Virus record (IMG/VR): IMGVR_UViG_3300025372_000010
Span: 1-64,000 of that record
Length of the DNA stretch: 64,000 nt
Source of the DNA: a virus
Lineage: Duplodnaviria > Caudoviricetes
Direction: 5' to 3' (one strand)
Shown here piece by piece: positions 1 through 64,000 of this stretch. The notes beneath the pieces were generated by a model that was given only the letters and a program-made list of their open reading frames with translations, was not told the DNA's origin and made no database searches. Numbering within the stretch: the stretch's first letter is position 1; every line of letters starts with the position of its first letter. A program made the translations under genes and the position numbers.

Positions 1-1
1 A

Positions 2-1381
2 CCTAACCGTCCTAGCTTTTGGGGTATGAATAATCCTGGAGGTATCAATCCAATTTATTTAGGTATGAATGGTGGTCGTCCTGGCCGCTTACCTTTCCAA
101 TTTAAAGGAGATAATAGTCTTTATGGCTGTAAACTTCCAGTAGAAGGATGTGTATTTGGAGATAGAAACACTACAAGTGTATCAATGGTAGACTTAATGA
201 AGCCTTTCCAAATAGGCTATAACATAGTAAATAATCAGATAGCTGACATCTTGGTTGATGAACTTGGTACTGTGATTATGTTAGACCAGAATGCTTTACC
301 TCGTCACTCATTAGGAGAAGACTGGGGTAAAAATAATTTGTCTAAAGCTTATGTTGCTATGAAGAACTTCCAGATGTTACCTCTTGATACAAGTATAACA
401 AACACTGAGAATGCTCTTAACTTCCAACACTATCAAGTTTTAAACTTAGAACAGACTCAGCGTTTACTTTCTCGTATTAAACTTGCTGATTATTTCAAGA
501 ATGAAGCATTTGCTACTATTGGTCTTAATCCTCAACGTATGGGTGAAGAGATAGCTAAGCAAGATACAGCTACAGGTATTGAAACAGCAATGAATGCATC
601 TTATGCACAAACAGAACAATACTTTATACAACACTGTGATAACTTAATGCCTCGTGTACATCAGATGCGTACAGATTTAGCACAGTTCTATCATTCTAAA
701 AATCCTAGTCTTCGTTTACAATATATTACATCTACAGATGAAAAAGTAAACTTCCAGATAAATGGTACAGATTTATTAATGAGAGATCTAAATATATTCT
801 GTACAACAAAAACTAATTCTCGTACTGTAATGGAACAGCTTAAGAAGTTAGCTTTAAGTAATAATACTTCAGGAGCTTCTATTTATGACTTAGGTGGTAT
901 TATTAAAGCTGAGTCTATGGCTGAGCTTACAAATGTTCTTAAAGGAGTTGAAGAAAAAACTTCTGCTGCTAAGAAAGCTGATCAACAACATCAGCAACAA
1001 ATGCAACAAGAGTTATTGGCTTCTCAAGAGAAACAAAAACAAATGGATCTTCAGTTTAGAACAGAAGAAGCTGATAAGAACCGTCAAACTCAAGTTACTG
1101 TAGCAGAGATTAGAGCTGCTGGTATGGGAGCTGCTGTAGATATTAACAAAAATCAGCAATCTGACTACCAAGATGCGTTAGATAAGATAGAAAAACAAAA
1201 GAACTATCAAGATGAGATGAATTTGAAGCGTGAGACTAATCTTAGTAAAGCACAACAAACTGATAAACAAATTGACTTACAAAGACAAAAGATGCAAACT
1301 GAGAAGCAAGTAGCGGAAACTCAGCTACAAATTGCTCGTACTAACAAGAATCAGTTTGACTCTAATAAGAAGTCAAAATAA
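2..1381 (+). CDS. Portal protein, C-terminal part (begins upstream of window)
   Basis: Frame is open from position 2. Sequence resembles crAss-like portals (S.VD.MKPFQIGYNIVNNQI; Q/K-rich coiled-coil tail with DINKNQQSD). It lies two genes upstream of the MCP, as in Crassvirales. Confidence 0.85.
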   Translation, partial: PNRPSFWGMNNPGGINPIYLGMNGGRPGRLPFQFKGDNSLYGCKLPVEGCVFGDRNTTSVSMVDLMKPFQIGYNIVNNQIADILVDELGTVIMLDQNALPRHSLGEDWGKNNLSKAYVAMKNFQMLPLDTSITNTENALNFQHYQVLNLEQTQRLLSRIKLADYFKNEAFATIGLNPQRMGEEIAKQDTATGIETAMNASYAQTEQYFIQHCDNLMPRVHQMRTDLAQFYHSKNPSLRLQYITSTDEKVNFQINGTDLLMRDLNIFCTTKTNSRTVMEQLKKLALSNNTSGASIYDLGGIIKAESMAELTNVLKGVEEKTSAAKKADQQHQQQMQQELLASQEKQKQMDLQFRTEEADKNRQTQVTVAEIRAAGMGAAVDINKNQQSDYQDALDKIEKQKNYQDEMNLKRETNLSKAQQTDKQIDLQRQKMQTEKQVAETQLQIARTNKNQFDSNKKSK

Positions 1382-1428
1382 TTATAGCTCTATAATCCAT
1401 AGTTTAGATCCCTAAGATGTACACATTG

Positions 1429-1467
1429 TAAATCTTTTGGGTTTAAAGTTGTATATTAATTATGTAG
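1429..1467 (+). promoter_or_regulatory. Putative late promoter/operator, copy 1 (TAAAT-N7-GTTTA plus GTATATTAATTATGTAG)
   Basis: The same motifs recur at 8981, 25025, 30791 and 45902, each just upstream of a gene block. Confidence 0.65.
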
Positions 1468-1492
1468 AGATACATATAAAAACCAAACAAAT

Positions 1493-2800
1493 ATGACTGA
1501 TACTCAAACTAATGTACAGACTTCTGTACAACAAGTAGATCTTGACATCGACAGCTGGTTAGGTGCCCCTGGTGCAGATAGCATCGTAACTCCTACAGCT
1601 ACAACTAAAGATGCTGATAAAGAAAAAAAGGATGCAAAACCTAACTTCTTTGCCCCAGCTAAAACAGATATGTCTTTCTTAGATGAAGAGACAACTGATG
1701 ACGATAGTAGTAAAGATGACAAAGATGGTAGTGATGGTGCTAAACCAGCTACAACCGTAAGAGATGTATTAAACGACCTTGATAAAGATTTATCTCCAGA
1801 TTTGGATGATGAAGATGATCAAGATCAAAACAAGCCTTCTAAAGGAGGCAGACCTAAAACAGAGAAATCTGGTTTAGTGGAGTTCTTAAAAAAGCGTATT
1901 GAGTCTAAAGAGATGTTTGCTTTTGATGACTATGATGAAACAAAGCAAGATCTTGGCGATTATTTATCTGGACTTTCTGAGAAAGATGTAGATGAATTAT
2001 GGCAGGCTAATATAGATAACTTAAAACAAGAAGTGGCTTCTAAGACTCCAGCTGAGTTTTTTGAGGCTTTACCTGAAGAATTACAGTATGCTGCTAAATA
2101 TGTAGCAGATGGTGGACAAGATTTAAAAGGTCTTTTCCAAGCTTTAGCTCAGGTAGAACAAGTTAGAGAGTTAGATCCAGCTAAAGATGGTGATCAAGAG
2201 TACATTGTTAAGTCTTATTTACAGGCTACAAACTTTGGAACTCCAGATGAAATCGAAGAGGAGTTAACTACTTGGAAAGACTTAGGTGTTTTAGAAAAGA
2301 AAGCTAAGCAGTTTAAGCCAAAGCTTGACCAAATGCAAGAAGAGATTGTTCAGTCTCAATTAGCTGAACAAGAGTTAAGAAAGCAGCAACAAGAACAAGC
2401 TGCACAAGCTTACACTCAGAATGTGTTTGAAGCTTTAAGACCGGCAGAAATTAATGGTCTTAAGCTAGACAAAAAAACTCAAGCTATGTTATATAGCGGA
2501 TTAGTGCAACCACAATATCCTTCTATTAGCGGAAGACCTACTAACTTATTAGGTCATCTTTTAGAGAAGTATCAGTTTGTAGAACCAAACTATGGATTAA
2601 TTGCAGAAGCTCTTTGGTTATTATCTAACCCAGACGAATACCGCTCCAACTTAGCTAAACAAGGTAAAAACGCTGCAGTTGAACAAACTGTACGTCAATT
2701 AAAGACCGAACAATCTAGAAAGAACAACGCCACCTTCCAAGATGAAGAAGAGCCAAGATCTAGAAAGATAAGTAGACCTACTAATATATTTAAACGATAA
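1493..2800 (+). CDS. Conserved crAss-like portal-MCP intergenic protein, putative capsid scaffolding protein
   Basis: 435 aa with a very acidic disordered N-terminus and a helical remainder; located between portal and MCP. Confidence 0.7.
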   Translation: MTDTQTNVQTSVQQVDLDIDSWLGAPGADSIVTPTATTKDADKEKKDAKPNFFAPAKTDMSFLDEETTDDDSSKDDKDGSDGAKPATTVRDVLNDLDKDLSPDLDDEDDQDQNKPSKGGRPKTEKSGLVEFLKKRIESKEMFAFDDYDETKQDLGDYLSGLSEKDVDELWQANIDNLKQEVASKTPAEFFEALPEELQYAAKYVADGGQDLKGLFQALAQVEQVRELDPAKDGDQEYIVKSYLQATNFGTPDEIEEELTTWKDLGVLEKKAKQFKPKLDQMQEEIVQSQLAEQELRKQQQEQAAQAYTQNVFEALRPAEINGLKLDKKTQAMLYSGLVQPQYPSISGRPTNLLGHLLEKYQFVEPNYGLIAEALWLLSNPDEYRSNLAKQGKNAAVEQTVRQLKTEQSRKNNATFQDEEEPRSRKISRPTNIFKR

Positions 2801-2829
2801 TTTATTAACCCTTAAATTCCAAAAGCCCT

Positions 2830-4449
2830 ATGGCAACCCCAGTTTTAAACAATGGTATATTCCTTCGTGATAACCAGTACCAAACTAGTTCTCACGTAGA
2901 TTCGTACCACCTTTCAAACTTGCTAAAGTCAGCAGAGCCTACAGACTTAGGTCCAGTAGACTTATGGGCTATGGTTCAAAAGGTAGAGATGCCTTTGTAC
3001 CAAATGTCCAGCTTTGGCGGTAAGAATGTTATCATGGTAGATAACAACCGTGGTGAGTACAAATGGCAAATTCCTGTAGCACAAGAATTGCCTTACGTTG
3101 TAGAAGATATTGAATCAGCTAACGCAGCAAAAGGCGTTGATGGTACAACCTTCCACATCAAATTAAATAAAAGAAACTTCGGTCATGGTGATATCATCAC
3201 TTATGACAAGTACAACGGTGTGGAATTATACATCACTGCTGATGATATTATTCCTGCTGGTGACGGTTTCATTTACACTGTGCAGTTAGTGAACAACGAC
3301 AGCACTAAGTACTTGGATAACAAGTATTTAAAAGTAGGAACTAAGTTCTTCAGAAAAGGTTCTGCAAGAGGCGAGTACGGTGAAAGATTCTCTGACATCG
3401 GTAACGTTAATGCAGGTTTCCGTGAATTCTACAACTATGTAGGTGGTGCTGAAGCTCACGTACACTATTCTATCTCTAGTCGTGCAGACTTAATGATGAA
3501 GGGTGGTATGAAAGCTGATGGTACAGTTCCTGTAGTAGAGTTATGGAGAAACTTTGACAAAACTATGGATCCTTCTATCACATCTTTAGAAGATATGGCT
3601 TCTAAAATGGGTAAAGACTATGTTAAGAAGGCATACCGCTCTGGTCAATTGACTCGTTCATTCTTGACTACTTTAGAAGCTGCTCACTTAACTAAAATCG
3701 CTAATGACATCGAGACTTACTTAATGTGGGGTCAAGGTGGTAAGGTTAAACAAGATGGTCCAGATGATATCCGCTTATCAGTGGGTCTTTGGAAGCAATT
3801 GGATAACTCATTCAAGCGTATCTACAATAAGTCTAGCTTCAACTTAGACTTGTTTAAATCAGAAATCTTCAACTTCTTCAATGGTAAGGTTGAGTTCCAA
3901 GGTCCAGATCCTAAGCGTCAATTGATCGTTCAGACTGGTTTAGGTGGAATGAAATTAATCAATGAGGCAATTAAGAAGGAAGCTGTAAACAGTGGTTTAG
4001 TAATCAACGCTTCTGAAGTTGGTGCTATCACTGGTAAAGGTATGGACTTAAACTTTGGATTTGCTTACACTCAATACGTTATTCCTTTCTTGGCTAACGT
4101 TAAGTTTGTATTGAACCCAGCGTTTGATAACATCCACACTAACGATATTGAAAACCCAATCATTGATGGTTTCCCATTATCTTCTTACAACTTCATTATC
4201 TTTGATATCACAGATAACACTAACGACAATATCTACTTATTGAAGTTAAGCTGGGATAATCAATTGAAATGGTTCTATCAAAACGGTACAATGGATTACA
4301 TGGGACGTACACAAGGATTCCAGTCTTCTGGAAACTTTAACGGATACCGTGTGTTCATGACACAAACAATGCCTGCTATTTGGGTTAAAGATCCAACTAA
4401 GGTATTGAAGATCGTTATGAGAAACCCAGTAACTGGCGGATCATTCTAA
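2830..4449 (+). CDS. Major capsid protein (HK97 fold, crAss-like)
   Basis: 539 aa; features typical of crAss-like MCPs (EYKW, LMWG.GG, GLWKQL, TG.GGM, C-terminal IWVKDPTK); strongly biased codon use; synteny. Confidence 0.9.
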   Translation: MATPVLNNGIFLRDNQYQTSSHVDSYHLSNLLKSAEPTDLGPVDLWAMVQKVEMPLYQMSSFGGKNVIMVDNNRGEYKWQIPVAQELPYVVEDIESANAAKGVDGTTFHIKLNKRNFGHGDIITYDKYNGVELYITADDIIPAGDGFIYTVQLVNNDSTKYLDNKYLKVGTKFFRKGSARGEYGERFSDIGNVNAGFREFYNYVGGAEAHVHYSISSRADLMMKGGMKADGTVPVVELWRNFDKTMDPSITSLEDMASKMGKDYVKKAYRSGQLTRSFLTTLEAAHLTKIANDIETYLMWGQGGKVKQDGPDDIRLSVGLWKQLDNSFKRIYNKSSFNLDLFKSEIFNFFNGKVEFQGPDPKRQLIVQTGLGGMKLINEAIKKEAVNSGLVINASEVGAITGKGMDLNFGFAYTQYVIPFLANVKFVLNPAFDNIHTNDIENPIIDGFPLSSYNFIIFDITDNTNDNIYLLKLSWDNQLKWFYQNGTMDYMGRTQGFQSSGNFNGYRVFMTQTMPAIWVKDPTKVLKIVMRNPVTGGSF

Positions 4450-4452
4450 TAT

Positions 4453-4546
4453 AACTAGGTAAAGCCTCTAATAAAGCAATTTATTACGTAACTTAGTTGA
4501 TGAATATAACATGCCCGGGAGGATAAAGTCTCTCGGGCCTCTGTTA
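4453..4546 (+). other. Two stem-loops immediately 3' of MCP (mRNA-stabilising or attenuating)
   Basis: AACTAGGT(4453)/ACTTAGTT(4491) encloses TAATAAA-GCAA-TTTATTA; TAACA..GCCCGGGA(4513)/TCTCGGGC(4531)..TGTTA. No U-tract follows. Confidence 0.55.
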
Positions 4547-4574
4547 AAAACTATAACCAATAAAACTAAATCTT

Positions 4575-4730
4575 ATGGCAGGTAGTTCAAAAACTCCAAA
4601 GTCAGTAGCTCCAAAGAGTGCAATTAAAAAAGCAACTCCTAATGCTTCAGCTCCAAAATCAGTAGCACCTAAAAATGCAGTTCCTTCTACTTTCAAAAAA
4701 GGTGGAATGACTGGAAAAAGAGGTTACTAA
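4575..4730 (+). CDS. Small basic Lys/Ala/Pro-rich protein (51 aa), not in ORF track
   Basis: Translates as MAGSSKTPKSVAPKSAIKKATPNASAPKSVAPKNAVPSTFKKGGMTGKRGY*. A-rich leader, PKSVAPK repeat, FKKGG motif. Confidence 0.75.
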   Translation: MAGSSKTPKSVAPKSAIKKATPNASAPKSVAPKNAVPSTFKKGGMTGKRGY

Positions 4731-4740
4731 AAAGAATAGT

Positions 4741-4933
4741 AGTTAGACCGGTTAACAGTCACCAGCTTAGCTGGCTAAAACACCCGCATCAGTCTAACTC
4801 ATATCATCTCCTTGGATTCACATCCTTGGACCAATACTTTAAGATGGACATATGGTCTATCAAAAGTATTTCCCCCTAACCTGTTGTACGCAGACTGGCT
4901 GATCACCGGAGAGCTTGCAACTCTCAACAGGTT
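4741..4933 (+). ncRNA. Putative structured RNA element(s)
   Basis: AGTTAGAC/GTCTAACT with inner CCAGC-TTA-GCTGG; AATACTTT..GATGGAC/GTCTATC..AAAGTATT; three-way junction closed by AACCTGTTG/CAACAGGTT. GC-richer than its flanks. Confidence 0.5.
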
Positions 4934-4956
4934 CTAACTATATAAAAGAGATAAAG

Positions 4957-5208
4957 ATGCAGACATCGTTTGATATGATAAATAAAGGCTTGAAGAAAGC
5001 TGCTAGTAGTAGACATCTTATTATAATGAGATATACTGCTAAGAATGCTTTTACAGGAGCTTCTGTAGGTGATGTAATAACTCAAACTCAGATTTTAGAT
5101 GTTACTACAAACACTCCAGTTTCTGTAGGTGTTGTATGGAGAAATCAAACTACTGCTTCAGACTTAGCATCAGCTCCAGCGATAGCCAATTTGACTTTCG
5201 TAGGATAA
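4957..5208 (+). CDS. Hypothetical small beta-rich protein (83 aa; probable start ATG 4957)
   Basis: The track start at 4915 (TTG) lies inside the RNA structure; ATG 4957 follows an A-rich leader. Confidence 0.6.
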   Translation: MQTSFDMINKGLKKAASSRHLIIMRYTAKNAFTGASVGDVITQTQILDVTTNTPVSVGVVWRNQTTASDLASAPAIANLTFVG

Positions 5209-5260
5209 GAAGAATATAGTAAGCTACATATTGTAGCTGACAAAAACCAAAAAACCAAAT

Positions 5261-6277
5261 ATGAGTAGTTTAACTATCGTGGAGAAGTATCCACAAAACA
5301 AGCGTTCCACTATTGCAATAAGACCTTACTTTGATGAAAGGGTTGATAATATGGGATTGCAAAAATACGGATTGAGTCTTTTTGAAGGAGCGTTCCACGA
5401 GGAACAATTGAGTTGTTTAGAAATCAATGGTATCAAGAGATACTTAAATGGTCTTAACGAGTTTGCTCCTGAAGTAAAGAACTTACCACTTGAAGATCAA
5501 GAGGCTAAAATAAAACAGATCCGTGCTGTAGTTTCTCAGTTAGAGAAAGAACTTGCAGCTAATATAGTTAGCCCAGAAGATCCTGAATTTTGGAACAAGA
5601 TTAAGTTATTACGACATGATAACTTTGAGTTTTGGGATAAGATCAAGATCAGATGTGGTAATGAACCAATCTACTTAGAACCAGAGAAAGATCCATATGA
5701 CTTAATTAAGATGTATGCAATCGAGTCTAGTGGGTTTAGCATGATTGCTAAGTCTTTAGAAGAAGCTAGAAGAATGCCAACACCTCCTAAGTTTTACTTA
5801 GATAAGTTGGAAGAAACTGCTTCAGTAAATACAGAAGTTAAGAAACTACGCAATAAAGCGGTTGCTGAGCTTCAGAAGTTATTTGATAAGAACACTAATA
5901 AGTTATTCTATGTTGCTAAGTCATTAGATATGAATAGTGCTCAGTATAAGAAATCTACTCCAAATGATATCTTATATGATAACATGGATAAATATATTAA
6001 CGGTGAATTAGTAGATAAAGACAAAAAGAGAACAGCTCAAAGATTTATCGATGTGGCTAATCTTGATATGGAGTCTTTAAAAATTAGAGCTATTGTAAAA
6101 GACAGCTCTTACTACAAGTTCATAGCTACAAAAGCTGACGGTTTTATCTATCATATGCAGACTACTACAATGATGGGAAGAAACTCAAGCGATGTAATAG
6201 AATACTTAAAGAATCCTTTGAATGAAGAGATTTTAATCGATCTTACTAAGAAGGTAGAAAAATATTGGAATCAATAA
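5261..6277 (+). CDS. Conserved crAss-like morphogenesis protein (gene-75-like, downstream of MCP)
   Basis: 338 aa; N.EFW and DPYDLIK-type motifs; syntenic position. Confidence 0.65.
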   Translation: MSSLTIVEKYPQNKRSTIAIRPYFDERVDNMGLQKYGLSLFEGAFHEEQLSCLEINGIKRYLNGLNEFAPEVKNLPLEDQEAKIKQIRAVVSQLEKELAANIVSPEDPEFWNKIKLLRHDNFEFWDKIKIRCGNEPIYLEPEKDPYDLIKMYAIESSGFSMIAKSLEEARRMPTPPKFYLDKLEETASVNTEVKKLRNKAVAELQKLFDKNTNKLFYVAKSLDMNSAQYKKSTPNDILYDNMDKYINGELVDKDKKRTAQRFIDVANLDMESLKIRAIVKDSSYYKFIATKADGFIYHMQTTTMMGRNSSDVIEYLKNPLNEEILIDLTKKVEKYWNQ

Positions 6278-6284
6278 AAACAGT

Positions 6285-6324
6285 ATCTGGGTAGCTTCCC
6301 ATAAGAACAGCACCCAGATCTTTT
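6285..6324 (+). terminator. Intergenic hairpin, weak terminator or processing site
   Basis: ATCTGGGT..ACCCAGAT stem with an internal GCT/AGC pair, followed by CTTTT. Confidence 0.45.
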
Positions 6325-6330
6325 AACTAT

Positions 6331-7035
6331 ATGACTAACAACCTCTTACAGATTAAGATTAAGCAAAGGCTGAACAAGCTTGGTTCTTTTGACTATGATA
6401 ACATAGAAAACTGGATGATCCAAGAAGCAGCTAATAAAGCTCAGATCGAATGGGTAAGAAGACAGATGTATGGTATAAATCAACGAAGAGAAGGAGCAGA
6501 ACAAACAAGTGGGATGATAGATGACTTACAAAGACTTTTAAAACAAGAGACTTTGTTAATGGTTGCTAAACAAGGTAACTATTTTGAGTCAACTAAACTT
6601 CCAGATGATTATTTACACTATGTAAGATGTTATGTTAAAGCAGCTTCTAAATGTTGCCCTGAGCGTGAAATGACTACTTGGGAATCAGAAGAAGCTAACT
6701 TAAGTATCCTTTTAGTGGATGATAATAGAAAGCCAAACTTTGAATGGGCTGAGACTTTAGTTACTCTTATGGGTAATAAGTTAAGAGTCTATACAGATGG
6801 AGAGTTTGATATTACTCGTACAGATATCATTTATTATAGAATGCCAATACGTATTGAGTTTAATGGATGTATCAATATAGATACTGGTGAGCTTTATAAA
6901 GCAGATCAACCTTGTGAGTTTAACGATAACGTAGCTGAAATTATTATAGATGAAGCTGCTTCAATCTTAGCAGGTGATTTAGAGTCTATGACACAATATC
7001 AAAGAGAGTCCCAAGAAGCAACTAAAAACACTTAA
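6331..7035 (+). CDS. Head-tail ring/adaptor protein (crAss gene-74-like)
   Basis: 234 aa; motifs NKAQ, IDDLQ.L, LPDDY, YYR.P, CE..D....IID.A typical of this family. Confidence 0.7.
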   Translation: MTNNLLQIKIKQRLNKLGSFDYDNIENWMIQEAANKAQIEWVRRQMYGINQRREGAEQTSGMIDDLQRLLKQETLLMVAKQGNYFESTKLPDDYLHYVRCYVKAASKCCPEREMTTWESEEANLSILLVDDNRKPNFEWAETLVTLMGNKLRVYTDGEFDITRTDIIYYRMPIRIEFNGCINIDTGELYKADQPCEFNDNVAEIIIDEAASILAGDLESMTQYQRESQEATKNT

Positions 7036-7040
7036 TAATA

Positions 7041-7511
7041 ATGGCCCTAACTAAATTACAAAGACCAAGCATTTTAAGCCAACCAGGAGCTTCATTTCAG
7101 TCTTCTTCATCTGTTGCTAGTGGAACAACTAGTGTAGATACACAGACTGCAGCTTTAGCTAATGAGTTCTTAAATGCTGTAACAACTATACATAAGTTTC
7201 ATTTAAGAATCACTGGGTTAGGCTCATTTGCCGCTCATAAAGCTTTAAATGAATTCTATGATGAGATAGGAGAGCATGCAGATGCTTTAGTAGAGAAATA
7301 TCAAGGAGCTTCAGAAAAGCTATTAGATATTAAAGATACCGTTCCTACTTGTGTATACGATGTTGAAGAGTGTATAAACTACTTACGTAATATGACAGCA
7401 CAAATAACAGCTTTACAAGCAGTTATGCCATATAGTGAGATAGTTAATTTACTTGATGAAGCAAAAGCAACAATAGATTCTACTAAGTATAAACTATTGT
7501 TCTTTAAATAA
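7041..7511 (+). CDS. Ferritin/Dps-like four-helix-bundle protein
   Basis: HKFHL..G.GSFAAHKALNEFYDEI...D.LVEKYQG and NLLDE....IDSTKYKLLF match phage Dps-like proteins. Confidence 0.8.
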   Translation: MALTKLQRPSILSQPGASFQSSSSVASGTTSVDTQTAALANEFLNAVTTIHKFHLRITGLGSFAAHKALNEFYDEIGEHADALVEKYQGASEKLLDIKDTVPTCVYDVEECINYLRNMTAQITALQAVMPYSEIVNLLDEAKATIDSTKYKLLFFK

Positions 7512-7556
7512 CAACTAAAAGATTTTTTTATTTATAACCCCAAAACTTAAAGCCCT

Positions 7557-8900
7557 ATGTATTTTCCTAATGCATTCGCCAAAGCCTTCCTTCCTGCAGT
7601 TTCAGGTGGAACAGTTTCTTTGGCATCAACAGGTACCACAGCTTCTTTATTAGGAGCTGGTGCTGGTTCAATCGGGTTCTTTGATGCAAAAACCTATGCA
7701 GCCTTAGGTACAACTGCTCAAGCAACTCCGTTTATCTTTGCTCAGGCTTCTTACTATGCTACAGACAAAATTGGTCCTGTACATGGTGGATACCAAGAGT
7801 CTTTCAAATCAAAAGTGATCAACCCTAAGTATGTTAGTCGTGTGATCAAAGTTGGTGCAAAAGCTCCAGTAAACCACATCATGAAAGTAGATGCGTCTGC
7901 GTGCACAATCTCTTGTGACACAACTTACCGTTTACGTTTAGATGTTAAAGGTTCTCCTGCGTTACGCTTCTTGAACCACCAAATTTACAGAACATTAGAT
8001 GCGTACAGCGGATGTTGTAACTCAACTAATGATGCTGTAGATCCTAACGTAATTTTATTACAATGGAAAGATGAAATCGCTGGAAGTCCTATCTTAGCTG
8101 GTTACATCAACCCTATTGTATGGAATAAAGTTGCTGCAACAACAACTACTGGTGCAACTACTTCTTCTACAACTTTACCTGTGACTTCTGCTACTGGTAT
8201 CGTTGCTGGTCAAAAAGTGGTAGGTACTGGTATCCCTGCTAACACAACTGTAGTTTCTATTAGCTCTTTAAACGTTACTTTAAGTAACGCTGCAACTGTA
8301 GCTAACGGTGCTGCTGTTAAATTCTACACTGCTATTTCAACTGCGACTTATACTCCAGTAACAAATTCAGCTGTAGCAAACGTAGACTCTCACTTAGACT
8401 TAGTGGGTGCATATGTAGACACTAAATTTGGTAATGCTACTTTCACTCCTACAGATTTCTACGAAAGAGAGCCAATTTTCATCTATGCTTCTCAAGTTGA
8501 TGAAGATGGTAACCCTTGTACTAGCAACTGTACTACAGTGGCTGAAACTCAAACTCCAGTACAGGTGTTTGGTTTAGGTGAAACTGTGGTTCGTGAGTTG
8601 ATCTTAAGTGGTCGTTACTTACAAAACGCTTACCCTGATAGCTTCAGAGTAGAGCAATTAAGAATGAGAGAGATTGAAGCAGATCCAGCTTTGGCTACTG
8701 TAAACCGTAATGGTTTATATGATCAAGTCTTGATCTTGCACAATGTGCCTCGTTTTTATAACCCATCTGCTACATTTGATAATGATCAGTATTTGATTGT
8801 AATTTACGTACCACAAGGTACTACAACTACTGCAATTACTAACTTCATTGTTAACTCTGCAGCAGCTGCTGGTAACAGTATTTCTTTAGAAACAGCTTAA
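7557..8900 (+). CDS. Abundant structural protein (crAss gene-73-like, probable auxiliary capsid protein) with an inserted beta domain
   Basis: 447 aa; MCP-like codon bias and a leader ending AAAGCCCTATG as for the MCP; G.GE.V.RE and C-terminal Y.I.IYVP motifs; followed by a terminator. Confidence 0.65.
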   Translation: MYFPNAFAKAFLPAVSGGTVSLASTGTTASLLGAGAGSIGFFDAKTYAALGTTAQATPFIFAQASYYATDKIGPVHGGYQESFKSKVINPKYVSRVIKVGAKAPVNHIMKVDASACTISCDTTYRLRLDVKGSPALRFLNHQIYRTLDAYSGCCNSTNDAVDPNVILLQWKDEIAGSPILAGYINPIVWNKVAATTTTGATTSSTTLPVTSATGIVAGQKVVGTGIPANTTVVSISSLNVTLSNAATVANGAAVKFYTAISTATYTPVTNSAVANVDSHLDLVGAYVDTKFGNATFTPTDFYEREPIFIYASQVDEDGNPCTSNCTTVAETQTPVQVFGLGETVVRELILSGRYLQNAYPDSFRVEQLRMREIEADPALATVNRNGLYDQVLILHNVPRFYNPSATFDNDQYLIVIYVPQGTTTTAITNFIVNSAAAAGNSISLETA

Positions 8901-8921
8901 TCCAGATTCCTATAAACTTAG

Positions 8922-8960
8922 AGGGAGGAGTACAGAAATGTACCCTCCCTTTTTGTTTTT
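8922..8960 (+). terminator. Rho-independent terminator
   Basis: AGGGAGGAGTACA-GAAA-TGTACCCTCCCT followed by TTTTGTTTTT. Confidence 0.9.
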
Positions 8961-8980
8961 GGAAAAGTTGGGTTTTTTTA

Positions 8981-9035
8981 GTATATTATTATTGAGAACC
9001 TCGTACTATTTTTACCTATAAATCTATAAAGTTTA
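8981..9035 (+). promoter_or_regulatory. Putative late promoter/operator, copy 2
   Basis: GTATATTATTATTGAG (8981) and TAAAT-CTATAAA-GTTTA (9019), directly after a terminator. Confidence 0.65.
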
Positions 9036-9041
9036 CCCCTT

Positions 9042-9590
9042 ATGGCTAGTAAACATCAATTAAGTTTAGAGCTGCCTGATACTAATAATATCAAGGTATT
9101 ACGTATATTTGACACTAGTCTATATGCTGATGGCATGCCTGTAACTTGTGGTACACTTCAGATTACTTCACCAGGTTTTAATTTACCTAATGTAATAGAA
9201 GCTTTACCTAACTTTAATCTTGTACTAAATGCATGTAGTTTAGGACTTCAACGCACAGGATGTGGAGAAGTTTCTCAAACTATTCCTGATGGTATATATG
9301 TTATTAACTATTCTGTTAGTCCTAACACAAATGTTTATGTAGAGTATAATCACTTACGCACTACACAAACTATGAATAGATACTATAACTTATTAGCAAA
9401 TCTTGAGATGTCAGGTTGTGAACCAAGTGCAGATATCAAAGCTCAGTTATCTGAGTTAAGATTGATTAAAAGTTTTATAGATGCTGCTAAAGCTAAAGTA
9501 GAATATGCTCATTCTCCAGAAGATGGTATGGGTTTATTTAACTACGCTAAAAAAAGATTAGATAGACTTACATCAGAGTGTGATAATTAA
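9042..9590 (+). CDS. Structural protein, probable tail hub/fibre-attachment subunit
   Basis: 182 aa with IPDGIY.I.YSV.P; first gene of the tail-fibre unit. Confidence 0.55.
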   Translation: MASKHQLSLELPDTNNIKVLRIFDTSLYADGMPVTCGTLQITSPGFNLPNVIEALPNFNLVLNACSLGLQRTGCGEVSQTIPDGIYVINYSVSPNTNVYVEYNHLRTTQTMNRYYNLLANLEMSGCEPSADIKAQLSELRLIKSFIDAAKAKVEYAHSPEDGMGLFNYAKKRLDRLTSECDN

Positions 9591-9614
9591 TTGTTGTAAT
9601 AAAAACCAAATATT

Positions 9615-9821
9615 ATGAGACAATGTCCTAACTGCGGATCACAAATTACATGTGGATGTCAAGATAGAGTTGCATTTAACGGAACACAATGTTGCTCTAG
9701 TTGTATTAAGAGTTATGAAGATAATCTTAGAATTATTGCTGAATCTCAAACTACAAATCTAGCTATTACACAGATTACTTTAACCCCTACTCAAAACAAT
9801 GAGGAATTTATTAGCCAATAA
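9615..9821 (+). CDS. Small Cys-rich metal-binding protein
   Basis: CPNCG..ITCGCQ..CCSSC, 7 Cys in the first 31 aa; AAAAACCAAA leader. Confidence 0.7.
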   Translation: MRQCPNCGSQITCGCQDRVAFNGTQCCSSCIKSYEDNLRIIAESQTTNLAITQITLTPTQNNEEFISQ

Positions 9822-10401
9822 GGAGAAAATATATCTAGGTTTTGCAGAAGCTGTAAATCATGTTTACAGAGAGATGCGATATGGTATACAAACAGCTACG
9901 CCTGATCCAGACTTAGATTTATACTCTATGAGAAAAGAGTTAGTTGATTGGCAATCAGTAGAAGATGCTGGTGCCTTAGAAACAACTAACATCCAATATC
10001 AAACTTGGCTTCCTGTAACATATGATGATGTAGTGTATACAAAAGGTGGTAATGGTTATAACATGACTAATAATCAGATTGGACCACAAAGAGTAGCAGT
10101 TAATTATACTGTTCCAGGATCTAATAGCTCTCAAAATATTATTGAAGTAAATAGCGGTGGTTGTATCACTCGTATTAATCTTAATCCATCTATTACTATC
10201 AATCAAAATAGTTCTTACGTATTTTCTCAAAATACTCCTTCTACTGTTTGGGATATAGTTCATAACATGAATATGATACCTAATGTAACTGTACAGGATC
10301 TTCTTGGTGATGATATACAAGGACAAGAAGAGGTTATTGATAATAATCGTTTGAAGATATATTTTAACACTCCTGTAGCAGGTAAAGCATATTTAAGCTA
10401 A
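9799..10401 (+). CDS. Tail-associated structural protein
   Basis: C-terminal YVFSQ.TPS.VW.I.HN....PNVTV..G.......NN.L.I.F..PVAG.AYLS domain is common in phage tail proteins. Confidence 0.65.
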   Translation: MRNLLANKEKIYLGFAEAVNHVYREMRYGIQTATPDPDLDLYSMRKELVDWQSVEDAGALETTNIQYQTWLPVTYDDVVYTKGGNGYNMTNNQIGPQRVAVNYTVPGSNSSQNIIEVNSGGCITRINLNPSITINQNSSYVFSQNTPSTVWDIVHNMNMIPNVTVQDLLGDDIQGQEEVIDNNRLKIYFNTPVAGKAYLS

Positions 10402-10856
10402 TGGCAAAACCTAAAATATTTAAGGTTGATCTCGATCTAGATAAGAATCGGATACTTAATGTAAAGGTACATCCTGTTACAAGTGCTACACGTGTAACTA
10501 TAGGAGCAACTCTTACTACTGCTGATGTAGGTATTACAGTGTATGACACTGATCAAAACAGATTCTATGTATGGAGTGGAACAGCATGGCTTGCAACAGG
10601 TGCTGATATCACTACAGATTATGATACTACAATCACTGGTGCAAAAGATGGATTAAATAGAGTGTTTACAACAGCTCATAATTTTAAAGCTGGGTCTACT
10701 AAAGTATTTCTTAATGGATTAAGACTCACTCCAGGATCAATGGCTGATTATGAAGAAACAGGTGCTAATCAAATAACTTTTAAATATGGTATAAACAGTA
10801 TAGATACTATCATCATAGATTATATTGTTGACTACCCAATCTCATTATCTATATAA
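10401..10856 (+). CDS. Tail/baseplate-type structural protein
   Basis: VYDTDQNRFYVWSGTAW fibre motif plus a C-terminal DG.N.VF..VFLNGL..DY..ITF beta domain. Confidence 0.65.
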   Translation: MAKPKIFKVDLDLDKNRILNVKVHPVTSATRVTIGATLTTADVGITVYDTDQNRFYVWSGTAWLATGADITTDYDTTITGAKDGLNRVFTTAHNFKAGSTKVFLNGLRLTPGSMADYEETGANQITFKYGINSIDTIIIDYIVDYPISLSI

Positions 10857-10882
10857 CTTCTTAAAAATAAAACTAAGGAAAA

Positions 10883-12745
10883 ATGGCAACAACCCGTATT
10901 AATGGCTACCAGCAGTTTACCACTTCTGCTGACGTTAGCTTTAACAGTTTTAAGATTACTAACCTTGCTAATCCTGTTAACCCTCAGGATGCTGCCACTA
11001 AAGCCTATGTTGATAGTACGGCACAAGGATTAGACGTAAAACTTTCAGTAAGAGCTGCTACTACAGCATCTATTACACTAAGTGGTGTTCAAACAGTAGA
11101 CGGTGTATCACTTTCAGTAGGTGATCGTGTCTTAGTAAAAAACCAAGGAACAGCTTCAGCTAATGGTATTTATGTGGTAGCTTCTGGAGCATGGACTAGA
11201 TCTCTTGATGCAGATGGTGTATCAATTGCTGGTTATTCTGAAGTTAGTGCAGGTATGTTTACTTTCGTTGAAGAAGGTACTACTTTATCTAATACTGGTT
11301 GGGTATTAAGTACAGCAAATCCAATTACTGTAGGAACAACTAACTTAACTTTTGCTCAGTTTTCTGGTGCTGGTACTTATTTAGCAAATAATGGTGTTCA
11401 GTTAGTAGGTAATACTTTCTCAGCTGTTACTGCTAACTCTTCTAGAATCTCTGTTACAAGTGGAGGTATTGATTTAGCTACAGTAGCTGCAGTATCTGGT
11501 ACTTATGGTAATACTGGATATAACGTACCTAACATCTCTGTAGATGGTTATGGTAGAATCTCAGCTGCTGCTAACCGTGATATTTTTGGATCTATTGCTG
11601 CTAACTTAATCTTTGGTGGCCCTAGCTCTGGTTCAAGTGCTTCTCCTACTTTCAGATCATTAGTTTTATCTGATTTAATCGTAGGTTTAACACCTGCTTC
11701 TACTGTATCAACTACTCCATCTAATGGACAGTTAATGATTGGTAATGGTACTGCATTCTCTTTAGCAACTTTAGCTACTACAACAGGTATCTCAGTTACT
11801 AATGGTGTAGGTACAATCACAATTAATAACACGGGTGTTACTTCATTAGCTGGTACTGCTAACCAAATTAGTGTATCTGCATCAACTGGTGCTGTTACAA
11901 TTGCTTTCACTTCTACAGTGACATTCCCTGGTAAAGTAACATTTGCTGCTGGAACTACTTCAGCTGCTTCTTTTAATATTCCTACAGGTGCTGCTCCTAC
12001 AACTCCAGTTGCTGGTGATGTATGGTTAGTAAACACTAATGGTATTTATGGATACTACAATAGTGCTACACATTTATTAGCTGACTTAGATAGTACACAA
12101 ACTTTAACTAATAAGACTTTTAACTCTGGTAGTGTTTGGAATGGTACTACAATTCTTACTACTTATGGTGGTACAGGATTAAGTTCTTATTCTGCAGGTG
12201 ATTTAGTATACTACGCAAGTGGTACTGCTTTCACTAAATTAAGTATTGCTGCTCAGTATAGTGTATTAGTATCTTCTGGATCTGCTCCAGCATGGGGATC
12301 TATTAACTTAGCTTCTTCTGTTGCAGTGGGTGCTTCTATATTAGGTATTGCAAATGGTGGTACTGGTTTATCAGCTACTCCAACTAACGGTCAAATTGAT
12401 ATAGGTAATGGTACAGGATTTACAAGAGCTGCTATCAGTTCTGGTAATGGTGTAACTGTTACAAATGGTGCTGGATCAATCACTCTTTCTATAGATAACA
12501 CAGTAGTTGCAAACTACACAAGATATAAAGTGAGAGAAACTCCAACAGGTACTATTAATGGTAGCAATGCTACTTTCTCAACATCTCAAACTCCAATCAC
12601 TGGTAAAGAGATGGTGTTTACGAATGGTATTTTACAAGCAGTAGGTGCTGCAGCTGATTACACAATATCTGGATCTAGTATTACATTTAATACTGGTTCT
12701 ATTCCTCAAACAGGAGATAGTGTTGTGGTTACTTATTTTTACTAA
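10883..12745 (+). CDS. Tail fibre protein
   Basis: KITNLANP..PQDAATKAYVD stalk motif; VRAATT..ITLSG.QTVDG..GDRVLVKNQ..NGIY domain; GGTG repeats. Confidence 0.85.
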   Translation: MATTRINGYQQFTTSADVSFNSFKITNLANPVNPQDAATKAYVDSTAQGLDVKLSVRAATTASITLSGVQTVDGVSLSVGDRVLVKNQGTASANGIYVVASGAWTRSLDADGVSIAGYSEVSAGMFTFVEEGTTLSNTGWVLSTANPITVGTTNLTFAQFSGAGTYLANNGVQLVGNTFSAVTANSSRISVTSGGIDLATVAAVSGTYGNTGYNVPNISVDGYGRISAAANRDIFGSIAANLIFGGPSSGSSASPTFRSLVLSDLIVGLTPASTVSTTPSNGQLMIGNGTAFSLATLATTTGISVTNGVGTITINNTGVTSLAGTANQISVSASTGAVTIAFTSTVTFPGKVTFAAGTTSAASFNIPTGAAPTTPVAGDVWLVNTNGIYGYYNSATHLLADLDSTQTLTNKTFNSGSVWNGTTILTTYGGTGLSSYSAGDLVYYASGTAFTKLSIAAQYSVLVSSGSAPAWGSINLASSVAVGASILGIANGGTGLSATPTNGQIDIGNGTGFTRAAISSGNGVTVTNGAGSITLSIDNTVVANYTRYKVRETPTGTINGSNATFSTSQTPITGKEMVFTNGILQAVGAAADYTISGSSITFNTGSIPQTGDSVVVTYFY

Positions 12746-12764
12746 TAACTTTTTATAATTATTC

Positions 12765-14555
12765 ATGTCTAGTACTGTAATTACAAGTCAGCAGATAAAA
12801 GACGGAGTTGTACAGAGGTCGGATCTTAATGTGACGACCTCTGGCCAATCTGTTGTAGCTAAGATTCTTCAAGGTAACTTAATTACTTTGGGATCTACTG
12901 GAGCAGATGGAGGTACTGGTGACGTTACAATTAATCATGCTGTCAGTGGCGTAATATCTGGGTCTTATGGATCTAGCTCTGCTATTCCTATTATTACAGT
13001 TGACTCATATGGACATATCACTGCTATATCTACAAGTTCTGTAAATATAGTTAGTTCATTAGCTGGTTTATCAGATGTAACTCTTACATCTCCAACAGCT
13101 AATCAAGTTCTTCAATATAATGGTACAAAATGGGTTAATGGAGCTGCTCCAGCTACATATACTCTTCCTCCTGCAACTACTTCTATTTTAGGAGGTATTA
13201 TTGTTGGATCAGGATTAGCTATCACTTCAGGTGGCGTGCTTAGTGCTACAGGAGGTGGAGGTAATGTTGGAGCTTTTAGAACAACTCAAAACTATACAGC
13301 TACATCTGGTCAAACAACATTTACAGTTAGTAATGGATATACTCCAGGTTATTTAGATGTATTTGTTAATGGTGTTTACTTAACACCTTCTAACTATACA
13401 GCTACTAATGGTAGTACATTTATATTATCTACTGGTGCTGCAGCAAATGATATAGTAAGTGTATTTGCTTACTATCCATTTAGTTTAACAGGATCAAGTT
13501 CAAGAACAGTAACTAGTTTTACTGCTACATCAGGACAAACTACATTTAGTATAAGTTATGTTCCTGGACAAATAGATGTATTTTATAATGGAGCTAGATT
13601 ATCATCTACTGAATATACTGCTACAGATGGAGCAACTGTTGTTTTAAATACAGCTGCTACACTTAATGCAATTGTTGAAGTAATCATGTATCTTGCAGGT
13701 GGTGGCGTAGCTAACTCATCTATTGTAGCAACTGCTCCTTTAAACTATAGTGCTGGTAACTATACTTTTAGTATATCTCAAGCAACAACTAGTACTAATG
13801 GATATTTATCTTCTAGTGATTGGAATAAGTTTAATAGTATGCTACCTCTTACAGGGGGTACAGTTACAGGAGTATTAACTTTAAGTAACTCTACAGCTTA
13901 TAGCTCTTTACAGATAAATGGTTATGCTAATAGAGGCGGTACAGGATACCATGATTTTTTAAGTGCAACAAACACTTATGGATCAGCTACTACACCAAGT
14001 AAGTTCTTTAGATTAGACAGTTCAGGTAACTTACAAATCATTAATAGTGGGTATACTGCTACTATATTTCAGTTAACTGATGGTGGTAATTTAGATGTTC
14101 CTGGAGCAGTATCTCCTCATAAATGGATAGCTGGTCAAGTGATTCAAGTAAAAACACTAAGTGCATCTGATGTAAGTTTTTCAACTAACGTAACAGTTAG
14201 TGGTACTACTTATACACAAATAGCTTCTGTATCTTACACTCCGCTTTCTACATCATCTTATATATTCTTTGAAGTATATTGTAGATATGAAATAGCAGGA
14301 GCTGCAGCAGATGATTGGTATTCTCAGCTAACTTGGGCTGGAAATGAAATAGGATATAGTCATCAAACATGGACTAATGGTGCTGGAGGTGGTACAAGAA
14401 GTGGTGTTCTTTTTCCAATAGCTGGTAGAGTGACTAATAGTTCAATAACTGGATATACTTTTGCAGTGAATGCAAAAAGAGGAAGCTCGGATGATAATGG
14501 AGTTTTTTACGCAGATGGAGCTTTTTGGATTAAAATAATAGAAGTAGCTAGATAA
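12765..14555 (+). CDS. Tail fibre/baseplate-wedge-like protein
   Basis: Two ATSGQTTF..DVF.NG..Y.AT.G domains; L..LSDV..QVLQYNGTKWVN; distinct C-terminal tip domain. Confidence 0.8.
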   Translation: MSSTVITSQQIKDGVVQRSDLNVTTSGQSVVAKILQGNLITLGSTGADGGTGDVTINHAVSGVISGSYGSSSAIPIITVDSYGHITAISTSSVNIVSSLAGLSDVTLTSPTANQVLQYNGTKWVNGAAPATYTLPPATTSILGGIIVGSGLAITSGGVLSATGGGGNVGAFRTTQNYTATSGQTTFTVSNGYTPGYLDVFVNGVYLTPSNYTATNGSTFILSTGAAANDIVSVFAYYPFSLTGSSSRTVTSFTATSGQTTFSISYVPGQIDVFYNGARLSSTEYTATDGATVVLNTAATLNAIVEVIMYLAGGGVANSSIVATAPLNYSAGNYTFSISQATTSTNGYLSSSDWNKFNSMLPLTGGTVTGVLTLSNSTAYSSLQINGYANRGGTGYHDFLSATNTYGSATTPSKFFRLDSSGNLQIINSGYTATIFQLTDGGNLDVPGAVSPHKWIAGQVIQVKTLSASDVSFSTNVTVSGTTYTQIASVSYTPLSTSSYIFFEVYCRYEIAGAAADDWYSQLTWAGNEIGYSHQTWTNGAGGGTRSGVLFPIAGRVTNSSITGYTFAVNAKRGSSDDNGVFYADGAFWIKIIEVAR

Positions 14556-14584
14556 AATAATAAACAGGAATAATAGATAATACT

Positions 14585-17500
14585 ATGGGCTTAACACAAA
14601 ACTTAGGTAAACTATCAGATATAATATCAGTGACTTCCCCTACAGGGTTGGCTATTGCTGCTAATGTTACTGCTACATCTCTTATCAAATCTGGTGGTAC
14701 TAGCTCACAGTTTCTTAAAGCTGATGGATCAGTAGATTCTAATGCATATATCACTTCTGCTGCTTTATCTTCATATGTTCCATATACTGGAGCAACTGGA
14801 GCAGTTAATTTAGGCTCTTACAATTTAAGTTTAAATGCATTGCAATTTGCAAGTATATCAACTCCTTCTTATTCAGAAGGATTAGTATGGTACGATAGTT
14901 CTCAAAAATCCTTGGCCTTTTACAATGACTCTAGTAGCTCAATAGTATATATTGGAGAAGATGTACAAATGAAAGTAATAAACAATACAGGGGCTACTAT
15001 TCCAAATGGTAGCGCAGTATATGTGACAGGAACATCGAGTGGGCAAAGTTATCCTAATGTAGCATTGGCAAAAGCTGACTCATTAAGTACTTCGGCAGTT
15101 ATAGGATTGACTAATGGAGCTATTGCTAATGGAGCAATAGGATATGTAACATCTCATGGGGTTATTACAGGGGTAAATACAAGTATGTTGACTGTTGGTC
15201 AAGTTCTTTATTTATCTCCTTATTCTGCGGGTCAATTAATGAATACTGTGCCTCCTACGGGTTATGCCGTTCAGGTTGGTACTGTTACTTATTCAAATAG
15301 TTCAAATGGCTCTATATATGTAAAGCAAACAACTCCATTAGCAGTAAGTGCTTCAACTATTACGGGAATAGTTGCAATAGCAAACGGAGGCACAGGTGCT
15401 TCAACTGCAGCAACAGCATTGAGTAATTTAGGAGGTGTTTCTTCAAGTACAACTTTAACTATTAATGGTACAACATATGATTTAACTACTAATAGATCTT
15501 GGTCTGTTGGTACTGTTACTTCTGTGTCTGCATTAACTATTGGAACTAGTGGTACAGATATTTCTTCCACTGTAGCTAATAGTACAACTACTCCTGTAAT
15601 TACACTTAATATACCAGATGCTTCTGCATCTGCTCGTGGTGTTGTTACAACAGGAGCTCAAACTTTTGCTGGTACTAAAACTTTTTCTGGTACAGTTGCA
15701 ATAGCTAATACTTCACCTTATATACCTACTACTTATTCATTAGATATTAATGGAGGTCTTCTTGTTAAAAATATAGGAAGAACTGCAAGTATAACAGTTA
15801 TCAATGCTGACCCATCAGCAGGGGGTAATAACGCCTTTGGTGTTTGGACAGTAGGTGGTACATCAGCAACATCCTATGTAGATATACAAGGATACTATGG
15901 TACTTCTGTTACAGGAAGTACAACAATCAGATTAAATAATGCTGGTGGTAATGTATTAGTAGGAAGTTTATCTGGTACAGGAACAAGAATGGTTGTTGCT
16001 GATTCAACAGGTACATTATCTACACAAGCAGTTGTTACATTAAGTAGTTTAAGCGGTGTGCCTACTACAAGAACATTAACAATTAATGGTACAGCTTATG
16101 ACTTGTCAGCTGATAGATCTTGGACAATAGCTGCTGGTGTTACAAGTTTTAATACTCGTACAGGAGCAATTACGCTGTCATCTTCTGATGTTACTACTGC
16201 TCTTGGATACACTCCATATAACTCAACTAACCCAAATGGTTATATATCAAGTTATACAGAAACATCAACTTTAGCTAATGTAACTGGAAGAGGTGCTAGT
16301 ACATCTACTAATATTACGTTAAGCGGTGGAACCACATCGTTAACTAATGGTACTTCAAATGTAATAAAATGGAGTGTAAATGGTGTAGCGGCACCAACAT
16401 TTAACTCATATAGTGCAGGTGTTAAATTAGTATTATATGATAACGTTTCTTCTACATTAGCAGGTTATACTTTGGGTATCAATAGTGGAACAATGTTCTT
16501 TACTGTTGACGCATCAACGTCTGGATACAACTGGTATGCCGGTACAACATCAGTAGCAACATTGAGTGGAACAGGTGCTTTTACAGCAACTTCATTCTCA
16601 GGAGCAGGTACAGGTTTAACAGGTACTGCTTCTTCATTATCAATTGGAGGCAATGCTGCTACAGTAACAAATGCAACATTCTATCGTCAGTTTACTGTAA
16701 GAGATGATAGAAGTGATGGTAACGATTATAGTTTATCAGCAAGACCAACTGGTCTTTATGCGATAACTAGTACTGGAACAAACGGACCTGGTTCACCTTA
16801 TTTAAGTTTGATACACGTAGCTAATGCTACGGATGTTGCATTCCAAATTGCGGGTGGTTACACATCTGATAGCATGTACTTTAGAGGAACATCAGCATTA
16901 CAAAATGGTACTGGATATAGTGCATGGAGGACTGTTATTCATAGTGGTAACTATAACTCATATGCACCAACTTTAACAGGTGGAAATGCATCCGGAACTT
17001 GGGGAATAAGTATTAGTGGTAATGCAGCAACAGCTACAAATTCTTCTCAATTAAATAGTTTATCTAAATCTCAACTATGGAATAACTCTGGTTATTCTCA
17101 TGGAGCATTTACAAGTTTTAGCGGAATACCGGATTTTGGTGAATGGTTTGTACATCAAGACAGTTCAATTACAGATGGGCCATCTGGCTTAAGTTACCAA
17201 TATTACACAAAAACAGTTGGCTTAGGTAATGATTATGCATATTCACAATATGCGATGCAAACTGCTGTAAATAGATATGGTTATGGTACAACATTTTATA
17301 CTTGGGTAAGATATAAAGAATCAGGTACATGGCAGTCATGGAATAAAATGGCTGCTGGTTATGCTGATAGTGCAGGCAGTGCTAGTTCAGCAAGTACAGC
17401 AAGCACAGTAACTCATTATGCATCAAGAGCAGATGGTACTTATTATAATGTAGTGTGGGCAGCAGGTAATCCATCTTATATGTATTCAGCTGATTCTGTT

Positions 17501-18937
17501 CAGATACAATCTAGTACAGGAACATTAAAAGCTTCTGTTTTAGTAGCAAATGGTGGTGGTACAGGATGGGGGGATGTTTATATAGGTTCTAGTTCAGGAT
17601 GGGGTAGTGGAAGTTATCCTACGATAGGCTCAAATGGTGGTGCAGGAAATGCTACAAACTCATTGATAATGCTTCAACATCCTCATGTACCTTTCTTAAC
17701 AGGTAATGGAGCAGGAACTGATTCTGGTAGAGCAAGTATAAGAATGGCTGTTGATACAGCTGCTTCTAGTTGGTGGGATATGGGTCTTTACGGAGATGCA
17801 TTCCATTTATATAGAAGTGCTGGAGGTGGAAGATTAATGACAGTTGATTCATCTGGTAATGCTACTTTTAGTGGTTCAGTAACTGCTTCTAGTTTTAGTG
17901 GTTCTCTTGCATGGGGAAATGTATCTAGCAAACCAGCAGCTTGGTTAAATGCAACAAATTTAACAGGTAGCGCTTCCCCAAATACCACTTTAGTTAGTGG
18001 ATTTTACAATGACTATGCAGGTTCTGGTAATCCAGTTGGTACATGGTTTAGTTATGTAAATGTAAGACATGAAAACCCAAGCAACGTATACGGTCACCAA
18101 CATGGAATGTCTTTTTATGATAATCACTTTTGGTTTAGAAGTTATGCAGGAGGTAGTTATCAATCTTGGGCAAGGGCATTAGATACCATATCTGACCCAT
18201 ATCCTTCCAACATGAATCAGTATGTGAGAACAACTGATGGTGCAACATTTGATACAGTTCGTGTGGGCAACTGGTTTAGGCCAACTGGTGATTGCGGGAT
18301 TTATTTTGAAACTTATGGAAGAGGTTTAAGGGCAGCAGATTCTGAAGGCATGTCTTATGGTAATGTAGCTGTTTATGGTACAGGCATTAACAACTGGAGC
18401 GGTTATGGAATTAATGATAATGCTGGGTATAAGAGAATATTCATGTCTCAAAATGGAAACTTTGGTATATACGACCAAGTGTATGGCCATTGGATGATAT
18501 TCTTTAGTATGAGCACAGCTTCGTATGCAATCGGTAGTGATGCTGCAGTATCAGGATGGTCGTTATATGTTCCTTATGGAGTTTATACATCAAGCGTTTA
18601 TCAATATTCTGATGCTCGTGCTAAAAAGAATGTAGTAACTATAAATAATGCCTTAAATAAAGTAAAATCTTTACGAGGTGTGTCTTATGAATATATTGAT
18701 AAAGGAGATGGTACTAAACATCAAGGAAGTGAACTTGGATTCATAGCTCAAGAAGTTCAGCCTATTGTTCCTGAGGCAGTAGATTATGTTTCACAAAAAG
18801 ACCAATATGCTATGAGTTACACAGGACTTACAGCTTTGCTTACGGAGGCTATTAAAGAACAACAAACACAAATAGAGTCTCAAAAAACAGAAATAGAAGA
18901 ACTAAAAGATCTAGTAAAACAACTTATAAATAAATAG
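14585..18937 (+). CDS. Long tail fibre with C-terminal intramolecular chaperone (peptidase S74)
   Basis: 1450 aa, S/T/G-rich; YSDARAKKN..LRGV.Y..GFIAQEV..PEAV..Y..L..LL.EAIKEQQ. Confidence 0.9.
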   Translation: MGLTQNLGKLSDIISVTSPTGLAIAANVTATSLIKSGGTSSQFLKADGSVDSNAYITSAALSSYVPYTGATGAVNLGSYNLSLNALQFASISTPSYSEGLVWYDSSQKSLAFYNDSSSSIVYIGEDVQMKVINNTGATIPNGSAVYVTGTSSGQSYPNVALAKADSLSTSAVIGLTNGAIANGAIGYVTSHGVITGVNTSMLTVGQVLYLSPYSAGQLMNTVPPTGYAVQVGTVTYSNSSNGSIYVKQTTPLAVSASTITGIVAIANGGTGASTAATALSNLGGVSSSTTLTINGTTYDLTTNRSWSVGTVTSVSALTIGTSGTDISSTVANSTTTPVITLNIPDASASARGVVTTGAQTFAGTKTFSGTVAIANTSPYIPTTYSLDINGGLLVKNIGRTASITVINADPSAGGNNAFGVWTVGGTSATSYVDIQGYYGTSVTGSTTIRLNNAGGNVLVGSLSGTGTRMVVADSTGTLSTQAVVTLSSLSGVPTTRTLTINGTAYDLSADRSWTIAAGVTSFNTRTGAITLSSSDVTTALGYTPYNSTNPNGYISSYTETSTLANVTGRGASTSTNITLSGGTTSLTNGTSNVIKWSVNGVAAPTFNSYSAGVKLVLYDNVSSTLAGYTLGINSGTMFFTVDASTSGYNWYAGTTSVATLSGTGAFTATSFSGAGTGLTGTASSLSIGGNAATVTNATFYRQFTVRDDRSDGNDYSLSARPTGLYAITSTGTNGPGSPYLSLIHVANATDVAFQIAGGYTSDSMYFRGTSALQNGTGYSAWRTVIHSGNYNSYAPTLTGGNASGTWGISISGNAATATNSSQLNSLSKSQLWNNSGYSHGAFTSFSGIPDFGEWFVHQDSSITDGPSGLSYQYYTKTVGLGNDYAYSQYAMQTAVNRYGYGTTFYTWVRYKESGTWQSWNKMAAGYADSAGSASSASTASTVTHYASRADGTYYNVVWAAGNPSYMYSADSVQIQSSTGTLKASVLVANGGGTGWGDVYIGSSSGWGSGSYPTIGSNGGAGNATNSLIMLQHPHVPFLTGNGAGTDSGRASIRMAVDTAASSWWDMGLYGDAFHLYRSAGGGRLMTVDSSGNATFSGSVTASSFSGSLAWGNVSSKPAAWLNATNLTGSASPNTTLVSGFYNDYAGSGNPVGTWFSYVNVRHENPSNVYGHQHGMSFYDNHFWFRSYAGGSYQSWARALDTISDPYPSNMNQYVRTTDGATFDTVRVGNWFRPTGDCGIYFETYGRGLRAADSEGMSYGNVAVYGTGINNWSGYGINDNAGYKRIFMSQNGNFGIYDQVYGHWMIFFSMSTASYAIGSDAAVSGWSLYVPYGVYTSSVYQYSDARAKKNVVTINNALNKVKSLRGVSYEYIDKGDGTKHQGSELGFIAQEVQPIVPEAVDYVSQKDQYAMSYTGLTALLTEAIKEQQTQIESQKTEIEELKDLVKQLINK

Positions 18938-18940
18938 ACT

Positions 18941-21900
18941 ATGTCAATGGACAACGGTAGGAAGACCTCTAATCTCATAAATATTGTACAGTATGATGAA
19001 ACTACTGGTAATATAGGACTTAATGGAGTTCCTGTATCCGGGTATGGTGCATACTTACATACTACTAATAATGATGGATCTATTGGTATAGACTCTTCAG
19101 CTAGTATTAATGCTCTTTATTTATTAAAGAACGGCACTAAAAACTTTGAGATTAGTTATGATACTACTAGTACAAAGATTTTTAGATTACTTCCTTATCA
19201 ATCTACATCATTCTTTCAGATTGGTAACCCATCTAATGCTGGTACAGATTATGTATTTATATCAGAATCTACTTATGGTAATGTATTAATAGGTCCGGGT
19301 TTATCTAATGCTACAGGATATATTACTGGAGCTACTGCTTCTATACATAAGATTCAATTACATGGAGCAGTATTTGCAGATAGTTCTATACAAGCTTCTA
19401 GTTTTAAAATAACAGGAGGATCTAGTACAGGTTTCTTAAAAGCGGACGGTACTGTAGATTCTACTACATATGTTACAGGTAATCAGTCTATCTCTATTAC
19501 AGGGGATGCTACAGGTTCTGGAACAACATCAATTGCTCTTACATTAGCTAATTCAGGCGTTACTGCCGGAACTTATGGATCATCTACAGCTGTACCAGTT
19601 ATAGTGGTAGATTCTAAAGGTCGTATTACAAGTGTAAGCACATCTAGTATATCTGGTTCATTAACTTTTACAGGAGATGTAACAGGAACTGGTACTACAG
19701 GATCAACAACAACTTTAACAGTAACTAACTCAGCTGTAATAAGTAAAGTCCTAACTGGCTTATCTATTTCTGGCTCGGGTATTCTTGCAACAGACTCTAT
19801 ATTAACTGCTTTTGGTAAAATCCAAAACCAAGTGAATGGTCTTGTTGGAGGTATAATGTATCAGGGTACATGGAATGCTAGTACAAATAGTCCAGCATTA
19901 TCATCAGGCGTTGGTACAAAAGGATACATGTATAAAGTAGCCACAGCTGGTACTACTACAATAGATGGTGTGTCTCAGTGGAATATAGGTGACATGATTG
20001 TATTTGATGGTACAACATGGGATAAAATAGATGGTATTGCTAATGAGGTGGTTACAGTATTTGGTAGAACTGGTACAGTGACAGCTCAATCAGGAGATTA
20101 TACCACTACATTAGTAACAGAAGGAACAAATCTTTATTATACAGACGCAAGAGCTAGAGCAGCACATAGTTTAACAACTACAGGTTCATCCGGTGCAGCT
20201 ACATACAGTTCTTCTACAGGAGTATTTAATATTCCTAACTACACTCTATCTGGTCTTGGTGGAGAGCCTGCAATCACAGCTGGTACAACAAGTCAATACT
20301 GGAGAGGAGATAAAACATTCCAAACTTTAAATACTACAGCAGTAGCCGAAGGTACTAACTTATACTTCACTAACGCTAGAGCTCAAGGAGCCATCACTCT
20401 TACTACTACAGGTAGTTCTGGTGCTGCTACATATTCTGGTGGTACATTAAACATTCCTACTTACACATTAAGTGGTTTAGGAGGGCAGGCTGCTTTATCA
20501 GGTACAGGTTTTGTAAAGATAAGTGGTAGTACTATATCTTATGATAATAGTACATATTATTTAGCTTCTAATCCTAATTCTTATATTGCATTAACTGCAT
20601 TATCAGCTACTTCTCCTTTGTCTTATAATAACACAACAGGAGCGTTTAGTATAACTCAGGCTACAAATGCAACTAATGGATATTTAACAAGTACAGACTG
20701 GACTACGTTTAATAATAAACAAGCTGCCTTAGGTGGAACAGGATTAGTAAAATCTACGGCAGGAAGTATTACATATATAACTGATAACTCAAGTACTTGG
20801 AATAGTGGTTCAACTATTGCCAACTCCTTGAATGGCGTTTCTCCTATTAATTTTAATAGTATTACAGGAGCAATAAGTATCTCACAGGCTACGACCTCAA
20901 CGAATGGTTATTTATCAAGTACAGATTGGAATACATTTAATGGGAAACAAGCTGCGTTAAACGGAACAGGATTTGTTAAGATAAGTGGTACTACTATATC
21001 TTATGATAATAGTACATATCTTACTGGTATAACTAGTGCACAAGTTACTACAGCATTAGGCTATACTCCTTATAATTCTACTAACCCCTCAGGCTACTTG
21101 ACTGGAATTACTTCTAGTCAAGTTACAACTGCATTAGGATTTACACCATACAACGCTACTAACCCAAGTGGTTATTTAACAGGTATTACATCTTCTCAAG
21201 TAACCACAGCATTAGGTTATACCCCATACAACTCAACAAACCCATCAGGGTATATTACAAGCTCAGCACTTAGTTCTTATTTACCATTATCTGGAGGTAC
21301 ATTAACAGGAAACTTATATGGTACAAGTACATACTTTAGTGGATACTCTGATGTAAATCCAACTACAGGTGCGTTTAGATTTTATAATGGAACTACTTTT
21401 ACTGGTGGACTTGGAACTGGTTCTTGGGCTGGTCTTGGTGCATCTAATGATATTGTAATGTATTTGAATAGTGTAAACTATTATATATCAAATCAATCAA
21501 CTCAAATATTTAAGATTACTTCTGCTGGAGCTGCTACTTTTTCTGGGCATATTACAACAGGTGCATCTTCTGGATTTACATCTAGTCAAAAAGATATTAG
21601 CGGAGGTTTATTAGTTACAGGCTCTGGAATGTCAGTTACTCAAAATGATGATACTTTTTATCCGTTAATTAGTAACTATAATATTGTATCAGGACAAGGT
21701 TATTATAATTATCCTGCATTTGGTTTTATGAGACCTACAACTAATATTAATGGAGATGCTGTTATTAGTAATAGAGGTGATGGCTTAGCTACTGTATATT
21801 GGAAGTTTAAACCAAATGGTGATTTAACCATACAAGGCTCATTTAATGGTAGTGGTGCAGGATTAACTGGAACAGCAAGTTCTTTAACTGCAGGTTCAGC

Positions 21901-23269
21901 GAATGGTTTAGGTTCAGAAGCTTATTATGATCAATCTAGTAGTCCAAAAAGTTATATGCTTCAGAGTAATGGAGGAGGGGCAGGTATTTATATGGTGCCT
22001 TCTTCTAACTTTTTATCTACAAGCGGTGGAACGATTAGTGGAAGTTTAACTATAACAGGTGATTCAAATTTAGAGATGTATAAATCTCAGACAATAGATA
22101 TGTCTGGTAGTGCTTATAGTACAAGTAACTACTATCCTGTAATGATAGGTGTTAGTACAAATGGAGCTACTATACAGATTCAATGTAATCTTAATACTAA
22201 TGTTCCATCATGGTCAAACCATCCTGCTGGTTTTACTTTAAATCTTAAATGGAGTACAACTGGTTCTGGATGGGGTGTAACTGCTGTACAAAGAGTTATT
22301 CATCAATATAACGAAGGATTTAATAATGCTACTATATGTGGAGGTATTACTCAAATGAGTACATCATCTCAAGAAGTAGTTTGGTTAAGAGGTGGTGGTG
22401 TTTATAATTTTATATACAGTAGAAACCTTAGTGCTTTTTCTTCAAGTACTACTTATACTAACCCTTATAATACTGAGTCTGTTACTCCTACATCATCAGC
22501 TCAAAATAATGTATGGAGCTCAGCTTCTCATCCTATAGGTGTATCTAATGTGTATGCTACATCAGAAATAGTAACAAGTTATAGATTTAGAACTCCTAAT
22601 ATGAGTATGGGTTATTGGGATGGTGCTAACAATAGATTAGAAGCTGATTCTACAAGACCAATGCTTATTACATCTTATGGTAGTTATTTAGCTCTTGGTA
22701 TGTCAGGTAGTGCTAATTTAACTATAAACTCATCAGGTAATGTAAGTTTAAGTGGTTGGATGAGAATGGGTCAGTTTAATAACTCACAAACTAATGGTGG
22801 AGAAGCTTGGATAGGTAGAGCATCTGATAGGCAGGTAGGTATTATGACTGTTCAACTTGGTAATAACTCAAGTTCACGATTTGAAGTAGTAGACTATGGT
22901 TGGTCAGTTGTTTTATTTAGAGCTGATGGTAATGGTAACTGTACAGCATCTGGAGATATTACAGCTTATTCTGATAAAAGAGTTAAGGAAAATATTGTTC
23001 GCATAGATTCAGCTTTAGATAAGGTAAAAGCTATTAATGGTTATTATTATAATAGAACTGATATTGCAGATAAAACAAAGAAAATTGGTTTTATAGCTCA
23101 GGAAGTTTTAAATGTAGTTCCTGAAATAGTTAATTATGATAATAAAGAAGATAGATATTCTATATCTTATGGTAATACTGCAGCTTTGCTTGTAGAAGCT
23201 ATAAAAGAACAACAAGGTCAAATAGAAGATCTTAAAAAACAAATTGAATACCTAGTAGAAAATAAATAA
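18941..23269 (+). CDS. Second long tail fibre with C-terminal intramolecular chaperone (peptidase S74)
   Basis: 1442 aa; YSDKRVKEN..GFIAQEV..PE.V..YG...LLVEAIKEQQ; EGTNLY repeats; YQGTWNASTNSP domain. Confidence 0.9.
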   Translation: MSMDNGRKTSNLINIVQYDETTGNIGLNGVPVSGYGAYLHTTNNDGSIGIDSSASINALYLLKNGTKNFEISYDTTSTKIFRLLPYQSTSFFQIGNPSNAGTDYVFISESTYGNVLIGPGLSNATGYITGATASIHKIQLHGAVFADSSIQASSFKITGGSSTGFLKADGTVDSTTYVTGNQSISITGDATGSGTTSIALTLANSGVTAGTYGSSTAVPVIVVDSKGRITSVSTSSISGSLTFTGDVTGTGTTGSTTTLTVTNSAVISKVLTGLSISGSGILATDSILTAFGKIQNQVNGLVGGIMYQGTWNASTNSPALSSGVGTKGYMYKVATAGTTTIDGVSQWNIGDMIVFDGTTWDKIDGIANEVVTVFGRTGTVTAQSGDYTTTLVTEGTNLYYTDARARAAHSLTTTGSSGAATYSSSTGVFNIPNYTLSGLGGEPAITAGTTSQYWRGDKTFQTLNTTAVAEGTNLYFTNARAQGAITLTTTGSSGAATYSGGTLNIPTYTLSGLGGQAALSGTGFVKISGSTISYDNSTYYLASNPNSYIALTALSATSPLSYNNTTGAFSITQATNATNGYLTSTDWTTFNNKQAALGGTGLVKSTAGSITYITDNSSTWNSGSTIANSLNGVSPINFNSITGAISISQATTSTNGYLSSTDWNTFNGKQAALNGTGFVKISGTTISYDNSTYLTGITSAQVTTALGYTPYNSTNPSGYLTGITSSQVTTALGFTPYNATNPSGYLTGITSSQVTTALGYTPYNSTNPSGYITSSALSSYLPLSGGTLTGNLYGTSTYFSGYSDVNPTTGAFRFYNGTTFTGGLGTGSWAGLGASNDIVMYLNSVNYYISNQSTQIFKITSAGAATFSGHITTGASSGFTSSQKDISGGLLVTGSGMSVTQNDDTFYPLISNYNIVSGQGYYNYPAFGFMRPTTNINGDAVISNRGDGLATVYWKFKPNGDLTIQGSFNGSGAGLTGTASSLTAGSANGLGSEAYYDQSSSPKSYMLQSNGGGAGIYMVPSSNFLSTSGGTISGSLTITGDSNLEMYKSQTIDMSGSAYSTSNYYPVMIGVSTNGATIQIQCNLNTNVPSWSNHPAGFTLNLKWSTTGSGWGVTAVQRVIHQYNEGFNNATICGGITQMSTSSQEVVWLRGGGVYNFIYSRNLSAFSSSTTYTNPYNTESVTPTSSAQNNVWSSASHPIGVSNVYATSEIVTSYRFRTPNMSMGYWDGANNRLEADSTRPMLITSYGSYLALGMSGSANLTINSSGNVSLSGWMRMGQFNNSQTNGGEAWIGRASDRQVGIMTVQLGNNSSSRFEVVDYGWSVVLFRADGNGNCTASGDITAYSDKRVKENIVRIDSALDKVKAINGYYYNRTDIADKTKKIGFIAQEVLNVVPEIVNYDNKEDRYSISYGNTAALLVEAIKEQQGQIEDLKKQIEYLVENK
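21020..21253 (+). repeat. 3 x 78-bp in-frame tandem repeat (LTGITSSQVTTALGYTPYNSTNPSGY)
   Basis: Units start at 21020, 21098 and 21176; proteins nearly identical while synonymous codons differ. Confidence 0.9.
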
Positions 23270-23271
23270 TT

Positions 23272-24123
23272 ATGAGTTTACCAAGTAGTGGTCCATTAAG
23301 TATTAGTGCAATAAAAGCAGAGCTAGGTCTTCCTAGTGTAAACTCATTAGCAGGATTAAGTAATGCTGCAAATAGAGGAGGACCTCCATATCCTATGAGT
23401 CACTTCTATGGGTATAGTGCTATGCCTAGTGGATTAGTAGCAGCTCATGATTATGGAAATTATTCTGGTACTACATGGTATGATAGTACAGGTAATGGTA
23501 ATCATATTTATATGAGTAATCCTTCTTTTGCCACTGCTACAGGATTTACTTCAAGTTCTAGTACTGACTTTTATATTAACTTAAATAGTGGAATTTGTAC
23601 AGCTACATTTACATGGTGTATGATGGTTAGATTTTTTAGTGATACAGGTAACTGGGAAGGGGTGTGGTGGTCAGAAGGAAGTTATAAAAATATAGCAGCT
23701 ATGATCTGGACGCCTTCTAATACAGGAGGATTATATCCACGTGTGGATTCTTATAATAACTCTCAAGCTGTATGGAATAGTGGATCAGGTTATTCTAATG
23801 TAGGTACATCACCTGTTAACTCAACAGGAGACTTAACTACTTATTGTCCTTTTCATATGTTAACTTTATCTTTTAGTTCTGATGGAACTGCTAAGTATTA
23901 TATTACTACAGATTCTGGAACTACTAAAATATATAACACAGCTAGTTATGGAACTAGTAGCTGGCCATGGCAAAACTATAGTCAAGCTCTTCATCTTATG
24001 TGTCAAAGTCAGGGTAGTTATTATGCAAATGCCAACTTAAGTGCTCACTATATGTTTAACCGAGAGCTTTCTACATCTGAATTAAATGCAGTATATGCTG
24101 CTAAAAAAGTAAACTATTGTTAA
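23272..24123 (+). CDS. Fibre-tip adhesin, probable ConA/LamG-like lectin domain
   Basis: N-terminal MSLPSSGPLSISAI..ELG fibre-docking motif; GLVA.HD..SGTTWYD..GNGNH and FNRELS..E...Y match LamG-like domains. Confidence 0.7.
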   Translation: MSLPSSGPLSISAIKAELGLPSVNSLAGLSNAANRGGPPYPMSHFYGYSAMPSGLVAAHDYGNYSGTTWYDSTGNGNHIYMSNPSFATATGFTSSSSTDFYINLNSGICTATFTWCMMVRFFSDTGNWEGVWWSEGSYKNIAAMIWTPSNTGGLYPRVDSYNNSQAVWNSGSGYSNVGTSPVNSTGDLTTYCPFHMLTLSFSSDGTAKYYITTDSGTTKIYNTASYGTSSWPWQNYSQALHLMCQSQGSYYANANLSAHYMFNRELSTSELNAVYAAKKVNYC

Positions 24124-24124
24124 T

Positions 24125-24319
24125 ATGACTTATTCAATCAATCTTAGACCAATCTTAAGCTTTTTAGTATTTGTACTAATAGCTTTCTTACTAATTAATT
24201 TAGTATCTTATAATAGTAGAGTTATGATGTCAGCTCCTTTACCGGGTGCTGTTCCTAATTCAGGATATGATACAATAATAGCTTCTACTCAACCAGCCCC
24301 TTTTGTACAATATAAATAG
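24125..24319 (+). CDS. Small membrane/signal-anchored protein
   Basis: Hydrophobic segment ILSFLVFVLIAFLLINLV; starts 1 nt after the upstream stop. Confidence 0.5.
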   Translation: MTYSINLRPILSFLVFVLIAFLLINLVSYNSRVMMSAPLPGAVPNSGYDTIIASTQPAPFVQYK

Positions 24320-24354
24320 AGTTATTCACAACCTGTTAATATGTCAGTGGCATG

Positions 24355-24393
24355 GTTATTGATTAATCTACCTATATTTGTATTAGATTAATC
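24355..24393 (+). promoter_or_regulatory. Bacteroidota-type -7 promoter element (TATATTTG) inside an inverted repeat
   Basis: TAnnTTTG at 24373-24380, flanked by GATTAATCTA/TAGATTAATC. Confidence 0.55.
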
Positions 24394-24408
24394 TCTTAAA
24401 ACCCCATT

Positions 24409-24942
24409 ATGGAAAAAATTACTTTAAAGTTGTTCGAGTTCTACAATCTTGATGCAGAACTTAATGGTTTAACAAACCAACAAACCGGTGAAAAGGTAGC
24501 AGCCGGTCTTTTACAAGAGAAGTTACCTTTAATTACTAAGTACTGGCTTTCTGATTTAGCTAAGAAAGCAGCAGCTGAAAAAGCAGCAGTTGAGGAGTTG
24601 AAAAACGAATTGATTAAAAAGTACGGTAAAGAAGACGATAAGGGTGGTATTTCTATCCCTATGGTTATTGACGCAACAGATGAGTCTGGAGCTGTAGTTT
24701 ACGAAACTCCTGAAACACCTGATTCTGAACCAGTTGTTAAAAAGATCTTAAACCCTGACTTTGAATCTTTTAATAAGGAGTTTAATGACTTATTACAAAC
24801 TGAGAAAGAAGTAGAGCACAATAAGTTTATGTTAGCTGACTTTGCTAATGTAGAGACTTCTGAGAACTATAATACTTTCTTCAAATTACTATCAGTTACT
24901 AACGATGATGCAAAGGTAGTTCCTATAGCTCCAGTTAAATAA
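24409..24942 (+). CDS. Acidic helical protein, probable tail-fibre assembly chaperone-like
   Basis: 177 aa; LP..TKYWL..L..ELIKKYG..D and F.KEF..LL..E.E pattern seen in small genes next to phage fibres. Confidence 0.55.
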   Translation: MEKITLKLFEFYNLDAELNGLTNQQTGEKVAAGLLQEKLPLITKYWLSDLAKKAAAEKAAVEELKNELIKKYGKEDDKGGISIPMVIDATDESGAVVYETPETPDSEPVVKKILNPDFESFNKEFNDLLQTEKEVEHNKFMLADFANVETSENYNTFFKLLSVTNDDAKVVPIAPVK

Positions 24943-24972
24943 TTAGACCGAGCCCTTTTATAATACGTGCAG

Positions 24973-25009
24973 AAAGCCATCTAGAGAAATCTAGGTGGTT
25001 TTTTGTTTT
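24973..25009 (+). terminator. Rho-independent terminator
   Basis: AAAGCCATCTAGA-GAAA-TCTAGGTGGTTT followed by TTTGTTTT. Confidence 0.9.
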
Positions 25010-25024
25010 ATAGATCTTTTTTCC

Positions 25025-25040
25025 GTATATTATATTGTAG
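25025..25040 (+). promoter_or_regulatory. Putative late promoter, copy 3
   Basis: GTATATTATATTGTAG directly after a terminator. Confidence 0.6.
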
Positions 25041-25065
25041 ACTTATACACCCAAAACATATAAAT

Positions 25066-25566
25066 ATGGCATTAAAAATAACTACCCAAATCGGGACTGA
25101 CAAAGGTATTACATCTGAAGCTTATGTACGTATTGCTGATTATCAAATCAACAAGTATGGCTCAGCTAACTTTCGTTTAGAAATCTATCAAACAGAAGCT
25201 GATGTACCTAATTTAACACAATCTGCTGGAAGTTATCCTGCTCCTATTATGGGAGGTGGAATAGCTCATAACCAACAAATTGGAGATAACTTATTGGTTA
25301 CTTTAACTAAACAAGTTGATGCTACAAGAACAGTAACTAGACCTGTTCAAGTAGTTGTTACTCCTGCTGTTATGGCTCAGGATGGTGTAACTATTGTTAC
25401 TCCTGCTGTTACTAATTGGGAAGATCAAGAAACAACAGAAACTTATCAAGTGACTGTTCCTGACATGTCTTCAGTAGAATCTGGAACAATCTTTGCTTTT
25501 GGTTATAGTCACTTAAAAACTAAGTTAGTTGACTTGTTTGGTGCTGACCATGTAGCTGATTGCTAA
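25066..25566 (+). CDS. Hypothetical virion-associated protein (true start probably ATG 25066, MALKITT...)
   Basis: The track's TTG start overlaps the terminator; ATG 25066 has an A-rich leader. GIT.EAYVRI and FAFGY..LK motifs. Confidence 0.7.
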   Translation: MALKITTQIGTDKGITSEAYVRIADYQINKYGSANFRLEIYQTEADVPNLTQSAGSYPAPIMGGGIAHNQQIGDNLLVTLTKQVDATRTVTRPVQVVVTPAVMAQDGVTIVTPAVTNWEDQETTETYQVTVPDMSSVESGTIFAFGYSHLKTKLVDLFGADHVADC

Positions 25567-25585
25567 TATAACTAATTGATAGTTA

Positions 25586-25666
25586 ATGGCTTATCTATAT
25601 AGACATATCAGGTTAGATAAAAACGAACCTTTTTATAAAAGACAAACAGCAGGAGGATCCATGTAG
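25586..25666 (+). pseudogene. Internally deleted homing endonuclease relic (GIY-YIG-like N-terminus fused to NUMOD1-like C-terminus)
   Basis: Reads MAYLYRHIRLDKNEPFY-KRQTAGGSM*. The first 17 aa match the start of phage GIY-YIG-like enzymes (truncated just before YIG); KRxTAGG matches NUMOD1 ends. Confidence 0.7.
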
Positions 25667-25694
25667 ATTCTAGACTGCAGAAAAGATAATAAAC

Positions 25695-26912
25695 ATGTTA
25701 GCAACAAAATCTAATACTGCTGATAAGGGATGCTCTCCTGTATCTTCTAACTGTGTCATTTGGCAGGGTCCCAACCTGTCATGTATCAACCTTTGCAACG
25801 GTGATACCATATCTGATGTTACTTACAAGATTGCGACTGCACTTTGTACCATCCAAACTGCTTATGATTTAACTAACTTAGATCTAAGCTGTCTTACTAC
25901 TTTCTGTACTAATGTTACAGGACCTAGTTCGAGATCCCTTCCAGCAGTATTGGAGTTTATTGTTCAAAAGATTTGTTGTATAGAAGGTCAGATAGTTAGT
26001 CCACAAGATAATACTACTTATACAGAGCCTTATTTAACACTACCTACTTGTTTACAATATACAAATGCTCAAGGACAAACTGTAACAAGTCTTATACATA
26101 ATCAGTTTACTTTAACAATGGCTACCAAAGTTTGTTCTTTGTCAGCTACTGTTTCTACTCATAGTTCTCAGATAACTACTTTACAAAGTCAAGTAGCAGC
26201 TTTACAAGCAGCTGGTGGATATACATTACCTACAATGGTTCCTAAATGTGTTCTTCCTTCTATTGCTACTCCTATAGACCAAGTGTTGGTTGCTGTAGAA
26301 ACTCAGTTCTGTAACTTAGTTACTACATTAGGATCTAATGCATTATTGACTGCAGCTTCTGCTCAACAATGTGCTGGTCTTGCTTCAGCTCCTGCTTTAA
26401 GTTCTACAGGTACAATGAGCTCACTAACTGGTTGGAATTCAACTGTTACTAATGTAGCTCAGTCTTTACAAAACTTATGGATTACTGTATGTGATATTAG
26501 ATCAGCTGTATCTACTTTATCTGCATCTAATGGTGCTGTAAACTGTAGTCAGTTTATCTTAGGATTCACAGCAGCTACTAATAGTGATCGTAGTCAAGTA
26601 ACATTATTCTTTAATGCAAACACTACTATCCCATCTGGATTTGCTAACTGTAACCAACAAGGTTCAGTAGTAACTATTACTGATGGTCAAGGTCATACTT
26701 ATACAGGATATGTAGATTTAATTGCTGCATCTACTAACTCTGGTGGAGTAACATTTACTGTTTCTTCTGCTAGCTTGAATACATCTCAACCTTACACTGT
26801 AACAGTTAATGGTTGTATTTCTAAGAATGGTCAAACATGTTCTAAAACAGCTACATACACTGTTTCTGTTCCTTGTCCAGTAGTAAGTGGTGTATCTGCA
26901 ACATTAATCTAA
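25695..26912 (+). CDS. Cys-rich fibre protein (probable head fibre)
   Basis: More than 20 Cys; C..SSNCVIWQGPNLSC..NGD motif; short coiled coil; Ig/FN3-like C-terminus. Confidence 0.65.
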   Translation: MLATKSNTADKGCSPVSSNCVIWQGPNLSCINLCNGDTISDVTYKIATALCTIQTAYDLTNLDLSCLTTFCTNVTGPSSRSLPAVLEFIVQKICCIEGQIVSPQDNTTYTEPYLTLPTCLQYTNAQGQTVTSLIHNQFTLTMATKVCSLSATVSTHSSQITTLQSQVAALQAAGGYTLPTMVPKCVLPSIATPIDQVLVAVETQFCNLVTTLGSNALLTAASAQQCAGLASAPALSSTGTMSSLTGWNSTVTNVAQSLQNLWITVCDIRSAVSTLSASNGAVNCSQFILGFTAATNSDRSQVTLFFNANTTIPSGFANCNQQGSVVTITDGQGHTYTGYVDLIAASTNSGGVTFTVSSASLNTSQPYTVTVNGCISKNGQTCSKTATYTVSVPCPVVSGVSATLI

Positions 26913-26913
26913 A

Positions 26914-27195
26914 ATGGCATCTGTACATATTACATGGACCCCTGGGTCTGGTAATACCGGACAAGATGTACAATATAAGTTGTCTACCTCATCTACTTGG
27001 ATTTTATTTCAAAGTGTGAGCTCAACAACAAATAGCGTAGTTATTTCAGGACTATTAGATAGTCATATATATAATGTTAGGATTTTAAACTATTGTGCAG
27101 GAAGTGGAGCAGCTTCTCCAGGACCTACAATAAATGTAAATACTACTCCATCTAGTTGTAATCCTCCTTCAGGAGTTAGTGCAACTTTAGCTTAA
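26914..27195 (+). CDS. Single FN3-domain protein
   Basis: ITWT..VQYK..W..ISGL....YNVRI..C is the FN3 pattern. Confidence 0.8.
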   Translation: MASVHITWTPGSGNTGQDVQYKLSTSSTWILFQSVSSTTNSVVISGLLDSHIYNVRILNYCAGSGAASPGPTINVNTTPSSCNPPSGVSATLA

Positions 27196-27215
27196 TAATA
27201 TAAAACTTTTTAGAT

Positions 27216-27869
27216 ATGTCATGTGGTTGTAACGATAGTCCTCTTCCTCTTTCAAACTGTAATCCTTGTGCAGGTTGTGCACCAGCGAATGCAACAAGCT
27301 TACCTCCATGTGCTAATGGAGAACCTTGTGAAGAGATTGTAACTTCTGATTGTACTCAATATGTAGGACCTAATCTTCCTGCATTAGGTGTACTTAATGG
27401 AGACCGTTTATTAACAGTATTGACTAAACTACATAAACTAGCTAATAGTTTAATTCAAACTCCTATTGTATATACTAACTTTACTGTAACTGCAACTACT
27501 GCAGTTCCTTTCATAGTTAACTATTTGGGACTTGGTCCTGTATATACATCTACTGCTGGAGCAACTAGTTCTAATACAACTATTACAGTTGGTAGTACTA
27601 CAGGTTTAGCAGTTGGTATGGTTGTTTCTGTTAAATCAGGAACTGGTGCTTTTGCTGCTAATACTACAGTAACAGCTATTCAAGGTACTACACAATTTGT
27701 AGTGAATACACCACCTACTACAGCTTTATCAGGAGGTCAAACTATAATCACAGCTCATGGTTCTACTCATACTCCATTTACAGTGACTGTTTTACAAAAT
27801 GCTCCACAAACTATTGGTGCTTTTGTAGGTTCTCCTGTAATAGTATCTGGAACCGGAACTATTGTATAA
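27216..27869 (+). CDS. Cys-rich fibre protein paralogous to 25695
   Basis: CEEI..SDC..Y.GPNL....NGD motif; beta insert similar to the one in 7557..8900. Confidence 0.65.
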   Translation: MSCGCNDSPLPLSNCNPCAGCAPANATSLPPCANGEPCEEIVTSDCTQYVGPNLPALGVLNGDRLLTVLTKLHKLANSLIQTPIVYTNFTVTATTAVPFIVNYLGLGPVYTSTAGATSSNTTITVGSTTGLAVGMVVSVKSGTGAFAANTTVTAIQGTTQFVVNTPPTTALSGGQTIITAHGSTHTPFTVTVLQNAPQTIGAFVGSPVIVSGTGTIV

Positions 27870-27881
27870 AAACCATAACTT

Positions 27882-28304
27882 ATGTCTTGTTCTACATTCA
27901 AAACGCTTAATATATCATTTGTAGCTCCATCTATTGCTCCAGCTAATGGATACATAATTCGTTGGAGAATTGTTGGAGATACCACTTGGAATGCACCAGC
28001 TAATCAATATGGTAATCCTATACAAGTGGCTAATATACCATCTTGTTATAATATTGAAGGATTTATTCAAGCAGATTGTGGTAACGGAAATACAGGTAAT
28101 CCTGTAAACTTTGCAATCACTTCTTCTAGTAGTGCATGTTGGCAGTTTACTTTACAATCTACTGCTAATTATACATATACTCCTTGTGGATCTAATATAC
28201 CTCAAACAATAACAAATACATCTGGATCACCTCAAACTATATGTGCTATTGATGGTACTGTATCTGGAGGTAGCTATTCTAGAACTGTTTCTTGTAATGT
28301 ATAA
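27882..28304 (+). CDS. FN3-like Cys-rich protein
   Basis: ISF....APANGY.IRWR..W..IQADCG, then a Y.YTPC...ICA module. Confidence 0.65.
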   Translation: MSCSTFKTLNISFVAPSIAPANGYIIRWRIVGDTTWNAPANQYGNPIQVANIPSCYNIEGFIQADCGNGNTGNPVNFAITSSSSACWQFTLQSTANYTYTPCGSNIPQTITNTSGSPQTICAIDGTVSGGSYSRTVSCNV

Positions 28305-28313
28305 TAATTACTA

Positions 28314-29291
28314 ATGTCACATACTCTTACTATAAACTTTACGGCTGCTAGTCCTGCTCCTGCTAATGGGTATTTAGTTACTTATTGGCCTACAGGTAGC
28401 CCATCTAGTACAACTACAACAGTTGTAACAAGTAGTCCAGCTGTGATAACTGGTTTAACTGGTACAGATTATACTGGTACAATACAATCACAATGTGGTA
28501 GTGGACAAGTGTCAAGTACACAAAACTTTACTGCTACAACTAGTTCATGTTTATCTGGTACTACAACTGCCACTGCAAACTGTTCTAGTGGACAAACTCA
28601 TGCATTTACAATTGCTTCAGGTTACACTGCAGTAATTACTCCTAGTGGATATTACTATAGTGGGTCAGGAACAAGAGCTTATACAGCTTCTATTACTAAC
28701 TCAGCTGATAGTAGTATATTGTACACTTTTACATATACTCAAACAGGTTCTACTCAAGGAACATGGAATACTACTCTTGCTAATAATACTCTTTCTGCAG
28801 GTAGTTATAATCTACACTTAAACCAAGTTGATTGTTCTTCTAGCTCTGGTAATTTTAGTTTATCAGTTGGAAGCTGTGCTCCAGTTTCTGGTGGAGGTGG
28901 TGGAGGATCTACTCCTGTATTAACATGTTTTACATTCAGTGATTCTTTAGATCATTATGAAGATAGTACTACATGTCCAGGTACAAGTGATACTTATAAT
29001 AAGACAACTGTTACTTTAAAAGATCAGTTTGGTAATCCTTTTGTAGCAACAACTAATGTAGTAGTTCATCTTAACTATACATATGAAGAACATATTGATT
29101 ATCCAGGAGACACTACAACAACAGGTGATTCTACTATAACAGTATATGCTGGTCATTCTACAGGATCAATATTATATGCTTCTTACAGAAATGAAAGAGG
29201 TAACTATGATTCTAACTGTAGTGGATACTATATGAGAACAACAATAAACGGTACAGGCAGTGGTAATACACTAAGCTGGTGTAACGGATAA
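28314..29291 (+). CDS. FN3-like multidomain fibre/adhesin protein
   Basis: INFT...APANGYLV.YW..ITGL...Y.G.IQSQCG followed by further beta domains. Confidence 0.65.
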   Translation: MSHTLTINFTAASPAPANGYLVTYWPTGSPSSTTTTVVTSSPAVITGLTGTDYTGTIQSQCGSGQVSSTQNFTATTSSCLSGTTTATANCSSGQTHAFTIASGYTAVITPSGYYYSGSGTRAYTASITNSADSSILYTFTYTQTGSTQGTWNTTLANNTLSAGSYNLHLNQVDCSSSSGNFSLSVGSCAPVSGGGGGGSTPVLTCFTFSDSLDHYEDSTTCPGTSDTYNKTTVTLKDQFGNPFVATTNVVVHLNYTYEEHIDYPGDTTTTGDSTITVYAGHSTGSILYASYRNERGNYDSNCSGYYMRTTINGTGSGNTLSWCNG

Positions 29292-29341
29292 TTAAAAATA
29301 TTGTAAGTCAGCGGTTTTGTTGGTTTCCGCTAACACAACAA

Positions 29342-29379
29342 AAGCCCCTTAGTTTCTACTCGGGGGCTTCATTTTTTTT
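29342..29379 (+). terminator. Rho-independent terminator
   Basis: AAGCCCCT-TAGT-TTCT-ACTC-GGGGGCTT followed by CATTTTTTTT. Confidence 0.8.
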
Positions 29380-29476
29380 ATAAACACAAAATCAACTGTT
29401 AATATCTTGTGTATAAGATTAGACTTAGCCAACTATATTAGTCTAACTTTATATACCATATACTAAACCCCAATCT

Positions 29477-30793
29477 ATGAATCTTATTCAAACAGTGTAT
29501 GGGTCTCTCAGATGGAAGAAAACTGATGAGTTCTGTGCTACAAAGTTAGGTATTTCTCTTAAAAAATACCAAGAGATTAAGAAACAAATTTTAGAAACCA
29601 AGGAACTACTTCAACAAGAACTCGATGATAGTCTAGTAGACTTAACGGGTAAGAGGATGCTAAATATTCTTGATGATGAACTAATTAAAGATGAATACAT
29701 CTCTAATCTAGAAGATCAATTAGTTGATGCTTTTAACCAGACTAAAGAAAAAGTAGTAGAGTTTAAAGAAAACCTAGACGAGGGAACAGCAGAGATTAAG
29801 GGTATAGCTTTTACAGAACCTCAGAGCCCAGAGGAAATAATCAGAATCTTAAAGATAGATGAGACTAAATGGAAGCTTAGTTCCTATTGGAATAAGCAAC
29901 ATAAAAACTACTGGCTTATATCAGCCATGGTTACTCACAAGAAGCCAGAAGCAATAGATCTTCTAGCTGAGACTCTTAAGACATTCACTCCCAAGTATTT
30001 ACCCGTTGCAGAGGTACACATAAATGAGAAGTATTCCAAGCCTACAGTGGGGATTTTGTCTTTACAAGATCTCCATTTTGGTAAGGAAGGAAACAACACT
30101 ATTATTAATGACTTCCAAGACTGTGTTAGAAACCTTATATTAAGAGCATATCATTCTCATAATCTAGATAAGTTAATCTTTGTACTAGGCGGGGACATTC
30201 TTAATATGGATACCTTTATGGGACAAACTACTAAGGGAACACCTGTAGACTCTGATCAGAGAGCTCAAGAAGCTTATAACACAGCTTTTGATTCTTTATA
30301 CTGGGCTATCAACTTTATTAAGCAGTTTTGTAACCATTTAGATGTAGTTTATGTTCCAGGTAACCATGATAGATTAAGTTCTTACCACTTGGCTCATGCT
30401 ATCTCTAAATGCTTCATGAACACTCAACAGATTACTTTTCATACAGAATATAGTGAAAGACAGGTTATTACCTATGGTAGTAACTTTTTTGCTTTTGAAC
30501 ATGGGGATGTTTACTCTAAGAACTCTCCTTTAGTGTATGCTACAGAGTTTCCTAAGCTTTGGGGAGATACTATTTACCGCACCTGCTTTACTGGTCACTT
30601 CCATACTAAGAAGTCAGTAGAATATGTTACTGAAAATGAGATACATGGCTTTGCTATTAAGACTCTCCCAAGTCTTTCAAAGTCAGACTACTGGCATTAT
30701 CATAATAAATACACTGGTTCTAAACGCCAAGCTATCTTAGAGCTACATGACTACAATTATGGTAAAGTGTGTGAGTTAACCCATAATGTCTAA
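29477..30793 (+). CDS. Calcineurin-like metallophosphoesterase with N-terminal HTH-like region
   Basis: All five motifs present: DLH, GGD, GNHD, EHGD, GHFH; N-terminal CATKLGISLKKY. Confidence 0.9.
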   Translation: MNLIQTVYGSLRWKKTDEFCATKLGISLKKYQEIKKQILETKELLQQELDDSLVDLTGKRMLNILDDELIKDEYISNLEDQLVDAFNQTKEKVVEFKENLDEGTAEIKGIAFTEPQSPEEIIRILKIDETKWKLSSYWNKQHKNYWLISAMVTHKKPEAIDLLAETLKTFTPKYLPVAEVHINEKYSKPTVGILSLQDLHFGKEGNNTIINDFQDCVRNLILRAYHSHNLDKLIFVLGGDILNMDTFMGQTTKGTPVDSDQRAQEAYNTAFDSLYWAINFIKQFCNHLDVVYVPGNHDRLSSYHLAHAISKCFMNTQQITFHTEYSERQVITYGSNFFAFEHGDVYSKNSPLVYATEFPKLWGDTIYRTCFTGHFHTKKSVEYVTENEIHGFAIKTLPSLSKSDYWHYHNKYTGSKRQAILELHDYNYGKVCELTHNV

Positions 30794-30848
30794 ACTCTAT
30801 AAGTTTAACTAGGAAACCTCGTAGATTTTACGTAAATTATTAATGTAG
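30791..30848 (+). promoter_or_regulatory. Putative late promoter/operator, copy 4
   Basis: TAAAC-TCTATAA-GTTTA (30791) and GTAAATTATTAATGTAG (30832). Confidence 0.65.
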
Positions 30849-30854
30849 ATCATT

Positions 30855-31439
30855 GTGATTAAAGAATATAAGAAACCTGACTTAAATGCTCCAAGGTACC
30901 GACCAAAGAAGCTAAACTTTACAAATGCAGACTTCCACAAGAAGTTTATAGCAGATAACCCAAAGTATGCTTCTTTATCTCTAGATAAGTTTAAAGAGAT
31001 CATCTCTACTTATAATGGAGAGATATGGAAGACTGCAGTAGAAGAAAGGGATGGTATTGAATTACCTGAACAGCTTGGTTATATATTCATTGGTACTTGT
31101 CCTAGAAAGAAATCTAATGTTGACTTTAAGAAGTCTGAGCATTATGGTAAAGTGATACAGAATCAAAACTGGGAAAGCGATCAATATGTAGCTAAGATCT
31201 TTTATACAAACTTTGAGACTAAGTATAGATTTAGAAATCATGACTTATGGGGGTTTGTAGGAGTGAGAGATTTTAAGAGAATGGTTGGACAGACTTATCC
31301 TACTGAATGGAAAAAATACCTAATGGTAGATAACATGCAGAAGGTAAGTAGACTCTTTAGAAAGCAATCTTATAAACAGATGAAGCAAGCTGAGGAAGTT
31401 GATCTACTAAAAGAATACGATGAATTTAACCTAGACTAA
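30855..31439 (+). CDS. crAss-like IHF/HU-fold protein
   Basis: GTG start; EII..YN..IW....E..DGIELP..LGYIFI resembles the IHF core; conserved position ahead of the tail ring genes. Confidence 0.6.
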   Translation: MIKEYKKPDLNAPRYRPKKLNFTNADFHKKFIADNPKYASLSLDKFKEIISTYNGEIWKTAVEERDGIELPEQLGYIFIGTCPRKKSNVDFKKSEHYGKVIQNQNWESDQYVAKIFYTNFETKYRFRNHDLWGFVGVRDFKRMVGQTYPTEWKKYLMVDNMQKVSRLFRKQSYKQMKQAEEVDLLKEYDEFNLD

Positions 31440-31440
31440 A

Positions 31441-32115
31441 ATGGCTAAAAATACTATTGGAAATATCTGTTCAAGAATCCGTAATCAGATGAAAGCATCT
31501 AAACAAGATACTTTCTTAACTGATAGGATTATCTACACGTTTGTACTTAAGCATGCTAAGCAGCTTATGAAGCGTGAGGATGGTCGTAATAAACTTATGG
31601 CATTTACTTCTGTAGTACAGACATTAGACTATGTTGAATTAGAAGAGATAGATAAAGTAGAAGCTTGTTGTACAGGTATTAGATCTGATATGACTATAAA
31701 ACGTACTAAAGATAAGCTTCCTGTATTTTTACAAGGATACTACGGACCATTGATTCGTACAATTAGTTCTTTAGATAATTCTGAAGAGCTTCAACCTATC
31801 TTACCTAGTACTTATGTATCTATTGCAAATGCTACTAACTTTAAATATAATAAGACTAAGTACTACTGGTATTTAAACGACTATTTATATTTTCCTAATC
31901 TAGAGTGGGATGCTATTCGTGTAGAAGGAATATTTGAAGATGATATTAGTAAATTCACTTGTGTAGCTGACAGTTGTATAGTTAGACAAGATCAGTCTTT
32001 TAATGTACCTGATTATTTATTAGTAGAGTTGGAGGGTAATGTATTTAGAGACTTAATGGGTATGCTACAAGTTCCTCAAGATCCTACAAATGACAAACAA
32101 AATCCTGATCGATAA
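31441..32115 (+). CDS. Tail ring (tubular) protein
   Basis: 224 aa; RT..KLP, YW..NDYLY, V.GIFED, P.D..ND motifs; synteny. Confidence 0.65.
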   Translation: MAKNTIGNICSRIRNQMKASKQDTFLTDRIIYTFVLKHAKQLMKREDGRNKLMAFTSVVQTLDYVELEEIDKVEACCTGIRSDMTIKRTKDKLPVFLQGYYGPLIRTISSLDNSEELQPILPSTYVSIANATNFKYNKTKYYWYLNDYLYFPNLEWDAIRVEGIFEDDISKFTCVADSCIVRQDQSFNVPDYLLVELEGNVFRDLMGMLQVPQDPTNDKQNPDR

Positions 32116-33002
32116 TGAACACTCAGCTTAAATATAGAACATTTGATCAGTTATTAGCATCTGTTGGTACAGATCTATATATGTATAATAATGAGAACAT
32201 GATTGAGCCTGCTCAACTTATTAAAGTTGCACAGCGTGTTAGTTATGATCTTGGCTTACGTATACATGGAACTAAAGAGAAAGTATTAGATGTAGAAAGA
32301 AGAAAGGCTAAACTACCTGATGATTTCTATGTACTTAACTATGCTCTTTTATGTGGCCATTATAAAGTTGAAAGACCTGCTTTACAAGGAGATCAAAGAG
32401 AGTCTTTATGTGTATCTGATATTTGTAGAAGATGTCATGGTAATGTACATGAGTGTGGTTGTGAAGATACATACACTATAGCTAAAACAGTTTATGGTGA
32501 TGATTCAGGATCTTTAGTACTTGTACAAAAGGTAAAGACTGAAGTGAGAGTATATGATCACTTTGAGATGCTTCATATGTTAAAAGAAAGAGGGTCTAAG
32601 AAGAATCATCATGATCAAAATCATGCTGAGATAAAAAATGGTTATATTTATACTAATATAGAAGAGGGTAAGATAATGATATCTTACGAAGGAGCTTTAG
32701 AAGATGAGCAAGGTAACTTATTAGTTTTAGATCATCCAGAGATTAATGAGTATTATGAGTATGCTGTTAAACAGCGTATCTTAGAAAACTTATATCTTAA
32801 TGGAGAAGATGTAGGACAAAAGATGTCTTTAATAGAACCTAGATTAAAAGCTGCTAGAAACTATGCCTTAACTATTGTAAATACTCCTAATTTTTCTGAG
32901 ATGAAACAGTTGTGGGAGATGAACAGAAAAGCTCAGTATATGAAGTATTATAATATGTTTAAAGGTAACGAATTCATTGAGTGGATTAAACCTTTATACT
33001 AA
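32115..33002 (+). CDS. Tail tubular/ring protein (P22 gp4-like family)
   Basis: KAKLPDDF, I.TN.EEG.I.ISY, DE.G..LV.D motifs; Cys-rich insert; upstream of the muzzle gene. Confidence 0.7.
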   Translation: MNTQLKYRTFDQLLASVGTDLYMYNNENMIEPAQLIKVAQRVSYDLGLRIHGTKEKVLDVERRKAKLPDDFYVLNYALLCGHYKVERPALQGDQRESLCVSDICRRCHGNVHECGCEDTYTIAKTVYGDDSGSLVLVQKVKTEVRVYDHFEMLHMLKERGSKKNHHDQNHAEIKNGYIYTNIEEGKIMISYEGALEDEQGNLLVLDHPEINEYYEYAVKQRILENLYLNGEDVGQKMSLIEPRLKAARNYALTIVNTPNFSEMKQLWEMNRKAQYMKYYNMFKGNEFIEWIKPLY

Positions 33003-33008
33003 AATGAT

Positions 33009-33368
33009 ATGACACTTCGATCAACGCTTAAGATGCCAAACTATGGCTGTACATTATATATACTATGTACAGATGAGTTTCTAAAAGAGTGCAACAAAGT
33101 GTTTAAGAAGTTTAAAAGCCCAACAAGATGGGTATCTGAGGCAGAGGGTACATTAATAACAAACGATATAGATGAGTACTATTTGATCTTAAATCAGTCC
33201 TACTTAACCTATAACACAATAACGCATGAAACCTTTCATGCAACATTAAAGATTAGTAAAGATAGAGATATCCATGATGAAGAAGCTCAAGCTTGGTTAC
33301 ATGGATATGTGAATGAGGCGGTCTTTAAGTTTTTATCTAAAAAGAAGTTTACTGTAAAACATGGCTAA
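33009..33368 (+). CDS. Small zincin-like metallopeptidase (HExxH...E)
   Basis: TITHETFH..DEEAQAWL.GY. Confidence 0.7.
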   Translation: MTLRSTLKMPNYGCTLYILCTDEFLKECNKVFKKFKSPTRWVSEAEGTLITNDIDEYYLILNQSYLTYNTITHETFHATLKISKDRDIHDEEAQAWLHGYVNEAVFKFLSKKKFTVKHG

Positions 33369-36300
33369 TACACAACAGAATCCTGGGGCAACTACTAACA
33401 CTTTTACCAAAGGTATGGTAAAGGACTACAGTGAAATGTATGTCGGGGAAGGCTTATGGACACATGCTAGAAATGCAGTGAATAACTCACACGAAGGTCA
33501 GCTAGGTGTAATAGGTAATGAGCCTGCTAACTTATTCTGTGTTACTCTTCCTTATAGCTTAATAGGTTGTATTCATCTATTAGATGATCAATGGGCTATC
33601 TTTACAACAGATGATGCTGATTCTGAAATAGGTATCTTTGATGAATCTGCTTGTTCTTACAAAAAAGTTATCAATGACCCAGCTTTAGGTTTTAATAGAT
33701 CTCATCTTATTACTGGTGTATTTAGAAAACGCTTTGACTGCGAAAGATTAGTTTACTGGGATGATGGTTTAAATCCATCTCGTTTTATGGATATAGATAA
33801 TCCTCCATTACAGTATACTGAGTCTATAGTTAATGGTTGTATTATTAAAACATATACTAAAAGATTAGATACAGAGCAAATTAGATTAGCTCCTTTAGTA
33901 CAGCAACCATGTCTCACTTTATCTAAAGGTACAGGCTCTGGTACATTAGCTAATGGATCTTACCAAGTATGTTTAGGCTATACGATTAATGAGAATCGTG
34001 TAACTGACTACATTGGTCTTTCAAATGTACAGTCTTTGTTTACTCATGAAAATCTTACTGGATCACTTGATCTAAAGATTACAAACATGGACAGTCATTT
34101 TGATGAGTTTGAGTTAGTAGTTATTTCAACAGTTAATAATCAATCTGTTGCTAAAAGATTAGGATATTATTATACAACACAAGGTACTATTCATATTGAT
34201 GCAATATTACCTGACTTGTTTACAGTTCCTATTAATCTTATTCCTTTAAGAACTGAGCCTATAGAAAAGACTGATGCAATGTACTCAGTTAATAATTATT
34301 TATTAAGAGTAGGTACATACAGCAAGTATCAGTTTAACTATCAGCAACAAGCTAATAAGATTATTACAAAGTGGGCAGCTGTACAATATCCAGAAACTTA
34401 TTATTATAAAGGTGGTCATAATGTAGGATACTTAAGAGATGAACAATATGCATTCTTTATCCGTTGGGTATATAATACAGGAGAGCGTTCATCTAGTTTT
34501 CATATTCCAGGTAGACAAGCAACTGCTGCAGAACTAGTTAATGTTTATGCAGGAGATGCTTTTGAAACTATAGAAAGTATTAATAATATTCCTCAAACTA
34601 GACAGCTTTGGCAAGTACAAAATACTGCTGGAGTTGATGATCTTAATAGTTATACATTATCAGATGGTGGTGTAGTATTGGCAAAAGGTCATATGGGCTA
34701 TTGGGAATCTACTGAGATTTATCCAGCAGATCGTCCTGATATATGGGGACCATTATGTGGTCAACCTATTCGTCATCATAAGATGCCGGATGTTACAATC
34801 CCTGGAGGAGAGTTACTTAACCAATATAACTCAGTAAACAATACAGTGGTTATATTAGGAGTGGAATTTGATAATATATCTGTGCCTGTAGATGAAAATG
34901 GTAATCCTATATCTTCTATAGTTGGTTATGAAATACTTCGTGGTTCAAGAGAAGGTGAGAAGTCTATTATAGCTAAGGGTATGTTTAACAACATGCGTCA
35001 GTATGATATTCCTAATAATCCTTTAGTAAAAGGCCTATATCAAAACTATCCTTATAATGATTTAAGACCAGACTATCTTCTTACATCTGATGCCAATATT
35101 GGTACAGTGGGACATGCTGATGTAAACTTAGGATCTCCTCTTACTTCTTATAAAAAGAACTACTTATCTTTTCATAGTCCTGAGACTAACTTTAGTAAAC
35201 CATATTTAAGTGGTGAAGAAGTAAAGATCTATCAAGAGTTATCTGGTACAGCACAAGGTATGTTTTCTCAGCCTTATAAGCATCCTAAGTTTAAGATGCT
35301 TAGCAACTTTAGTTCTCAATTGGCTAGTACAATAGGAACTATTTCTGTTATAGGTGATTTCTTAGGATCTATTGCTCAAGATTTTAACCTAACTTTAAAA
35401 GGTACAGAAGCTCTTCCTTTTGATAAAAAGTTAACACTTACTAAGATCCCTAACTTTCCTTTAACATTTGGAGGAGGAGCAAGCTTTTTGGGTATTGGTG
35501 GTAGTGTAACTGGATCTATTCCTAACCCTGTAATTGTAGCGGAAAATATTGCAATAGGAGCATACAACGTAGCTGTTGCTATTGCTATGAGTTATATTGA
35601 AGCTGAAAGTACTGGAGAGCAATTATTTAATATTATTCAAGCTTTAGTTCCTAGAATACAGTTTGGTTTACAATACGATTCACATGGATTTTATAATAAC
35701 GCAAGAACAAATGTGGCTGGTAATAGAAGGAAAAGAATCGAGAAATCAGCATACGTAGGTGGTAACTTACAAAGCTTTGATACTGACTATCATGTAAATA
35801 ATATCTATAGATCTAATTTTGTAGTTATTAAAACTGAAGAAGACATAGCTGACCCTACTGTAGTAGATAATAGTAGATTTAGAATCTCTGAAAAGGGAGG
35901 AAATATTAACACTGTAGTAAGCTCTACAATATCTGGATACTATGGAGCTATTAAAGTTAGCTTTCCTAGTCAGTATGGACAACTAGAATCTATTAGACAA
36001 GTGCCAACTGGTAGCTGTGTATTTCCTATAGGAACAGATGTTTTATATAAATCAGATGTGATTTTTGGTGGTGACACTTATGTTGGAAGATATACAGAGA
36101 AGAATGCATTTACCTTCTTTAACTCATGGCCTGTAGGTGAACCTGATGAATATGAGATAGACTACAGAAACTATACTAATATACCTTACCCAAGATTCTG
36201 GCTTAATTCTTCTAAGACAGTATTTAGCTTGTTTAAGAATGCTAGTCTTCAACGTCATTTAGATGATAGAGAAAGCTCTTTATTTTATGTAAGTAAAGGA

Positions 36301-37956
36301 CACATTTATTTATTCTTTAATGGAGTGAGAGACTTTTATGTAGAGTCTGAGATTAATTTAGCTCAGAGAGACTGGGAAGATGATCTATCTAAACGTCACT
36401 ATGATCCTAATGAGTATACTGACTATACATCTTTATTCCGATCAGATATTGTAAAGAGTGGTAATTTCTGTAAGTATGATTATTCATTAAGTGTATCTAA
36501 GTTATTTACTAACTTTGCAAGTTGGGGTACATTATATCCTAGAGATTATAATCCTGCTACAGCTGCTAGTTGTTATGTCTACAGACCTAATAGAGTGATA
36601 TATTCTTTACCACAAGAACAAGAGCTTAAGAAAGATAACTGGAGAATCTTCTTAACTAATAACTATAAAGACTTTATATCTCCTATCACTGCTGTAAAGA
36701 AAGTAAATAAAACTGGTGCCCTCTTTATGATGGAGTATCAAAGTCCATTCCAGTTTATTGGAGTTGAACAATTGCAGACAGATGCTGGTACAAAAATTAC
36801 TGTAGGAGATGGTGGATTATTTAATCAAGCTTTACAGAATATAGTTAACTCAGATGAATCATATGAATATGGTTCTTGTCAGAATAAATATGCAGTGGCT
36901 GCAACTACTCATGGTATTTTTTGGGTGAGTCAAAACCAAGGAAAGATCTTCCAATATTCTGGAGGATTAAATGAGATATCAAGAGATGGTATGAAGTGGT
37001 GGTTTGCAAAGTATCTTCCTTCTCAGCTTCTTAAACAGTTTTCTGATTATCCTTTATATGATAATCCTGTAAAAGGAGTTGGTGTACAAATGATATATGA
37101 TAACACTGATGAGGTAATATATATTACTAAAAAAGATTACAAGCCAATAGTAAGTGATCTACAGTTAGAGGGAGAGAAGTTTTACCGTGTAATAAATGGT
37201 CATAAGACTTATTTTGAATTAACTGATACTAGTGTATTTGAACCAGCTCATTGGACATTAAGTTATGATCCTAAGAATAAAGTGTGGTTATCATTCCATG
37301 ACTGGATTCCTTCATTCTTGATTCCAGGTAAAGCTCACTTTATGAGTGTAAATACTAATAGCATCTGGAAGCATAACGTTAGATGTGATCAGTACTGTAA
37401 CTTCTATGGTAAAGATTATCCATTTGAAGTGGAGTTTGTTTCTTCTACAGGACAAGCAGTTAACTCTATGAGAAACATAGAATACATGCTTGAAGTGTAT
37501 AAATACTATAATGACTGCCGTGATAAGTTCCATCTATTAGAGGAGAACTTTGATCAGGCTATGATATATAACTCAGAACAAGTGAGTGGATTATTAGAGC
37601 TTGTAATGAAAGCTAAGAATAACCCATTAGATGGATTAACCTATCCTAAGATTAATGCTAGTAGTATATCTATTAATTACTCTAAGATAGAACAGAAGTA
37701 TAGATTTAACCAGTTCTGGGATATTACTAAAGACCGTGGACAATATACTGGAAATGAACTACCAATGTTTGTTACAGCTGCTAATGGATATCAATATCAA
37801 GTTAATCCATCTTATATAGACTATAATAAACATATACTAGAGCGTAAGAAGTTTAGACACAACTTAAATAAAGTGTGGTTACGCAAAATGGTAAGTGGTA
37901 GTCATAAGTTCTTGTTTAAACTATCCAACGAAAAACTACAATCTTCTTATAGATAA
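33361..37956 (+). CDS. Tail stabilisation/muzzle protein (P22 gp10-like family)
   Basis: 1531 aa; NTFTKGM..D, YLRDE.Y.F.I.W, GYWESTE.YP, IRHHKMPD, FGGDTY, WTLSY.P...W.SFHDW.P. Confidence 0.9.
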   Translation: MANTQQNPGATTNTFTKGMVKDYSEMYVGEGLWTHARNAVNNSHEGQLGVIGNEPANLFCVTLPYSLIGCIHLLDDQWAIFTTDDADSEIGIFDESACSYKKVINDPALGFNRSHLITGVFRKRFDCERLVYWDDGLNPSRFMDIDNPPLQYTESIVNGCIIKTYTKRLDTEQIRLAPLVQQPCLTLSKGTGSGTLANGSYQVCLGYTINENRVTDYIGLSNVQSLFTHENLTGSLDLKITNMDSHFDEFELVVISTVNNQSVAKRLGYYYTTQGTIHIDAILPDLFTVPINLIPLRTEPIEKTDAMYSVNNYLLRVGTYSKYQFNYQQQANKIITKWAAVQYPETYYYKGGHNVGYLRDEQYAFFIRWVYNTGERSSSFHIPGRQATAAELVNVYAGDAFETIESINNIPQTRQLWQVQNTAGVDDLNSYTLSDGGVVLAKGHMGYWESTEIYPADRPDIWGPLCGQPIRHHKMPDVTIPGGELLNQYNSVNNTVVILGVEFDNISVPVDENGNPISSIVGYEILRGSREGEKSIIAKGMFNNMRQYDIPNNPLVKGLYQNYPYNDLRPDYLLTSDANIGTVGHADVNLGSPLTSYKKNYLSFHSPETNFSKPYLSGEEVKIYQELSGTAQGMFSQPYKHPKFKMLSNFSSQLASTIGTISVIGDFLGSIAQDFNLTLKGTEALPFDKKLTLTKIPNFPLTFGGGASFLGIGGSVTGSIPNPVIVAENIAIGAYNVAVAIAMSYIEAESTGEQLFNIIQALVPRIQFGLQYDSHGFYNNARTNVAGNRRKRIEKSAYVGGNLQSFDTDYHVNNIYRSNFVVIKTEEDIADPTVVDNSRFRISEKGGNINTVVSSTISGYYGAIKVSFPSQYGQLESIRQVPTGSCVFPIGTDVLYKSDVIFGGDTYVGRYTEKNAFTFFNSWPVGEPDEYEIDYRNYTNIPYPRFWLNSSKTVFSLFKNASLQRHLDDRESSLFYVSKGHIYLFFNGVRDFYVESEINLAQRDWEDDLSKRHYDPNEYTDYTSLFRSDIVKSGNFCKYDYSLSVSKLFTNFASWGTLYPRDYNPATAASCYVYRPNRVIYSLPQEQELKKDNWRIFLTNNYKDFISPITAVKKVNKTGALFMMEYQSPFQFIGVEQLQTDAGTKITVGDGGLFNQALQNIVNSDESYEYGSCQNKYAVAATTHGIFWVSQNQGKIFQYSGGLNEISRDGMKWWFAKYLPSQLLKQFSDYPLYDNPVKGVGVQMIYDNTDEVIYITKKDYKPIVSDLQLEGEKFYRVINGHKTYFELTDTSVFEPAHWTLSYDPKNKVWLSFHDWIPSFLIPGKAHFMSVNTNSIWKHNVRCDQYCNFYGKDYPFEVEFVSSTGQAVNSMRNIEYMLEVYKYYNDCRDKFHLLEENFDQAMIYNSEQVSGLLELVMKAKNNPLDGLTYPKINASSISINYSKIEQKYRFNQFWDITKDRGQYTGNELPMFVTAANGYQYQVNPSYIDYNKHILERKKFRHNLNKVWLRKMVSGSHKFLFKLSNEKLQSSYR

Positions 37957-37957
37957 A

Positions 37958-40900
37958 ATGAATAAGCTTTTACAATTATTAGTAGATACTGGTGATGTAT
38001 CACACAGAGCTCTTCCTGGGTTACAAAAAGCTCAGGTAGGTGGAACCTCTTTGTTTCAAGCTCCTGCTCCTATATATGATAATATTCCTAGCCTTGGTGC
38101 TGTTCGTAAGAATATTATGATGCAGCAACAAGCAGCACAACAAGCTGCTAACAGAGCTGCTCAGGAAAGACAAGGTAGCATTAGTAAAGCTGAAGCTCCT
38201 AGATCTGCTAGTTCTAAAGCTTGGGCTATGGCCACTCATCCTATGACTGCTGCTCAATATGTAATTGCGGGTAGAGGAATACCAGAGCATTTTGATAGAG
38301 GTCCTGAGAATAACTTAGATAATGCAATGGATGTAATAAATCCGTTCTTTTATGCTAATGAAGCAGGTCAAGCTATTTCTGGTGCGGGTAAATATGCTAT
38401 GGACCCATATCATAATAATCCTGCAATGTTAGGAGAAGCTGCTTTACATGGTATTACATCTGTACCATTATTTACAGAGTTTGCTCCTGAGCTAAAAGGA
38501 TTAACAAAAAACACTGGTAAAAACTTAAGACAGTTTTTAGGATATGCTACACAAGGTGTGCCTTTTGAAAGCACTATACCTAGACTTCCTGAAGGTGCTG
38601 TTAAAGATTTTAGACATATACAAGAGATAGCTAAGATGAAAGAGTCTGGAGCTAACTTGGCAGATAGAATGAAGTATGGTATAAAGAATGTGCCAGATAA
38701 TCACTTTGAGAGAATCTTTGAAATGCCTAAGTCTGAAGCACAAACTTATTTAGATAAAGGCTTTGGTCAAAACCCAGAACCTAAAAACTATTCTGTTTTA
38801 CCTAATAGATCTTTTGCTTCTGATCCTATAGATTTTGATCCTAGACAAGGAACTATTGATGATGTTAGACAACTTATCCTTCAAGGTTATATTACACATC
38901 ATCCTGAAACAGGCAATATGCTTTTAGCAAATGATGTACATCATCTTACTAATAGTCAATTAGATAATGCACTTAATGATTTATCTGCGGCTCATGATCG
39001 TCATTATGATCAAATCATGAGAGGTCACCAAATGCCTGCTGAAAGTCCAAGAGAAGTATATAGTTTAGAAGGATCTGATGCTGACATTGATCGTGATTTT
39101 ATGGATTATACTACAATGCCTTCTGATAACTTTGTAAGTAATGCAAGAAACACAGGTAGATTTAACTTTAATTTAGATAAGAATCCTAGAGCTGGAATGA
39201 ATATGAAGCAACAAGCTATGTATGAGCTTGGAGATGCTGCAAAGACAGGAGTTTCTAGATTAAAAGATATGTTGATTGATGCTTCTCAAAACTATCCATA
39301 CTACTCTGGTAATAATGTAGCTCATAAAGTACCTAGTCTTTTTAAAGCAGATAATACTTTAAAAGGATTAGCTAATACTGTTACTTCACAAGTAAACGAA
39401 GGATTAAAGTCAGGTGATGTATTTACTGGAAGTGAAAATACTTCTCATAATTCTTGGTTACCTCAGGTAAAACAAGTGTTTAATTATAAAGAAGGAGCTC
39501 CTCAGTTTTTAGGATATAAACCTATGAATCAATTAGGGTATCTTAATAAGATGGGAGTAGAAAATGAAGATATAGCTAAATACTTAAATAGTGAAATAGA
39601 TCTTTTACAAGGACGTAATAAGATACCTAATGATATACAAAGACCATTTATGAAAGGAGATCGTGTAATGCTTCCTCAATATGGTGTTAAACAGTTTCAA
39701 GTAGGTGGACCTATAGTAGATCCATTAGGTCAATGGGCTCATCCTGGTCAAATCACTCGTATACCTAGTAATCAAATAACTATGCAAGGAGTTCCTTATC
39801 CTGTATTAGGTGTAGGATCTAATGGACAGCATCAAATGATGTATCCAGGTGGTGAGTATTCTTTTGGAGGAGCTCAACATGTAGATGAATATCCTATGAT
39901 GGCAGGTGGTGGTATCACTCATGCAGGTCATCATTTTCCAGGATACAATCGTCCTATAGCAGACAGCGATGGTGTACATAAAAAAGTAGTGTTAGCTAAA
40001 GTGGGTAATAAAACAAAGGTTGTTCACTTTGGTGCTAAAGGATATAGTAATAATTATTCTGCTAAAGCAAGAGTTGCTTATAAAAGCCGTCATGCTGGTG
40101 AAGGTAGTCAATCTAAACTAACTGCAGGTTATTGGGCTTATCATAATTTATGGAGCTCACACTCTCCTGCTAATCATGCTGGTAAGCATAGTGGTCATGG
40201 AGAGAGATTTGCTCAAGATGGTGGTGAAATGAATATGTATCAAGATGGAGGTGGTTATAACGATAACCAAATATATAACTCAGTTCCTAAAAGAGTTACA
40301 TTCTTACGTCACGGTATAACAGATGAAGATCTTAGAGGAGAGAATAGTGGACAGAATGATATTCCTATTAATAATAAGGGAGTGTATGAAACACTAAAAA
40401 CAGCTCATCAGTTAGCTGATAGACCTGTTGATTATTTAGTTAACTCTCCTGTACCAAGAGCTGCTCAAACTACAGCTATATTAGCTGATGAATTAAGTTT
40501 ACCACATGTAGTAAATCCGTATCTTGCAGCATGGAATCTAGGTAAGTTTTCAGGTAGACCAGAAAAGGAGTTTAACGAAAAGTATTTTGTAAAAAACCCT
40601 GACGTTCCTGTTCCTGGTGGCGAAAGTTTTAATAACTTTAAAGAGAGAGTGTTAACTGGTTTAGATCAATTAGATGGTATGCCAGGCAATCCAGCTGTTG
40701 TCACTCATAGTAAGACCTTACAACTATTAGAAGCTTTACAAGCTAACAAGGGTGTATGGAACAAGAAAGCTGAACAGAAATATCTTTCAACAAAGACTAA
40801 AGAAGATAAACAACTTTACGAGTTTGATACTAACTTAGCAAAGATTGGTGGTAACTTAGAATATGGTGGTTTATTTAAAGCTGCATTTGGAGGACCAACT

Positions 40901-41005
40901 CCAGCTAAAGCTAGAGAAATACTACATGATAAAACCGTTAATGGTCATCCTATAACAGATAAACAAAGAAGATTCTTTGGTTGGATATCTTCCCAAAAAA
41001 AGTAA
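37958..41005 (+). CDS. Modular virion cargo protein with xxxGG motifs; includes a histidine phosphatase domain (probable start ATG 37958)
   Basis: Cys-free from ATG 37958; eight xxxGG motifs; FLRHG..SP..RA.QT..PGGES..VVTH domain at about 40290-40740. Confidence 0.8.
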   Translation: MNKLLQLLVDTGDVSHRALPGLQKAQVGGTSLFQAPAPIYDNIPSLGAVRKNIMMQQQAAQQAANRAAQERQGSISKAEAPRSASSKAWAMATHPMTAAQYVIAGRGIPEHFDRGPENNLDNAMDVINPFFYANEAGQAISGAGKYAMDPYHNNPAMLGEAALHGITSVPLFTEFAPELKGLTKNTGKNLRQFLGYATQGVPFESTIPRLPEGAVKDFRHIQEIAKMKESGANLADRMKYGIKNVPDNHFERIFEMPKSEAQTYLDKGFGQNPEPKNYSVLPNRSFASDPIDFDPRQGTIDDVRQLILQGYITHHPETGNMLLANDVHHLTNSQLDNALNDLSAAHDRHYDQIMRGHQMPAESPREVYSLEGSDADIDRDFMDYTTMPSDNFVSNARNTGRFNFNLDKNPRAGMNMKQQAMYELGDAAKTGVSRLKDMLIDASQNYPYYSGNNVAHKVPSLFKADNTLKGLANTVTSQVNEGLKSGDVFTGSENTSHNSWLPQVKQVFNYKEGAPQFLGYKPMNQLGYLNKMGVENEDIAKYLNSEIDLLQGRNKIPNDIQRPFMKGDRVMLPQYGVKQFQVGGPIVDPLGQWAHPGQITRIPSNQITMQGVPYPVLGVGSNGQHQMMYPGGEYSFGGAQHVDEYPMMAGGGITHAGHHFPGYNRPIADSDGVHKKVVLAKVGNKTKVVHFGAKGYSNNYSAKARVAYKSRHAGEGSQSKLTAGYWAYHNLWSSHSPANHAGKHSGHGERFAQDGGEMNMYQDGGGYNDNQIYNSVPKRVTFLRHGITDEDLRGENSGQNDIPINNKGVYETLKTAHQLADRPVDYLVNSPVPRAAQTTAILADELSLPHVVNPYLAAWNLGKFSGRPEKEFNEKYFVKNPDVPVPGGESFNNFKERVLTGLDQLDGMPGNPAVVTHSKTLQLLEALQANKGVWNKKAEQKYLSTKTKEDKQLYEFDTNLAKIGGNLEYGGLFKAAFGGPTPAKAREILHDKTVNGHPITDKQRRFFGWISSQKK

Positions 41006-41021
41006 TAACTATAAAAATACT

Positions 41022-42596
41022 ATGAAAGCTCAACAATCCGCTCAGAACCAAAAGATCATGCAATTGATCCAAGCCTATGCCCAAAAGACTGGTGTAGATC
41101 CTCAACAAATTATGCAACAGTTGCAGCAGATGCAACCTCAGCAAGCTCAACAAGCTATACAGCAAATGGCTCAAACCTTACAAGGACATGCTCAGCAAGC
41201 TCCTCAACAAGGTGGTATGCAAATGCCTGATATGAATCAGATGGCTAATGGAGGTATTAACAATCCAGGCTTTAAAGCTTTACCAGAGTTTGTACAACAT
41301 AGTATCATCTCTCATATGGCATATGGTGGAATGTATCCACAAATGGCTGAGGGTGGAAAACCTGAGTGGTTAATATCAGCTCAGCTTAAAGCTCAAGGTT
41401 ATTCTGGCGATGCCTTAGCTCAAAAGTTAGACTCTATGGCTCATGGTGGTGAAATGATTCGTAGAGCTGATGGTCATTATTCCAAGAGAGGTCTTTGGGA
41501 TAATATCCGTGCTGCTGCAGGTAGTGGTAAAAAACCTACTCCTGAAATGTTAAAGCAGGAAAAAAAGATCAAATCTGAAATGGCTTATGGCGGTCCTGTA
41601 TTTCCTAGTGGATATAGTAATAGTCCTGAGATAAGTAAAGCAAAAAGTAAAGCTATTAATAAAAAGCAAGATGGTGGCCCAGCAATGGGAGGAGCTCCAA
41701 TGGGAGATAATGATGGTGATGAAGGTCAACAATCAGCTCAACAACAAGGTTCAGCACCTATGATGCAACAACCACATCAAGAAATGATGGCAGGTCATCC
41801 AGGTGGAGGAGCTATGCATCCTATGGCATTAATGATGGCAATGAGTCAACATGCTGGTTCTGTACAGCATCACAAGAAACATCATAAGAAACATAAAGAT
41901 GGTGGATCTACATATGCTGATGGTGTATGGTACCAAGATGGTGGTGCAGCTTATTTACCAGACTATACAGAGTATGCATTAGGAGGAAGATATTTCTTAC
42001 CTAATGGACTTGGATCTTATAGAGATGGTGGTAACTTAAATAGAGGAGCTAGCTTAAACTTTATGCCTAGTGAAGCACCAGACTTATTTAGTCATGTACC
42101 TATTGAATCATTTAAGAGCTCAGGTCAAAAACCTCAGTCACAAATGTCTTTTGGTGGAGGTGTAGGTTATCCTGTAGCAGGAGCTGAGTTTGTAAGTGGT
42201 TACCCAGCAGGTTCAAGAACTCCAGATATAGCTGGTCACATGGCATACGGTGGTGGTGTAGGAGTTTATCCAGAAGGATATAACTTAGTTACTGGTGTAC
42301 CTAATCGTACTCCTGACGCTGCAGGTCATATGGCTTATGGTGGAATTCATATCAAGAAGTCTCATGAAGGTAAGTTTACTGAATGGGCTAAGCGTAATGG
42401 ATATTCTATGAGTCAAGCTATTTCAGCTGGTAAGAACTCTTCTAATCCTGCTGTTAGAAAAATGGCTACCTTTGCAGCTAATGCTCGTAAATGGAAACAC
42501 CAAGATGGTGGGATAGCAGTTGGTCAAGAAATGAATGTTACTCCAGAACAACTAGAGATGTTGAAGAAACAAGGTTATAAATTTGACGTTATATAA
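41022..42596 (+). CDS. Low-complexity modular cargo protein with about 14 MAxGG/xQDGG motifs (probable start ATG 41022)
   Basis: Q/M/G-rich, Cys-free; short folded-looking basic modules between the motifs. Confidence 0.8.
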   Translation: MKAQQSAQNQKIMQLIQAYAQKTGVDPQQIMQQLQQMQPQQAQQAIQQMAQTLQGHAQQAPQQGGMQMPDMNQMANGGINNPGFKALPEFVQHSIISHMAYGGMYPQMAEGGKPEWLISAQLKAQGYSGDALAQKLDSMAHGGEMIRRADGHYSKRGLWDNIRAAAGSGKKPTPEMLKQEKKIKSEMAYGGPVFPSGYSNSPEISKAKSKAINKKQDGGPAMGGAPMGDNDGDEGQQSAQQQGSAPMMQQPHQEMMAGHPGGGAMHPMALMMAMSQHAGSVQHHKKHHKKHKDGGSTYADGVWYQDGGAAYLPDYTEYALGGRYFLPNGLGSYRDGGNLNRGASLNFMPSEAPDLFSHVPIESFKSSGQKPQSQMSFGGGVGYPVAGAEFVSGYPAGSRTPDIAGHMAYGGGVGVYPEGYNLVTGVPNRTPDAAGHMAYGGIHIKKSHEGKFTEWAKRNGYSMSQAISAGKNSSNPAVRKMATFAANARKWKHQDGGIAVGQEMNVTPEQLEMLKKQGYKFDVI

Positions 42597-42604
42597 ATAT
42601 ACTT

Positions 42605-45600
42605 ATGAAGATACGTATTACTAAACTACCTAAGCTACCTAAAGCACAAGTTGGAATGGCTTCCACTCCTATATACAGTGTTAATGGTAGACAGTTAGAT
42701 CCTAACAATCCAGCTGATGCTCAGGAGATTGCAAATGCTAAAGCTGCATCTGATGCGGCTAATGCTCATTTTGCACAACCTAGCTCTATTGATATGTCTC
42801 AGTTTAAAGCTCCTATGGTTGGTCCTGTTTATCAAGATCCAGAACCAGAGAGTCCATCTGATCCTTATGGAAATATAGCTCGTCCTAAAGCTCAAGGTCA
42901 GTTAGTAAACCCTAGTACAAATCCAGGATTACTTAACCAAGTTAATCAGATGTCTGATAATGTAGGTTATGAAATGGATCAAAGATATCAGACAGATCCT
43001 AAGTTTAAAAGAAGACTTGATAGAAGCACAAGACCTGCTAATATAAACACATCTAATAATGTTTCTAATGCTATTAGTAACTTACAAAACTTTGGACAAG
43101 ATCTTCAAAAAGGTATAGGTGTGACATCTGCTTTAACAGATATGTTTGTTACTAATCCTCAAAGACAAAGAGATAATCAAGCACGTGTAAGAAGTGCTAT
43201 GCAGACAGATAACTTATTTCCTTTAGTTCCAGGTAATATGTCTGGTAACAAAGGAGACTATGTAGCTGCAGGAAGTAGATATGGTGACTTTAGACCTGAT
43301 GAGAAAGTAGCTAATAAAGGTATGTATAGTAGCTCATTTTATCCTGAGATGAGAGCTTTTCAATTAGGTGGTGGGTTAGATTATATGATGCCTAGTACAG
43401 TGTTACCTTCTTATACACCATCTTCTACAGCATTGCCTGTAAGATCTGCTGCACCTAGTAATACTCCTAGTACTAGATCATATTCTAATAATACTAGTAA
43501 TGCACATAGTAGCAATAACTCAGGTTCTTTTCCTTCTCACTATGATCATAACAATCCAGGTAATATTCATATTGGTGGTTTTGCTAAACAATATGGAGCT
43601 ACACAAGGTAGACCAGATGGAGATGGTTATGTAGCAGTATTTCCAGATATGCAAACTGGAATAAAAGCTATGAAAGATTTGTTATTTGGATCAGCTTATA
43701 GTAACTTGCCAATAAGTGCTGCTAGAACTAAATGGGTTGGATATGATAATCCAAGCTCAAGAGCTATTGCTAATGCTGTAGGAAGTGATAAAAAGCTATC
43801 TGACTTAAGCCCAGAAGAAAGAGAAAAAGTATTTAATGAGTTTATTAGATGGGAAGATGCTAATGTATACAATCAAATGAAAAAACAAGGTCTTGCTTAT
43901 CAACAAGGCGGACAAACTAATAATATGAAAATACGTATAACAGGTGCACCTGAGGCTGCTTATGGTGGTCAGTTTGGTTTTGGTATTGATCTAGGTCAAC
44001 GTGGTACATATGATACTATTACTAAGAACTCTTATGAGCATGTATCAGATACTATACCAGAAGCTAAAAATGGTGGTGCTACTATTGAAGCTGAGAAAGG
44101 AGAAACTGTAGTTTATAATAAAGATGGTGTATTAGTACATCAGAAGATTGGCGGTAAGCGTCACTTTGCTGGTGGTACTCCATTAGCAGTTCCTCAAGGA
44201 AGCTTTATTTTCTCTGATACAAAGAAGATGAAGATTAAAAACCCTGCTATCTTAGCTCACTTTAATAAAACTTATAAAGCAGGTGGAATTACTCCAGCTG
44301 ATGTTGCTAAGCAATATGATATAAATAAGTACCAAGCTATTATAGATGATCCTCAAGCAGATGATTTATCTAAGAATACAGCTAAGCTTATGTTATCTAA
44401 CTACAAAAAGAAGCTAGGTGGTTTAGCTTTAGTACAAGAGTCTATGAAAGGATTCCCACAAGGAGTTCCTGAATTAGCTAAGTCAACTTTTGGTCCACAA
44501 AAGCCTACAGAAGATAATGACACTCAAGCTAAATATGGTGGTTATTTTGCTGATGGTGGAGAAAGTGGAGATCCTGTAACTGATGAAATGAAGAAAGCTG
44601 CTAAGAGAGCTCAGACTAAAAAAGACTTAGAAGGCTATACTAAAGTAGCTGATGCTGATGGTAGAGTTTACTATCAAAAGAAAACTAAAGTTAAAGATGC
44701 TCAGCATGTTCCAGGATCAGATACACCAGGTCATTATGAAAAAGGATACAATGTGGATTTAACTGTTCGTGATAATGGCGTATCTCCTGATGACATTATG
44801 AACAATCCTGATAAGTATAAAACTTTCCATAAGTTATTAGAAGGAGCTCCTGAGGATATTAAGCGTAAAGCTGCTGAAGATTTATACTATCATGGTCATA
44901 TGCCAGGTAAGTATGTACCAGGTGAAAAAACTCCAGATCAAGATATTCCAGAAGAATGGAAGACTGATTACTTATATGAAGAACCAGAGCAACCAACTAC
45001 TCCAGGTGGTGGTGGCGGGGATAATAATACTAGGACTATTCCTACTAAGTTTAATCAAGGACGTAAACCTTTCTTTGGACATAACTTATTTGTAGCTCCT
45101 CAAAGAGATGTAAACTATGCAGCTCCAATGAATGCTATGATGCCTGAGCCTACATTCTATGACCCTAGTAGAGAATTAGCTAGTAACGAAGAGCAGTCTA
45201 ATGCTATGTTAGCTTATATGTCTGGATTAGGTAGTCCTCAGTCATATGCTGCTAATGCATCTGCTGTACAAGGAAATGCTCTTAGAAATGCAGCTGATAT
45301 TAATGGTAGATATAATAACTTAAATGTAGGGGTAGCTAATCAATTTAGTCCTTTACAAACTAATATAATGAACCAGTTAATGCAATATCAAGCTAACAGA
45401 GCTGATACATTAGCTTGGAATCAAAACCAAATGAACAAGTCTTATAATAATAGTCTTAGAAACTATTTAGGATCTGTAGATAAATACAGAGCTAATGATT
45501 ACGACTACTACACTAAGAGAAATATTACTAATGCTGTTAATCCATACTTTAACTATGTAGATGGACCAGGTGGAGGTAATATTCAGTTTAAGCCAGGTGT

Positions 45601-45904
45601 AGATCAATACAGTATGATTACTGGTAGATTTAATATGCCAGGTATGCAACAACAGCAAGGTCTTAGCGGTGATCAATACTTAGCTACTATGCAAAATCTT
45701 AGATCTAAGTATAAAGACTTATCCCCAGGTCAGTTAAATAAAGCTATTGGATTAATGTATCCAGGTATGGGAGGTTCTGCTAACAATAGAGCAATGATGG
45801 CTCAGTATATGTCTCAAGCAATGAATAATCCTTATAACGCATCTAATCCAATATATCGTGGAGGTTATGATATTAATTCACCTTTTGATACTGGAGAAGA
45901 GTAA
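42605..45904 (+). CDS. Virion cargo protein with lysozyme-like NNPGNI domain and xxxGG motifs
   Basis: HNNPGNI..AVFPD...G..A...LL; IEAEKGE..GG.RH..GGTP..FIFSD module; Cys-free. Confidence 0.8.
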   Translation: MKIRITKLPKLPKAQVGMASTPIYSVNGRQLDPNNPADAQEIANAKAASDAANAHFAQPSSIDMSQFKAPMVGPVYQDPEPESPSDPYGNIARPKAQGQLVNPSTNPGLLNQVNQMSDNVGYEMDQRYQTDPKFKRRLDRSTRPANINTSNNVSNAISNLQNFGQDLQKGIGVTSALTDMFVTNPQRQRDNQARVRSAMQTDNLFPLVPGNMSGNKGDYVAAGSRYGDFRPDEKVANKGMYSSSFYPEMRAFQLGGGLDYMMPSTVLPSYTPSSTALPVRSAAPSNTPSTRSYSNNTSNAHSSNNSGSFPSHYDHNNPGNIHIGGFAKQYGATQGRPDGDGYVAVFPDMQTGIKAMKDLLFGSAYSNLPISAARTKWVGYDNPSSRAIANAVGSDKKLSDLSPEEREKVFNEFIRWEDANVYNQMKKQGLAYQQGGQTNNMKIRITGAPEAAYGGQFGFGIDLGQRGTYDTITKNSYEHVSDTIPEAKNGGATIEAEKGETVVYNKDGVLVHQKIGGKRHFAGGTPLAVPQGSFIFSDTKKMKIKNPAILAHFNKTYKAGGITPADVAKQYDINKYQAIIDDPQADDLSKNTAKLMLSNYKKKLGGLALVQESMKGFPQGVPELAKSTFGPQKPTEDNDTQAKYGGYFADGGESGDPVTDEMKKAAKRAQTKKDLEGYTKVADADGRVYYQKKTKVKDAQHVPGSDTPGHYEKGYNVDLTVRDNGVSPDDIMNNPDKYKTFHKLLEGAPEDIKRKAAEDLYYHGHMPGKYVPGEKTPDQDIPEEWKTDYLYEEPEQPTTPGGGGGDNNTRTIPTKFNQGRKPFFGHNLFVAPQRDVNYAAPMNAMMPEPTFYDPSRELASNEEQSNAMLAYMSGLGSPQSYAANASAVQGNALRNAADINGRYNNLNVGVANQFSPLQTNIMNQLMQYQANRADTLAWNQNQMNKSYNNSLRNYLGSVDKYRANDYDYYTKRNITNAVNPYFNYVDGPGGGNIQFKPGVDQYSMITGRFNMPGMQQQQGLSGDQYLATMQNLRSKYKDLSPGQLNKAIGLMYPGMGGSANNRAMMAQYMSQAMNNPYNASNPIYRGGYDINSPFDTGEE

Positions 45905-45959
45905 ACCTAGTAAGTTTAGCTTTAAACTTTAAATATTTTTCGTTATATTATTAATGTAC
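45902..45959 (+). promoter_or_regulatory. Putative late promoter/operator, copy 5
   Basis: TAAAC-CTAGTAA-GTTTA (45902) and GTTATATTATTAATGTAC (45942). Confidence 0.65.
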
Positions 45960-45962
45960 CCT

Positions 45963-48900
45963 ATGGCACAATACATCCCATACATACAAGATCAAGCTCC
46001 TGAACCAGTGTTATACCAACCTGATTGGGGGATGATTGGAACTGCCTTACAAAAGAAGGATTATCAGTACCAACAAGGAATTAATCAACTTCGTCAGGGG
46101 TATGGTTCGATTCTTAATGCACCTCTATCTAACTCAGAGAATATTCCTGTAAGAGATCAGTATGTAAAACAAGCTCAAGAAAGTCTTAAGAAGATTTCTG
46201 GAGCTGATCTTTCTTTACCAGAAAATGTACAAGCAGCTCAAAATATCTTCGAGCCTTTCTGGAATGACCCCTTTATTGTAAAAGATGCTAACTACACTCA
46301 ATGGTATCAGTCTCAACAACAAAAGCTTGCTAGTTGGAGAGATTCTCAAGATCCAAAGGTTAGATCTATGTACAGTCCTGTAATGGAACAATACCTTAAT
46401 CAAGGTTTAAATAAGCTACAAACTGCTAAGAGAACTCCTGAAGGCTTTTCTCGTATAGAAAGAAGAGAAGCCATTCCTTTTACTAATGTACAAGAATGGT
46501 TACAAGATAGAGCTAAAGATCAAGGTTTAAAGATTGATTGGACAGATGTATCTCCAGATGGTGCTTACCTTATAGATACTACCAATGGTCAAAAGACTCA
46601 GAAGAAGTTTTCTTCTTGGGCTGAGGGTATGATGGGTGATAACTTTAACGAGCAGTTTAAGATTGAAGGTAGAGTGAGAGCTGAGAATGTAGAAAACTAT
46701 ATTAAATCTCAACCTGCTAATGCTGGATTACCTCCTGAACAAATCAGAGCTAAAGTTGCTGATTATGTTATAACTAATCTTAAAAACGGATATGAGCAAA
46801 GAGTAGGAAAGATTGATAGTCAAATCTCTAGTATAGATAACTTATTAAAATCTTACCCTGCAAATATTAGTGATCCTGCACAAGCTCAAAAAGCTCAGCA
46901 GTTATTAGATGAAAGAAGACAGTTAGCTAGTTTAAAAGATAGTGTAAGTTCTGAATACGGTGGTATAGAAGATCCCAATAGTCCTTTGTATAAACAAACT
47001 ATACAAAGTGTTTTACAAGATCCTACTAATTATTTTGGTACCTTATCTAAACAATCTACTATTAATAACTGGGCTACAGCAAGAGCTGAAGTAGAAAGCA
47101 GAACTATTAAAGAAAACTCTTCTTTCTTTAAAGCTCAAGATATAAAAGAAAAGTATGATAATCTTAACTTCCAAAAACAAAAGGAAGCAGATCTTAAAGA
47201 TTATAGAGATAAATTATTAAGTATTAAAGGTGCTGGTGGATTAAGAGGAGCTGGTGGAACTGGAGCTGGGGGTGGAGGTAAAATGAGTTTTACTTTAGAC
47301 AACGATGGTAATGTAGTTCCAGTGTTTGGTCCTGCTACAGAGGGAGAACAACTTTCTACAGGAGCTAGAGTTAAAGGTTTAGGCTCAACAGATATTACTA
47401 CAACTCCTAGTGCATATGATGTATTTATGAACTATCAAGGAGCTTTATTAGGTACTGCTCATGATAAGACATTTAATCCAGAAAGTGGAGCTATTCGTTT
47501 TTTAACTAATGCAGGATTATCTGATGATGATGTAATGCAAATCAGTTCTGGTCTTAAGAGACAACTTACTGATGGAGAAAACTTCTCATGGAATCCTAAA
47601 GAAGTAACTGCTTTAGATAAGTTAGCTAAATCTCAAGGGTTTAGTAAATATTGGAAAGATAGTAAAGTGAGTAATATCCAACAAGGTATTCTTAACTATG
47701 CTAAAGACTATGTGAAGCAAAAGCATGATAATAATATTGACTTTACAGATGATGATACAAAAGTGTTACAAAACTATTTAGAAGCTAAACAAGCTAATGA
47801 TATGTTTGTAGCTAATGAAGATGACAGACAAAATCTTATTAAGAATAGTATCTTAACTGATCCTAAAACTTATGGAAAGATTACTGTTGATAGAGATGGT
47901 AAAAAAGATCTTATACAGCAATCTGATGTACAAAAGTTCTTTAAAGATAATGGTATTAAAGTTATAGATAAGTGGTCTGTATCTAGCGATCCTGAAGAAA
48001 AGGTAAGCTTAAAAGATTTGTCTAGAGCTTTTATGCAAGGTAAAGTTAAGTTTTCTACAGCAAAGCTTGCTGATATGGTTGAGCAAAGAGCTACTATTGA
48101 TGGTACCACTTATGCTATATTAGGTAATGTAGAAGGAATCAAATCTAGATTCGGAAGCTCTGAGGATTTTTCTAATCTATATATGAAAGCTAATACAACT
48201 GTAGTTCCTCATCTTAAGTACTTTGAGAACAAAACAGCTCGTATGGGTACTGTATGGGGATTAAACTTAGATGATTATAATAAAGATCCTCAAGGATTCC
48301 AAATAGTAGAGGAGGCATTATTACCATCTAATCAGCTTAATATATATGCTCAAGATAAAAATGGTAATCAAACTGTAGTAGATAACGATACTCGTAACGC
48401 TATAAAAATGTTATTAGGTAGTCGTGAGAATATTAAGAAGTATTTAGGTAATGCTGACTACTACACACAAGGAGTTAATGGTAACCCAACTCTTTCTTTT
48501 AATATAAAAGAGTTGTCTTCATCTGATAAGAATAATATTGGTGGAGTAGATCTTAACAAGTTAAACACAGATGTGTATAAGATTGAAATAAGTCCTGAAG
48601 CTAAAGGTCCAAATTTACGTAACTTACCACAGAATAGCGGTAACTATGTTTATCAAAAGCTTTTGCAGGGTGAGTCTATGCACAGTGATGATATGTTAAA
48701 CTCTTATGGAATTAGTTATGATATAGTTCCAAATAATAATACAAATCCTACAGGAGGATCTGTTACATTTAAGTACAACTTAAGAACTAATAAACTAAAC
48801 CCTACTACAGGACAAATGGAAATAGCTACTGTTCCTATGCAAGAGCGTAAAGTATTCTCATTTGAAGATGTAACTCCTGATCAAGTGGTAGGAATGATCC

Positions 48901-49028
48901 ATAGTAATATAGTTCAGTTGATGATGGTTAATCAACAAGCTAGTAAGCAGTATGAACAACATCAAAAAAGTAGTAATGCTCCTAGCTTTAATCTTCAAGC
49001 AGAGCTTAATAAACTAGGTATAAAATAA
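45963..49028 (+). CDS. Ejected cargo protein (probable start ATG 45963)
   Basis: About 1020 aa, Cys-free; YQPDW...KD..YQQG, DLSLPEN..A..IF.PF..D N-terminus; Gly linker. ATG 45954 lies within the promoter motif. Confidence 0.75.
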   Translation: MAQYIPYIQDQAPEPVLYQPDWGMIGTALQKKDYQYQQGINQLRQGYGSILNAPLSNSENIPVRDQYVKQAQESLKKISGADLSLPENVQAAQNIFEPFWNDPFIVKDANYTQWYQSQQQKLASWRDSQDPKVRSMYSPVMEQYLNQGLNKLQTAKRTPEGFSRIERREAIPFTNVQEWLQDRAKDQGLKIDWTDVSPDGAYLIDTTNGQKTQKKFSSWAEGMMGDNFNEQFKIEGRVRAENVENYIKSQPANAGLPPEQIRAKVADYVITNLKNGYEQRVGKIDSQISSIDNLLKSYPANISDPAQAQKAQQLLDERRQLASLKDSVSSEYGGIEDPNSPLYKQTIQSVLQDPTNYFGTLSKQSTINNWATARAEVESRTIKENSSFFKAQDIKEKYDNLNFQKQKEADLKDYRDKLLSIKGAGGLRGAGGTGAGGGGKMSFTLDNDGNVVPVFGPATEGEQLSTGARVKGLGSTDITTTPSAYDVFMNYQGALLGTAHDKTFNPESGAIRFLTNAGLSDDDVMQISSGLKRQLTDGENFSWNPKEVTALDKLAKSQGFSKYWKDSKVSNIQQGILNYAKDYVKQKHDNNIDFTDDDTKVLQNYLEAKQANDMFVANEDDRQNLIKNSILTDPKTYGKITVDRDGKKDLIQQSDVQKFFKDNGIKVIDKWSVSSDPEEKVSLKDLSRAFMQGKVKFSTAKLADMVEQRATIDGTTYAILGNVEGIKSRFGSSEDFSNLYMKANTTVVPHLKYFENKTARMGTVWGLNLDDYNKDPQGFQIVEEALLPSNQLNIYAQDKNGNQTVVDNDTRNAIKMLLGSRENIKKYLGNADYYTQGVNGNPTLSFNIKELSSSDKNNIGGVDLNKLNTDVYKIEISPEAKGPNLRNLPQNSGNYVYQKLLQGESMHSDDMLNSYGISYDIVPNNNTNPTGGSVTFKYNLRTNKLNPTTGQMEIATVPMQERKVFSFEDVTPDQVVGMIHSNIVQLMMVNQQASKQYEQHQKSSNAPSFNLQAELNKLGIK

Positions 49029-49046
49029 TACATATCCTACAAACTT

Positions 49047-52000
49047 ATGGATTCTCTTAACTTTTTAATGCCTGACAATATAAATACGGACAATCTTGTA
49101 CCTCAAGATAATCCGACAGGTAGTTTATTAGATATACTTCAAACTTCTGGCCCTGGTCCTTCACAGCCAATTACTTTTGATCCTATTAAAAGTTTTCAGT
49201 TTCCTTCTTCTCCAACTTCTGAAGCAGCCGCTGCACCATTATTTTTTGATGCTCAAAGAACTAATGTTGATAGATATACTAACTCAGCTTACTTTAAGCA
49301 GTTAGGTTTTAATCCTTTAGAAGGAAATGCTAATGAATACAAGTATGGCTCTATGCAAACATGGGGTGATACTATGGGTAATGCTTTAGGTGGAGCTTGG
49401 AAGTTAGGAGCTAATACATTTATACAAGGATGGGAAGGATGGGGTAATATGGCTAATGCATTGACCTCATGGGATAGTAGTAAGTTAGTAGGAAGTCCAG
49501 AACAATTATACCAAAGTAACCAAGAGCAGAATGCTATCATGAACAAGTATGCAATCTTTGCTACTCCTGAATCAGATGCTGGTGGTGTATTTAATCGTAA
49601 GTTTTTTGGTGATATGGTTCAGCAAACTGGATTTGCTCTTGGAACTATTGCTCAGTTTTTATCAGAAGAGCTTATAACATATGGTTTATCTACAGAGTTT
49701 TCATTAGCTAAACTTGGAATTAAAGCTCCATCTTGGTTAGGTAAAGTTGTTACTAAATCAGAGTTATTAGCTGATATGACTAAGCTGGGTGAAAATATCT
49801 ATAAGGATAGAACCTTTGCTGAGAAGTTTGTAGAGAATGCTAGAAAGTTTGTTCCTTTCTTAGAGACAGGAGAAGAGATGGCTAAGTATTCTAAAGCTGG
49901 TGCTGGTGCTGCTCAAATAGCAGCTATTGGCGTTGGTGGATTAAGAAGAACATTAGCTGAAGCTAATATGTCTTTTACAGAAGCTCGTATGGAAGCTGCT
50001 AACACTTATGGTGATCTTTACAATAAGTTATATGATGAAGAGGTTGATAAGACAGGAGAAGTACCATCTGGTGATAAGTTAGCTAGAATGAAAGAGATAG
50101 CAATGAAAGCATCTAGTGATAACTTCTTTGTTAACTCAGGAATCTTAATGCTATCTAATAGATTACAGTTTGATAATTTATTAGGCAAGTTTAGTTTTGG
50201 TAGAGAGATATTAGGAGAAGGTGGTGGGTTTGCAGAAGACATCTTAAAAGTTACTGGTAAGGTAGGAGAAAATGAAACAACTAAAGTGTACCAAAAAGGA
50301 TTGATGGGTACACCTGGATTATATGGTAAGATAGCAGAAGACTTTGGAAAAAAAGAAGCTGCTTGGCAAGTTGCTAAGAGCTTAGGAAAGCATGCATTCA
50401 AATGGGAAACTAGTGAGGGTCTTCAAGAGGTTTTCCAAGATTTAAGTAATCAGTCCTTACAAAACTACTACTATGATTTGTATCATGGTATAAAAGGAGC
50501 TGACTTTAGTCCTAGCTTAGAAAAAGCTTGGGCACAGGAGAATCAAGGTAACCAAGGGTTAAAGACTTTCTTAATGGGAGCTTTAACTGGAAGCTTGATA
50601 TCTCCTATTGACTTTGCTATAGGCAGAGCCAAAACTTATGGAATGTCAACAGCTGAACAAAGACAGACAAGAGAAGCTGATGTAAAAGATGCTGTTGAAA
50701 TGCTTAATGGTTTTTATGAGAATCCAAACCGTTATCTTAATGAGCATATTGCTAATGTAAAGTTACAAGATCATGTAGCTAAAACTATGGATGAAGCTAT
50801 TGCTAATAGAGATAAATATGTGTTTAATAACTTTAGAGATAGTGGATTTGCTAAGATGGTTTCAGCTGCTATAAAGACAGACATGTATGAGTCTGTTATG
50901 AGCACATTAAGAAACTACGGTGAGAGTATGACTGACCAAGACTTCAAAGAAGCTTTTGGTATGGAGAAGAATAAATATAATATAGATTCTATAAAAGGAT
51001 TCTTTGATAAGGTTGCAAGTAGTGTTGAAGAGTTTCATAAGAACTGGAAGACATTACGAGATAGATATGCTGACTCTGTTATACCAGAAATATATAAAGA
51101 TGGCACTCCTGAAAAGAAGATTAGTTTAGCTGCTAAAAGAGCATTAGATGATGCTATTGAAATACTAGCTACTAACTCTTATAAAGGACAGAATGCTATT
51201 GTCAGAGCTACTGATTTACAAACTCAAATGGCAGCAACTCCAACTATTGGAGGATCATTAGAGAATGCATTTAGAATATTAGGTCATGCAGGTGAGACAG
51301 CTCAAGAAGCATACTTATTAGATCAAGAGATAACATCTTTAGAAAGTGCTGATAAGATTGATAGAGAAACTCGTAAGCTTATTACAGCTAAGAAAAAGCA
51401 ATTAGCTGCTCTTACTGATTGGTTAAAGAATCAAGATGCTCTAGAAAAGATGGGTATTGAAGAGAAACGTAGATTCAATAAAGCTAGAAAGTCTTTTAGA
51501 GACTATGTTAATTCTAAGAATGAGCAAGCTAAGCTAGATGTATCTATAAAGAATGATGACTTTGAGGATATCTATAAAAACTTCTTAGACTATATTCAAC
51601 TTAATAGTGATGCTAAACAGTATGTAGATGCATACAATGTTCTAGCTAATCCAACTAAGTTTATCTTAATGCATGAGCGTATGCTTGATGCTATATTAAA
51701 AACTGAAGAGACTTATAAGAAAGAACATGAGGCTGAGATTAAAGGTGAAAAACCTGAAGCTGAAGAAAAAACTGGTAGCTTAGCTGATTTAATGGAGAAA
51801 GGATTAACAGTTGATGAAGCTAATCCAGAGAAAGTAGAGAAAGAAGAAGCTGAGAAAAAGAATGTAGATAAGCAAGCTTTAGAGACTGAGTTACACGATG
51901 CATATAGAACATATGCACAAGAAGCTTATGAGCAAGGTAATACTCCAGCTAAACCATCTGAATGGATTCGTTTTGGTGAAACTGCTAGAAAGATATTAAC

Positions 52001-54593
52001 TAAATATGGTGCAACTAAAGAAGATATCTATCATAATATAAATAATGTAACTGAAGATAATTATAATGATATATCTTTTAGTTATGGAGAACCTATTGCT
52101 GCAGCTCAACCTGCTCCTTTAGAAACTACTGAAGATCAAACTGCAGGTGGTACTAATATTGAGCAAGTAGATCCTACAGCAGCTGAAACTCCTGCTGAGC
52201 AAGCTGTCACTACAGAATTACCTGATAATGTGATTGCTGGTATGGATACTGGTGCTCAACAAAATCAAGGAGCTAGTCAGTCAGTAGTTATTGGTAAACA
52301 AACAATCAATGTAGGTGACAGAATCACTGGTAATCCTGGTGGTGATTTAACTGTTACAGGTATTAATTCTAAAGGTGATGTTACATTAGCTAATGATGAA
52401 ACTCAAGTTACACTTCCTAAAGATGACTTAGCTCAACTAATGGCTAATGGATATAGTCAGATAGTTAAAGCTGCAACAAAGACAACAGGCAAAGCTACTC
52501 CTAAAAAGACTACAGCTCCTGTAGTTAAGAAACCTACTTTTGAAAATGGTGAGATAAACAATGTAGAGCAGACTCGTGCTGCTATGCTTAATCAAGCTAA
52601 TAAGAAAGGTGGTGTTGATGATCAGTTAGAAAAAGAAACTCCTGGTGTAGTAGAAGGTAAGAAAGTAATTAATGGTGCTACTAAGATTAACAATCGCACT
52701 GAAGACTTTACAGCTACTACAGATAATAAAGGTAAAACTATTCGTCAGATTACTGGTGTAAATAGTAACTACCCAATGATTATGGCTACTAGTCGTATTA
52801 ATATGGGTACTGGTATTACATTAAGAGTAGATACTAGCTTAGCTAACTATGATGAGTATGAGTATATTAATACTAATAATGTAACTAAGCGTTCTAAAGA
52901 AGATTTCTTTGAGAATGGTAAAGTAAAACAGTCAGCTGTAGAATCTTTTCCAATTGCTATCTATACTAACTATAATGGTCAAGAAGTAAAATTAGGTTAC
53001 TTACCTACTGTTGAATGGGTAAATGCAAAGTATCCTAATGGATCTACGGTGAATGTCGTAGATAAAACTTATGATAAAGATGGTAATGAACAAGATAATC
53101 TTGGACCTAACTTAGCTCAGTTGAGAAAGATTAGACAAGATTTGATGAATGGGTTTAATACTGCAGGTAAGACTGAATGGACAGCTATAGTAGATAATAA
53201 ATCTGATGGTAATCTTAGAACTATATCTGGTGTTAATAAAGTAGCAGATGTAGTGAGCCCAGGTACACAGATTGGTATTATAAAAAATGGTGTTGTTTAT
53301 ACAGGTAAGAATGTAGAAGCTACAGGTCAGATTATACTTCCAAGTGAAGTATCTACTACTATAGAGAACAAGAATACAGAAGGCTGGCCAGTTGTATTGA
53401 TTAATACTCCTACTGGTAAAAGATTAGCAAGCTGGGTTAGTGTTCCAACATTGAATAAAGAACATCAAGATCTTATTTTAAATGCTTGGAGTGCGTTCCA
53501 TTTATTAAACAATAATGCTAAAGCTAACGAGCCACATGATACTAAGTCTAAAGCTTATGAAATAGCTAGTGCAATATATGAAGCATATGGGGCTAAGCTT
53601 GCAGTAGATGAACAACCTAACTTTAAGCTTTTACAAGACTATGTTAATGACTACATCACTTTTACAGGTGGTAAGAATGATGAGAAGAATGGTTATAAAA
53701 AGTACGATCCATTGAAGCCAGGATCATCTTTATTGACTATATTGCCAAATGGTACTTTGATTACATGGGTAGTTCAAACTGGTGTTGAAGCTAACGATAA
53801 AGTGTTAATGACTGATCCGTCCAGATTGACTGATGAGAATAAGAACAAGTTCTATAACTTAGCAGATCAAGTGCACTATAATATTAAGTTTAGTGATAAG
53901 AATAATAATGGTATCAACTCTGATAGTAAGATGAGATTTTTAAGTATGGTGGGTGATTCATTAATTAAGTCTGAGCCTATGACATATAATGAGCATGTAT
54001 CTAATCTATTAGAGACAAACATAGAGCCAGGTATTCCTTTAGATCCTAAGCAACCAGATGGAGAAAGAGTTTATTTCTCTAACCCAGTATTGAATTTTAG
54101 CTTTACAGAGCCTACAGAAACTAAAGTTACCACTCAAAAAGAAAATGCTGCTGTTCCAGCTGAAACTACTCTTGTTACTACTAATATAGAATCTAAGAAA
54201 GCTGATATAGAAAGAAGAAGACAAGAGCATATTGACTTAATTGAGCATAATGAAAATGCAGATGGTAGTGAAGAATCACAAGCATATGACACATCTTGGA
54301 GTAAAAAAAATGAATATGAATACTTTTCTGGTAAAACAAAGAAAGAAGTAGTAAATAAAATAAATGCTAAGTATGATGCTGAACTAGCTGCTTTAGAAGG
54401 TGGTAAAACCAAAACTGTAAAGAGCTTAGCTGATGAATTATTAAATATGGACTTTGGTGAAGGATTAACTGACTTTGGTAACTTTGATCAAGGCGTGATT
54501 GATGGAGATCTTCCAGGAGATAAGAAATCAATAGCAACTAAAGTGAATGATATAGTAAACGATAAAGAAATAGATAAAAACTGTAACGGATAA
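49047..54593 (+). CDS. Large ejected cargo protein upstream of the virion RNAP, with putative membrane-inserting N-terminal helices
   Basis: 1848 aa; Gly/Ala-rich hydrophobic helices (GFALGTIAQFL, EARMEA, SEGLQE, FLMGALTG); the only Cys seen is third from the C-terminus. Confidence 0.8.
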   Translation: MDSLNFLMPDNINTDNLVPQDNPTGSLLDILQTSGPGPSQPITFDPIKSFQFPSSPTSEAAAAPLFFDAQRTNVDRYTNSAYFKQLGFNPLEGNANEYKYGSMQTWGDTMGNALGGAWKLGANTFIQGWEGWGNMANALTSWDSSKLVGSPEQLYQSNQEQNAIMNKYAIFATPESDAGGVFNRKFFGDMVQQTGFALGTIAQFLSEELITYGLSTEFSLAKLGIKAPSWLGKVVTKSELLADMTKLGENIYKDRTFAEKFVENARKFVPFLETGEEMAKYSKAGAGAAQIAAIGVGGLRRTLAEANMSFTEARMEAANTYGDLYNKLYDEEVDKTGEVPSGDKLARMKEIAMKASSDNFFVNSGILMLSNRLQFDNLLGKFSFGREILGEGGGFAEDILKVTGKVGENETTKVYQKGLMGTPGLYGKIAEDFGKKEAAWQVAKSLGKHAFKWETSEGLQEVFQDLSNQSLQNYYYDLYHGIKGADFSPSLEKAWAQENQGNQGLKTFLMGALTGSLISPIDFAIGRAKTYGMSTAEQRQTREADVKDAVEMLNGFYENPNRYLNEHIANVKLQDHVAKTMDEAIANRDKYVFNNFRDSGFAKMVSAAIKTDMYESVMSTLRNYGESMTDQDFKEAFGMEKNKYNIDSIKGFFDKVASSVEEFHKNWKTLRDRYADSVIPEIYKDGTPEKKISLAAKRALDDAIEILATNSYKGQNAIVRATDLQTQMAATPTIGGSLENAFRILGHAGETAQEAYLLDQEITSLESADKIDRETRKLITAKKKQLAALTDWLKNQDALEKMGIEEKRRFNKARKSFRDYVNSKNEQAKLDVSIKNDDFEDIYKNFLDYIQLNSDAKQYVDAYNVLANPTKFILMHERMLDAILKTEETYKKEHEAEIKGEKPEAEEKTGSLADLMEKGLTVDEANPEKVEKEEAEKKNVDKQALETELHDAYRTYAQEAYEQGNTPAKPSEWIRFGETARKILTKYGATKEDIYHNINNVTEDNYNDISFSYGEPIAAAQPAPLETTEDQTAGGTNIEQVDPTAAETPAEQAVTTELPDNVIAGMDTGAQQNQGASQSVVIGKQTINVGDRITGNPGGDLTVTGINSKGDVTLANDETQVTLPKDDLAQLMANGYSQIVKAATKTTGKATPKKTTAPVVKKPTFENGEINNVEQTRAAMLNQANKKGGVDDQLEKETPGVVEGKKVINGATKINNRTEDFTATTDNKGKTIRQITGVNSNYPMIMATSRINMGTGITLRVDTSLANYDEYEYINTNNVTKRSKEDFFENGKVKQSAVESFPIAIYTNYNGQEVKLGYLPTVEWVNAKYPNGSTVNVVDKTYDKDGNEQDNLGPNLAQLRKIRQDLMNGFNTAGKTEWTAIVDNKSDGNLRTISGVNKVADVVSPGTQIGIIKNGVVYTGKNVEATGQIILPSEVSTTIENKNTEGWPVVLINTPTGKRLASWVSVPTLNKEHQDLILNAWSAFHLLNNNAKANEPHDTKSKAYEIASAIYEAYGAKLAVDEQPNFKLLQDYVNDYITFTGGKNDEKNGYKKYDPLKPGSSLLTILPNGTLITWVVQTGVEANDKVLMTDPSRLTDENKNKFYNLADQVHYNIKFSDKNNNGINSDSKMRFLSMVGDSLIKSEPMTYNEHVSNLLETNIEPGIPLDPKQPDGERVYFSNPVLNFSFTEPTETKVTTQKENAAVPAETTLVTTNIESKKADIERRRQEHIDLIEHNENADGSEESQAYDTSWSKKNEYEYFSGKTKKEVVNKINAKYDAELAALEGGKTKTVKSLADELLNMDFGEGLTDFGNFDQGVIDGDLPGDKKSIATKVNDIVNDKEIDKNCNG

Positions 54594-54596
54594 CAT

Positions 54597-57500
54597 ATGT
54601 CTTGTATATACACTATAAATGGTAAGCAGTATTCTGACTCTGAGGTTAAACAAGTCTTCAGTAGTATCCTAGCTGTTCCTGGTAATGAAAACTTATCGAA
54701 TGAGGAACTAGTAGCTAAGATTACTGAGCTTAGTAAAGATAGATTTGTTGATGTAAATCTATTTAGCCCATATCAAGAATCAGCTTACACTAACATCATC
54801 TTTTCTGAGGTTGTTGACCAACTTGGTGTTTTAAAACCTAAGATGGAGATTAAACAATCTGCAGGTAAAGTATTTGGTGATACTTATAGTCGTTTCAAGA
54901 ATGAAGCTGCTAAGTTTAATGCTATCTCTGAAAAGATAACATCAGAAGAAGCTTACAATCAGTTTAAGCAAGTTGAGGGTGTAGCTGCAAAGTTTCCTGA
55001 GATTGCTGCTTTAAACTATAATCAGTTCAAGAGTATGGTTGATCAGTTCAATCATATTGTAAATGAAGAGAACTGGAAGAAGTTTACTCAACTAGCTGAG
55101 CAAAAGCTTAGACAGCTTGGGTTAACTATTAAAGATGGTAATATTGTAGAAAAGAAGTTTGATGCTACAGAGATTGCTAAGAGATTAGAAGAGGATCAGA
55201 ATGATGAGAATGAACCAGAGTATGAAGATTCTGAAAGAGAAATCAATGAGTCATACGAAGATGGTCGTGCATTTAGATTATCTCCTAAAGATACTGCTAG
55301 CTATCGTGTAAAGTTATTCTTATCTACTATTCCTAACTACGAGAGAAACATCTTTGGTAAGAAAGACTTTGTGTCTATGGACCAAGTGTTTGAAGACTTG
55401 TTGCAAACAGCTGCAACTCTTCCTGTAGTAAACTATAAAACCTTTACAGAAGCTTTATTATCTAAAGCTGAGGGTAAACCTTATTTACATAATGTAGTAG
55501 GTAAGTTAGATAGATTACAAAAAGACGGTAACGTAAAGCTTCGTAATGAAATCATTACAGTATTTAATAAAGCCTTTACTGACCATGTGCTTGTTTTATG
55601 GAACCCTTCTGAAGGTGGTGTTAAAGTTAAAGTGATTAGCTCTAACCGCAATAGTATAATCCGCCAAATCAAGCAAGACTGGATTGAAGCTCAGAAAAGA
55701 TCTGCTATTATCTCTACAGATACTATTGGTGATCTAGTAATAAATAAAGAGAAGGTTAAAGAGTTATATGATTCTTTAAAAGAAGCTAATAAGTCTAAAG
55801 ATATCACTGATAAGAAAGCTTGGGTAGCTGAGTTCTTTAAATCAGTAGGTATTGACTTTGATGCAAAGATGATTGATGCATTAGTAAAGAGTGCTAATAA
55901 CGGTTTCTTCAAGTATGTACGTAGTGCTAACTTTGCTGCTATGTTCAGACCTAATGGTGTGTTTGATAACATCATGAAGACTTATTCTAAAGAGGGTGAT
56001 GGTAAATCAGATAACCGCTATGAAGATTCTAATAATGCTATGATCCATGAGCGTGCATTTGACTATCTAGCTCAGATCTTCTTTGACTTTAATGGTAATA
56101 AATATCAGACTGGTACTTTCCAGAATGGTGAGAATAAAACTATCTACTCATACATCCAACCTAGTTATTTAGAGACAGTTAAGAAAAAGCTTAATAATGG
56201 TGACGGTTATTTAAAACGTCTATCAGAAGCTTCTTTCTCTAAATCATCTGAGGTAGTTGCTCAGTTATTAAATAACCTTACAGAGAATAGTAATAACTTT
56301 GTATATCGTATTAGATATGCAGATAGCTTAAAGAATGACACTGCAGAGAAAGCAGGTATAGTTCGTAAGCGTATGAGCCGTAAAGAAATGTTATTTGATT
56401 CATTAGTTAAGTATATGAACTCTGGTAAAAATACAGGGTTGTATAACATGTTTACATTGTCTGATAAGACAGTTACGCCTGTTATAGAAATGACTAAAAC
56501 TAAGCTTGATCCAACATTTGATATCTTATTACGTCCTTCTAAGAATACAACTGTAAGAACTAGCTTTGATTTCAAAGATGGTTTTGCAGATAAATTATAC
56601 ACCCTAGCTAAGTCTGAAATAGATCGTATGGTTGACTATGCTAATAATGCTAATAAAGCAGGATTAGGTATAAACAACTTTGATAAGTCTAGTCAGATCT
56701 TTTATTTATTCCCAGCTCTTAATAACAAAGAGGATGCTGATCTTAAATCTATTGTAGATTCTATACAAGCGGGTAATCAGCCATCTTTAGCAGATGAGAA
56801 CTATATCAAGAAAGTATTAGTGGATGTGTTTAAAAATGATGTAATGAAGTCATTTAGAACTCTTACTGATATAGGATTGATTAAGAAGTCTGAAGCTTTA
56901 GATGAGAATGATAAGAAGACTATCTTATTAAACTATGATCAATTAGATAAAGACTATCTAGCTCAATATTCTAATCTAACAGATAAGCAAAAAGGAGTTA
57001 TGATAATATCTGAATTTAAGTATAATAACTTAAAAGCTCAGATTAATAGTTTACAAGTGTTAGGTGCAGATCCTGCATTATTTTACAAGACTAAGATTGG
57101 AAAAGCTAAAGAAGCTCTTACTACTTCTGATGTTAACTCTATAGTAAAAACTACTATGGATGAATTCAGTAAGCGTGCTGCAATGTTTATTGCACCAGGA
57201 GCTCAAGGTACATTTGAGTGGACTGACTTAAATGGTCGTCCTGTTGATAGAACAAACTATGATATAGTTACTATCAAAGATGTGGTTAAGAATGTAGGTG
57301 GTTTTGAGAAAGTTAATATTGCAGATGCTCAGGAGTTAGTAACTCTACAAGAGCATATTGATAGATTAATGTCTGAAGGTCGTATTGACTTAGAAGACTG
57401 GCAGTCTATTACTGATAAAATAGAAAAGAATAAAGGTAAGTTTTATGAGCTTAGCGATAAAGAAAAGCAGATTGCTTTACAACCAGCTAAGCCTGTATAT

Positions 57501-60500
57501 AGTTCTAATACTTTTGTAGATGGATTTAGTAGAATAGACTATATTAAATCTTCTACATACCCAATGATCCCTGAAGTAATTCAAGGAACTGAGTTAGATA
57601 AAGTTAGAGCTTGGATGGAGAATAATAATATTAGCTCAGCACCTTTTGAGTCTGCTAAAAAGACTGGTATTCCTGCAGCTCCATTAGAGTTGTTTGATGC
57701 TAATGATAACTTTGTAGAGCCTACTAAAGAAAGATTAGCTGAAGTGAGACAAACTCTTAACAGAGAAGGTCTTCGTACACAGCAAGAGATCCCAGCTCAA
57801 AAAGATGAGATCAACGTAGTTTCTCAGATGGACCGTCAATTATTTGAGGGTTTACTTGGTATTAAAGGATTTATGTTTGATGCTCATAGTTACACTGGCT
57901 CTGAACTTAAAAAGCTATCAGAAGCTATTCGTATTGCTTTCTTCTATAAGAACCAGCAGGTTTTGGCTGATAGATTAAATATAAAGATCACTGATAACAA
58001 TGTAGTATTTAAAGATCAAAAAGCTTTAGCTGATTTATTAAAAGAAGAAGCTTTAGATAGAGATTTCTCTGCTAATGATATTAAAGCCATCCAAACTAAT
58101 GAGGATGGTAATCTTGTTATTCCTATCTACTTAATGGCTAAGGGTAAGAGATTTGAAGGATTAGTAACAAGTATTTTCTCTAAGTTAGTAAAGCTTAAAG
58201 TGCCTGGAACTAGTTTAGTACAGGTGTCTGGTGTTGGTACCAAAGTAAAAGAGTCTGAGCTTACTGATAAAGTAAAGAATCAAATCATCTATACAGATGC
58301 TTATGATGCTTCTAAAGGATTACAATACATTCGTAAAGAAGCTACAACAGTTGATGATAAAGGTAATGTAAAGAAAGGTAAGGCAGTTCAACCTGCACAA
58401 GTATTTGTTTCTCAATATCTTAAAGACAAAGAAGGAAACTTAATAGACTTAACTAAGTATGTTAAGAAAGATGCTCAAGGTAGAATGATATTAGATAGTA
58501 ATAAGATCGATAAAGACTTATTACAGTTTATTGGTGCACGTATTCCTAACCAAGGTCATTCATCAATGTTACCTATAGAAGTGGCAGGGTTCTTACCTAG
58601 CTTTATGGAAAACACTGTAGTAGTGCCGGACGGTGTCACATCACAAATGGGATCTGACTTTGACGTAGATAAGTTATACTCTTATATTAGTTCTATAGAG
58701 AATGTTACTGATGATAAGATCTCTAGTCAGAAGTTTGATAGCTCAATCTATAAGAATGACTACGAATCTTTAATGAGTGCTTCAGAAGCTGAGTTATTAC
58801 AAATGTACAAAGAAATACATTGGTCAGTGTTAACTCATCCGGATGTATTTGATAAGATCACTCGATCTACAGAGTTTCCAGATATTAGTAAAGAGATTGA
58901 AGTATTTGAGAAAGCAGGTTTATTAGAAGATAAGGTGTCTGCATTGCCTATGGACTTTGAAGCTCAGATTAAAACCTTTTTAGATAACCGTAGTGGTAAA
59001 TCTGGTACAGGTATATTTGCTCAGATGATTTCATTCTTAGCTGAGCACCAAGATAAAGATATCAAGTTAAAGTCTTTCTTAGATAACAATGATAATCCTA
59101 TACAAGAGTCAGTTAAGTTCTTAAAAGACAACGGTGAAATATTAAAGCTATTTAGATTTACGGCTGAGGGTAGAAGTGAGACTGAAAATGGTGAGCGTTC
59201 TAAGACTGATAATACATCTATATTCCTTTCTGAATCAGTGGATAATGCTAAGAATAAGAACTTAGATAAGTTCAACTTAACTGTTGAAGCTATGAACGCA
59301 GTGCGTGCTGTGATAGGATTAAGTTCAGAAACTGGAGAGATTGCTGATATTAGATATGTGACTAGATTGATGCCACAACCTATTATCAAGAACTACTTAA
59401 ATGAAATAGAGTTATCTCGAGATAGCTTTAGCGATAAGTACACTAACAAGTTTGATATTGCTACAAAGATGATTAACACTTATAATAGTTATTTATCTGA
59501 TGTAGCTGAAATAGATATAGATCAAAGATTATTCTCTCCTGCTACATTACTAAAAGCTTTAATAGATGGGAAAGACTTCGGTGAGAAGTTAATCAATGAT
59601 GCAAAGAATGGTGTATTATTAAATAGTCAGCAACAAGCTCAGCTTAATGAGTATATAAATAATCAAGTATCTATCTTAAAACTTTATACTCAATTAGATA
59701 ATATTGGTTGGGCAATGGGTAAGTTGATGACAGGTACCAATGTTACAACAGCAGGTATTGGGTCAACTTTATTTGCTGTAGCAGATAAGTTAAGACAAGT
59801 AAAAACTGTTGCTCTTAATACTGTATTCCAAAACACTGAACAACTATTAGGTGATATTGCTTATGATGGTACGATTATAAATCCTACTAGTCAAGCAGGA
59901 CATGCTATGAATGTAGCTCTATCTTTTGGTAGAGATGTATTATCTAAGCTTGCACCTATTCACTTTGGTGCATCGTTTGACCAATTGAGAGACAAAGTAG
60001 TTAGAGAAAGATTTAAAGATTCTAATATATCCAACTGGGGTAAGACTAAGTATATGGAGTTAAGTGAAGACTTAATGAAATCTGCATATGCTTACTTATT
60101 AACTAACCCTGAGTTAGGAATGGTTCAAGATACTCAAAATGATCGCACACGTTTACTTTATGGAGCTAACGGTGAAAGATCTTTAGGTGAGCGTATTATA
60201 GCTCTTAAAGAACAGCTTAAAGATACTAACTACTTTATAAATAGATTACAAGTTACAGCTCCTATAAATAAAGCTGCAGATCCTTATTTAGTTAAATATA
60301 GATCTCCATTCAGTCAAGATATAGATGAGCAGGCTAACAATAAAGGATTCTTAGAGTTAATATTAAGCGGTGATAAAAACCAGATTGATATTGCTCGTGA
60401 TCTAGTTACTTATGCATATCTTACTGGATATGATCAAGGATCTTCTTCTTATTTGAAGTTTATCCCTGTAGAGTACTTAATGTTAAACCAGAAGTTTACT

Positions 60501-62474
60501 AACGGTTTAAAAGACTTTGCTTCTACTTTTGATGACATGGGTACCTTCTATAAGCAGTTTATTCAGAACAATCCTGATAGAGCTCTTAATATGGGTAAGA
60601 AGTTATTTGAGGATGTCTTCTTTAAAAAGATAGACAGTGATGATGTAATCCATATAGCAGATGATAAATTAGCGGATGCTTTATTAGTACAAATGCCTAA
60701 AGAGGAAGGAAACGGATATAAGTATGCTGATTACATTAAGGGTATAAAGTATGTAGGTGATCAAAGAAGAGTATATTTATTTGAAAGAGTTGTAGGCAGT
60801 AGAGAAGATGACAGTAGATCCTATAGACGTATACCTACATTAGGTAACGGAACTATATCTGAGTATGTATATGATTCTGAAGATGTTAAGTCTATCTTCT
60901 TTAATAACCTTACTCCTACTCAAAAGATGGATACTCTATCTACTAATCCAGAGAATCCATTCAGAAAGATTAAGATATACAATGCTCAATACTTTGACTT
61001 GAGATACTTAATCCCAATGGGAGATACCGCTACACAGTTTATTGGTCTAGACATAAGCAATGCTAGTAAGACTACTAAGACTGCATTAGAAGCTTATAAA
61101 GATAAATCTAATACAGGTGAGTATGCCCCAACAGATAAAGTTATTATCTCTGGTAATACATTATTACAAACTGTAAAACCTAAGGAAGGAACTACTAAGT
61201 TAGATGTGTCTGATATTAATTCAGCTTATTCTATATTAGAGTCAGTATTTAATGATCACTATGCTCCAATGATAGATAAAGCTATTAAAGCAGGTGCTGA
61301 CTTTATGGTAGGTAGTTTAACAGGTATGGAAGAAGTTGCTAAGAAGTATTTAAGAAACGAAGGCTTAGCAGAAGATACTGATGATAAAGGAGTTACAACA
61401 TTTAAGAACCCTAAGAGCAGTGAAAAGATAGAAGCTCAACCTACAGAGATTAATGATTCTGATGTACCAACTATTAGTTTATTTGGTATAGGCGGTGAGC
61501 AAACTGCAAGTGAAGAAGAGTCTGCTGGTGCTTTTGGTTTTGAGTTTGCTAATGATGATGTGGCACCACAAGAAGCTACTCATATGATTACTGAAGGAGT
61601 AGAGAAAGCAGGACCTGTACAAACAGACGCTGATATAGTTAACAATTATACTAATGATCCTAGTAAACCTAGTACACTTAAGTCAGTGTTAAGTAAAGTT
61701 GGTACAAATACAGATAATGAGTTCTATAAGACACTAGTATCCGTATTTAGAAAAGCAGGCTTCCCTGATATAAATGTTAGTTTCTCTGAGGCTATTAATA
61801 ATCCTGGAGAGTATAATTCAATAAATGGTTCTATAATTATTAATCCAGCTCTTGCTATATCAGACAATACTAGATTAAACCGTCAGCAAAATTTAGAGTC
61901 TACTATTATACACGAAGCACTTCATGCATACATTTCAGATATCCTATCTAAGATTAGCTCTAATGATAAGAGTCTCACTGAAGCTCAAAGAGTATTTGGA
62001 ACTGCTTTGAAACAATTGTATAAAACTACTGTAGAAAAAGTAATGGATGACCCGCAGCATTCTGATAGATTAGTTGCTACTAATAATATGATCAAAGAAA
62101 AAGGTTATATTAGTACTGAAGATAAAAGCATGTACTATGGCTTAACTTCTGTGGATGAGTTTGCTAGTATGTTATTTACTAACCCAACCTTCCAGCAGTT
62201 TATGAATACTACAATAGTACAGGAGACAGGAAAGCTTTCTGTAATAGATAGATTCAAAGCTTTATTAGCTAAATTACTTAAGAGCTTAGCTAAGAGCTTA
62301 AATATTGTGACAGAAGGATCTGCTTTAGAACAAGGAGTGAATGACTTATTTAATCTTATTAGTGTAAGTCAAGAGAAAGCTGGTGGTGAAACATCTGCAA
62401 AAAATCAGTTATCTTTGTTCAGCATGTCTACAAGACAGATGGAAAACTATACCTTAGAAAATCAATGTAAATAA
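54597..62474 (+). CDS. Virion-packaged single-chain two-barrel RNA polymerase with C-terminal zincin domain
   Basis: RIPNQGHSS (about 58539) and QMGSDFDVDKL (DFDVD at 58656-58670), KP.Y..KSS, QQE.P and VDNAK are crAss-like vRNAP motifs; HEALH at 61911. Confidence 0.93.
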   Translation: MSCIYTINGKQYSDSEVKQVFSSILAVPGNENLSNEELVAKITELSKDRFVDVNLFSPYQESAYTNIIFSEVVDQLGVLKPKMEIKQSAGKVFGDTYSRFKNEAAKFNAISEKITSEEAYNQFKQVEGVAAKFPEIAALNYNQFKSMVDQFNHIVNEENWKKFTQLAEQKLRQLGLTIKDGNIVEKKFDATEIAKRLEEDQNDENEPEYEDSEREINESYEDGRAFRLSPKDTASYRVKLFLSTIPNYERNIFGKKDFVSMDQVFEDLLQTAATLPVVNYKTFTEALLSKAEGKPYLHNVVGKLDRLQKDGNVKLRNEIITVFNKAFTDHVLVLWNPSEGGVKVKVISSNRNSIIRQIKQDWIEAQKRSAIISTDTIGDLVINKEKVKELYDSLKEANKSKDITDKKAWVAEFFKSVGIDFDAKMIDALVKSANNGFFKYVRSANFAAMFRPNGVFDNIMKTYSKEGDGKSDNRYEDSNNAMIHERAFDYLAQIFFDFNGNKYQTGTFQNGENKTIYSYIQPSYLETVKKKLNNGDGYLKRLSEASFSKSSEVVAQLLNNLTENSNNFVYRIRYADSLKNDTAEKAGIVRKRMSRKEMLFDSLVKYMNSGKNTGLYNMFTLSDKTVTPVIEMTKTKLDPTFDILLRPSKNTTVRTSFDFKDGFADKLYTLAKSEIDRMVDYANNANKAGLGINNFDKSSQIFYLFPALNNKEDADLKSIVDSIQAGNQPSLADENYIKKVLVDVFKNDVMKSFRTLTDIGLIKKSEALDENDKKTILLNYDQLDKDYLAQYSNLTDKQKGVMIISEFKYNNLKAQINSLQVLGADPALFYKTKIGKAKEALTTSDVNSIVKTTMDEFSKRAAMFIAPGAQGTFEWTDLNGRPVDRTNYDIVTIKDVVKNVGGFEKVNIADAQELVTLQEHIDRLMSEGRIDLEDWQSITDKIEKNKGKFYELSDKEKQIALQPAKPVYSSNTFVDGFSRIDYIKSSTYPMIPEVIQGTELDKVRAWMENNNISSAPFESAKKTGIPAAPLELFDANDNFVEPTKERLAEVRQTLNREGLRTQQEIPAQKDEINVVSQMDRQLFEGLLGIKGFMFDAHSYTGSELKKLSEAIRIAFFYKNQQVLADRLNIKITDNNVVFKDQKALADLLKEEALDRDFSANDIKAIQTNEDGNLVIPIYLMAKGKRFEGLVTSIFSKLVKLKVPGTSLVQVSGVGTKVKESELTDKVKNQIIYTDAYDASKGLQYIRKEATTVDDKGNVKKGKAVQPAQVFVSQYLKDKEGNLIDLTKYVKKDAQGRMILDSNKIDKDLLQFIGARIPNQGHSSMLPIEVAGFLPSFMENTVVVPDGVTSQMGSDFDVDKLYSYISSIENVTDDKISSQKFDSSIYKNDYESLMSASEAELLQMYKEIHWSVLTHPDVFDKITRSTEFPDISKEIEVFEKAGLLEDKVSALPMDFEAQIKTFLDNRSGKSGTGIFAQMISFLAEHQDKDIKLKSFLDNNDNPIQESVKFLKDNGEILKLFRFTAEGRSETENGERSKTDNTSIFLSESVDNAKNKNLDKFNLTVEAMNAVRAVIGLSSETGEIADIRYVTRLMPQPIIKNYLNEIELSRDSFSDKYTNKFDIATKMINTYNSYLSDVAEIDIDQRLFSPATLLKALIDGKDFGEKLINDAKNGVLLNSQQQAQLNEYINNQVSILKLYTQLDNIGWAMGKLMTGTNVTTAGIGSTLFAVADKLRQVKTVALNTVFQNTEQLLGDIAYDGTIINPTSQAGHAMNVALSFGRDVLSKLAPIHFGASFDQLRDKVVRERFKDSNISNWGKTKYMELSEDLMKSAYAYLLTNPELGMVQDTQNDRTRLLYGANGERSLGERIIALKEQLKDTNYFINRLQVTAPINKAADPYLVKYRSPFSQDIDEQANNKGFLELILSGDKNQIDIARDLVTYAYLTGYDQGSSSYLKFIPVEYLMLNQKFTNGLKDFASTFDDMGTFYKQFIQNNPDRALNMGKKLFEDVFFKKIDSDDVIHIADDKLADALLVQMPKEEGNGYKYADYIKGIKYVGDQRRVYLFERVVGSREDDSRSYRRIPTLGNGTISEYVYDSEDVKSIFFNNLTPTQKMDTLSTNPENPFRKIKIYNAQYFDLRYLIPMGDTATQFIGLDISNASKTTKTALEAYKDKSNTGEYAPTDKVIISGNTLLQTVKPKEGTTKLDVSDINSAYSILESVFNDHYAPMIDKAIKAGADFMVGSLTGMEEVAKKYLRNEGLAEDTDDKGVTTFKNPKSSEKIEAQPTEINDSDVPTISLFGIGGEQTASEEESAGAFGFEFANDDVAPQEATHMITEGVEKAGPVQTDADIVNNYTNDPSKPSTLKSVLSKVGTNTDNEFYKTLVSVFRKAGFPDINVSFSEAINNPGEYNSINGSIIINPALAISDNTRLNRQQNLESTIIHEALHAYISDILSKISSNDKSLTEAQRVFGTALKQLYKTTVEKVMDDPQHSDRLVATNNMIKEKGYISTEDKSMYYGLTSVDEFASMLFTNPTFQQFMNTTIVQETGKLSVIDRFKALLAKLLKSLAKSLNIVTEGSALEQGVNDLFNLISVSQEKAGGETSAKNQLSLFSMSTRQMENYTLENQCK

Positions 62475-62476
62475 TT

Positions 62477-64000
62477 ATGGCTTGTTACGTTAAAAAGAAT
62501 GACCTTGGTTTAATCACAGAAGTAAGACTTCCTGATGGAAAAACTATGTCTAAAGCTTACTATGACATCTTACAACATGTTCAAGAAGGTATTCCTTCTG
62601 AGCACATTATGAATACTTTAGCTTCTTTACGTGAGTATGAAGGTAAATATATCTCTGATACAAAGAGTAATGATCAACGAGCTCTTGGATTATACATGCA
62701 TTTATATGACCAGTCTTTTAGACAATGGTATGGTGATTGGACAACTGAGCCAAAGATTAATAATGATGCTACTATTACTAGAGCAGATGGAGAGACTCGT
62801 TCTATCTATGACTTTGGTAAATATAAGAATAATGCAAGCGAGACTTTATATTCCGCTAGAACTGCAGCAACAGGTAGATTACTTAAACAAGTAGATTTAA
62901 CTGTTAAGGAGTTAAGAGACCGTATTAAGCTAGCTATTGATGCCCGTGAGAAATCTAAGCTTAACGCTGACTACACTAAAGATCAGAAGATCGAGAGAGA
63001 AAGATACTATAACAAGATTATAAAAGTACTTAACCAACAAGTTGAGACTCTTATAAAGAATAATAATGTTGACTATGTGTTAGCTCAGGGATTGTCTGAT
63101 ATGAAAGTCATTAAGAACATATTATCAGGTCCTATAGTCAGTCTAACAGAGATCAGATTTATGGATGACATCGTTCAAGCTTGGACAAATATTGAAACTG
63201 TACTAGGTATACAGTCAATTGATGATCTACCAGAAGATAACGAAGAGCAAAAGAATAGAAAGGAAAGAGCTACACAAATATTAAATAATGCTGATTTTGC
63301 TAAAAAAAGTATTGCTAACTTAGCTAAGAAGCAAATTGTTGAAGCTTATAACAACTCTATGCCTGAGGGTCAAGAGATCACAGTAAAAGACTTAAATGCA
63401 TTTAAAGATGTATCTATGTGGAAGTCTTTAGCTAGAGATATCACAACTGTAGATAATAAGTCTGTAGCTTATTTAGCTAAGATTATCAATGAAGCTAATC
63501 TAAAGATAACTAAAGAGCACAACAGAAACTATGAGTCTATAGATAAGGCATATGATGATATCAAGAATCACCCAGAGATTGTTAAGAATGGATTTAACAT
63601 ATTCATCAAAGAACAAAAGGGAGCTCTTGGTACAAGTACTTTAGGATTGACTAATAGATTCTCTCAGGTGTTTTATGATACTATGAGAAATCAAGGAGCC
63701 ATCTTAAATGCTAAAATTGAGGCTGCCGGGGAAGATAAAGAAGCAGTAAAAGCTGCTTACAAAACTTATAATGATTGGGTGGCTAAGAATACTGTGTTAT
63801 TTAACTCAGCTCCTTTCTTAAACACTGAAGCTTATACAGATGCACAAAGAATCGAAGTAGTAAATGATCTTAAGAAACAAGGATTCACTGAAGATGAGAT
63901 TGGCGATATGATTCGTGAAGCAGGTAAGAGATACCAAGATTATAATGAGTATGCTGAAAAGTTCAGAACTACTTTATATCTAGATATTATGTCTGGTGAC
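62477..64000 (+). CDS. Large cargo protein downstream of vRNAP (3'-truncated; not in ORF track)
   Basis: ATG 62477 gives MACYVKKNDLG...FRQWYGDW...; the frame appears open to the window end (508 codons). Confidence 0.85.
   Translation, partial: MACYVKKNDLGLITEVRLPDGKTMSKAYYDILQHVQEGIPSEHIMNTLASLREYEGKYISDTKSNDQRALGLYMHLYDQSFRQWYGDWTTEPKINNDATITRADGETRSIYDFGKYKNNASETLYSARTAATGRLLKQVDLTVKELRDRIKLAIDAREKSKLNADYTKDQKIERERYYNKIIKVLNQQVETLIKNNNVDYVLAQGLSDMKVIKNILSGPIVSLTEIRFMDDIVQAWTNIETVLGIQSIDDLPEDNEEQKNRKERATQILNNADFAKKSIANLAKKQIVEAYNNSMPEGQEITVKDLNAFKDVSMWKSLARDITTVDNKSVAYLAKIINEANLKITKEHNRNYESIDKAYDDIKNHPEIVKNGFNIFIKEQKGALGTSTLGLTNRFSQVFYDTMRNQGAILNAKIEAAGEDKEAVKAAYKTYNDWVAKNTVLFNSAPFLNTEAYTDAQRIEVVNDLKKQGFTEDEIGDMIREAGKRYQDYNEYAEKFRTTLYLDIMSGD

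Follow-up and report, generated by a model that had tools for sequence, protein, structure and literature searches.

A split FN3 domain and its probable strand complementation in trans in the fibre genes of a crAss-like phage

In the SpyTag/SpyCatcher system, a split CnaB2, an Ig-like domain is made whole by a peptide that supplies its C-terminal strand and is then locked covalently; the system is engineered and the bond is an isopeptide. A strand-swapped form of the engineered FN3 protein Tencon (PDB 4m6a) demonstrates that strand A of an FN3 domain can be supplied by another chain, but there two copies of a complete domain exchange strands in an artificial homodimer, with no genetic split. 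In the type V pili of Bacteroidota (FimA/Mfa1) each subunit donates a C-terminal strand that substitutes for the N-terminal strand of its neighbor, tip subunits lack donor strands, and a self-complemented monomer exists (PMC13655056). Type V pilins have a transthyretin-like fold and are lipoprotein precursors from which gingipain removes the anchor strand, a protease-mediated strand exchange; covalent links are absent and the homopolymers are long. In chaperone-usher pili the strand of a neighbor also completes an incomplete Ig-like fold. There it stands in for the C-terminal G strand and comes from an N-terminal extension, and assembly depends on a periplasmic chaperone plus an usher (PMC13655056). 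The tails of crassviruses are known to owe stability to disulfides between molecules; the structures of the fibre assemblies are unresolved (PMC10172136). In PhicrAss001 the N-terminal 26 residues of gp22 dock in the hub; a split domain was not described, and the distal fibre contacts were unresolved (PMC10172136). In the full-text literature outside subscription journals, we found no strand complementation or split FN3 domain in phage fibres.

We analyzed a window of 64,000 nt, comprising positions 1 to 64,000 of the IMG/VR virus record IMGVR_UViG_3300025372_000010. A cluster of five genes, designated A to E, is flanked by genes for fibre proteins with an S74 chaperone domain on one side and by CrAss_Ring_2 and CrAss_Ring_1 genes on the other. 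The features are listed here with their predicted roles:

25695-26912, plus strand: gene A, 405 aa, putative fibre stalk and donor, ends CPVVSGVSATLI
25740-25898, plus strand: N-terminal module of A, residues 16-68, also present in C (BLASTP and alignment A1)
26874-26909, plus strand: putative donor tail of A, Cys394–Ile405, 12 aa, equivalent of FN3 strand A with a leading Cys
26914-27195, plus strand: gene B, 93 aa, putative extender, FN3 from strand B with its own donor tail, ends CNPPSGVSATLA
27094-27096, plus strand: FG-loop Cys61 of B, predicted to pair with the donor Cys, invariant in alignment A2
27157-27192, plus strand: putative donor tail of B, Cys82–Ala93, 12 aa; Cys82, Pro85 and Ala90 invariant
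27216-27869, plus strand: gene C, 217 aa, Cys-rich N-terminus and module in common with A, not a donor
27882-28304, plus strand: gene D, 140 aa, putative cap, acceptor FN3-like domain from strand B (residues ~5-79)
28077-28079, plus strand: FG-loop Cys66 of D
28314-29291, plus strand: gene E, 325 aa, putative cap, acceptor FN3 in residues 1-77 (28314-28544)
28494-28496, plus strand: FG-loop Cys61 of E
31441-32115: match to PF25702 CrAss_Ring_2, E 4e-20, above cut-off
32115-33002: match to PF24228 CrAss_Ring_1, E 6e-15, above cut-off

The two matches to tail ring proteins assign the virion to the Crassvirales type. The capsid protein had distant matches only (29%, Leptolyngbya phage Lbo-JY46; 24%, Azobacteroides phage ProJPt-Bp1), and in a search for cultured relatives among 50,697 phage records neither the region nor A had a match (blastn and tblastn). 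No close solved structure was found for A or for the acceptors. The FN3 domain is closely akin to those of Bacteroidota FN3 arrays, which points to Bacteroidota as the likely host phylum. The products of A to E are probably located on the virion, and placement in a head fibre and in a tail fibre are both compatible with the data.

By sequence, the topology of the phage proteins agrees with that of the type V pili, D and E resemble the tip subunits in having no donor strand, and the likely host phylum is the same. The phage system differs from the pili by the FN3 fold, by a predicted disulfide and by a vacancy that is encoded by the start codon itself: the acceptors begin at strand B, and leader and lipobox are absent. 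It also differs from chaperone-usher pili, as the N-terminal strand A is missing and a C-terminal tail is the candidate donor. No chaperone or usher gene came up when the neighboring genes were scanned with Pfam and PHROG. Foldseek matched the B model best to the Tencon structure 4m6a (E 6e-3, TM 0.61). Compared to SpyTag/SpyCatcher, the phage pair would be natural, with a predicted disulfide as the lock. The virus shares with PhicrAss001 the virion type, including ring proteins; the multi-protein fibres of crassviruses and the intermolecular disulfides of their tails (PMC10172136) are further points of likeness to the proposed system.

We propose, with a probability of roughly two in three, that strand complementation in trans joins the stalk A, the optional extender B and the variable caps D and E in a virion fibre of modular build. 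In this phage, an FN3 domain present as a single piece in Bacteroidota arrays is cut at one peptide bond in the A-B turn. The donors A and B would carry the leading Cys and strand A as a free C-terminal tail, and because the acceptors B, D and E start at strand B, the edge of their sheet would be open. After folding, the last 12 residues of one protein most likely insert into its neighbor in place of the absent strand A, antiparallel to the first strand of the acceptor, and would restore the seven-strand sandwich. When the particle reaches an oxidizing medium, the donor Cys would bond to the FG-loop Cys and lock the joint covalently. The order would be stalk A, then B if present, then cap D or E. 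Since the caps have variable distal domains, adhesin or receptor-binding modules could be swapped or shown in parallel while the stalk stays unchanged.

We aligned the proteins to a profile of 143 unsplit relatives of the domain from giant FN3-array proteins of Bacteroidota. The acceptors alone aligned from profile position 19 (B), 17 (D) and 19 (E), with strand A absent, and none of them contains all seven strands in one chain. An in-frame stop codon is present 1-2 codons upstream of the start of all three genes. With either tail added to an acceptor, the alignment started from position 2-3. The gains with the two tails were 5.8 and 8.0 bits for B, 4.1 and 5.6 bits for D, and 9.7 and 9.6 bits for E. 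Equal gains were reached by 10 and 7 out of 500 shuffled tails for B and likewise for D, by 0 and 1 for E, and by 0-4 out of 500 natural 16-mers. An earlier, underpowered profile built from the paralogous covalent FN3 domains of the phage group gave a gain of 1.8 bits for B, equalled by 24 of 300 shuffles, and scores near zero for D and E. Comparison by hhalign produced the correct register with weak scores (E-values 0.008 for B versus E and 0.001 for B versus D).

The Pfam fn3 model matched residues 3-65 of B at profile positions 15-75 of 84, and the match widened to positions 3-75 when the A tail was read through into B. The PF00041 score was 21.7 bits for B alone, 24.6 bits with the A tail and 44.7 bits for the homologue from L004, with the gathering threshold at 25 bits. 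The AF2 model of B superposed on a solved FN3 domain with Z 8.8 and an rmsd of 1.5 Å over 71 aa (VIA-align), residues 1-72 of B covering residues ~15-90 of the FN3 chain, that is, from about 15-17 onward. An earlier note on this DNA had claimed that the tails of A and B resemble FN3 strand A and that B, D and E begin at strand B, and the Pfam read-through, the 143-domain profile and the upstream stop codons bear out both claims. The length of the tail from the Cys to the end, 12 residues, is identical to the spacing between Cys and strand B in the unsplit domains. Seven residues are common to the two tails and the codons differ, including AGT/TCA serine switches, which indicates that the peptide is conserved and does not reflect a DNA repeat. 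A DNA repeat or gene conversion between the tails was ruled out, as no repeat was found.

Protein A opens with a Cys-rich N-terminal module, continues with long helices and a complete Ig-like domain (~285-390), and ends in a free tail. Among 25 sequences, Cys394 of the tail was invariant and Pro393, Pro395 and Ala402 were conserved to at least 90%; the conservation of the tail was slightly higher than the mean of the protein (0.77 versus 0.71). In the AF2 model of A, the Ig-like domain had a pLDDT of 78-91 with its final strand at 380-390, and residues 391-405 were an unpacked coil with pLDDT dropping from 60 to 50. A offers no vacancy in cis for its own tail. The AF2 monomer of B gave a different result: residues 86-92 of its own tail, homologous to that of A, formed a strand in cis with a pLDDT of ~80, so that a self-complemented state of B is possible. 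The contrast also favors the main proposal, as the tail becomes a strand in the protein that has a vacancy to fill. The fold-back in cis that the earlier note had named as a check was thus seen for B and not for A.

The C-terminal strand of B might accordingly fill its own vacant A position, similar to a circular permutation, and the other tails and edges would then have no role for a partner. The self-complemented monomer form of type V pilins (PMC13655056) is in line with this explanation. However, the linker in the B model (residues 70-79) was of low confidence (pLDDT <50), and 9-10 residues would have to cross the whole domain. In most homologues of B there are two FN3 domains, and the tail is then about one domain further away. 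D and E have the vacancy but no tail, and in distant relatives with a covalent strand A an orphan tail is nevertheless present at the end of the protein, followed by one acceptor gene. Together with the unpacked tail of A, this makes completion in cis quite improbable.

Among the 143 unsplit domains, which are not independent of one another, 118 had both a Cys before strand A and a Cys in the FG loop, 20 had neither, 5 had only the FG-loop Cys and none had only the Cys before strand A. Cys61 of B corresponds to position 75 of this profile. In the phage proteins the two half-cystines are distributed between donors and acceptors, each being invariant. The sequences therefore predict that the donor Cys forms a disulfide with the FG-loop Cys of the acceptor, a different molecule, and the co-occurrence in the unsplit domains supports the Cys lock suggested in the earlier note.

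Related loci were gathered via A, as a search with B alone gave no confirmed locus. The pattern of tail and start at strand B was kept in dozens of related contigs, and the split between A and B in about 20 distinct viral contigs with 48-62% identity. In our window, B starts 1 nt past the stop codon of A in a different reading frame, and in two relatives B is in the frame of A, 7 nt downstream. This arrangement would fit a single polypeptide in which a frameshift, read-through or sequencing error fuses A to B and the FN3 domain is not truly split. Over the relatives, the gaps between A and B were -3, 2, 7, 9 and 14 nt, so that all three relative frames are represented. A conserved slippery site was not found, the gene after the tail of B is C and not an acceptor, and in L082 donor and acceptor are parted by another gene. 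We consider a single polypeptide extremely unlikely, and programmed frameshifting or read-through was rejected because the frames vary.

B-type proteins act as a single optional extender module: B is absent in L023 and L024, which retain the A tail, and fused in the distant relatives. The pilus-like polymer of B that the earlier note suggested is hypothetical. A locus of another lineage (L083) encodes a 198-aa protein with the features of acceptor and donor alike, and a 743-aa acceptor starts 10 nt further on. In L059 and L079 an acceptor was present and a clean terminal donor tail was not found, which speaks against the model. A raw regex census of the clusters counted 26 with both donor and acceptor, 7 with neither, 6 with an acceptor only and 5 with a donor only. 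Upon inspection, the five donor-only cases turned out to be the G strand of a C-like protein, and four of the six acceptor-only cases had donor-like tails that the pattern had missed.

For the E-type domain, we examined the best 150 of 1642 matches among 1.84 billion representative proteins. In 91 of these 150, all multi-repeat proteins, the domain was internal with strand A attached. The other 59 were single-domain proteins, and the domain started at residue 1 in 57 of them and fell one residue short in the other 2; all 59 kept the FG-loop Cys and had no donor tail. D ends in a small Cys-rich domain and also lacks a donor tail. These data fit the role as caps that the earlier note had assigned to D and E. 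The variable C-terminal part of E presumably binds the receptor.

We also predicted the complex of A (residues 276-405) with B. The score was 0.33 compared to 0.07 for the best control and was rated as weak support; the halves of the split domain resemble solved FN3 structures and may pass this test on likeness alone. In the runs for A and B, contact agreement was at least 81% and the pLDDT of the partner at least 70. The calibration comprised 80 solved complexes, of which 58 reached the mark, and 110 mismatched pairs, of which 2 did; at scores of 0.60 or lower, only 7 of the solved complexes reached it, together with both passing mismatches. The proposal of the earlier note that a C-terminal strand completes the FN3 domain of another subunit has good support in the comparative evidence (the cut in the A-B turn, the conserved tails, the paired Cys, the unpacked tail of A), while the complex score remained weak. 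In addition, this genome has two donors (A, B) and three acceptors (B, D, E), a stoichiometry that counts against the model unless A is multimeric.

The low complex score and the unequal counts would suit an inert relic, in which fission left a dangling linker on the donors and the acceptors function as six strands; the proteins would then assemble through different contacts, if they assemble. An FN3 domain may be stable without strand A, which lies at the edge of the sheet. A relic does not readily explain a tail that is more conserved than the mean of its protein, exactly 12 residues long and identical in its peptide core despite synonymous divergence. The half-cystines are both invariant, although they almost never occur singly in the unsplit domains, and among the best 150 of 1642 matches, the 59 relatives with a single domain had it begin at residue 1. 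On balance, we regard a relic as unlikely and favor strand complementation in trans.

If confirmed, pilus-type strand complementation would join the known ways of building phage fibres, and it may help to account for the multi-protein assembly of crAss-like fibres that cryo-EM leaves unresolved. For metagenomic data it would provide a sequence rule: donors have 12-15 residues from the Cys to the C-terminus, and acceptors start at strand B and have an FG-loop Cys, which separates stalks from extenders and caps. As host range evolves, new distal domains could arrive with their caps as cassettes, with the stalk untouched. For biotechnology, a small stable domain and the short peptide that completes it under formation of a disulfide could also give a natural protein-ligation pair. 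As a more tentative extension, with odds slightly against it, FN3 may be a natural split "tag and catcher", locked by a disulfide, which serves as a general fibre connector in a large group of crAss-like Bacteroidota phages. One stalk could then show several exchangeable caps, and the length of the fibre could be altered by adding one extender like B or even several in a row.

The N-terminal module common to A and C is presumed to be a docking module. Residues 16-68 of A and 42-95 of C showed 36% identity (BLASTP, E 1e-5), and the block is strongly conserved in alignment A1. C was rejected as a third donor: its tail added nothing in the profile test, and in distant relatives, in which the counterpart of C carries a complete FN3 domain with its own strand A, the same strand is the G strand of that domain. 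The profile of the E-type domain aligned to strand B of human 10Fn3, and the match to human fibronectin had an E-value of 2.9e-6.

Genes A to E all run in one direction.

25695-26912, +, gene A (proposed stalk), 405 aa
26914-27195, +, gene B (proposed extender), 93 aa
27216-27869, +, gene C, 217 aa
27882-28304, +, gene D (proposed cap), 140 aa
28314-29291, +, gene E (proposed cap), 325 aa

In the whole genome, donors (a C-terminal 12-residue tail with Cys and FN3 strand A) were found only in A and B, and acceptors (an FN3 starting at strand B) only in B, D and E. The C-termini of A and B are as an earlier note had described them. Its claim that B, D and E begin at FN3 strand B was confirmed by in-frame stops 1-2 codons upstream of the starts and by the profile alignments. 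The Pfam fn3 match of B opens at profile position 15, and reading the A tail through into B extended the match back to position 3. Solved FN3 chains, from their residues ~15-17 up to the G strand, could be superposed on an AF2 model of B with pLDDT 78 (71 residues, rmsd 1.5 Å, Z 8.8). A profile from 17 N-termini of E-type proteins, the relatives of the E acceptor, aligned with human 10Fn3 at its B strand. In the AF2 model of A (pLDDT 69.5), the last strand of a complete Ig-like domain spans residues 380-390, and residues 391-405 are low-confidence coil. Over A residues 320-402 (26652-26900), the Ig-like domain matches chains 4uj7 and 4uid of bacterial surface-layer proteins (E 9e-6 and 2e-5).

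We searched the E-type profile against 1.84 billion representatives and examined the best 150 matches. Of these 150, 91 were multi-repeat proteins, the longest of 5632 aa, in which the domain is internal and keeps its strand A; those with names were Bacteroidota 'fibronectin type III domain-containing protein'. The remaining 59 were single-domain proteins of 75-663 aa, and in every one the domain ran from residue 1 or was one residue short. In the unsplit domains, the 12 residues preceding the B strand follow the pattern Cys-x-Ala-Pro-Thr-Gly-Leu-x-x-x-x-Ile; the A and B tails have the same pattern and exactly the same length. Alignments to a profile of 143 unsplit domains started at position 19 (B), 17 (D) and 19 (E) without a tail, and at position 2-3 when the A or B tail was prepended. 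Prepending raised the score of B by 5.8-8.0 bits, that of D by 4.1-5.6 and that of E by 9.6-9.7. Among 500 shuffled versions of each of the two tails, as large a gain was seen 10 and 7 times with B, 10 and 7 times with D, and 0 and 1 times with E; among 500 natural 16-mers it was seen 0-4 times. The domain is therefore cut at a single peptide bond, which lies in the A-B turn, and no part of it is missing. We regard complementation in trans of a split FN3 as the best explanation, with a probability of roughly two in three.

The acceptor FN3 of E (28314-28544) is nearest to repeats of giant Bacteroidota FN3-array proteins (P0001, P0023), which have up to 41 repeats (NCBI MBL0047827.1, MBK5285727.1). 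This likeness may be a clue to the host phylum and to the uptake of a surface domain from the host.

Cysteines preceding strand A and in the FG loop occurred together in 118 of the 143 unsplit domains; 20 had neither, 5 had only the FG-loop Cys and none only the pre-A Cys. This co-occurrence is the signature of an intradomain disulfide, and by standard FN3 geometry both residues should sit at the domain's N-terminal pole. The donor Cys (A Cys394, B Cys82) and the acceptor FG-loop Cys (B Cys61, D Cys66, E Cys61) are invariant, the latter being present in all 59 caps. As the half-cystines are split between donor and acceptor, complementation would make an intermolecular disulfide. The proposed locking of the joints by Cys is thus predicted, backed by the pairing in unsplit domains and the invariance on both partners. 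It fits the disulfide-stabilised tails of crassviruses (PMC10172136).

A query with A found 369 related viral loci, 80 of which were fetched for comparison. Among these 80, about 20 distinct relatives (48-62% identity) have A with the same tail, followed by a B-type gene at a spacing of -3, 2, 7, 9 or 14 nt. All three relative frames are present, which excludes both a sequencing error at the split and a conserved recoding signal joining A and B. Judged from these comparisons, the A|B split is old and selected. Tail conservation is slightly above the mean of the own protein (A 0.77 vs 0.71; B 0.75 vs 0.71), and the two tails of the window have a seven-residue core in common, encoded by different codons.

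Most B homologues have two FN3 domains, with the same Cys-Pro strand-A motif at their internal junction as at the A|B junction. In distant relatives, A runs covalently through strand A into that FN3; an orphan tail is still found at the end, and a C-like gene and a single acceptor gene come next. The C counterpart there carries a complete FN3. Loci L023 and L024 lack B and keep the tail of A. A 198-aa protein of L083, which belongs to another lineage, combines the acceptor and donor features, and a 743-aa acceptor lies 10 nt downstream. In L082 the tail is borne by a 104-aa Cys-rich protein (L082:3879-4193), a version of the A/C N-terminal module with the donor tail attached directly. B of the window (26914-27195) has a single FN3, and for its end the best alignment is to the second FN3 of a related locus (L002:3445-3987), at the G strand and the tail. 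This suggests that B arose by in-register deletion, with the B-F strands of the first domain fused to the G strand of the second. In many relatives a conserved 67-aa gene (L004:10050-10253), absent from the window, lies between two E-type cap genes.

The earlier note had also asked whether the B tail folds back in cis. The AF2 monomer showed the tail as a strand (pLDDT ~80) after a linker of pLDDT <50; the tail therefore fits an FN3 vacancy, and in this model B may also complement itself. A single complex job with A 276-405 and B lent weak support to the pairing (score 0.33 vs 0.07 for the best control), and here a split domain may pass because it resembles FN3 structures already solved. Between runs, at least 81% of contacts agreed, and the partner pLDDT was 70 or more. 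In calibration, 58 of 80 solved complexes and 2 of 110 mismatched pairs attained this mark; with scores ≤0.60, only 7 of the 80 attained it, as did both of the mismatches that passed.

In the proposed mechanism, stalk A, which has the N-terminal module common to C (Cys-rich, E 1e-5), long helices and the Ig-like domain, would present the tail. The tail would join an acceptor FN3 at its open edge, and the disulfide would then lock the joint. B, being both acceptor and donor, would be an optional extender, and D and E would be caps. A pilus-like homopolymer, as envisaged before, is not supported. E-type proteins have a 75-aa acceptor domain in common and unrelated distal domains, including SprB repeats in L082, a pattern typical of receptor-binding modules.

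In topology, the type V pilus of Bacteroidota comes closest: a C-terminal donor strand takes the place of an N-terminal strand, and donors are missing from the tip pilins (PMC13655056). Its fold, its protease step, its polymerisation and the absence of covalent links set it apart from the phage system. Chaperone-usher pili use the opposite strand and the opposite chain end, and an engineered FN3 (PDB 4m6a) shows that one chain can exchange its strand A with another. The literature searched, which does not extend to most subscription journals, had no description of a connector of this kind in phages. The phage connector would be a new form of the already known principle of strand complementation.

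The IMG/VR virus record totals 112,862 bp (estimated completeness 87%), and the window is its first 64 kb.

2830-4449, major head protein
14585-23269, two fibre proteins of ~1450 aa with Peptidase_S74 chaperone domains
31441-32115, CrAss_Ring_2, 224 aa, downstream of A-E (Pfam E 4e-20)
32115-33002, CrAss_Ring_1, 295 aa, downstream of A-E (Pfam E 6e-15)

On this gene content, CrAss_Ring_1 and CrAss_Ring_2 included, the phage is crAss-like; it is distant from cultured phages. Its tail barrel is of the crassvirus type, even with no cultured relative close by. The fibre genes are adjacent paralogs (1450 and 1442 aa), each ending in an intramolecular chaperone domain of the Peptidase_S74 family (E 5e-16 and 1e-12). 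A 438-aa gene of the PHROG 'DNA repair exonuclease' family (29477-30793; phrog_704, E 2e-48) lies after the fibre caps and before the tail ring genes, a position kept throughout related loci. Residues 802-945 of a 1036-aa protein (37895-41005) are a histidine phosphatase domain (PF00300, E 4e-24).

Follow-up and report, generated by a model that had tools for sequence, protein, structure and literature searches.

A conserved Gly-Gly junction tag in the predicted cargo proteins of an uncultured crAss-like phage

The cargo locus and its features

The window analysed is a stretch of 64,000 nucleotides (positions 1 to 64,000 of the IMG/VR virus record IMGVR_UViG_3300025372_000010) from a source genome of 112.9 kb with an estimated completeness of 87%. 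Three consecutive genes, here termed g1, g2, and g3, lie between a homologue of the muzzle protein and the RNAP block, and none of them encodes a cysteine. The coordinates, genes, and motif examples given for them in the initial annotation, which had been made from the sequence alone, agree with what is found. The features of the locus, with structural predictions taken from AlphaFold, are:

33361..37956, + strand: muzzle-protein homologue, anchoring the kept gene order muzzle–cargo–RNAP block
37958..41005, + strand: cargo gene g1, 1015 aa, without Cys
37958..38044, + strand: g1 leader, residues 1–29, MNKLLQ...LPGLQKAQVGG
39695..39913, + strand: FQVGG, module A (g1 585–647), MAGGG
39920..40255, + strand: basic DUF5754-like module (g1 ~655–750; phrog_7595, phrog_220), then AQDGG and YQDGGG
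40298..40729, + strand: histidine phosphatase domain (g1 781–924; His_Phos_1, E 4e-24)
40838..41002, + strand: AKIGG-LEYGG-AAFGG triplet, then the C-terminal mini-module (PTPAKAREILHD...) of g1
41022..42596, + strand: cargo gene g2, 524 aa, 13.7% Gly, 14 motif copies
41586..42344, + strand: long predicted-disordered stretch (g2 189–441) with nine motif copies
42333..42512, + strand: MAYGG, IHIKK module (g2 442–492), HQDGG
42605..45904, + strand: cargo gene g3, 1099 aa
42605..42655, + strand: g3 N-terminal leader, MKIRITKLPKLPKAQVG
43898..43969, + strand: g3 fusion joint, YQQGG followed by an internal leader copy (MKIRIT...AAYGG)
44039..44500, + strand: folded domain, g3 479–632, pLDDT > 90
44528..44560, + strand: AKYGG-YFADGG connector after the folded domain, predicted disordered
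45954..49028, + strand: next virion gene, 1024 aa, without Cys and without the motif

The muzzle homologue matches phrog_37948 and phrog_15100 and is 26% identical, over 85–97% of its length, to proteins of crAss-like, Cellulophaga, and Leptolyngbya phages. The gene order muzzle–cargo–RNAP is repeated in the loci L001, L002, and L049 and in 46 IMG/VR loci; DFDVD is found in a 2625-aa protein downstream of the cargo genes. By gene order and by the similarity of a single module to PhicrAss001 C1, g1–g3—known here from the genes of an uncultured, distant crAss-like phage—appear to encode C1-type cargo (ejection) proteins, and the product of 45954..49028 is, to judge by its position and N-terminus, a C2 (gp46)-like cargo protein.

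From N- to C-terminus, g1 consists of a leader ending in AQVGG, a conserved N-region, a unique middle, module A, the DUF5754-like module, the histidine phosphatase, and the C-terminal mini-module. A leader of the same type also opens the first cargo gene of close relatives. The DUF5754 match in Pfam (E 0.0085) is below the cut-off, and the homologue of this module in relatives resides in their second cargo gene. DUF5872, PG_binding_1, and SLT are found in the first cargo gene of relatives. The phosphatase domain, already claimed in the initial annotation and confirmed by the His_Phos_1 match, is flanked by YQDGG and AKIGG; no covering BLAST match is listed for it in the sampled cargo genes of relatives. 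The mini-module, flanked by GG, recurs in L013 and L035. In g2, confident modules (pLDDT > 70) are predicted at residues 1–58, 445–492, and 498–524, and residues 79–188 are modelled as helical with a pLDDT of about 50–65, while about 60% of the residues remain at pLDDT < 50. Its composition favours G, M, Y, Q, A, and P, and the disordered stretch includes a 30-aa direct repeat ending in MAYGG. The third gene is a fusion of two genes found apart in many relatives; the fusion joint is predicted to be disordered, and its GG is invariant in 28 sequences. The designation of g3 ~284–431 as a 'lysozyme-like' domain is a weak lead.

The motif at module and gene borders

The consensus of the motif is a bulky hydrophobic residue (M/Y/F) followed by A/Q/K, any residue, and two glycines. 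Counted with [MYFAHKL][AQKERS]xGG, a pattern taken from the initial annotation and defined post hoc, it occurs 9 times in g1, 14 times in g2, and 8 times in g3. These 31 copies, where about 30 had been claimed, all fall within 37958–44560 and include four of MAYGG. The suggested enrichment in cargo over other genes is borne out, since the remaining ~17,000 residues of the window contain only 5 matches and shuffling the residues of each protein gives means of 1.15 (g1), 1.57 (g2), and 1.15 (g3), the observed count being equalled in 0 of 5000 shuffles. The context of the 43 GG sites in the cargo genes is also biased: M/Y/F occupies position -3 in 20 (5.2 expected), A/Q/K occupies position -2 in 29 (9.7 expected), and both coincide in 15 (1.2 expected, p ~3e-13). 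Shuffles and context test together rule out chance as the source of the motif. Information content amounts to 0.40, 0.27, and 0.31 bits at -3, -2, and -1 and drops to ~0.1 after GG; the residue right after GG is more often E, Q, S, or Y, and less often R, F, H, or W, than expected. Motifs also occur in tandem clusters 5–15 aa apart, and conserved GG-Pro junctions are found among the motif sites.

Approximately 25 of the 31 copies are true connector or leader motifs. That the motif marks domain borders, as had been proposed, holds for most but not all copies: the ends of BLAST segments cluster within 8 aa of motifs and shuffled modules are motif-flanked, yet AKNGG, YKAGG, KKLGG, and HFAGG sit within the folded domain g3 479–632, and YSFGG is internal to a conserved g1 module, so that four or five copies are inside folds. 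Border copies, by contrast, are located in stretches of pLDDT < 50 between confident folds.

Conservation of the motif extends to the cargo genes of 46 related phage contigs, and in a 14-sequence alignment of g2 the small set of invariant or nearly invariant columns includes its glycines. To judge from these columns and from the g3 joint, a mere flexible linker would not show such conservation; the Gly-Gly junction tag is both real and conserved. When module content is compared across relatives, as the initial annotation had proposed, the same modules recur at other positions or in other genes with a motif retained on both flanks. Module A, for example, is present in ~30 loci at varying positions within the first cargo gene, preceded by xQGG in ~10 loci and mostly by a GLPGG-type leader in the others, and followed by PM(M/A)QxGG or a one-Gly variant. 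In 46 loci, the cargo genes open with short leaders that differ from one another yet all end in the motif, one such leader being the 7-residue MYYQQGG. Because the borders are marked, flanked modules move, and points of gene fission and fusion keep the motif, the cargo is modular and exchangeable, and the comparison supports the view that these proteins are strings of small swappable modules.

The IHIKK module of g2 additionally matches 57 stand-alone small proteins, whose leaders end in hydrophobic-K-K-G plus Gly or another small residue. This tag-ending leader is kept by 57 of 57 stand-alone homologues and by cr1_1 gp_19357, which shows a role of the tag that needs no neighbouring module. 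Nearly half of the stand-alone forms go on into Q-x-GG and a tail, whereas KWKH or KWN is the end, or nearly the end, of most of the others; since these mostly lack a second motif, the second motif appears mainly when something follows.

The coincidence of shuffling breakpoints with the motif could also be explained at the level of DNA, if conserved codons provided a short homology for module-shuffling recombination and the peptide were merely tolerated. Recombination has been suggested as a role of glycine-rich motifs in T-even adhesins. In the cargo genes, however, it is the residue class (M/Y/F, A/Q/K) rather than the nucleotides that is conserved. Codons differ between copies, the Gly codon use of the motif (GGT 40, GGA 18, GGC 3, GGG 1) is close to that of the rest of the cargo genes, and homologous exchange would have only fifteen degenerate bases, a very short stretch, to work on, all of which makes this explanation highly improbable.

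A purely structural role without any partner in trans is less remote but still unlikely. The two glycines could form a tight turn or helix cap, with the hydrophobic residue packing on its own module, or the Gly- and aromatic-rich connectors could serve as an elastic or phase-forming filler of the capsid, for which the composition and disorder of g2 would be suitable. Spacing to the adjoining module is indeed fixed, as where GG immediately precedes IHIKK or PM-(M/A)-Q-x-GG immediately follows module A, and some GG copies are integral to folds, as exemplified by the invariant H-x-x-GG of g3. Against this stand the occurrence of the same end-piece on unrelated modules and unrelated leaders, the AlphaFold models, in which the border motif is not packed onto modules, and the stand-alone forms ending in KWKH or KWN, most of which do without the second motif and thus show it to be dispensable as a fold cap.

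Uncut tag or processing site

The closest known counterpart is gp45, the C1 protein of PhicrAss001 (Bayfield et al. 2023, PMC10172136; PDB 7QOG chain M), which occupies the same genome place after the muzzle and before C2 and the RNAP proteins. Residues 426–496 of g2 match 359–428 of gp45 (7qog_M) with E 1.3e-7 and 34 bits, and sequence similarity is limited to this IHIKK module, which is flanked by AKDGG and NAFGG in gp45 as compared to MAYGG and HQDGG in g2. By tblastn, the module is also found in gp45-type genes of PhicrAss001, PhiCrAssBcn phages, DAC15, and others. For g3 no match was obtained among PDB sequences. With the model of g3 479–632, VIA-align ranks 7qog_M first, at Z 5.6 and an rmsd of 4.2 with 93 residues aligned and 20% identity, the next rows being one Z unit lower; Foldseek gives E 0.7, and hhalign to gp45 covers only 18 columns. 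The part of 7qog_M matched, as a candidate counterpart, is the portal-bound domain of PhicrAss001 C1 (PMC10172136). Motif-like peptides of gp45 comprise FSAYGG, AFAEGGG, LKAFGG, AKDGG, NAFGG, and MFAYGG, and two ordered pieces of the protein (214–245 and 425–552) begin at or just after such motifs, although the search pattern as such is not enriched in gp45 (3 vs 1.4 expected). Equivalent content is here spread over three genes with ~4x as many motif copies and extra payloads such as the histidine phosphatase. Pfam PF25725 (crAss_CARG1) has no match in g1–g3, nor in the whole genome at E <= 10. The motif is enriched in C1-like proteins of the cultured Cellulophaga phage phi4:1, whose syntenic gp039–gp041 are annotated as virion proteins from MS/MS, and of bajarodcaudo virus 1, as opposed to 0 of 4 C2-like proteins tested. 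Term searches of Bayfield et al. (PMC10172136) and full-text literature searches found no description of it.

The initial annotation had offered a cleavage site or a multivalent tag as explanations, and both remain live readings. Since the gp45 model is contiguous over the motif, GG-Pro junctions are conserved, and no protease was found, we lean towards the latter and tentatively propose, as a reading with somewhat less than an even chance of being correct, that the motif is an uncut joint-and-docking tag in the C1-type cargo of crAss-like phages. The motif would be the conserved end-piece of each autonomous unit—leader or module—within disordered connectors of a chain that stays uncut in the virion, acting as joint and handle at once. 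The two glycines would allow the chain to bend and to pass one module at a time through portal and tail, and the residues preceding them would be a putative contact point for one shared assembly or ejection partner, candidates being the portal, the tail barrel, or the scaffold. As any tag-carrying module could then be loaded and carried, modules could be freely swapped, fused, and split. The absence of cutting, the binding of a partner, and its identity are the parts of this proposal that we infer; the AlphaFold models, which predict no packing of the tag against any surface, count against docking.

The main rival to an uncut tag, possible but rather doubtful, is a processing site at which an unrecognised phage or host protease cuts after or next to GG, either at head maturation or post-ejection, releasing leaders and many small, mostly basic proteins, as with T4 internal proteins, which bear a capsid-targeting sequence, or polyubiquitin. 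The motif reads like such a site in several respects: the informative positions come before a GG that closes the motif, the residues right after GG are biased, cargo genes and all stand-alone homologues have a leader of 5–50 aa ahead of the first GG, and tails follow the last GG. Tandem clusters, the occurrence of modules elsewhere as separate small genes, and a second motif that is mostly present when something follows point in the same direction, and processing of injected multi-domain proteins has been proposed before (PMC5512222; bioRxiv 10.1101/2020.03.07.982082). In published PhicrAss001 gel data, re-analysed from the MALDI peak lists (Shkoporov 2018), gp45 is undetectable at its full-length size, its matches in the 77–100 kDa bands being at decoy level (5 vs 5.7), although the portal, of similar size and copy number, is detectable; this fits cutting weakly. 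Parts of gp45 are located ~420 A apart in tail and capsid, which fragments would explain as easily as one chain.

On the other hand, the chain in the cryo-EM model of PhicrAss001 C1 begins at A425 and continues through F426-G427-G428, joined to W429, into the portal-bound domain, and a search of the PhicrAss001 MALDI lists, other than those of bands 11–13, for semi-tryptic termini at the GG sites of gp45, as suggested initially, gave 2 matches compared to 4.7 for random boundaries. No genome match was obtained for Peptidase_C39 (PF03412), C48 (PF02902, a proxy only for clan CE cysteine peptidases), S78, S77, ClpP, or S49 (the last four at E <= 1), or for MPTase-PolyVal (PF18818, at E <= 10), in the 87% of the genome covered. 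PHROGs and Pfam scans of most window proteins revealed nothing protease-like, and the product of the gene between portal and MCP is acidic and scaffold-like. The sole HExxH, HEALH at residue 2439 in the C-terminus of the vRNAP protein, shows a weak SprT-like match (E 0.02), and this region was not recovered in five relatives. The cleavage-site claim thus retains its GG-ended grammar but has neither a protease family nor the gp45 model on its side, and the 'plug-and-play' delivery envisaged in the initial annotation stands as far as the modular, exchangeable build is concerned and falls short as to mechanism.

Relation to known systems

A broader form of the processing idea, again more doubtful than probable, takes the tag as the code by which crAss-like phages would mark modules for an unrecognised system of loading and processing. 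Modules bearing hydrophobic-A/Q/K-x-G-G would then be packed and subsequently freed, three genes would give rise to some two dozen small proteins by a polyubiquitin-like grammar, and the presence of gp45 pieces in both tail and capsid would be accounted for.

Processing at Gly-Gly is known from double-glycine leaders cut by C39 peptidases, from polyubiquitin, and from adenovirus and African swine fever virus polyproteins, which are cut at GG-X. As in these systems, units end in x-x-G-G and would be recognised from the N-terminal side, and the head-to-tail arrangement with a tail after the last GG resembles polyubiquitin. Differences lie in the lack of a C39 or Ulp1-like (C48) peptidase match here, in the Cys-free cargo, and in the fact that no ubiquitin-like modules were found. 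Judged by eye, the hydrophobic residue of the stand-alone leaders stands three places before the first Gly, one position off the published double-glycine leader consensus.

In T4, prohead cleavage occurs after Glu in L/I-x-E, and in phiKZ-like phages in A/S/G-x-E. The internal proteins of T4, which bear a capsid-targeting sequence, and the ejection proteins that the prohead protease cleaves in phiKZ/SPN3US-like phages (PMC9026906, PMC10052503, PMC5694885) are likewise small, often basic, head-carried, and injected, and bear a short N-terminal leader followed by one conserved signal on many unrelated proteins. The same feature is present here, the leaders of 46 loci and of 57 stand-alone homologues being motif-ended, but those phages possess an identified prohead protease, whereas none was found here and the signal ends in Gly-Gly.

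Polyvalent proteins (Iyer, Burroughs, Anand, de Souza, Aravind 2017, PMC5512222), for which release of units by processing has been proposed, also unite several unrelated domains in one injected polypeptide and display extensive mosaicism. Since neither 'linker' nor 'glycine' occurs in the text of PMC5512222, it describes no junction motif like the present one. The class is defined by effector domains and an embedded zincin-like peptidase (MPTase), the latter being the PF18818 domain without a match here; a polyvalent-like mix is nevertheless seen in g1, which combines His_Phos_1, the DUF5754-like module, module A, and others.

Gene order and the C1-type cargo genes

The window, with a G+C content of ~35%, covers the leftmost 64 kb of the 112.9-kb record of an uncultured phage, for which no near-identical phage records were found.

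Gene order from the portal to the giant-protein block
26–1381, +, portal gene, cut at the contig start
1493–2800, +, scaffold-like protein of 435 aa, acidic, coiled-coil-like and Cys-free, between the portal and capsid genes
2830–4449, +, major capsid protein
Downstream of the capsid gene and before the muzzle gene, +, Gly-rich fibre-like proteins, then ring-like proteins
33361–37956, +, muzzle protein homologue of crassviruses, 1531 aa
37958–41005, +, cargo gene g1
41022–42596, +, cargo gene g2
42605–45904, +, cargo gene g3
After g3, +, C2-like gene, then the giant-protein block

The 435-aa protein resembles a scaffolding protein, with no match to any family, and no prohead protease gene is found in its usual place in the portal–capsid interval; this layout, with a scaffold and no protease, is P22-like. 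The muzzle homologue is ~26% identical over 85–97% of the length to a protein of Leptolyngbya phage Lbo-JY46 and likewise to proteins of Cellulophaga phages phi4:1 and phi17:2 and of one gut crAss-like phage. The order muzzle–cargo–giant proteins is common to the window, to the four phages just named and to Bacteroides phage PhicrAss001, and one of the giant proteins bears DFDVD, the virion RNA polymerase motif. Because of the muzzle similarity and the shared gene order, the phage is classified, on sequence grounds, as a distant crAss-like podophage with g1–g3 as its C1-type cargo (ejection) genes. The likeness of g1–g3 to C1 of PhicrAss001 (gp45) consists of genome position and one module; the Pfam model crAss_CARG1 does not match the window's cargo proteins.

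Frequency and conservation of the di-glycine motif

The initial annotation had described three Cys-free genes punctuated by about 30 copies of a di-glycine motif, and this description is borne out: g1, g2 and g3 encode 1015, 524 and 1099 aa without cysteine, and the pattern [MYFAHKL][AQKERS]xGG matches 9, 14 and 8 times, respectively, always within 37958–44560. The motif is concentrated in the cargo, as only 5 matches occur in the remaining ~17,000 residues of the window, and its frequency exceeds what composition predicts, since residue shuffles give ~1.2–1.6 matches per protein and none of 5000 reaches the observed number. A context test on the GG sites of g1–g3 finds M/Y/F at position −3 in 20 of 43 (5.2 expected) and A/Q/K at position −2 in 29 of 43 (9.7 expected). 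On the basis of shuffles and context test, chance or composition is rejected as the source of the motif. Across relatives, 0.40, 0.27 and 0.31 bits of information reside at −3, −2 and −1 and ~0.1 bit after GG, where the first residue prefers E, Q, S or Y.

Conservation was followed in 46 IMG/VR contigs encoding a muzzle protein 37–63% identical to that of the window. The two to four genes after the muzzle gene are Cys-poor in most of these contigs, and at least one of the post-muzzle genes is clearly motif-enriched in nearly all of them; the short second cargo gene of relatives has 12–18 GG sites versus ~5–7 expected. Significant enrichment extends to bajarodcaudo virus 1, with 8 copies in its C1-like protein, and to Cellulophaga phage phi4:1, with 6 copies in gp040, of the form F/Y/L-Q/K-x-GG. 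PhicrAss001 gp45 contains the motif-like copies FSAYGG (205–210), AFAEGGG (260–266), LKAFGG (328–333), AKDGG (371–375), NAFGG (424–428) and MFAYGG (558–563) and is not enriched for the search pattern (3 copies versus 1.4 expected); four C2-like proteins were tested, and none contains the pattern. In g2, few columns of a 14-sequence alignment are invariant or close to it, and those of the motif glycines belong to this group. A lineage-wide switch between GG and one-Gly forms (MAKSG, MAQxG), which would point to co-evolution with a single partner, was looked for by eye and set aside, the pattern being mixed. The C-terminal tail of g2 (residues 498–524; window 42513–42593), of the form V-T/S-P-E-E-L...G-Y-x-F-E-I, is kept in 14 of 14 aligned relatives and accounts for two of the protein's four invariant columns; it may act as a docking element in its own right.

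Modules, leaders and stand-alone forms

That the motif falls at domain borders was likewise upheld: the ends of BLAST segments shared with relatives lie within 8 residues of it far more often than of randomly placed motifs (12 versus 3.9, 22 versus 11.5 and 16 versus 5.6), the observed values being reached in at most 36 of 2000 simulations. The histidine phosphatase domain, placed at such a border by the initial annotation, is recovered with an E value of 4e-24 between YQDGG and AKIGG; no BLAST match to it occurs in the sampled cargo genes of relatives among the matches listed. The proposed lysozyme-like domain (g3 284–431) found no such backing, with no Pfam match and ESM Atlas scores of only 0.76–0.82.

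Between motifs, modules change position and gene across relatives. Module A (g1 585–647) is present in ~30 loci, where it lies within the first cargo gene at residue ~10, ~210, ~540, ~1060 or ~1450, preceded immediately by x-Q-GG in ~10 loci and mostly by a GLPGG-type leader in the others, and followed immediately by PM-(M/A)-Q-x-GG or a one-Gly variant. A DUF5754-like basic module lies in g1 here and in the second cargo gene of relatives, and two further modules, IHIKK in g2 (residues 442–492) and the mini-module at the C-terminus of g1, are similarly mobile. g3 consists of two fused genes, which are separate in the related-phage loci L009, L010, L013, L014, L027, L035 and L037; the joint retains the start of the second gene (MKIRIT...AAYGG), with a GG that does not vary among 28 sequences.

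Most cargo-block genes proper of relatives start with a short leader ending in the motif, and the C2-like and giant proteins downstream of the block have no such leader. Examples are MNKLLQ...LQKMQKGG, MS-LKVNKKSVKQDGG, MKKIKINKLPKGF...MRDGG, MK-YKVRIK-AP-SMAYGG and MYYQQGG alone; they are mutually dissimilar, the motif being their common part. Loading by means of a leader and a signal is known from T4.

Residues 359–428 of PhicrAss001 gp45 match the g2 IHIKK module (E 1.3e-7), and in both phages the motif stands on both flanks. This module occurs as a separate 71-aa gene in crAssphage cr1_1 and as 57 metagenomic proteins of 60–98 aa. All 57 stand-alone forms begin with a 9–51-residue leader closed by hydrophobic-K-K-G and then Gly or a different small residue; this end lies at IHIKK or no more than one residue from it. 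After KWKH, nearly half continue with Q-x-GG and a tail, and most others end at or just after KWKH or KWN. Since stand-alone forms keep leader and tag, the first tag needs no neighbouring module, and the second occurs mostly when something follows.

Judged from these comparisons of sequence, the motif is a conserved, position-specific tag that is defined from its N-terminal side and terminates every autonomous unit of C1-type cargo proteins. A passive linker is disfavoured because the glycines are among the most conserved columns, the hydrophobic residue three places upstream is kept, and stand-alone modules still carry the tag; a cap or filler with a purely structural role is rated unlikely. 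It is highly improbable that the motif marks a recombination joint at the DNA level, because the codons of its copies vary and are not unusually alike. With a passive linker and a DNA-level joint both disfavoured, what is left is a mechanism in which the tag would be recognised by some shared partner.

Structure, possible cutting and proposed docking at the tag

When g3 425–665 was modelled with a 28-sequence alignment, a confident fold was predicted over 479–632 only. YQQGG, the internal leader, AAYGG, AKYGG and FADGG have pLDDT values below 50; AKNGG, HFAGG, YKAGG and KKLGG lie inside the predicted fold. Its best structural match is the portal-bound domain of PhicrAss001 C1 (7qog_M; Z 5.6, rmsd 4.2, 93 residues), the top hit yet one of modest score; only 18 columns align when the profile of the g3 domain is compared with gp45, and Foldseek alone gives an E value of 0.7. 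In g2, pLDDT exceeds 70 only at 1–58, 445–492 and 498–524, and residues 79–188 are predicted as helical at ~50–65. Dips below 50 fall on motifs, HQDGG coinciding exactly with the dip at 493–497.

Processing by a protease that cuts at the motif is a minority possibility. The motif does have a processing-type grammar, with N-side recognition, leaders, and tails after the last GG. No evidence of cutting was found, however, and some evidence speaks against it. The protease families C39, C48, S78, S77, ClpP, S49 and MPTase-PolyVal have no match in the genome, and PHROGs and Pfam scans yielded no peptidase among most window proteins, head and tail gene products included, or among five large proteins encoded by first cargo genes in relatives. 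HEALH (window 61900–61930; residue 2439 of the polymerase protein encoded at 54597–62474) is the only HExxH among the virion-internal proteins g1–g7. This C-terminal region of the virion RNA polymerase is weakly SprT-like (E 0.02), and the surrounding 326 aa were not recovered in five related genomes or IMG/VR; an LPD23 lead comes from 18% of one ESM Atlas cluster, and PF18838 has no match in the genome. This candidate zincin was not counted as a protease. Several motif junctions are GG-Pro, a bond shunned by most endopeptidases.

In the virion of PhicrAss001, the C1 model begins at A425, and F426-G427-G428 is continuous with the domain, so that the site at 425–428 is uncut after GG. The cryo-EM-ordered pieces of gp45 (L049/L050, the PhicrAss001 locus; record positions 41987–44515) are 214–245 and 425–552, beginning just after FSAYGG (205–210) and at AFGG (425–428). 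The virion sample of Bayfield et al. (2023; PMC10172136) was run as a single excised band, and the data therefore carry no size information on gp45. The PhicrAss001 MALDI lists of Shkoporov et al. 2018 were re-analyzed by peptide-mass fingerprinting, in which bands 1–9 identify as gp44, gp47/gp50, gp49, gp20, gp26/gp22, gp25 and gp23. At 77–100 kDa, the range that includes its predicted 91 kDa, gp45 gives only decoy-level matches versus 10 for the portal, which is of about the same size and copy number, a result weakly compatible with cutting. No excess was seen of masses that place a terminus at GG (2 versus 4.7 for random boundaries) in the lists covered, all but those of the three smallest bands (11–13).

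Given that no protease was found, that the layout is P22-like and that the only structure shows one motif as ordered and uncut, we tentatively favour an uncut tag that would serve as both joint and docking site.

In gut and sea, crAss-like phages rank among the most abundant viruses. Their loading and ejection of several megadaltons of protein is a process on which a single tag closing every module would offer a handle. Such a tag predicts which residues to mutate and which termini to seek by mass spectrometry, with PhicrAss001 gp45 and Cellulophaga phage phi4:1 gp040 as culturable test systems. If the tag suffices for loading, it would be a simple route to placing chosen proteins in phage particles; should it be a cut site, a new protease is still to be found. 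Injected phage proteins as strings of exchangeable domains, possibly processed, are suggested in passages on polyvalent proteins (PMC5512222) and again in passages on crAss polymerases (10.1101/2020.03.07.982082); the junction motif was found neither in these passages nor by full-text searches.

In crAssphage cr1_1, three small genes separate the stand-alone IHIKK copy, which is annotated as a transcriptional regulator, from the portal gene ~1.3 kb upstream. A stand-alone 78-aa homologue on a 163-kb ENA contig (locus L055, 10001–10838) lies just upstream of an Amidase_3 (endolysin-type) gene, whose start it overlaps. In the window, a 51-aa basic ORF just after the capsid gene (4575–4730, +; MAGSSKTPKS...STFKKGGMTGKRGY) contains F-K-K-G-G, the tag that ends stand-alone module leaders, and may encode another small protein of the cargo. 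Next to the polymerase, on its downstream side, comes a 1261-aa protein (62477–64000, continuing to genome position 66262) that may hold cargo-type modules in its C-terminal part, because four motif copies, YELGG, LAVGG, HAYGG and FAGGG, cluster at residues 835–1044.

Follow-up and report, generated by a model that had tools for sequence, protein, structure and literature searches.

How a phage could send RNA-polymerase cargo of about 700 kDa through a narrow tail ahead of its DNA is the question raised by the locus in this report, which belongs to a crAss-like phage with a genome of 112.9 kb. In the human gut, no phages are more abundant than the Crassvirales. The window analyzed is a stretch of 64,000 nucleotides, positions 1 to 64,000 of IMG/VR record IMGVR_UViG_3300025372_000010, and it includes most of a block of seven cargo proteins at 37958-66262. 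The last three of these, here called A, B, and C, are giant proteins that are probably packed and injected by the phage. We propose, with a probability of roughly 0.65, that A, B, and C are linked by disulfides at their facing ends, forming a single thread in place of a polyprotein.

Cargo block and cysteine census

The features of the block are collected in Table 1. There are only four Cys among its 9,396 residues (0.043%), versus 1.0% in the other 28 open reading frames (ORFs) of the window, from which about 94 would be expected (Poisson P of ~4e-35). The four are found at residue -3 of A (counted from the C terminus), residues 3 and -2 of B, and residue 3 of C, and the chance that four uniformly placed Cys would all fall no more than 3 residues from a terminus is ~4e-10. 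A preliminary description of the window had reported a single Cys near the C terminus of A, two in the virion RNA polymerase (vRNAP) B, an N-terminal Cys in the next gene (MACYV), and none in the other complete cargo ORFs. These counts were borne out, and residue 3 proved to be the sole Cys of protein C over its full 1261 residues (62477-66262 in the genome; the window end cuts the gene). The ORF listed at 37895-41005 does include one Cys, which precedes the first ATG (37958) and lies within the overlap with the preceding gene. The protein that starts at this ATG resembles crAss001 gp45 (His_Phos_1 domain present). No PHROGs or Pfam family matched A, C, or any of the upstream cargo proteins, and no thioredoxin gene was found in the phage genome.

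Table 1. Features of the cargo block, in window coordinates
Feature	Position	Strand	Remarks
Four upstream cargo proteins	37958..49028	+	0 Cys, no tipped junctions, outside the chain
Upstream cargo ORF, 1015 aa	37958-41005	+	
Upstream cargo ORF, ~524 aa	41022-42596	+	
Upstream cargo ORF, 1099 aa	42605-45904	+	
Upstream cargo ORF, 1024 aa	45954-49028	+	
Protein A, 1848 aa	49047..54593	+	First chain member; only Cys is residue 1846 (-3)
TGT codon, C-terminal Cys of A	54582..54584	+	End ...KNCNG, stop
Protein B, 2625 aa	54597..62474	+	Assigned as crAss-type two-barrel virion RNA polymerase; only Cys are residues 3 and 2624 (-2)
TGT codon, N-terminal Cys of B	54603..54605	+	MSCIYTINGK tip module
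DFDVD catalytic motif of RNAP (B)	58656..58670	+	D1354, D1356, and D1358 invariant
HEALH motif (HExxH, zincin-like), C-terminal part of B	61911..61925	+	H2439, E2440, and H2443 invariant
TGT codon, C-terminal Cys of B	62466..62468	+	End ...ENQCK, stop
Protein C	62477..64000 in window	+	Last gene of the + strand block; only Cys is residue 3
TGT codon, N-terminal Cys of C	62483..62485	+	MACYVKKN tip module

Judged by its sequence relationships, B is the crAss-type virion RNA polymerase of the two-barrel 6VR4 family. A phmmer search against the PDB matched 6vr4_A (E = 1.6e-20, query residues 191-1367), tblastn matched phi14:2, FpV4, and crAss001, and phrog_16227 (E = 5.8e-45) was the sole family match of B in PHROGs or Pfam. 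The Pfam search (E up to 0.01) returned no family, and hence no T7-like single-subunit RNAP domain. The catalytic motif is part of GSDFDVDK (58653-58676), and its three aspartates are invariant in 28 homologues. Orthologues of B have been detected by mass spectrometry in virions of phi14:2 and crAss001; for the uncultured phage described here, the position of the gene in the late block and the Cys depletion suggest that B is carried in the virion and ejected.

Conservation in relatives

Relatives in IMG/VR were located by a scan with the B alignment; no relative was found when the query was the N-terminal half of C. The terminal-Cys pattern is present in 78 IMG/VR loci and in phi14:2, crAss001, crAss002, FpV4, and a Carjivirus. 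Among 96 homologues of B (21-63% identity), 79 have the N-terminal Cys and 78 the C-terminal one, with just 40 internal Cys among 336,313 residues, and in an alignment of 27 homologues C3 and C2624 are invariant columns. Homologues of A have a Cys within the last 15 residues in 43 of 47 cases and an N-terminal Cys in none, and Cys 3 is found in 32 of 33 homologues of C, none of which has a C-terminal Cys. The Cys counts in these homologues, which bear on a check proposed earlier, favor conserved terminal Cys in all three families. The B+C proteins of gut Intestiviridae carry 6 to 8 additional Cys, which counts against the tether reading.

The consensus around the Cys is NQC[KN] at the C terminus and M[AS]C at the N terminus, with residue 2 of tipped N termini being mostly Ala, Ser, or Gly, and the tips are conserved modules of about 20 residues. 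Both Cys codons, TGT and TGC, are in use, the Cys positions range from -1 to -15 at C termini and from 3 to 5 at N termini, and the intergenic spacers at tipped junctions vary between -8 and +667 nt. The A homologue of crAss001, gp47 (Cys -3), is encoded on the strand opposite to gp50 (B; Cys 5 and -9) and gp49 (C; Cys 5), so the pattern is not an mRNA motif. Since codons, positions, and spacers all vary, and since the A-B pair is kept across opposite strands in crAss001, selection acts at the protein level and not at the nucleotide level. The two junctions in the window do both read TGT..TAA..ATG.KCT.TGT, as might be expected if the junction itself carried a start-site motif or served translational coupling; set against this variation, the conservation of the Cys down to 21% identity, and the two probabilities given above, a nucleotide-level or chance origin of the pattern has a negligible probability.

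Split and fused genes

In other crAss-like phages the same cargo occurs in fused forms, i.e., as A+B, B+C, or A+B+C; phmmer maps the B and C of the window onto single ORFs in such forms, and A+B fusions have A-homologous sequence upstream of B. We compared gene architecture with Cys state over 82 loci. At the A|B junction, 24 loci are split with the Cys and 43 are fused without it, while three are fused with Cys (these are split at another site) and one is split without. At the B|C junction the corresponding concordant classes are 53 and 21, with five discordant loci, of which two were misclassified by extra domains. Seven complete, fully fused proteins (4,799-6,647 aa) have zero Cys. In phages with two pieces, the one junction is flanked by exactly one Cys on each side, C-terminal in the first piece and N-terminal in the second.

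On a tree, architecture changed about 10 times at A|B and about 9 times at B|C. When independent pairs were compared on supported branches, Cys state followed architecture in 4 of 6 (A|B) and in about 3 of 3 (B|C); the opposite direction was seen in no A|B pair, and for B|C it turned up just occasionally. Sign tests restricted to well-supported branches and made for each junction separately are underpowered (p = 0.125 and 0.25). On the proposed check of whether split and fused variants gain or lose the pair, split junctions carry it and fused ones do not, through several independent transitions. The pair also persists across inserted genes, as in locus L050, where the inserted gene encodes a GIY-YIG homing endonuclease; in L054, a relative of L050, the corresponding site is uninterrupted and has no pair.

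Polarity along the chain is strict, the outer ends never being tipped (0/47 for the N terminus of A and 0/33 for the C terminus of C). Four loci are exceptions to the pairing pattern: L030 has the N-terminal Cys of B without a tipped upstream partner, L054 has a C-type Cys 4 after a Cys-free 584-aa protein, L003 has a 296-aa protein that ends in Cys and has no partner, and L052 is possibly frameshifted. The odd or unpartnered tips at L003, L030, and L054 are what might be seen if terminal Cys formed homodimers (A-A, C-C) or bonded to other virion components, such as the portal, the inner face of the capsid, or other cargo, and crAss001 structural proteins do use many intermolecular disulfides. 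Such partners would leave unexplained the joint loss of both Cys on fusion, the untipped outer ends, and the one-plus-one arrangement in two-piece phages, and the solved bond in cyanophage A4 (see below) is heterotypic and head to tail, so that we give this alternative a slim chance. Intramolecular N-to-C cyclization of B was considered and rejected, as A and C have a single Cys each and many B homologues have one tip that matches the architecture.

The facing Cys might instead share a metal ion (e.g., Zn or Fe) in a reversible, non-covalent clasp, with extra ligands supplied by the tip modules or by a second copy of the pair. A clasp of this kind would function in the reducing cytoplasm, the conserved tips of about 20 residues could provide the ligands, and the covariation and polarity data are consistent with it. 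However, neither Cys has a conserved His, Cys, or Asp beside it, a site of two Cys is incomplete, the clasp would not withstand the unfolding needed for tail passage, and the one solved analogue, that of A4, is a disulfide; metal sharing is therefore an outside chance.

The existence of fused forms indicates that a continuous chain is functional, and this could also be reached if the Cys were nucleophiles in processing or ligation, giving a true polyprotein by peptide ligation or a thioester intermediate, perhaps via the HExxH domain, rather than a stable tether. The HExxH motif near the C terminus of B is invariant, and the small residues at position 2 would allow removal of Met. Against this, searches of the three proteins with Pfam and PHROGs revealed neither a Hint/intein or sortase domain nor any other that resembles a ligase, the Cys are not at position 1 and vary in distance from the ends, and virion proteomics of phi14:2 and crAss001 reported the three proteins as separate products. 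We consider ligation very unlikely. Split-intein trans-splicing was likewise rejected, there being no Pfam or PHROGs match of A, B, or C to a Hint/intein family and no intervening domain between the Cys and the ends, which are 1 to 15 residues away.

We also searched the fused proteins for internal relics of four N-terminal tip modules and found none; the sole match was to an unrelated conserved motif of the RNAP core, near residue 1092 of B. Over the 100 to 200 residues next to the junctions, split forms cannot be aligned with fused ones.

Co-folding of the B and C ends

Residues 2306-2625 of B and 1-320 of C were co-folded, giving a median ipSAE of 0.56 versus 0.01 for the best control. Among solved complexes, 58 of 80 score at least 0.56; among mismatched pairs, 2 of 110 do. 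Of these, 7 of the 80 solved complexes as well as both mismatched pairs reach it at values no higher than 0.60. Agreement of contacts among the runs was at least 19% and the partner pLDDT at least 76. The predicted models weakly support association of the two ends.

Comparison with known systems

The closest precedent is the pre-ejectosome of cyanophage A4 (Anabaena phage A-4L, a cyanopodophage), in which cryo-EM revealed a disulfide from Cys1715 of gp27 to Cys5 of gp26 inside the virion (PMC12002296, PNAS 2025). These two giant ejection proteins are consecutive and have no other Cys, that of gp27 being at -3 and that of gp26 at residue 5, and phages Pf-WMP3 and Pf-WMP4 conserve this type of pair at about 25% identity. 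A, B, and C carry facing Cys of the same kind. The A4 chain differs in having one junction, not two, and in lacking an RNA polymerase. Comparison by hhalign of the C family with gp26 and the B family with gp27 gave a probability of 0.1% (<1%), i.e., no detectable homology, so the precedent is one of analogy. The A4 report presents the disulfide as a local stabilizer and describes no rule of gene fission or fusion (PMC12002296).

Among cultured Crassvirales, to which the B protein of the uncultured phage is 22-28% identical, the homologous cargo of phi14:2 is gp078-gp077-gp076 (GenBank tags), with Cys at -1 and 3 across the first junction and -2 and 3 across the second; the RNAP of this phage is PDB 6VR4 (phi14:2 gp66). 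The cargo of crAss001, gp47-gp50-gp49, has Cys -3 facing 5 and -9 facing 5. Virions of crAss001 contain structural disulfides, many of them intermolecular (PMC10172136). In the crAss001 atlas, the A, B, and C homologues are not resolved and their cysteines are not mentioned. Fused polyprotein forms of crass cargo are mentioned in the literature, and our literature search for terminal cysteines or a tether in this cargo found no description.

The Schitoviridae also show Cys depletion in their giant virion RNAP and in the ejection proteins that accompany it: N4 gp50 and DEV gp71-gp73 are almost Cys-free, which agrees with the earlier remark that ejected proteins such as N4 vRNAP lack Cys, and the published reason is passage through the oxidizing periplasm (PMC11445570). 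They differ from the crass cargo in having no conserved terminal Cys, a T7-like single-subunit RNAP, and no proposed link between the proteins.

DISCUSSION

In the arrangement that we propose, A, B, and C would be pieces of a giant Cys-free polyprotein that other crAss-like phages encode whole. Short docking modules would hold the facing C-terminal and N-terminal Cys together at each split, and after the particle exits the reducing cytoplasm an interchain disulfide would form at each joint, giving an A-S-S-B-S-S-C thread that is nearly linear, since the stubs at each joint have just 1 to 4 residues. Passage through the tail channel would require at least partial unfolding of the cargo; since non-covalent contacts are lost on unfolding, the pieces could be kept connected, equimolar, and ordered only by a covalent link from end to end. 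The disulfide would play the part that the peptide bond plays in fused forms, the rest of the cargo block may be kept free of Cys to avoid wrong disulfides, and the bonds would be reducible in the host cytoplasm. The Cys pattern, its conservation, its polarity, and its coupling to fission and fusion are observed here, and a bond of this type has been seen in A4 virions; the formation of disulfides in Crassvirales, its timing, and its role in ejection are inferred. Counting against a disulfide, the cytoplasm in which the particles assemble is reducing, and the life of gut phages is anaerobic.

The preliminary description had suggested that the C-terminal Cys of each protein bonds to the N-terminal Cys of the next (or shares a metal with it), in a covalent chain that follows gene order and would set stoichiometry and the order of ejection until reduction releases the proteins. 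The pairing itself is strongly favored by the pairing pattern, the coupling to split and fused forms over about 80 loci, the polarity, and the A4 precedent. Gene order does not hold strictly, since crAss001 gp47 keeps the pair from the strand opposite gp50 and gp49, and the order of the chain is thus one of protein modules and not of genes.

Of the N-terminal tip modules, at least four, each about 20 residues long, recur and move among proteins that are not homologous; for example, the CKYTYNGKEYT-type tip is on B in the clade of this phage and on C in another clade. A broader reading, possible though on balance doubtful, is that the terminal Cys pair serves generally as a portable patch, allowing the gene of a giant ejected polyprotein to tolerate fission, including splits by homing endonucleases as in L050. 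A short docking tip plus a disulfide would then rescue any split by re-creating a threadable chain, and unrelated podophages (Saffermanviridae) would share this solution.

What had been one structural observation, made in a cyanophage, is extended by the comparison to a comparative rule. The rule that a tipped protein begins M-x-C corrects start codons, e.g., those of crAss002 gp33 and of the Carjivirus RNAP fusion, and tipped ends mark which neighbors belong to the injected chain. Modules of a tip plus a cysteine are candidate tags for engineered split proteins. For the Crassvirales, a conserved tether would be a concrete mechanism by which unfolded cargo stays connected, in order, and in fixed stoichiometry while it is ejected, and it would explain the free interchange of split and fused gene architectures. 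If the portable-patch reading is true, covalent "protein trains" would be a common principle of delivery by ejectosomes.

Cysteines of the cargo block

The contig is 112,862 bp long, of which the window covers the first 64 kb, and its large genes up to 66262 all lie on the plus strand, the genes beyond on the minus strand. Three giant consecutive cargo proteins are called A, B and C here (see the table). Sequence evidence identifies B as a virion RNA polymerase of the crAss type: tblastn finds structural virion proteins from FpV phages (Flavobacterium), phi14:2 (Cellulophaga) and crAss001 (Bacteroides), phrog_16227 and PDB 6VR4 (E = 1.6e-20) match as well, and the protein carries a DFDVD motif. 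A zincin-like HExxH motif lies near its C terminus; in phi14:2, the literature puts the zincin domain in a neighbouring protein. Pfam and PHROG searches with A and C matched no family.

The preliminary description had counted one Cys in A, two in B, one at the start of C and no other in the complete cargo ORFs, and the ORFs confirm this. The block holds 4 Cys in 9,396 residues, where the 1.0% Cys of the window's other ORFs predicts about 94 (Poisson P ~4e-35), and the probability that four randomly placed Cys would all sit within 3 residues of a terminus is ~4e-10. Cys suppression is also reported for ejected proteins of N4-like phages, where it is ascribed to passage through the periplasm (PMC11445570).

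The Cys of ORF 37895-41005 precedes the first ATG (37958), within the overlap with the previous gene. Its GTG start, which overlaps that 1531-aa gene by 62 nt, is probably wrong; the ATG lies directly 3' of the previous gene's stop and its use drops the only Cys. Residues 781-924 of the protein form a histidine phosphatase domain (His_Phos_1, E = 4e-24), an enzyme domain within a Cys-free cargo protein, and the protein is similar to crAss001 gp45. The A stop and B start share a frame with one codon between them (TAA CAT ATG), an arrangement that is probably meaningless, since the B stop and C start do not.

Several smaller late-gene proteins, unassigned to a family and probably structural, also have a Cys no more than 3 residues from a terminus: in two it is the last residue, others end in ECDN, SCNV and WCNG, and two begin with MSC. 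By analogy with the crAss001 tail barrel and hubs, these tips may form intermolecular structural disulfides. Three consecutive proteins have the similar tails SGVSATLI, SGVSATLA and VSGTGTIV; the first (405 aa, 20 Cys, 4.9%) is the window's most Cys-rich protein.

Features of the window and of related loci
Feature	Location	Strand	Remarks
Four upstream cargo ORFs	37958-49028	+	zero Cys
A	49047-54593	+	1848 aa; single Cys, at -3
B	54597-62474	+	2625 aa; two Cys, at 3 and -2
C	62477-66262	+	1261 aa, crosses window end; single Cys, at 3
A stop and B start	54591-54599
DFDVD motif in B	58656-58670	+	invariant
HExxH motif in B	61911-61925	+	invariant
Late proteins with terminal Cys	9042-9590, 23272-24123, 25003-25566, 27216-27869, 27882-28304, 28314-29291
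Three proteins with similar tails	25695-27869
crAss002 gp33	L088:12803-25540		in-frame M-S-C 32 codons downstream of annotated start
Carjivirus RNAP fusion	L090:13807-26082		in-frame M-S-C 21 codons downstream of annotated start
Homing endonuclease	L050:17782-18462		GIY-YIG/NUMOD3
Overlapping frames	L052:7700-19150

Conservation of the terminal cysteines

A search of 5.8 billion proteins yielded 96 B homologues (1,896-4,576 aa, 21-63% identity). A Cys lies within the first 8 residues in 79 of the 96 and within the last 15 in 78, and 157 of their 197 Cys (336,313 residues in total) are terminal. Family A has a Cys within the last 15 residues in 43/47 members and an N-terminal Cys in 0/47, and family C has Cys 3 in 32/33 and a C-terminal Cys in 0/33. 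The sole invariant Cys columns in the alignments of the B and C families (A2 and A3) are C3 and C2624 of B and C3 of C. Homotypic bonds, in which the terminal Cys would not pair head to tail, fit this polarity, as well as the covariation and crAss001 data below, less well than a disulfide between neighbours, and we regard them as improbable.

Many B homologues (P0016-P0096) carry extra enzyme domains (AAA_30/AAA_19 helicase, NADAR/DUF1768, ART-PolyVal, SprT-like, 2OG-Fe(II) oxygenase, RNase H) and are still almost Cys-free, which points to varied effector domains delivered with the polymerase. A 4130-aa homologue with zero Cys (P0083), from a 66-kb contig labelled Acinetobacter sp. at NCBI, may represent a crAss-like phage outside Bacteroidota or a binning artefact.

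Among cultured and gut phages, phi14:2 has proteins of 1797 aa (Cys at -1, counted from the C terminus), 2180 aa (Cys 3 and -2) and 1421 aa (Cys 3), each with an annotation based on virion MS/MS, and FpV4 has a 4287-aa A+B fusion with a single Cys at -2, facing a 1596-aa protein with Cys 3. The A homologues of crAss002 and of a Carjivirus end with Cys at -2, and their annotated B+C ORFs hold an in-frame M-S-C 20-32 codons inside the start. This M-S-C would give Cys 3, as in all relatives, and both annotated starts are probably too far upstream.

Coupling to gene fission and fusion

Scanning IMG/VR with a profile yielded 78 loci, each taken with 10-kb flanks; they represent the best 80 matches of a single scan and are related by phylogeny. 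Gene calling used table 11 and the first ATG, and recoded stops or frameshifts (e.g., L052) can mimic splits. Four architectures were found. Where A, B and C are separate, tips (terminal Cys facing the next protein) occur at both junctions. Where A+B is fused (3,600-5,500 aa), with A-homologous sequence upstream of B, the fusion lacks the N-terminal Cys and the one remaining junction is paired; where B+C is fused, the A junction is paired and the fusion lacks the C-terminal Cys. Seven complete A+B+C proteins (4,799-6,647 aa) have zero Cys. In phmmer comparisons, the window's B and C both map onto single ORFs of fused forms.

The preliminary description had raised the question of whether split or fused variants gain or lose the pair: among the IMG/VR loci, split forms keep it and fused forms lack it, with few exceptions. 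The A-B junction is split with Cys in 24 loci, fused without Cys in 43, fused with Cys in 3 and split without Cys in 1; the corresponding numbers for B-C are 53, 21, 2 and 3. The three fused A-B cases with Cys are split at a different site, and the two at B-C (L014, L028) are misclassifications, B being lengthened there by extra domains. L079, one of the three split B-C cases without Cys, has no C gene, and its B accordingly lacks the C-terminal Cys. Seemingly "internal" Cys actually lie at -7 to -15, and a few loci (L003, L030, L054) have unpartnered tips. In L052, upstream stretches that are open but lack an ATG overlap the frames of A, B and the ORFs after them, and A ends in YCRC; this looks more like frameshifting, programmed or introduced in assembly, than a genuine departure from the Cys rule.

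Along the RNAP-core tree, architecture changed at least 10 times at A-B and at least 9 times at B-C. Well-supported branches alone give 6 and 3 independent pairs, in which Cys state changed in the same direction as architecture in 4/6 and about 3/3, and in the opposite direction in no A-B pair and only occasional B-C pairings; with p = 0.125 (A-B) and 0.25 (B-C), each per-junction test is underpowered alone.

A protein-level feature

The pattern is not a nucleotide feature. Across 65 dereplicated junction pairs, Cys is encoded by TGT (54 and 57) or TGC (11 and 8). Positions span -1 to -15 (mode, -2) for the C-terminal Cys and 3-5 for the N-terminal Cys, and spacers run from -8 to +667 nt. In crAss001, gp50 (B) has Cys 5 and -9 and a further internal Cys, gp49 (C) has Cys 5 only, and the A homologue gp47, whose one Cys is at -3, is encoded on the strand opposite to these two. 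In L050, a homing endonuclease sits exactly between halves of the giant protein ending in KKCN and starting with MSC; in the related L054 this stretch is uninterrupted and has no Cys pair. The tipped genes of L038 are separated by T5orf172 and RepL-like ORFs, and the pair is kept. Chance or a nucleotide motif at the junction is hardly credible; a disulfide accounts better than the motif does for polarity, covariation and the crAss001 data. The same data are also fitted less well by a metal clasp between facing Cys, which we consider unlikely, if slightly less so than homotypic bonds, and by ligation chemistry of the terminal Cys, which is very improbable.

The N-terminal Cys is set in recurring modules of about 20 residues, of at least four types: C-K-Y-T-Y-N-G-K-E-Y-T..E-L, C-P-N-I-N-S-P-E-W-K, C-S-H-L-A-P-N-G-E-K-S and C-L-I-K-R....I..V.L-P-D-G-K-T. 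The first is on B in the window phage's clade and on C in another. The junction-proximal 100-200 residues gave no alignment between split and fused forms, so the tips resemble docking elements confined to split forms. Of the facing ends that the preliminary description had proposed to be bonded, those of B and C (B 2306-2625, C 1-320) were co-folded. Support was weak (median ipSAE 0.56, against 0.01 for the best control), the benchmark mark being reached by 58/80 solved complexes and 2/110 mismatched pairs, and at 0.60 or below by only 7/80 solved complexes and both mismatches. Contact agreement between runs was at least 19% and partner pLDDT at least 76; the output listed no contacts.

Precedent and proposed tether

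Cryo-EM of cyanophage A4 showed the gp27 C-terminal helix inserted into gp26 and fixed by a Cys1715-Cys5 disulfide (PMC12002296). These are the only Cys of gp27 (1717 aa; position -3) and gp26 (1114 aa; position 5), and the pair is kept in Pf-WMP3 and Pf-WMP4 at ~25% identity. A4 resembles the crass cargo proteins in having facing single terminal Cys on consecutive proteins, but sequence homology between the two sets was sought and none was detectable. The crAss001 atlas (PMC10172136) describes disulfides in proteins of the tail, ring, hub and portal vertex, leaves gp47, gp49 and gp50 unresolved and never names their cysteines; the preprint on the phi14:2 RNAP mentions phages that have the three proteins as one fusion, and cysteines are absent from its text. 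We found no paper describing a terminal-Cys rule in Crassvirales. A4 is the one structural precedent for the same mechanism, and the window adds a further clean example with three proteins.

The best explanation, with a probability of roughly two in three, is that a disulfide links the two chains at each split. We infer that the bond forms in Crassvirales, and likewise its timing and any role in ejection order or stoichiometry, both of which the preliminary description had assigned to it. Because Cys at the extreme termini would leave stubs of only 1-4 residues, the joined chain could pass a channel that requires unfolding; because unfolding would abolish non-covalent contacts, a covalent link would be selected, and the absence of other Cys would prevent mispairing. 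The disulfides would thereby make of A, B and C a threadable chain equivalent to the polyprotein of their fused relatives.
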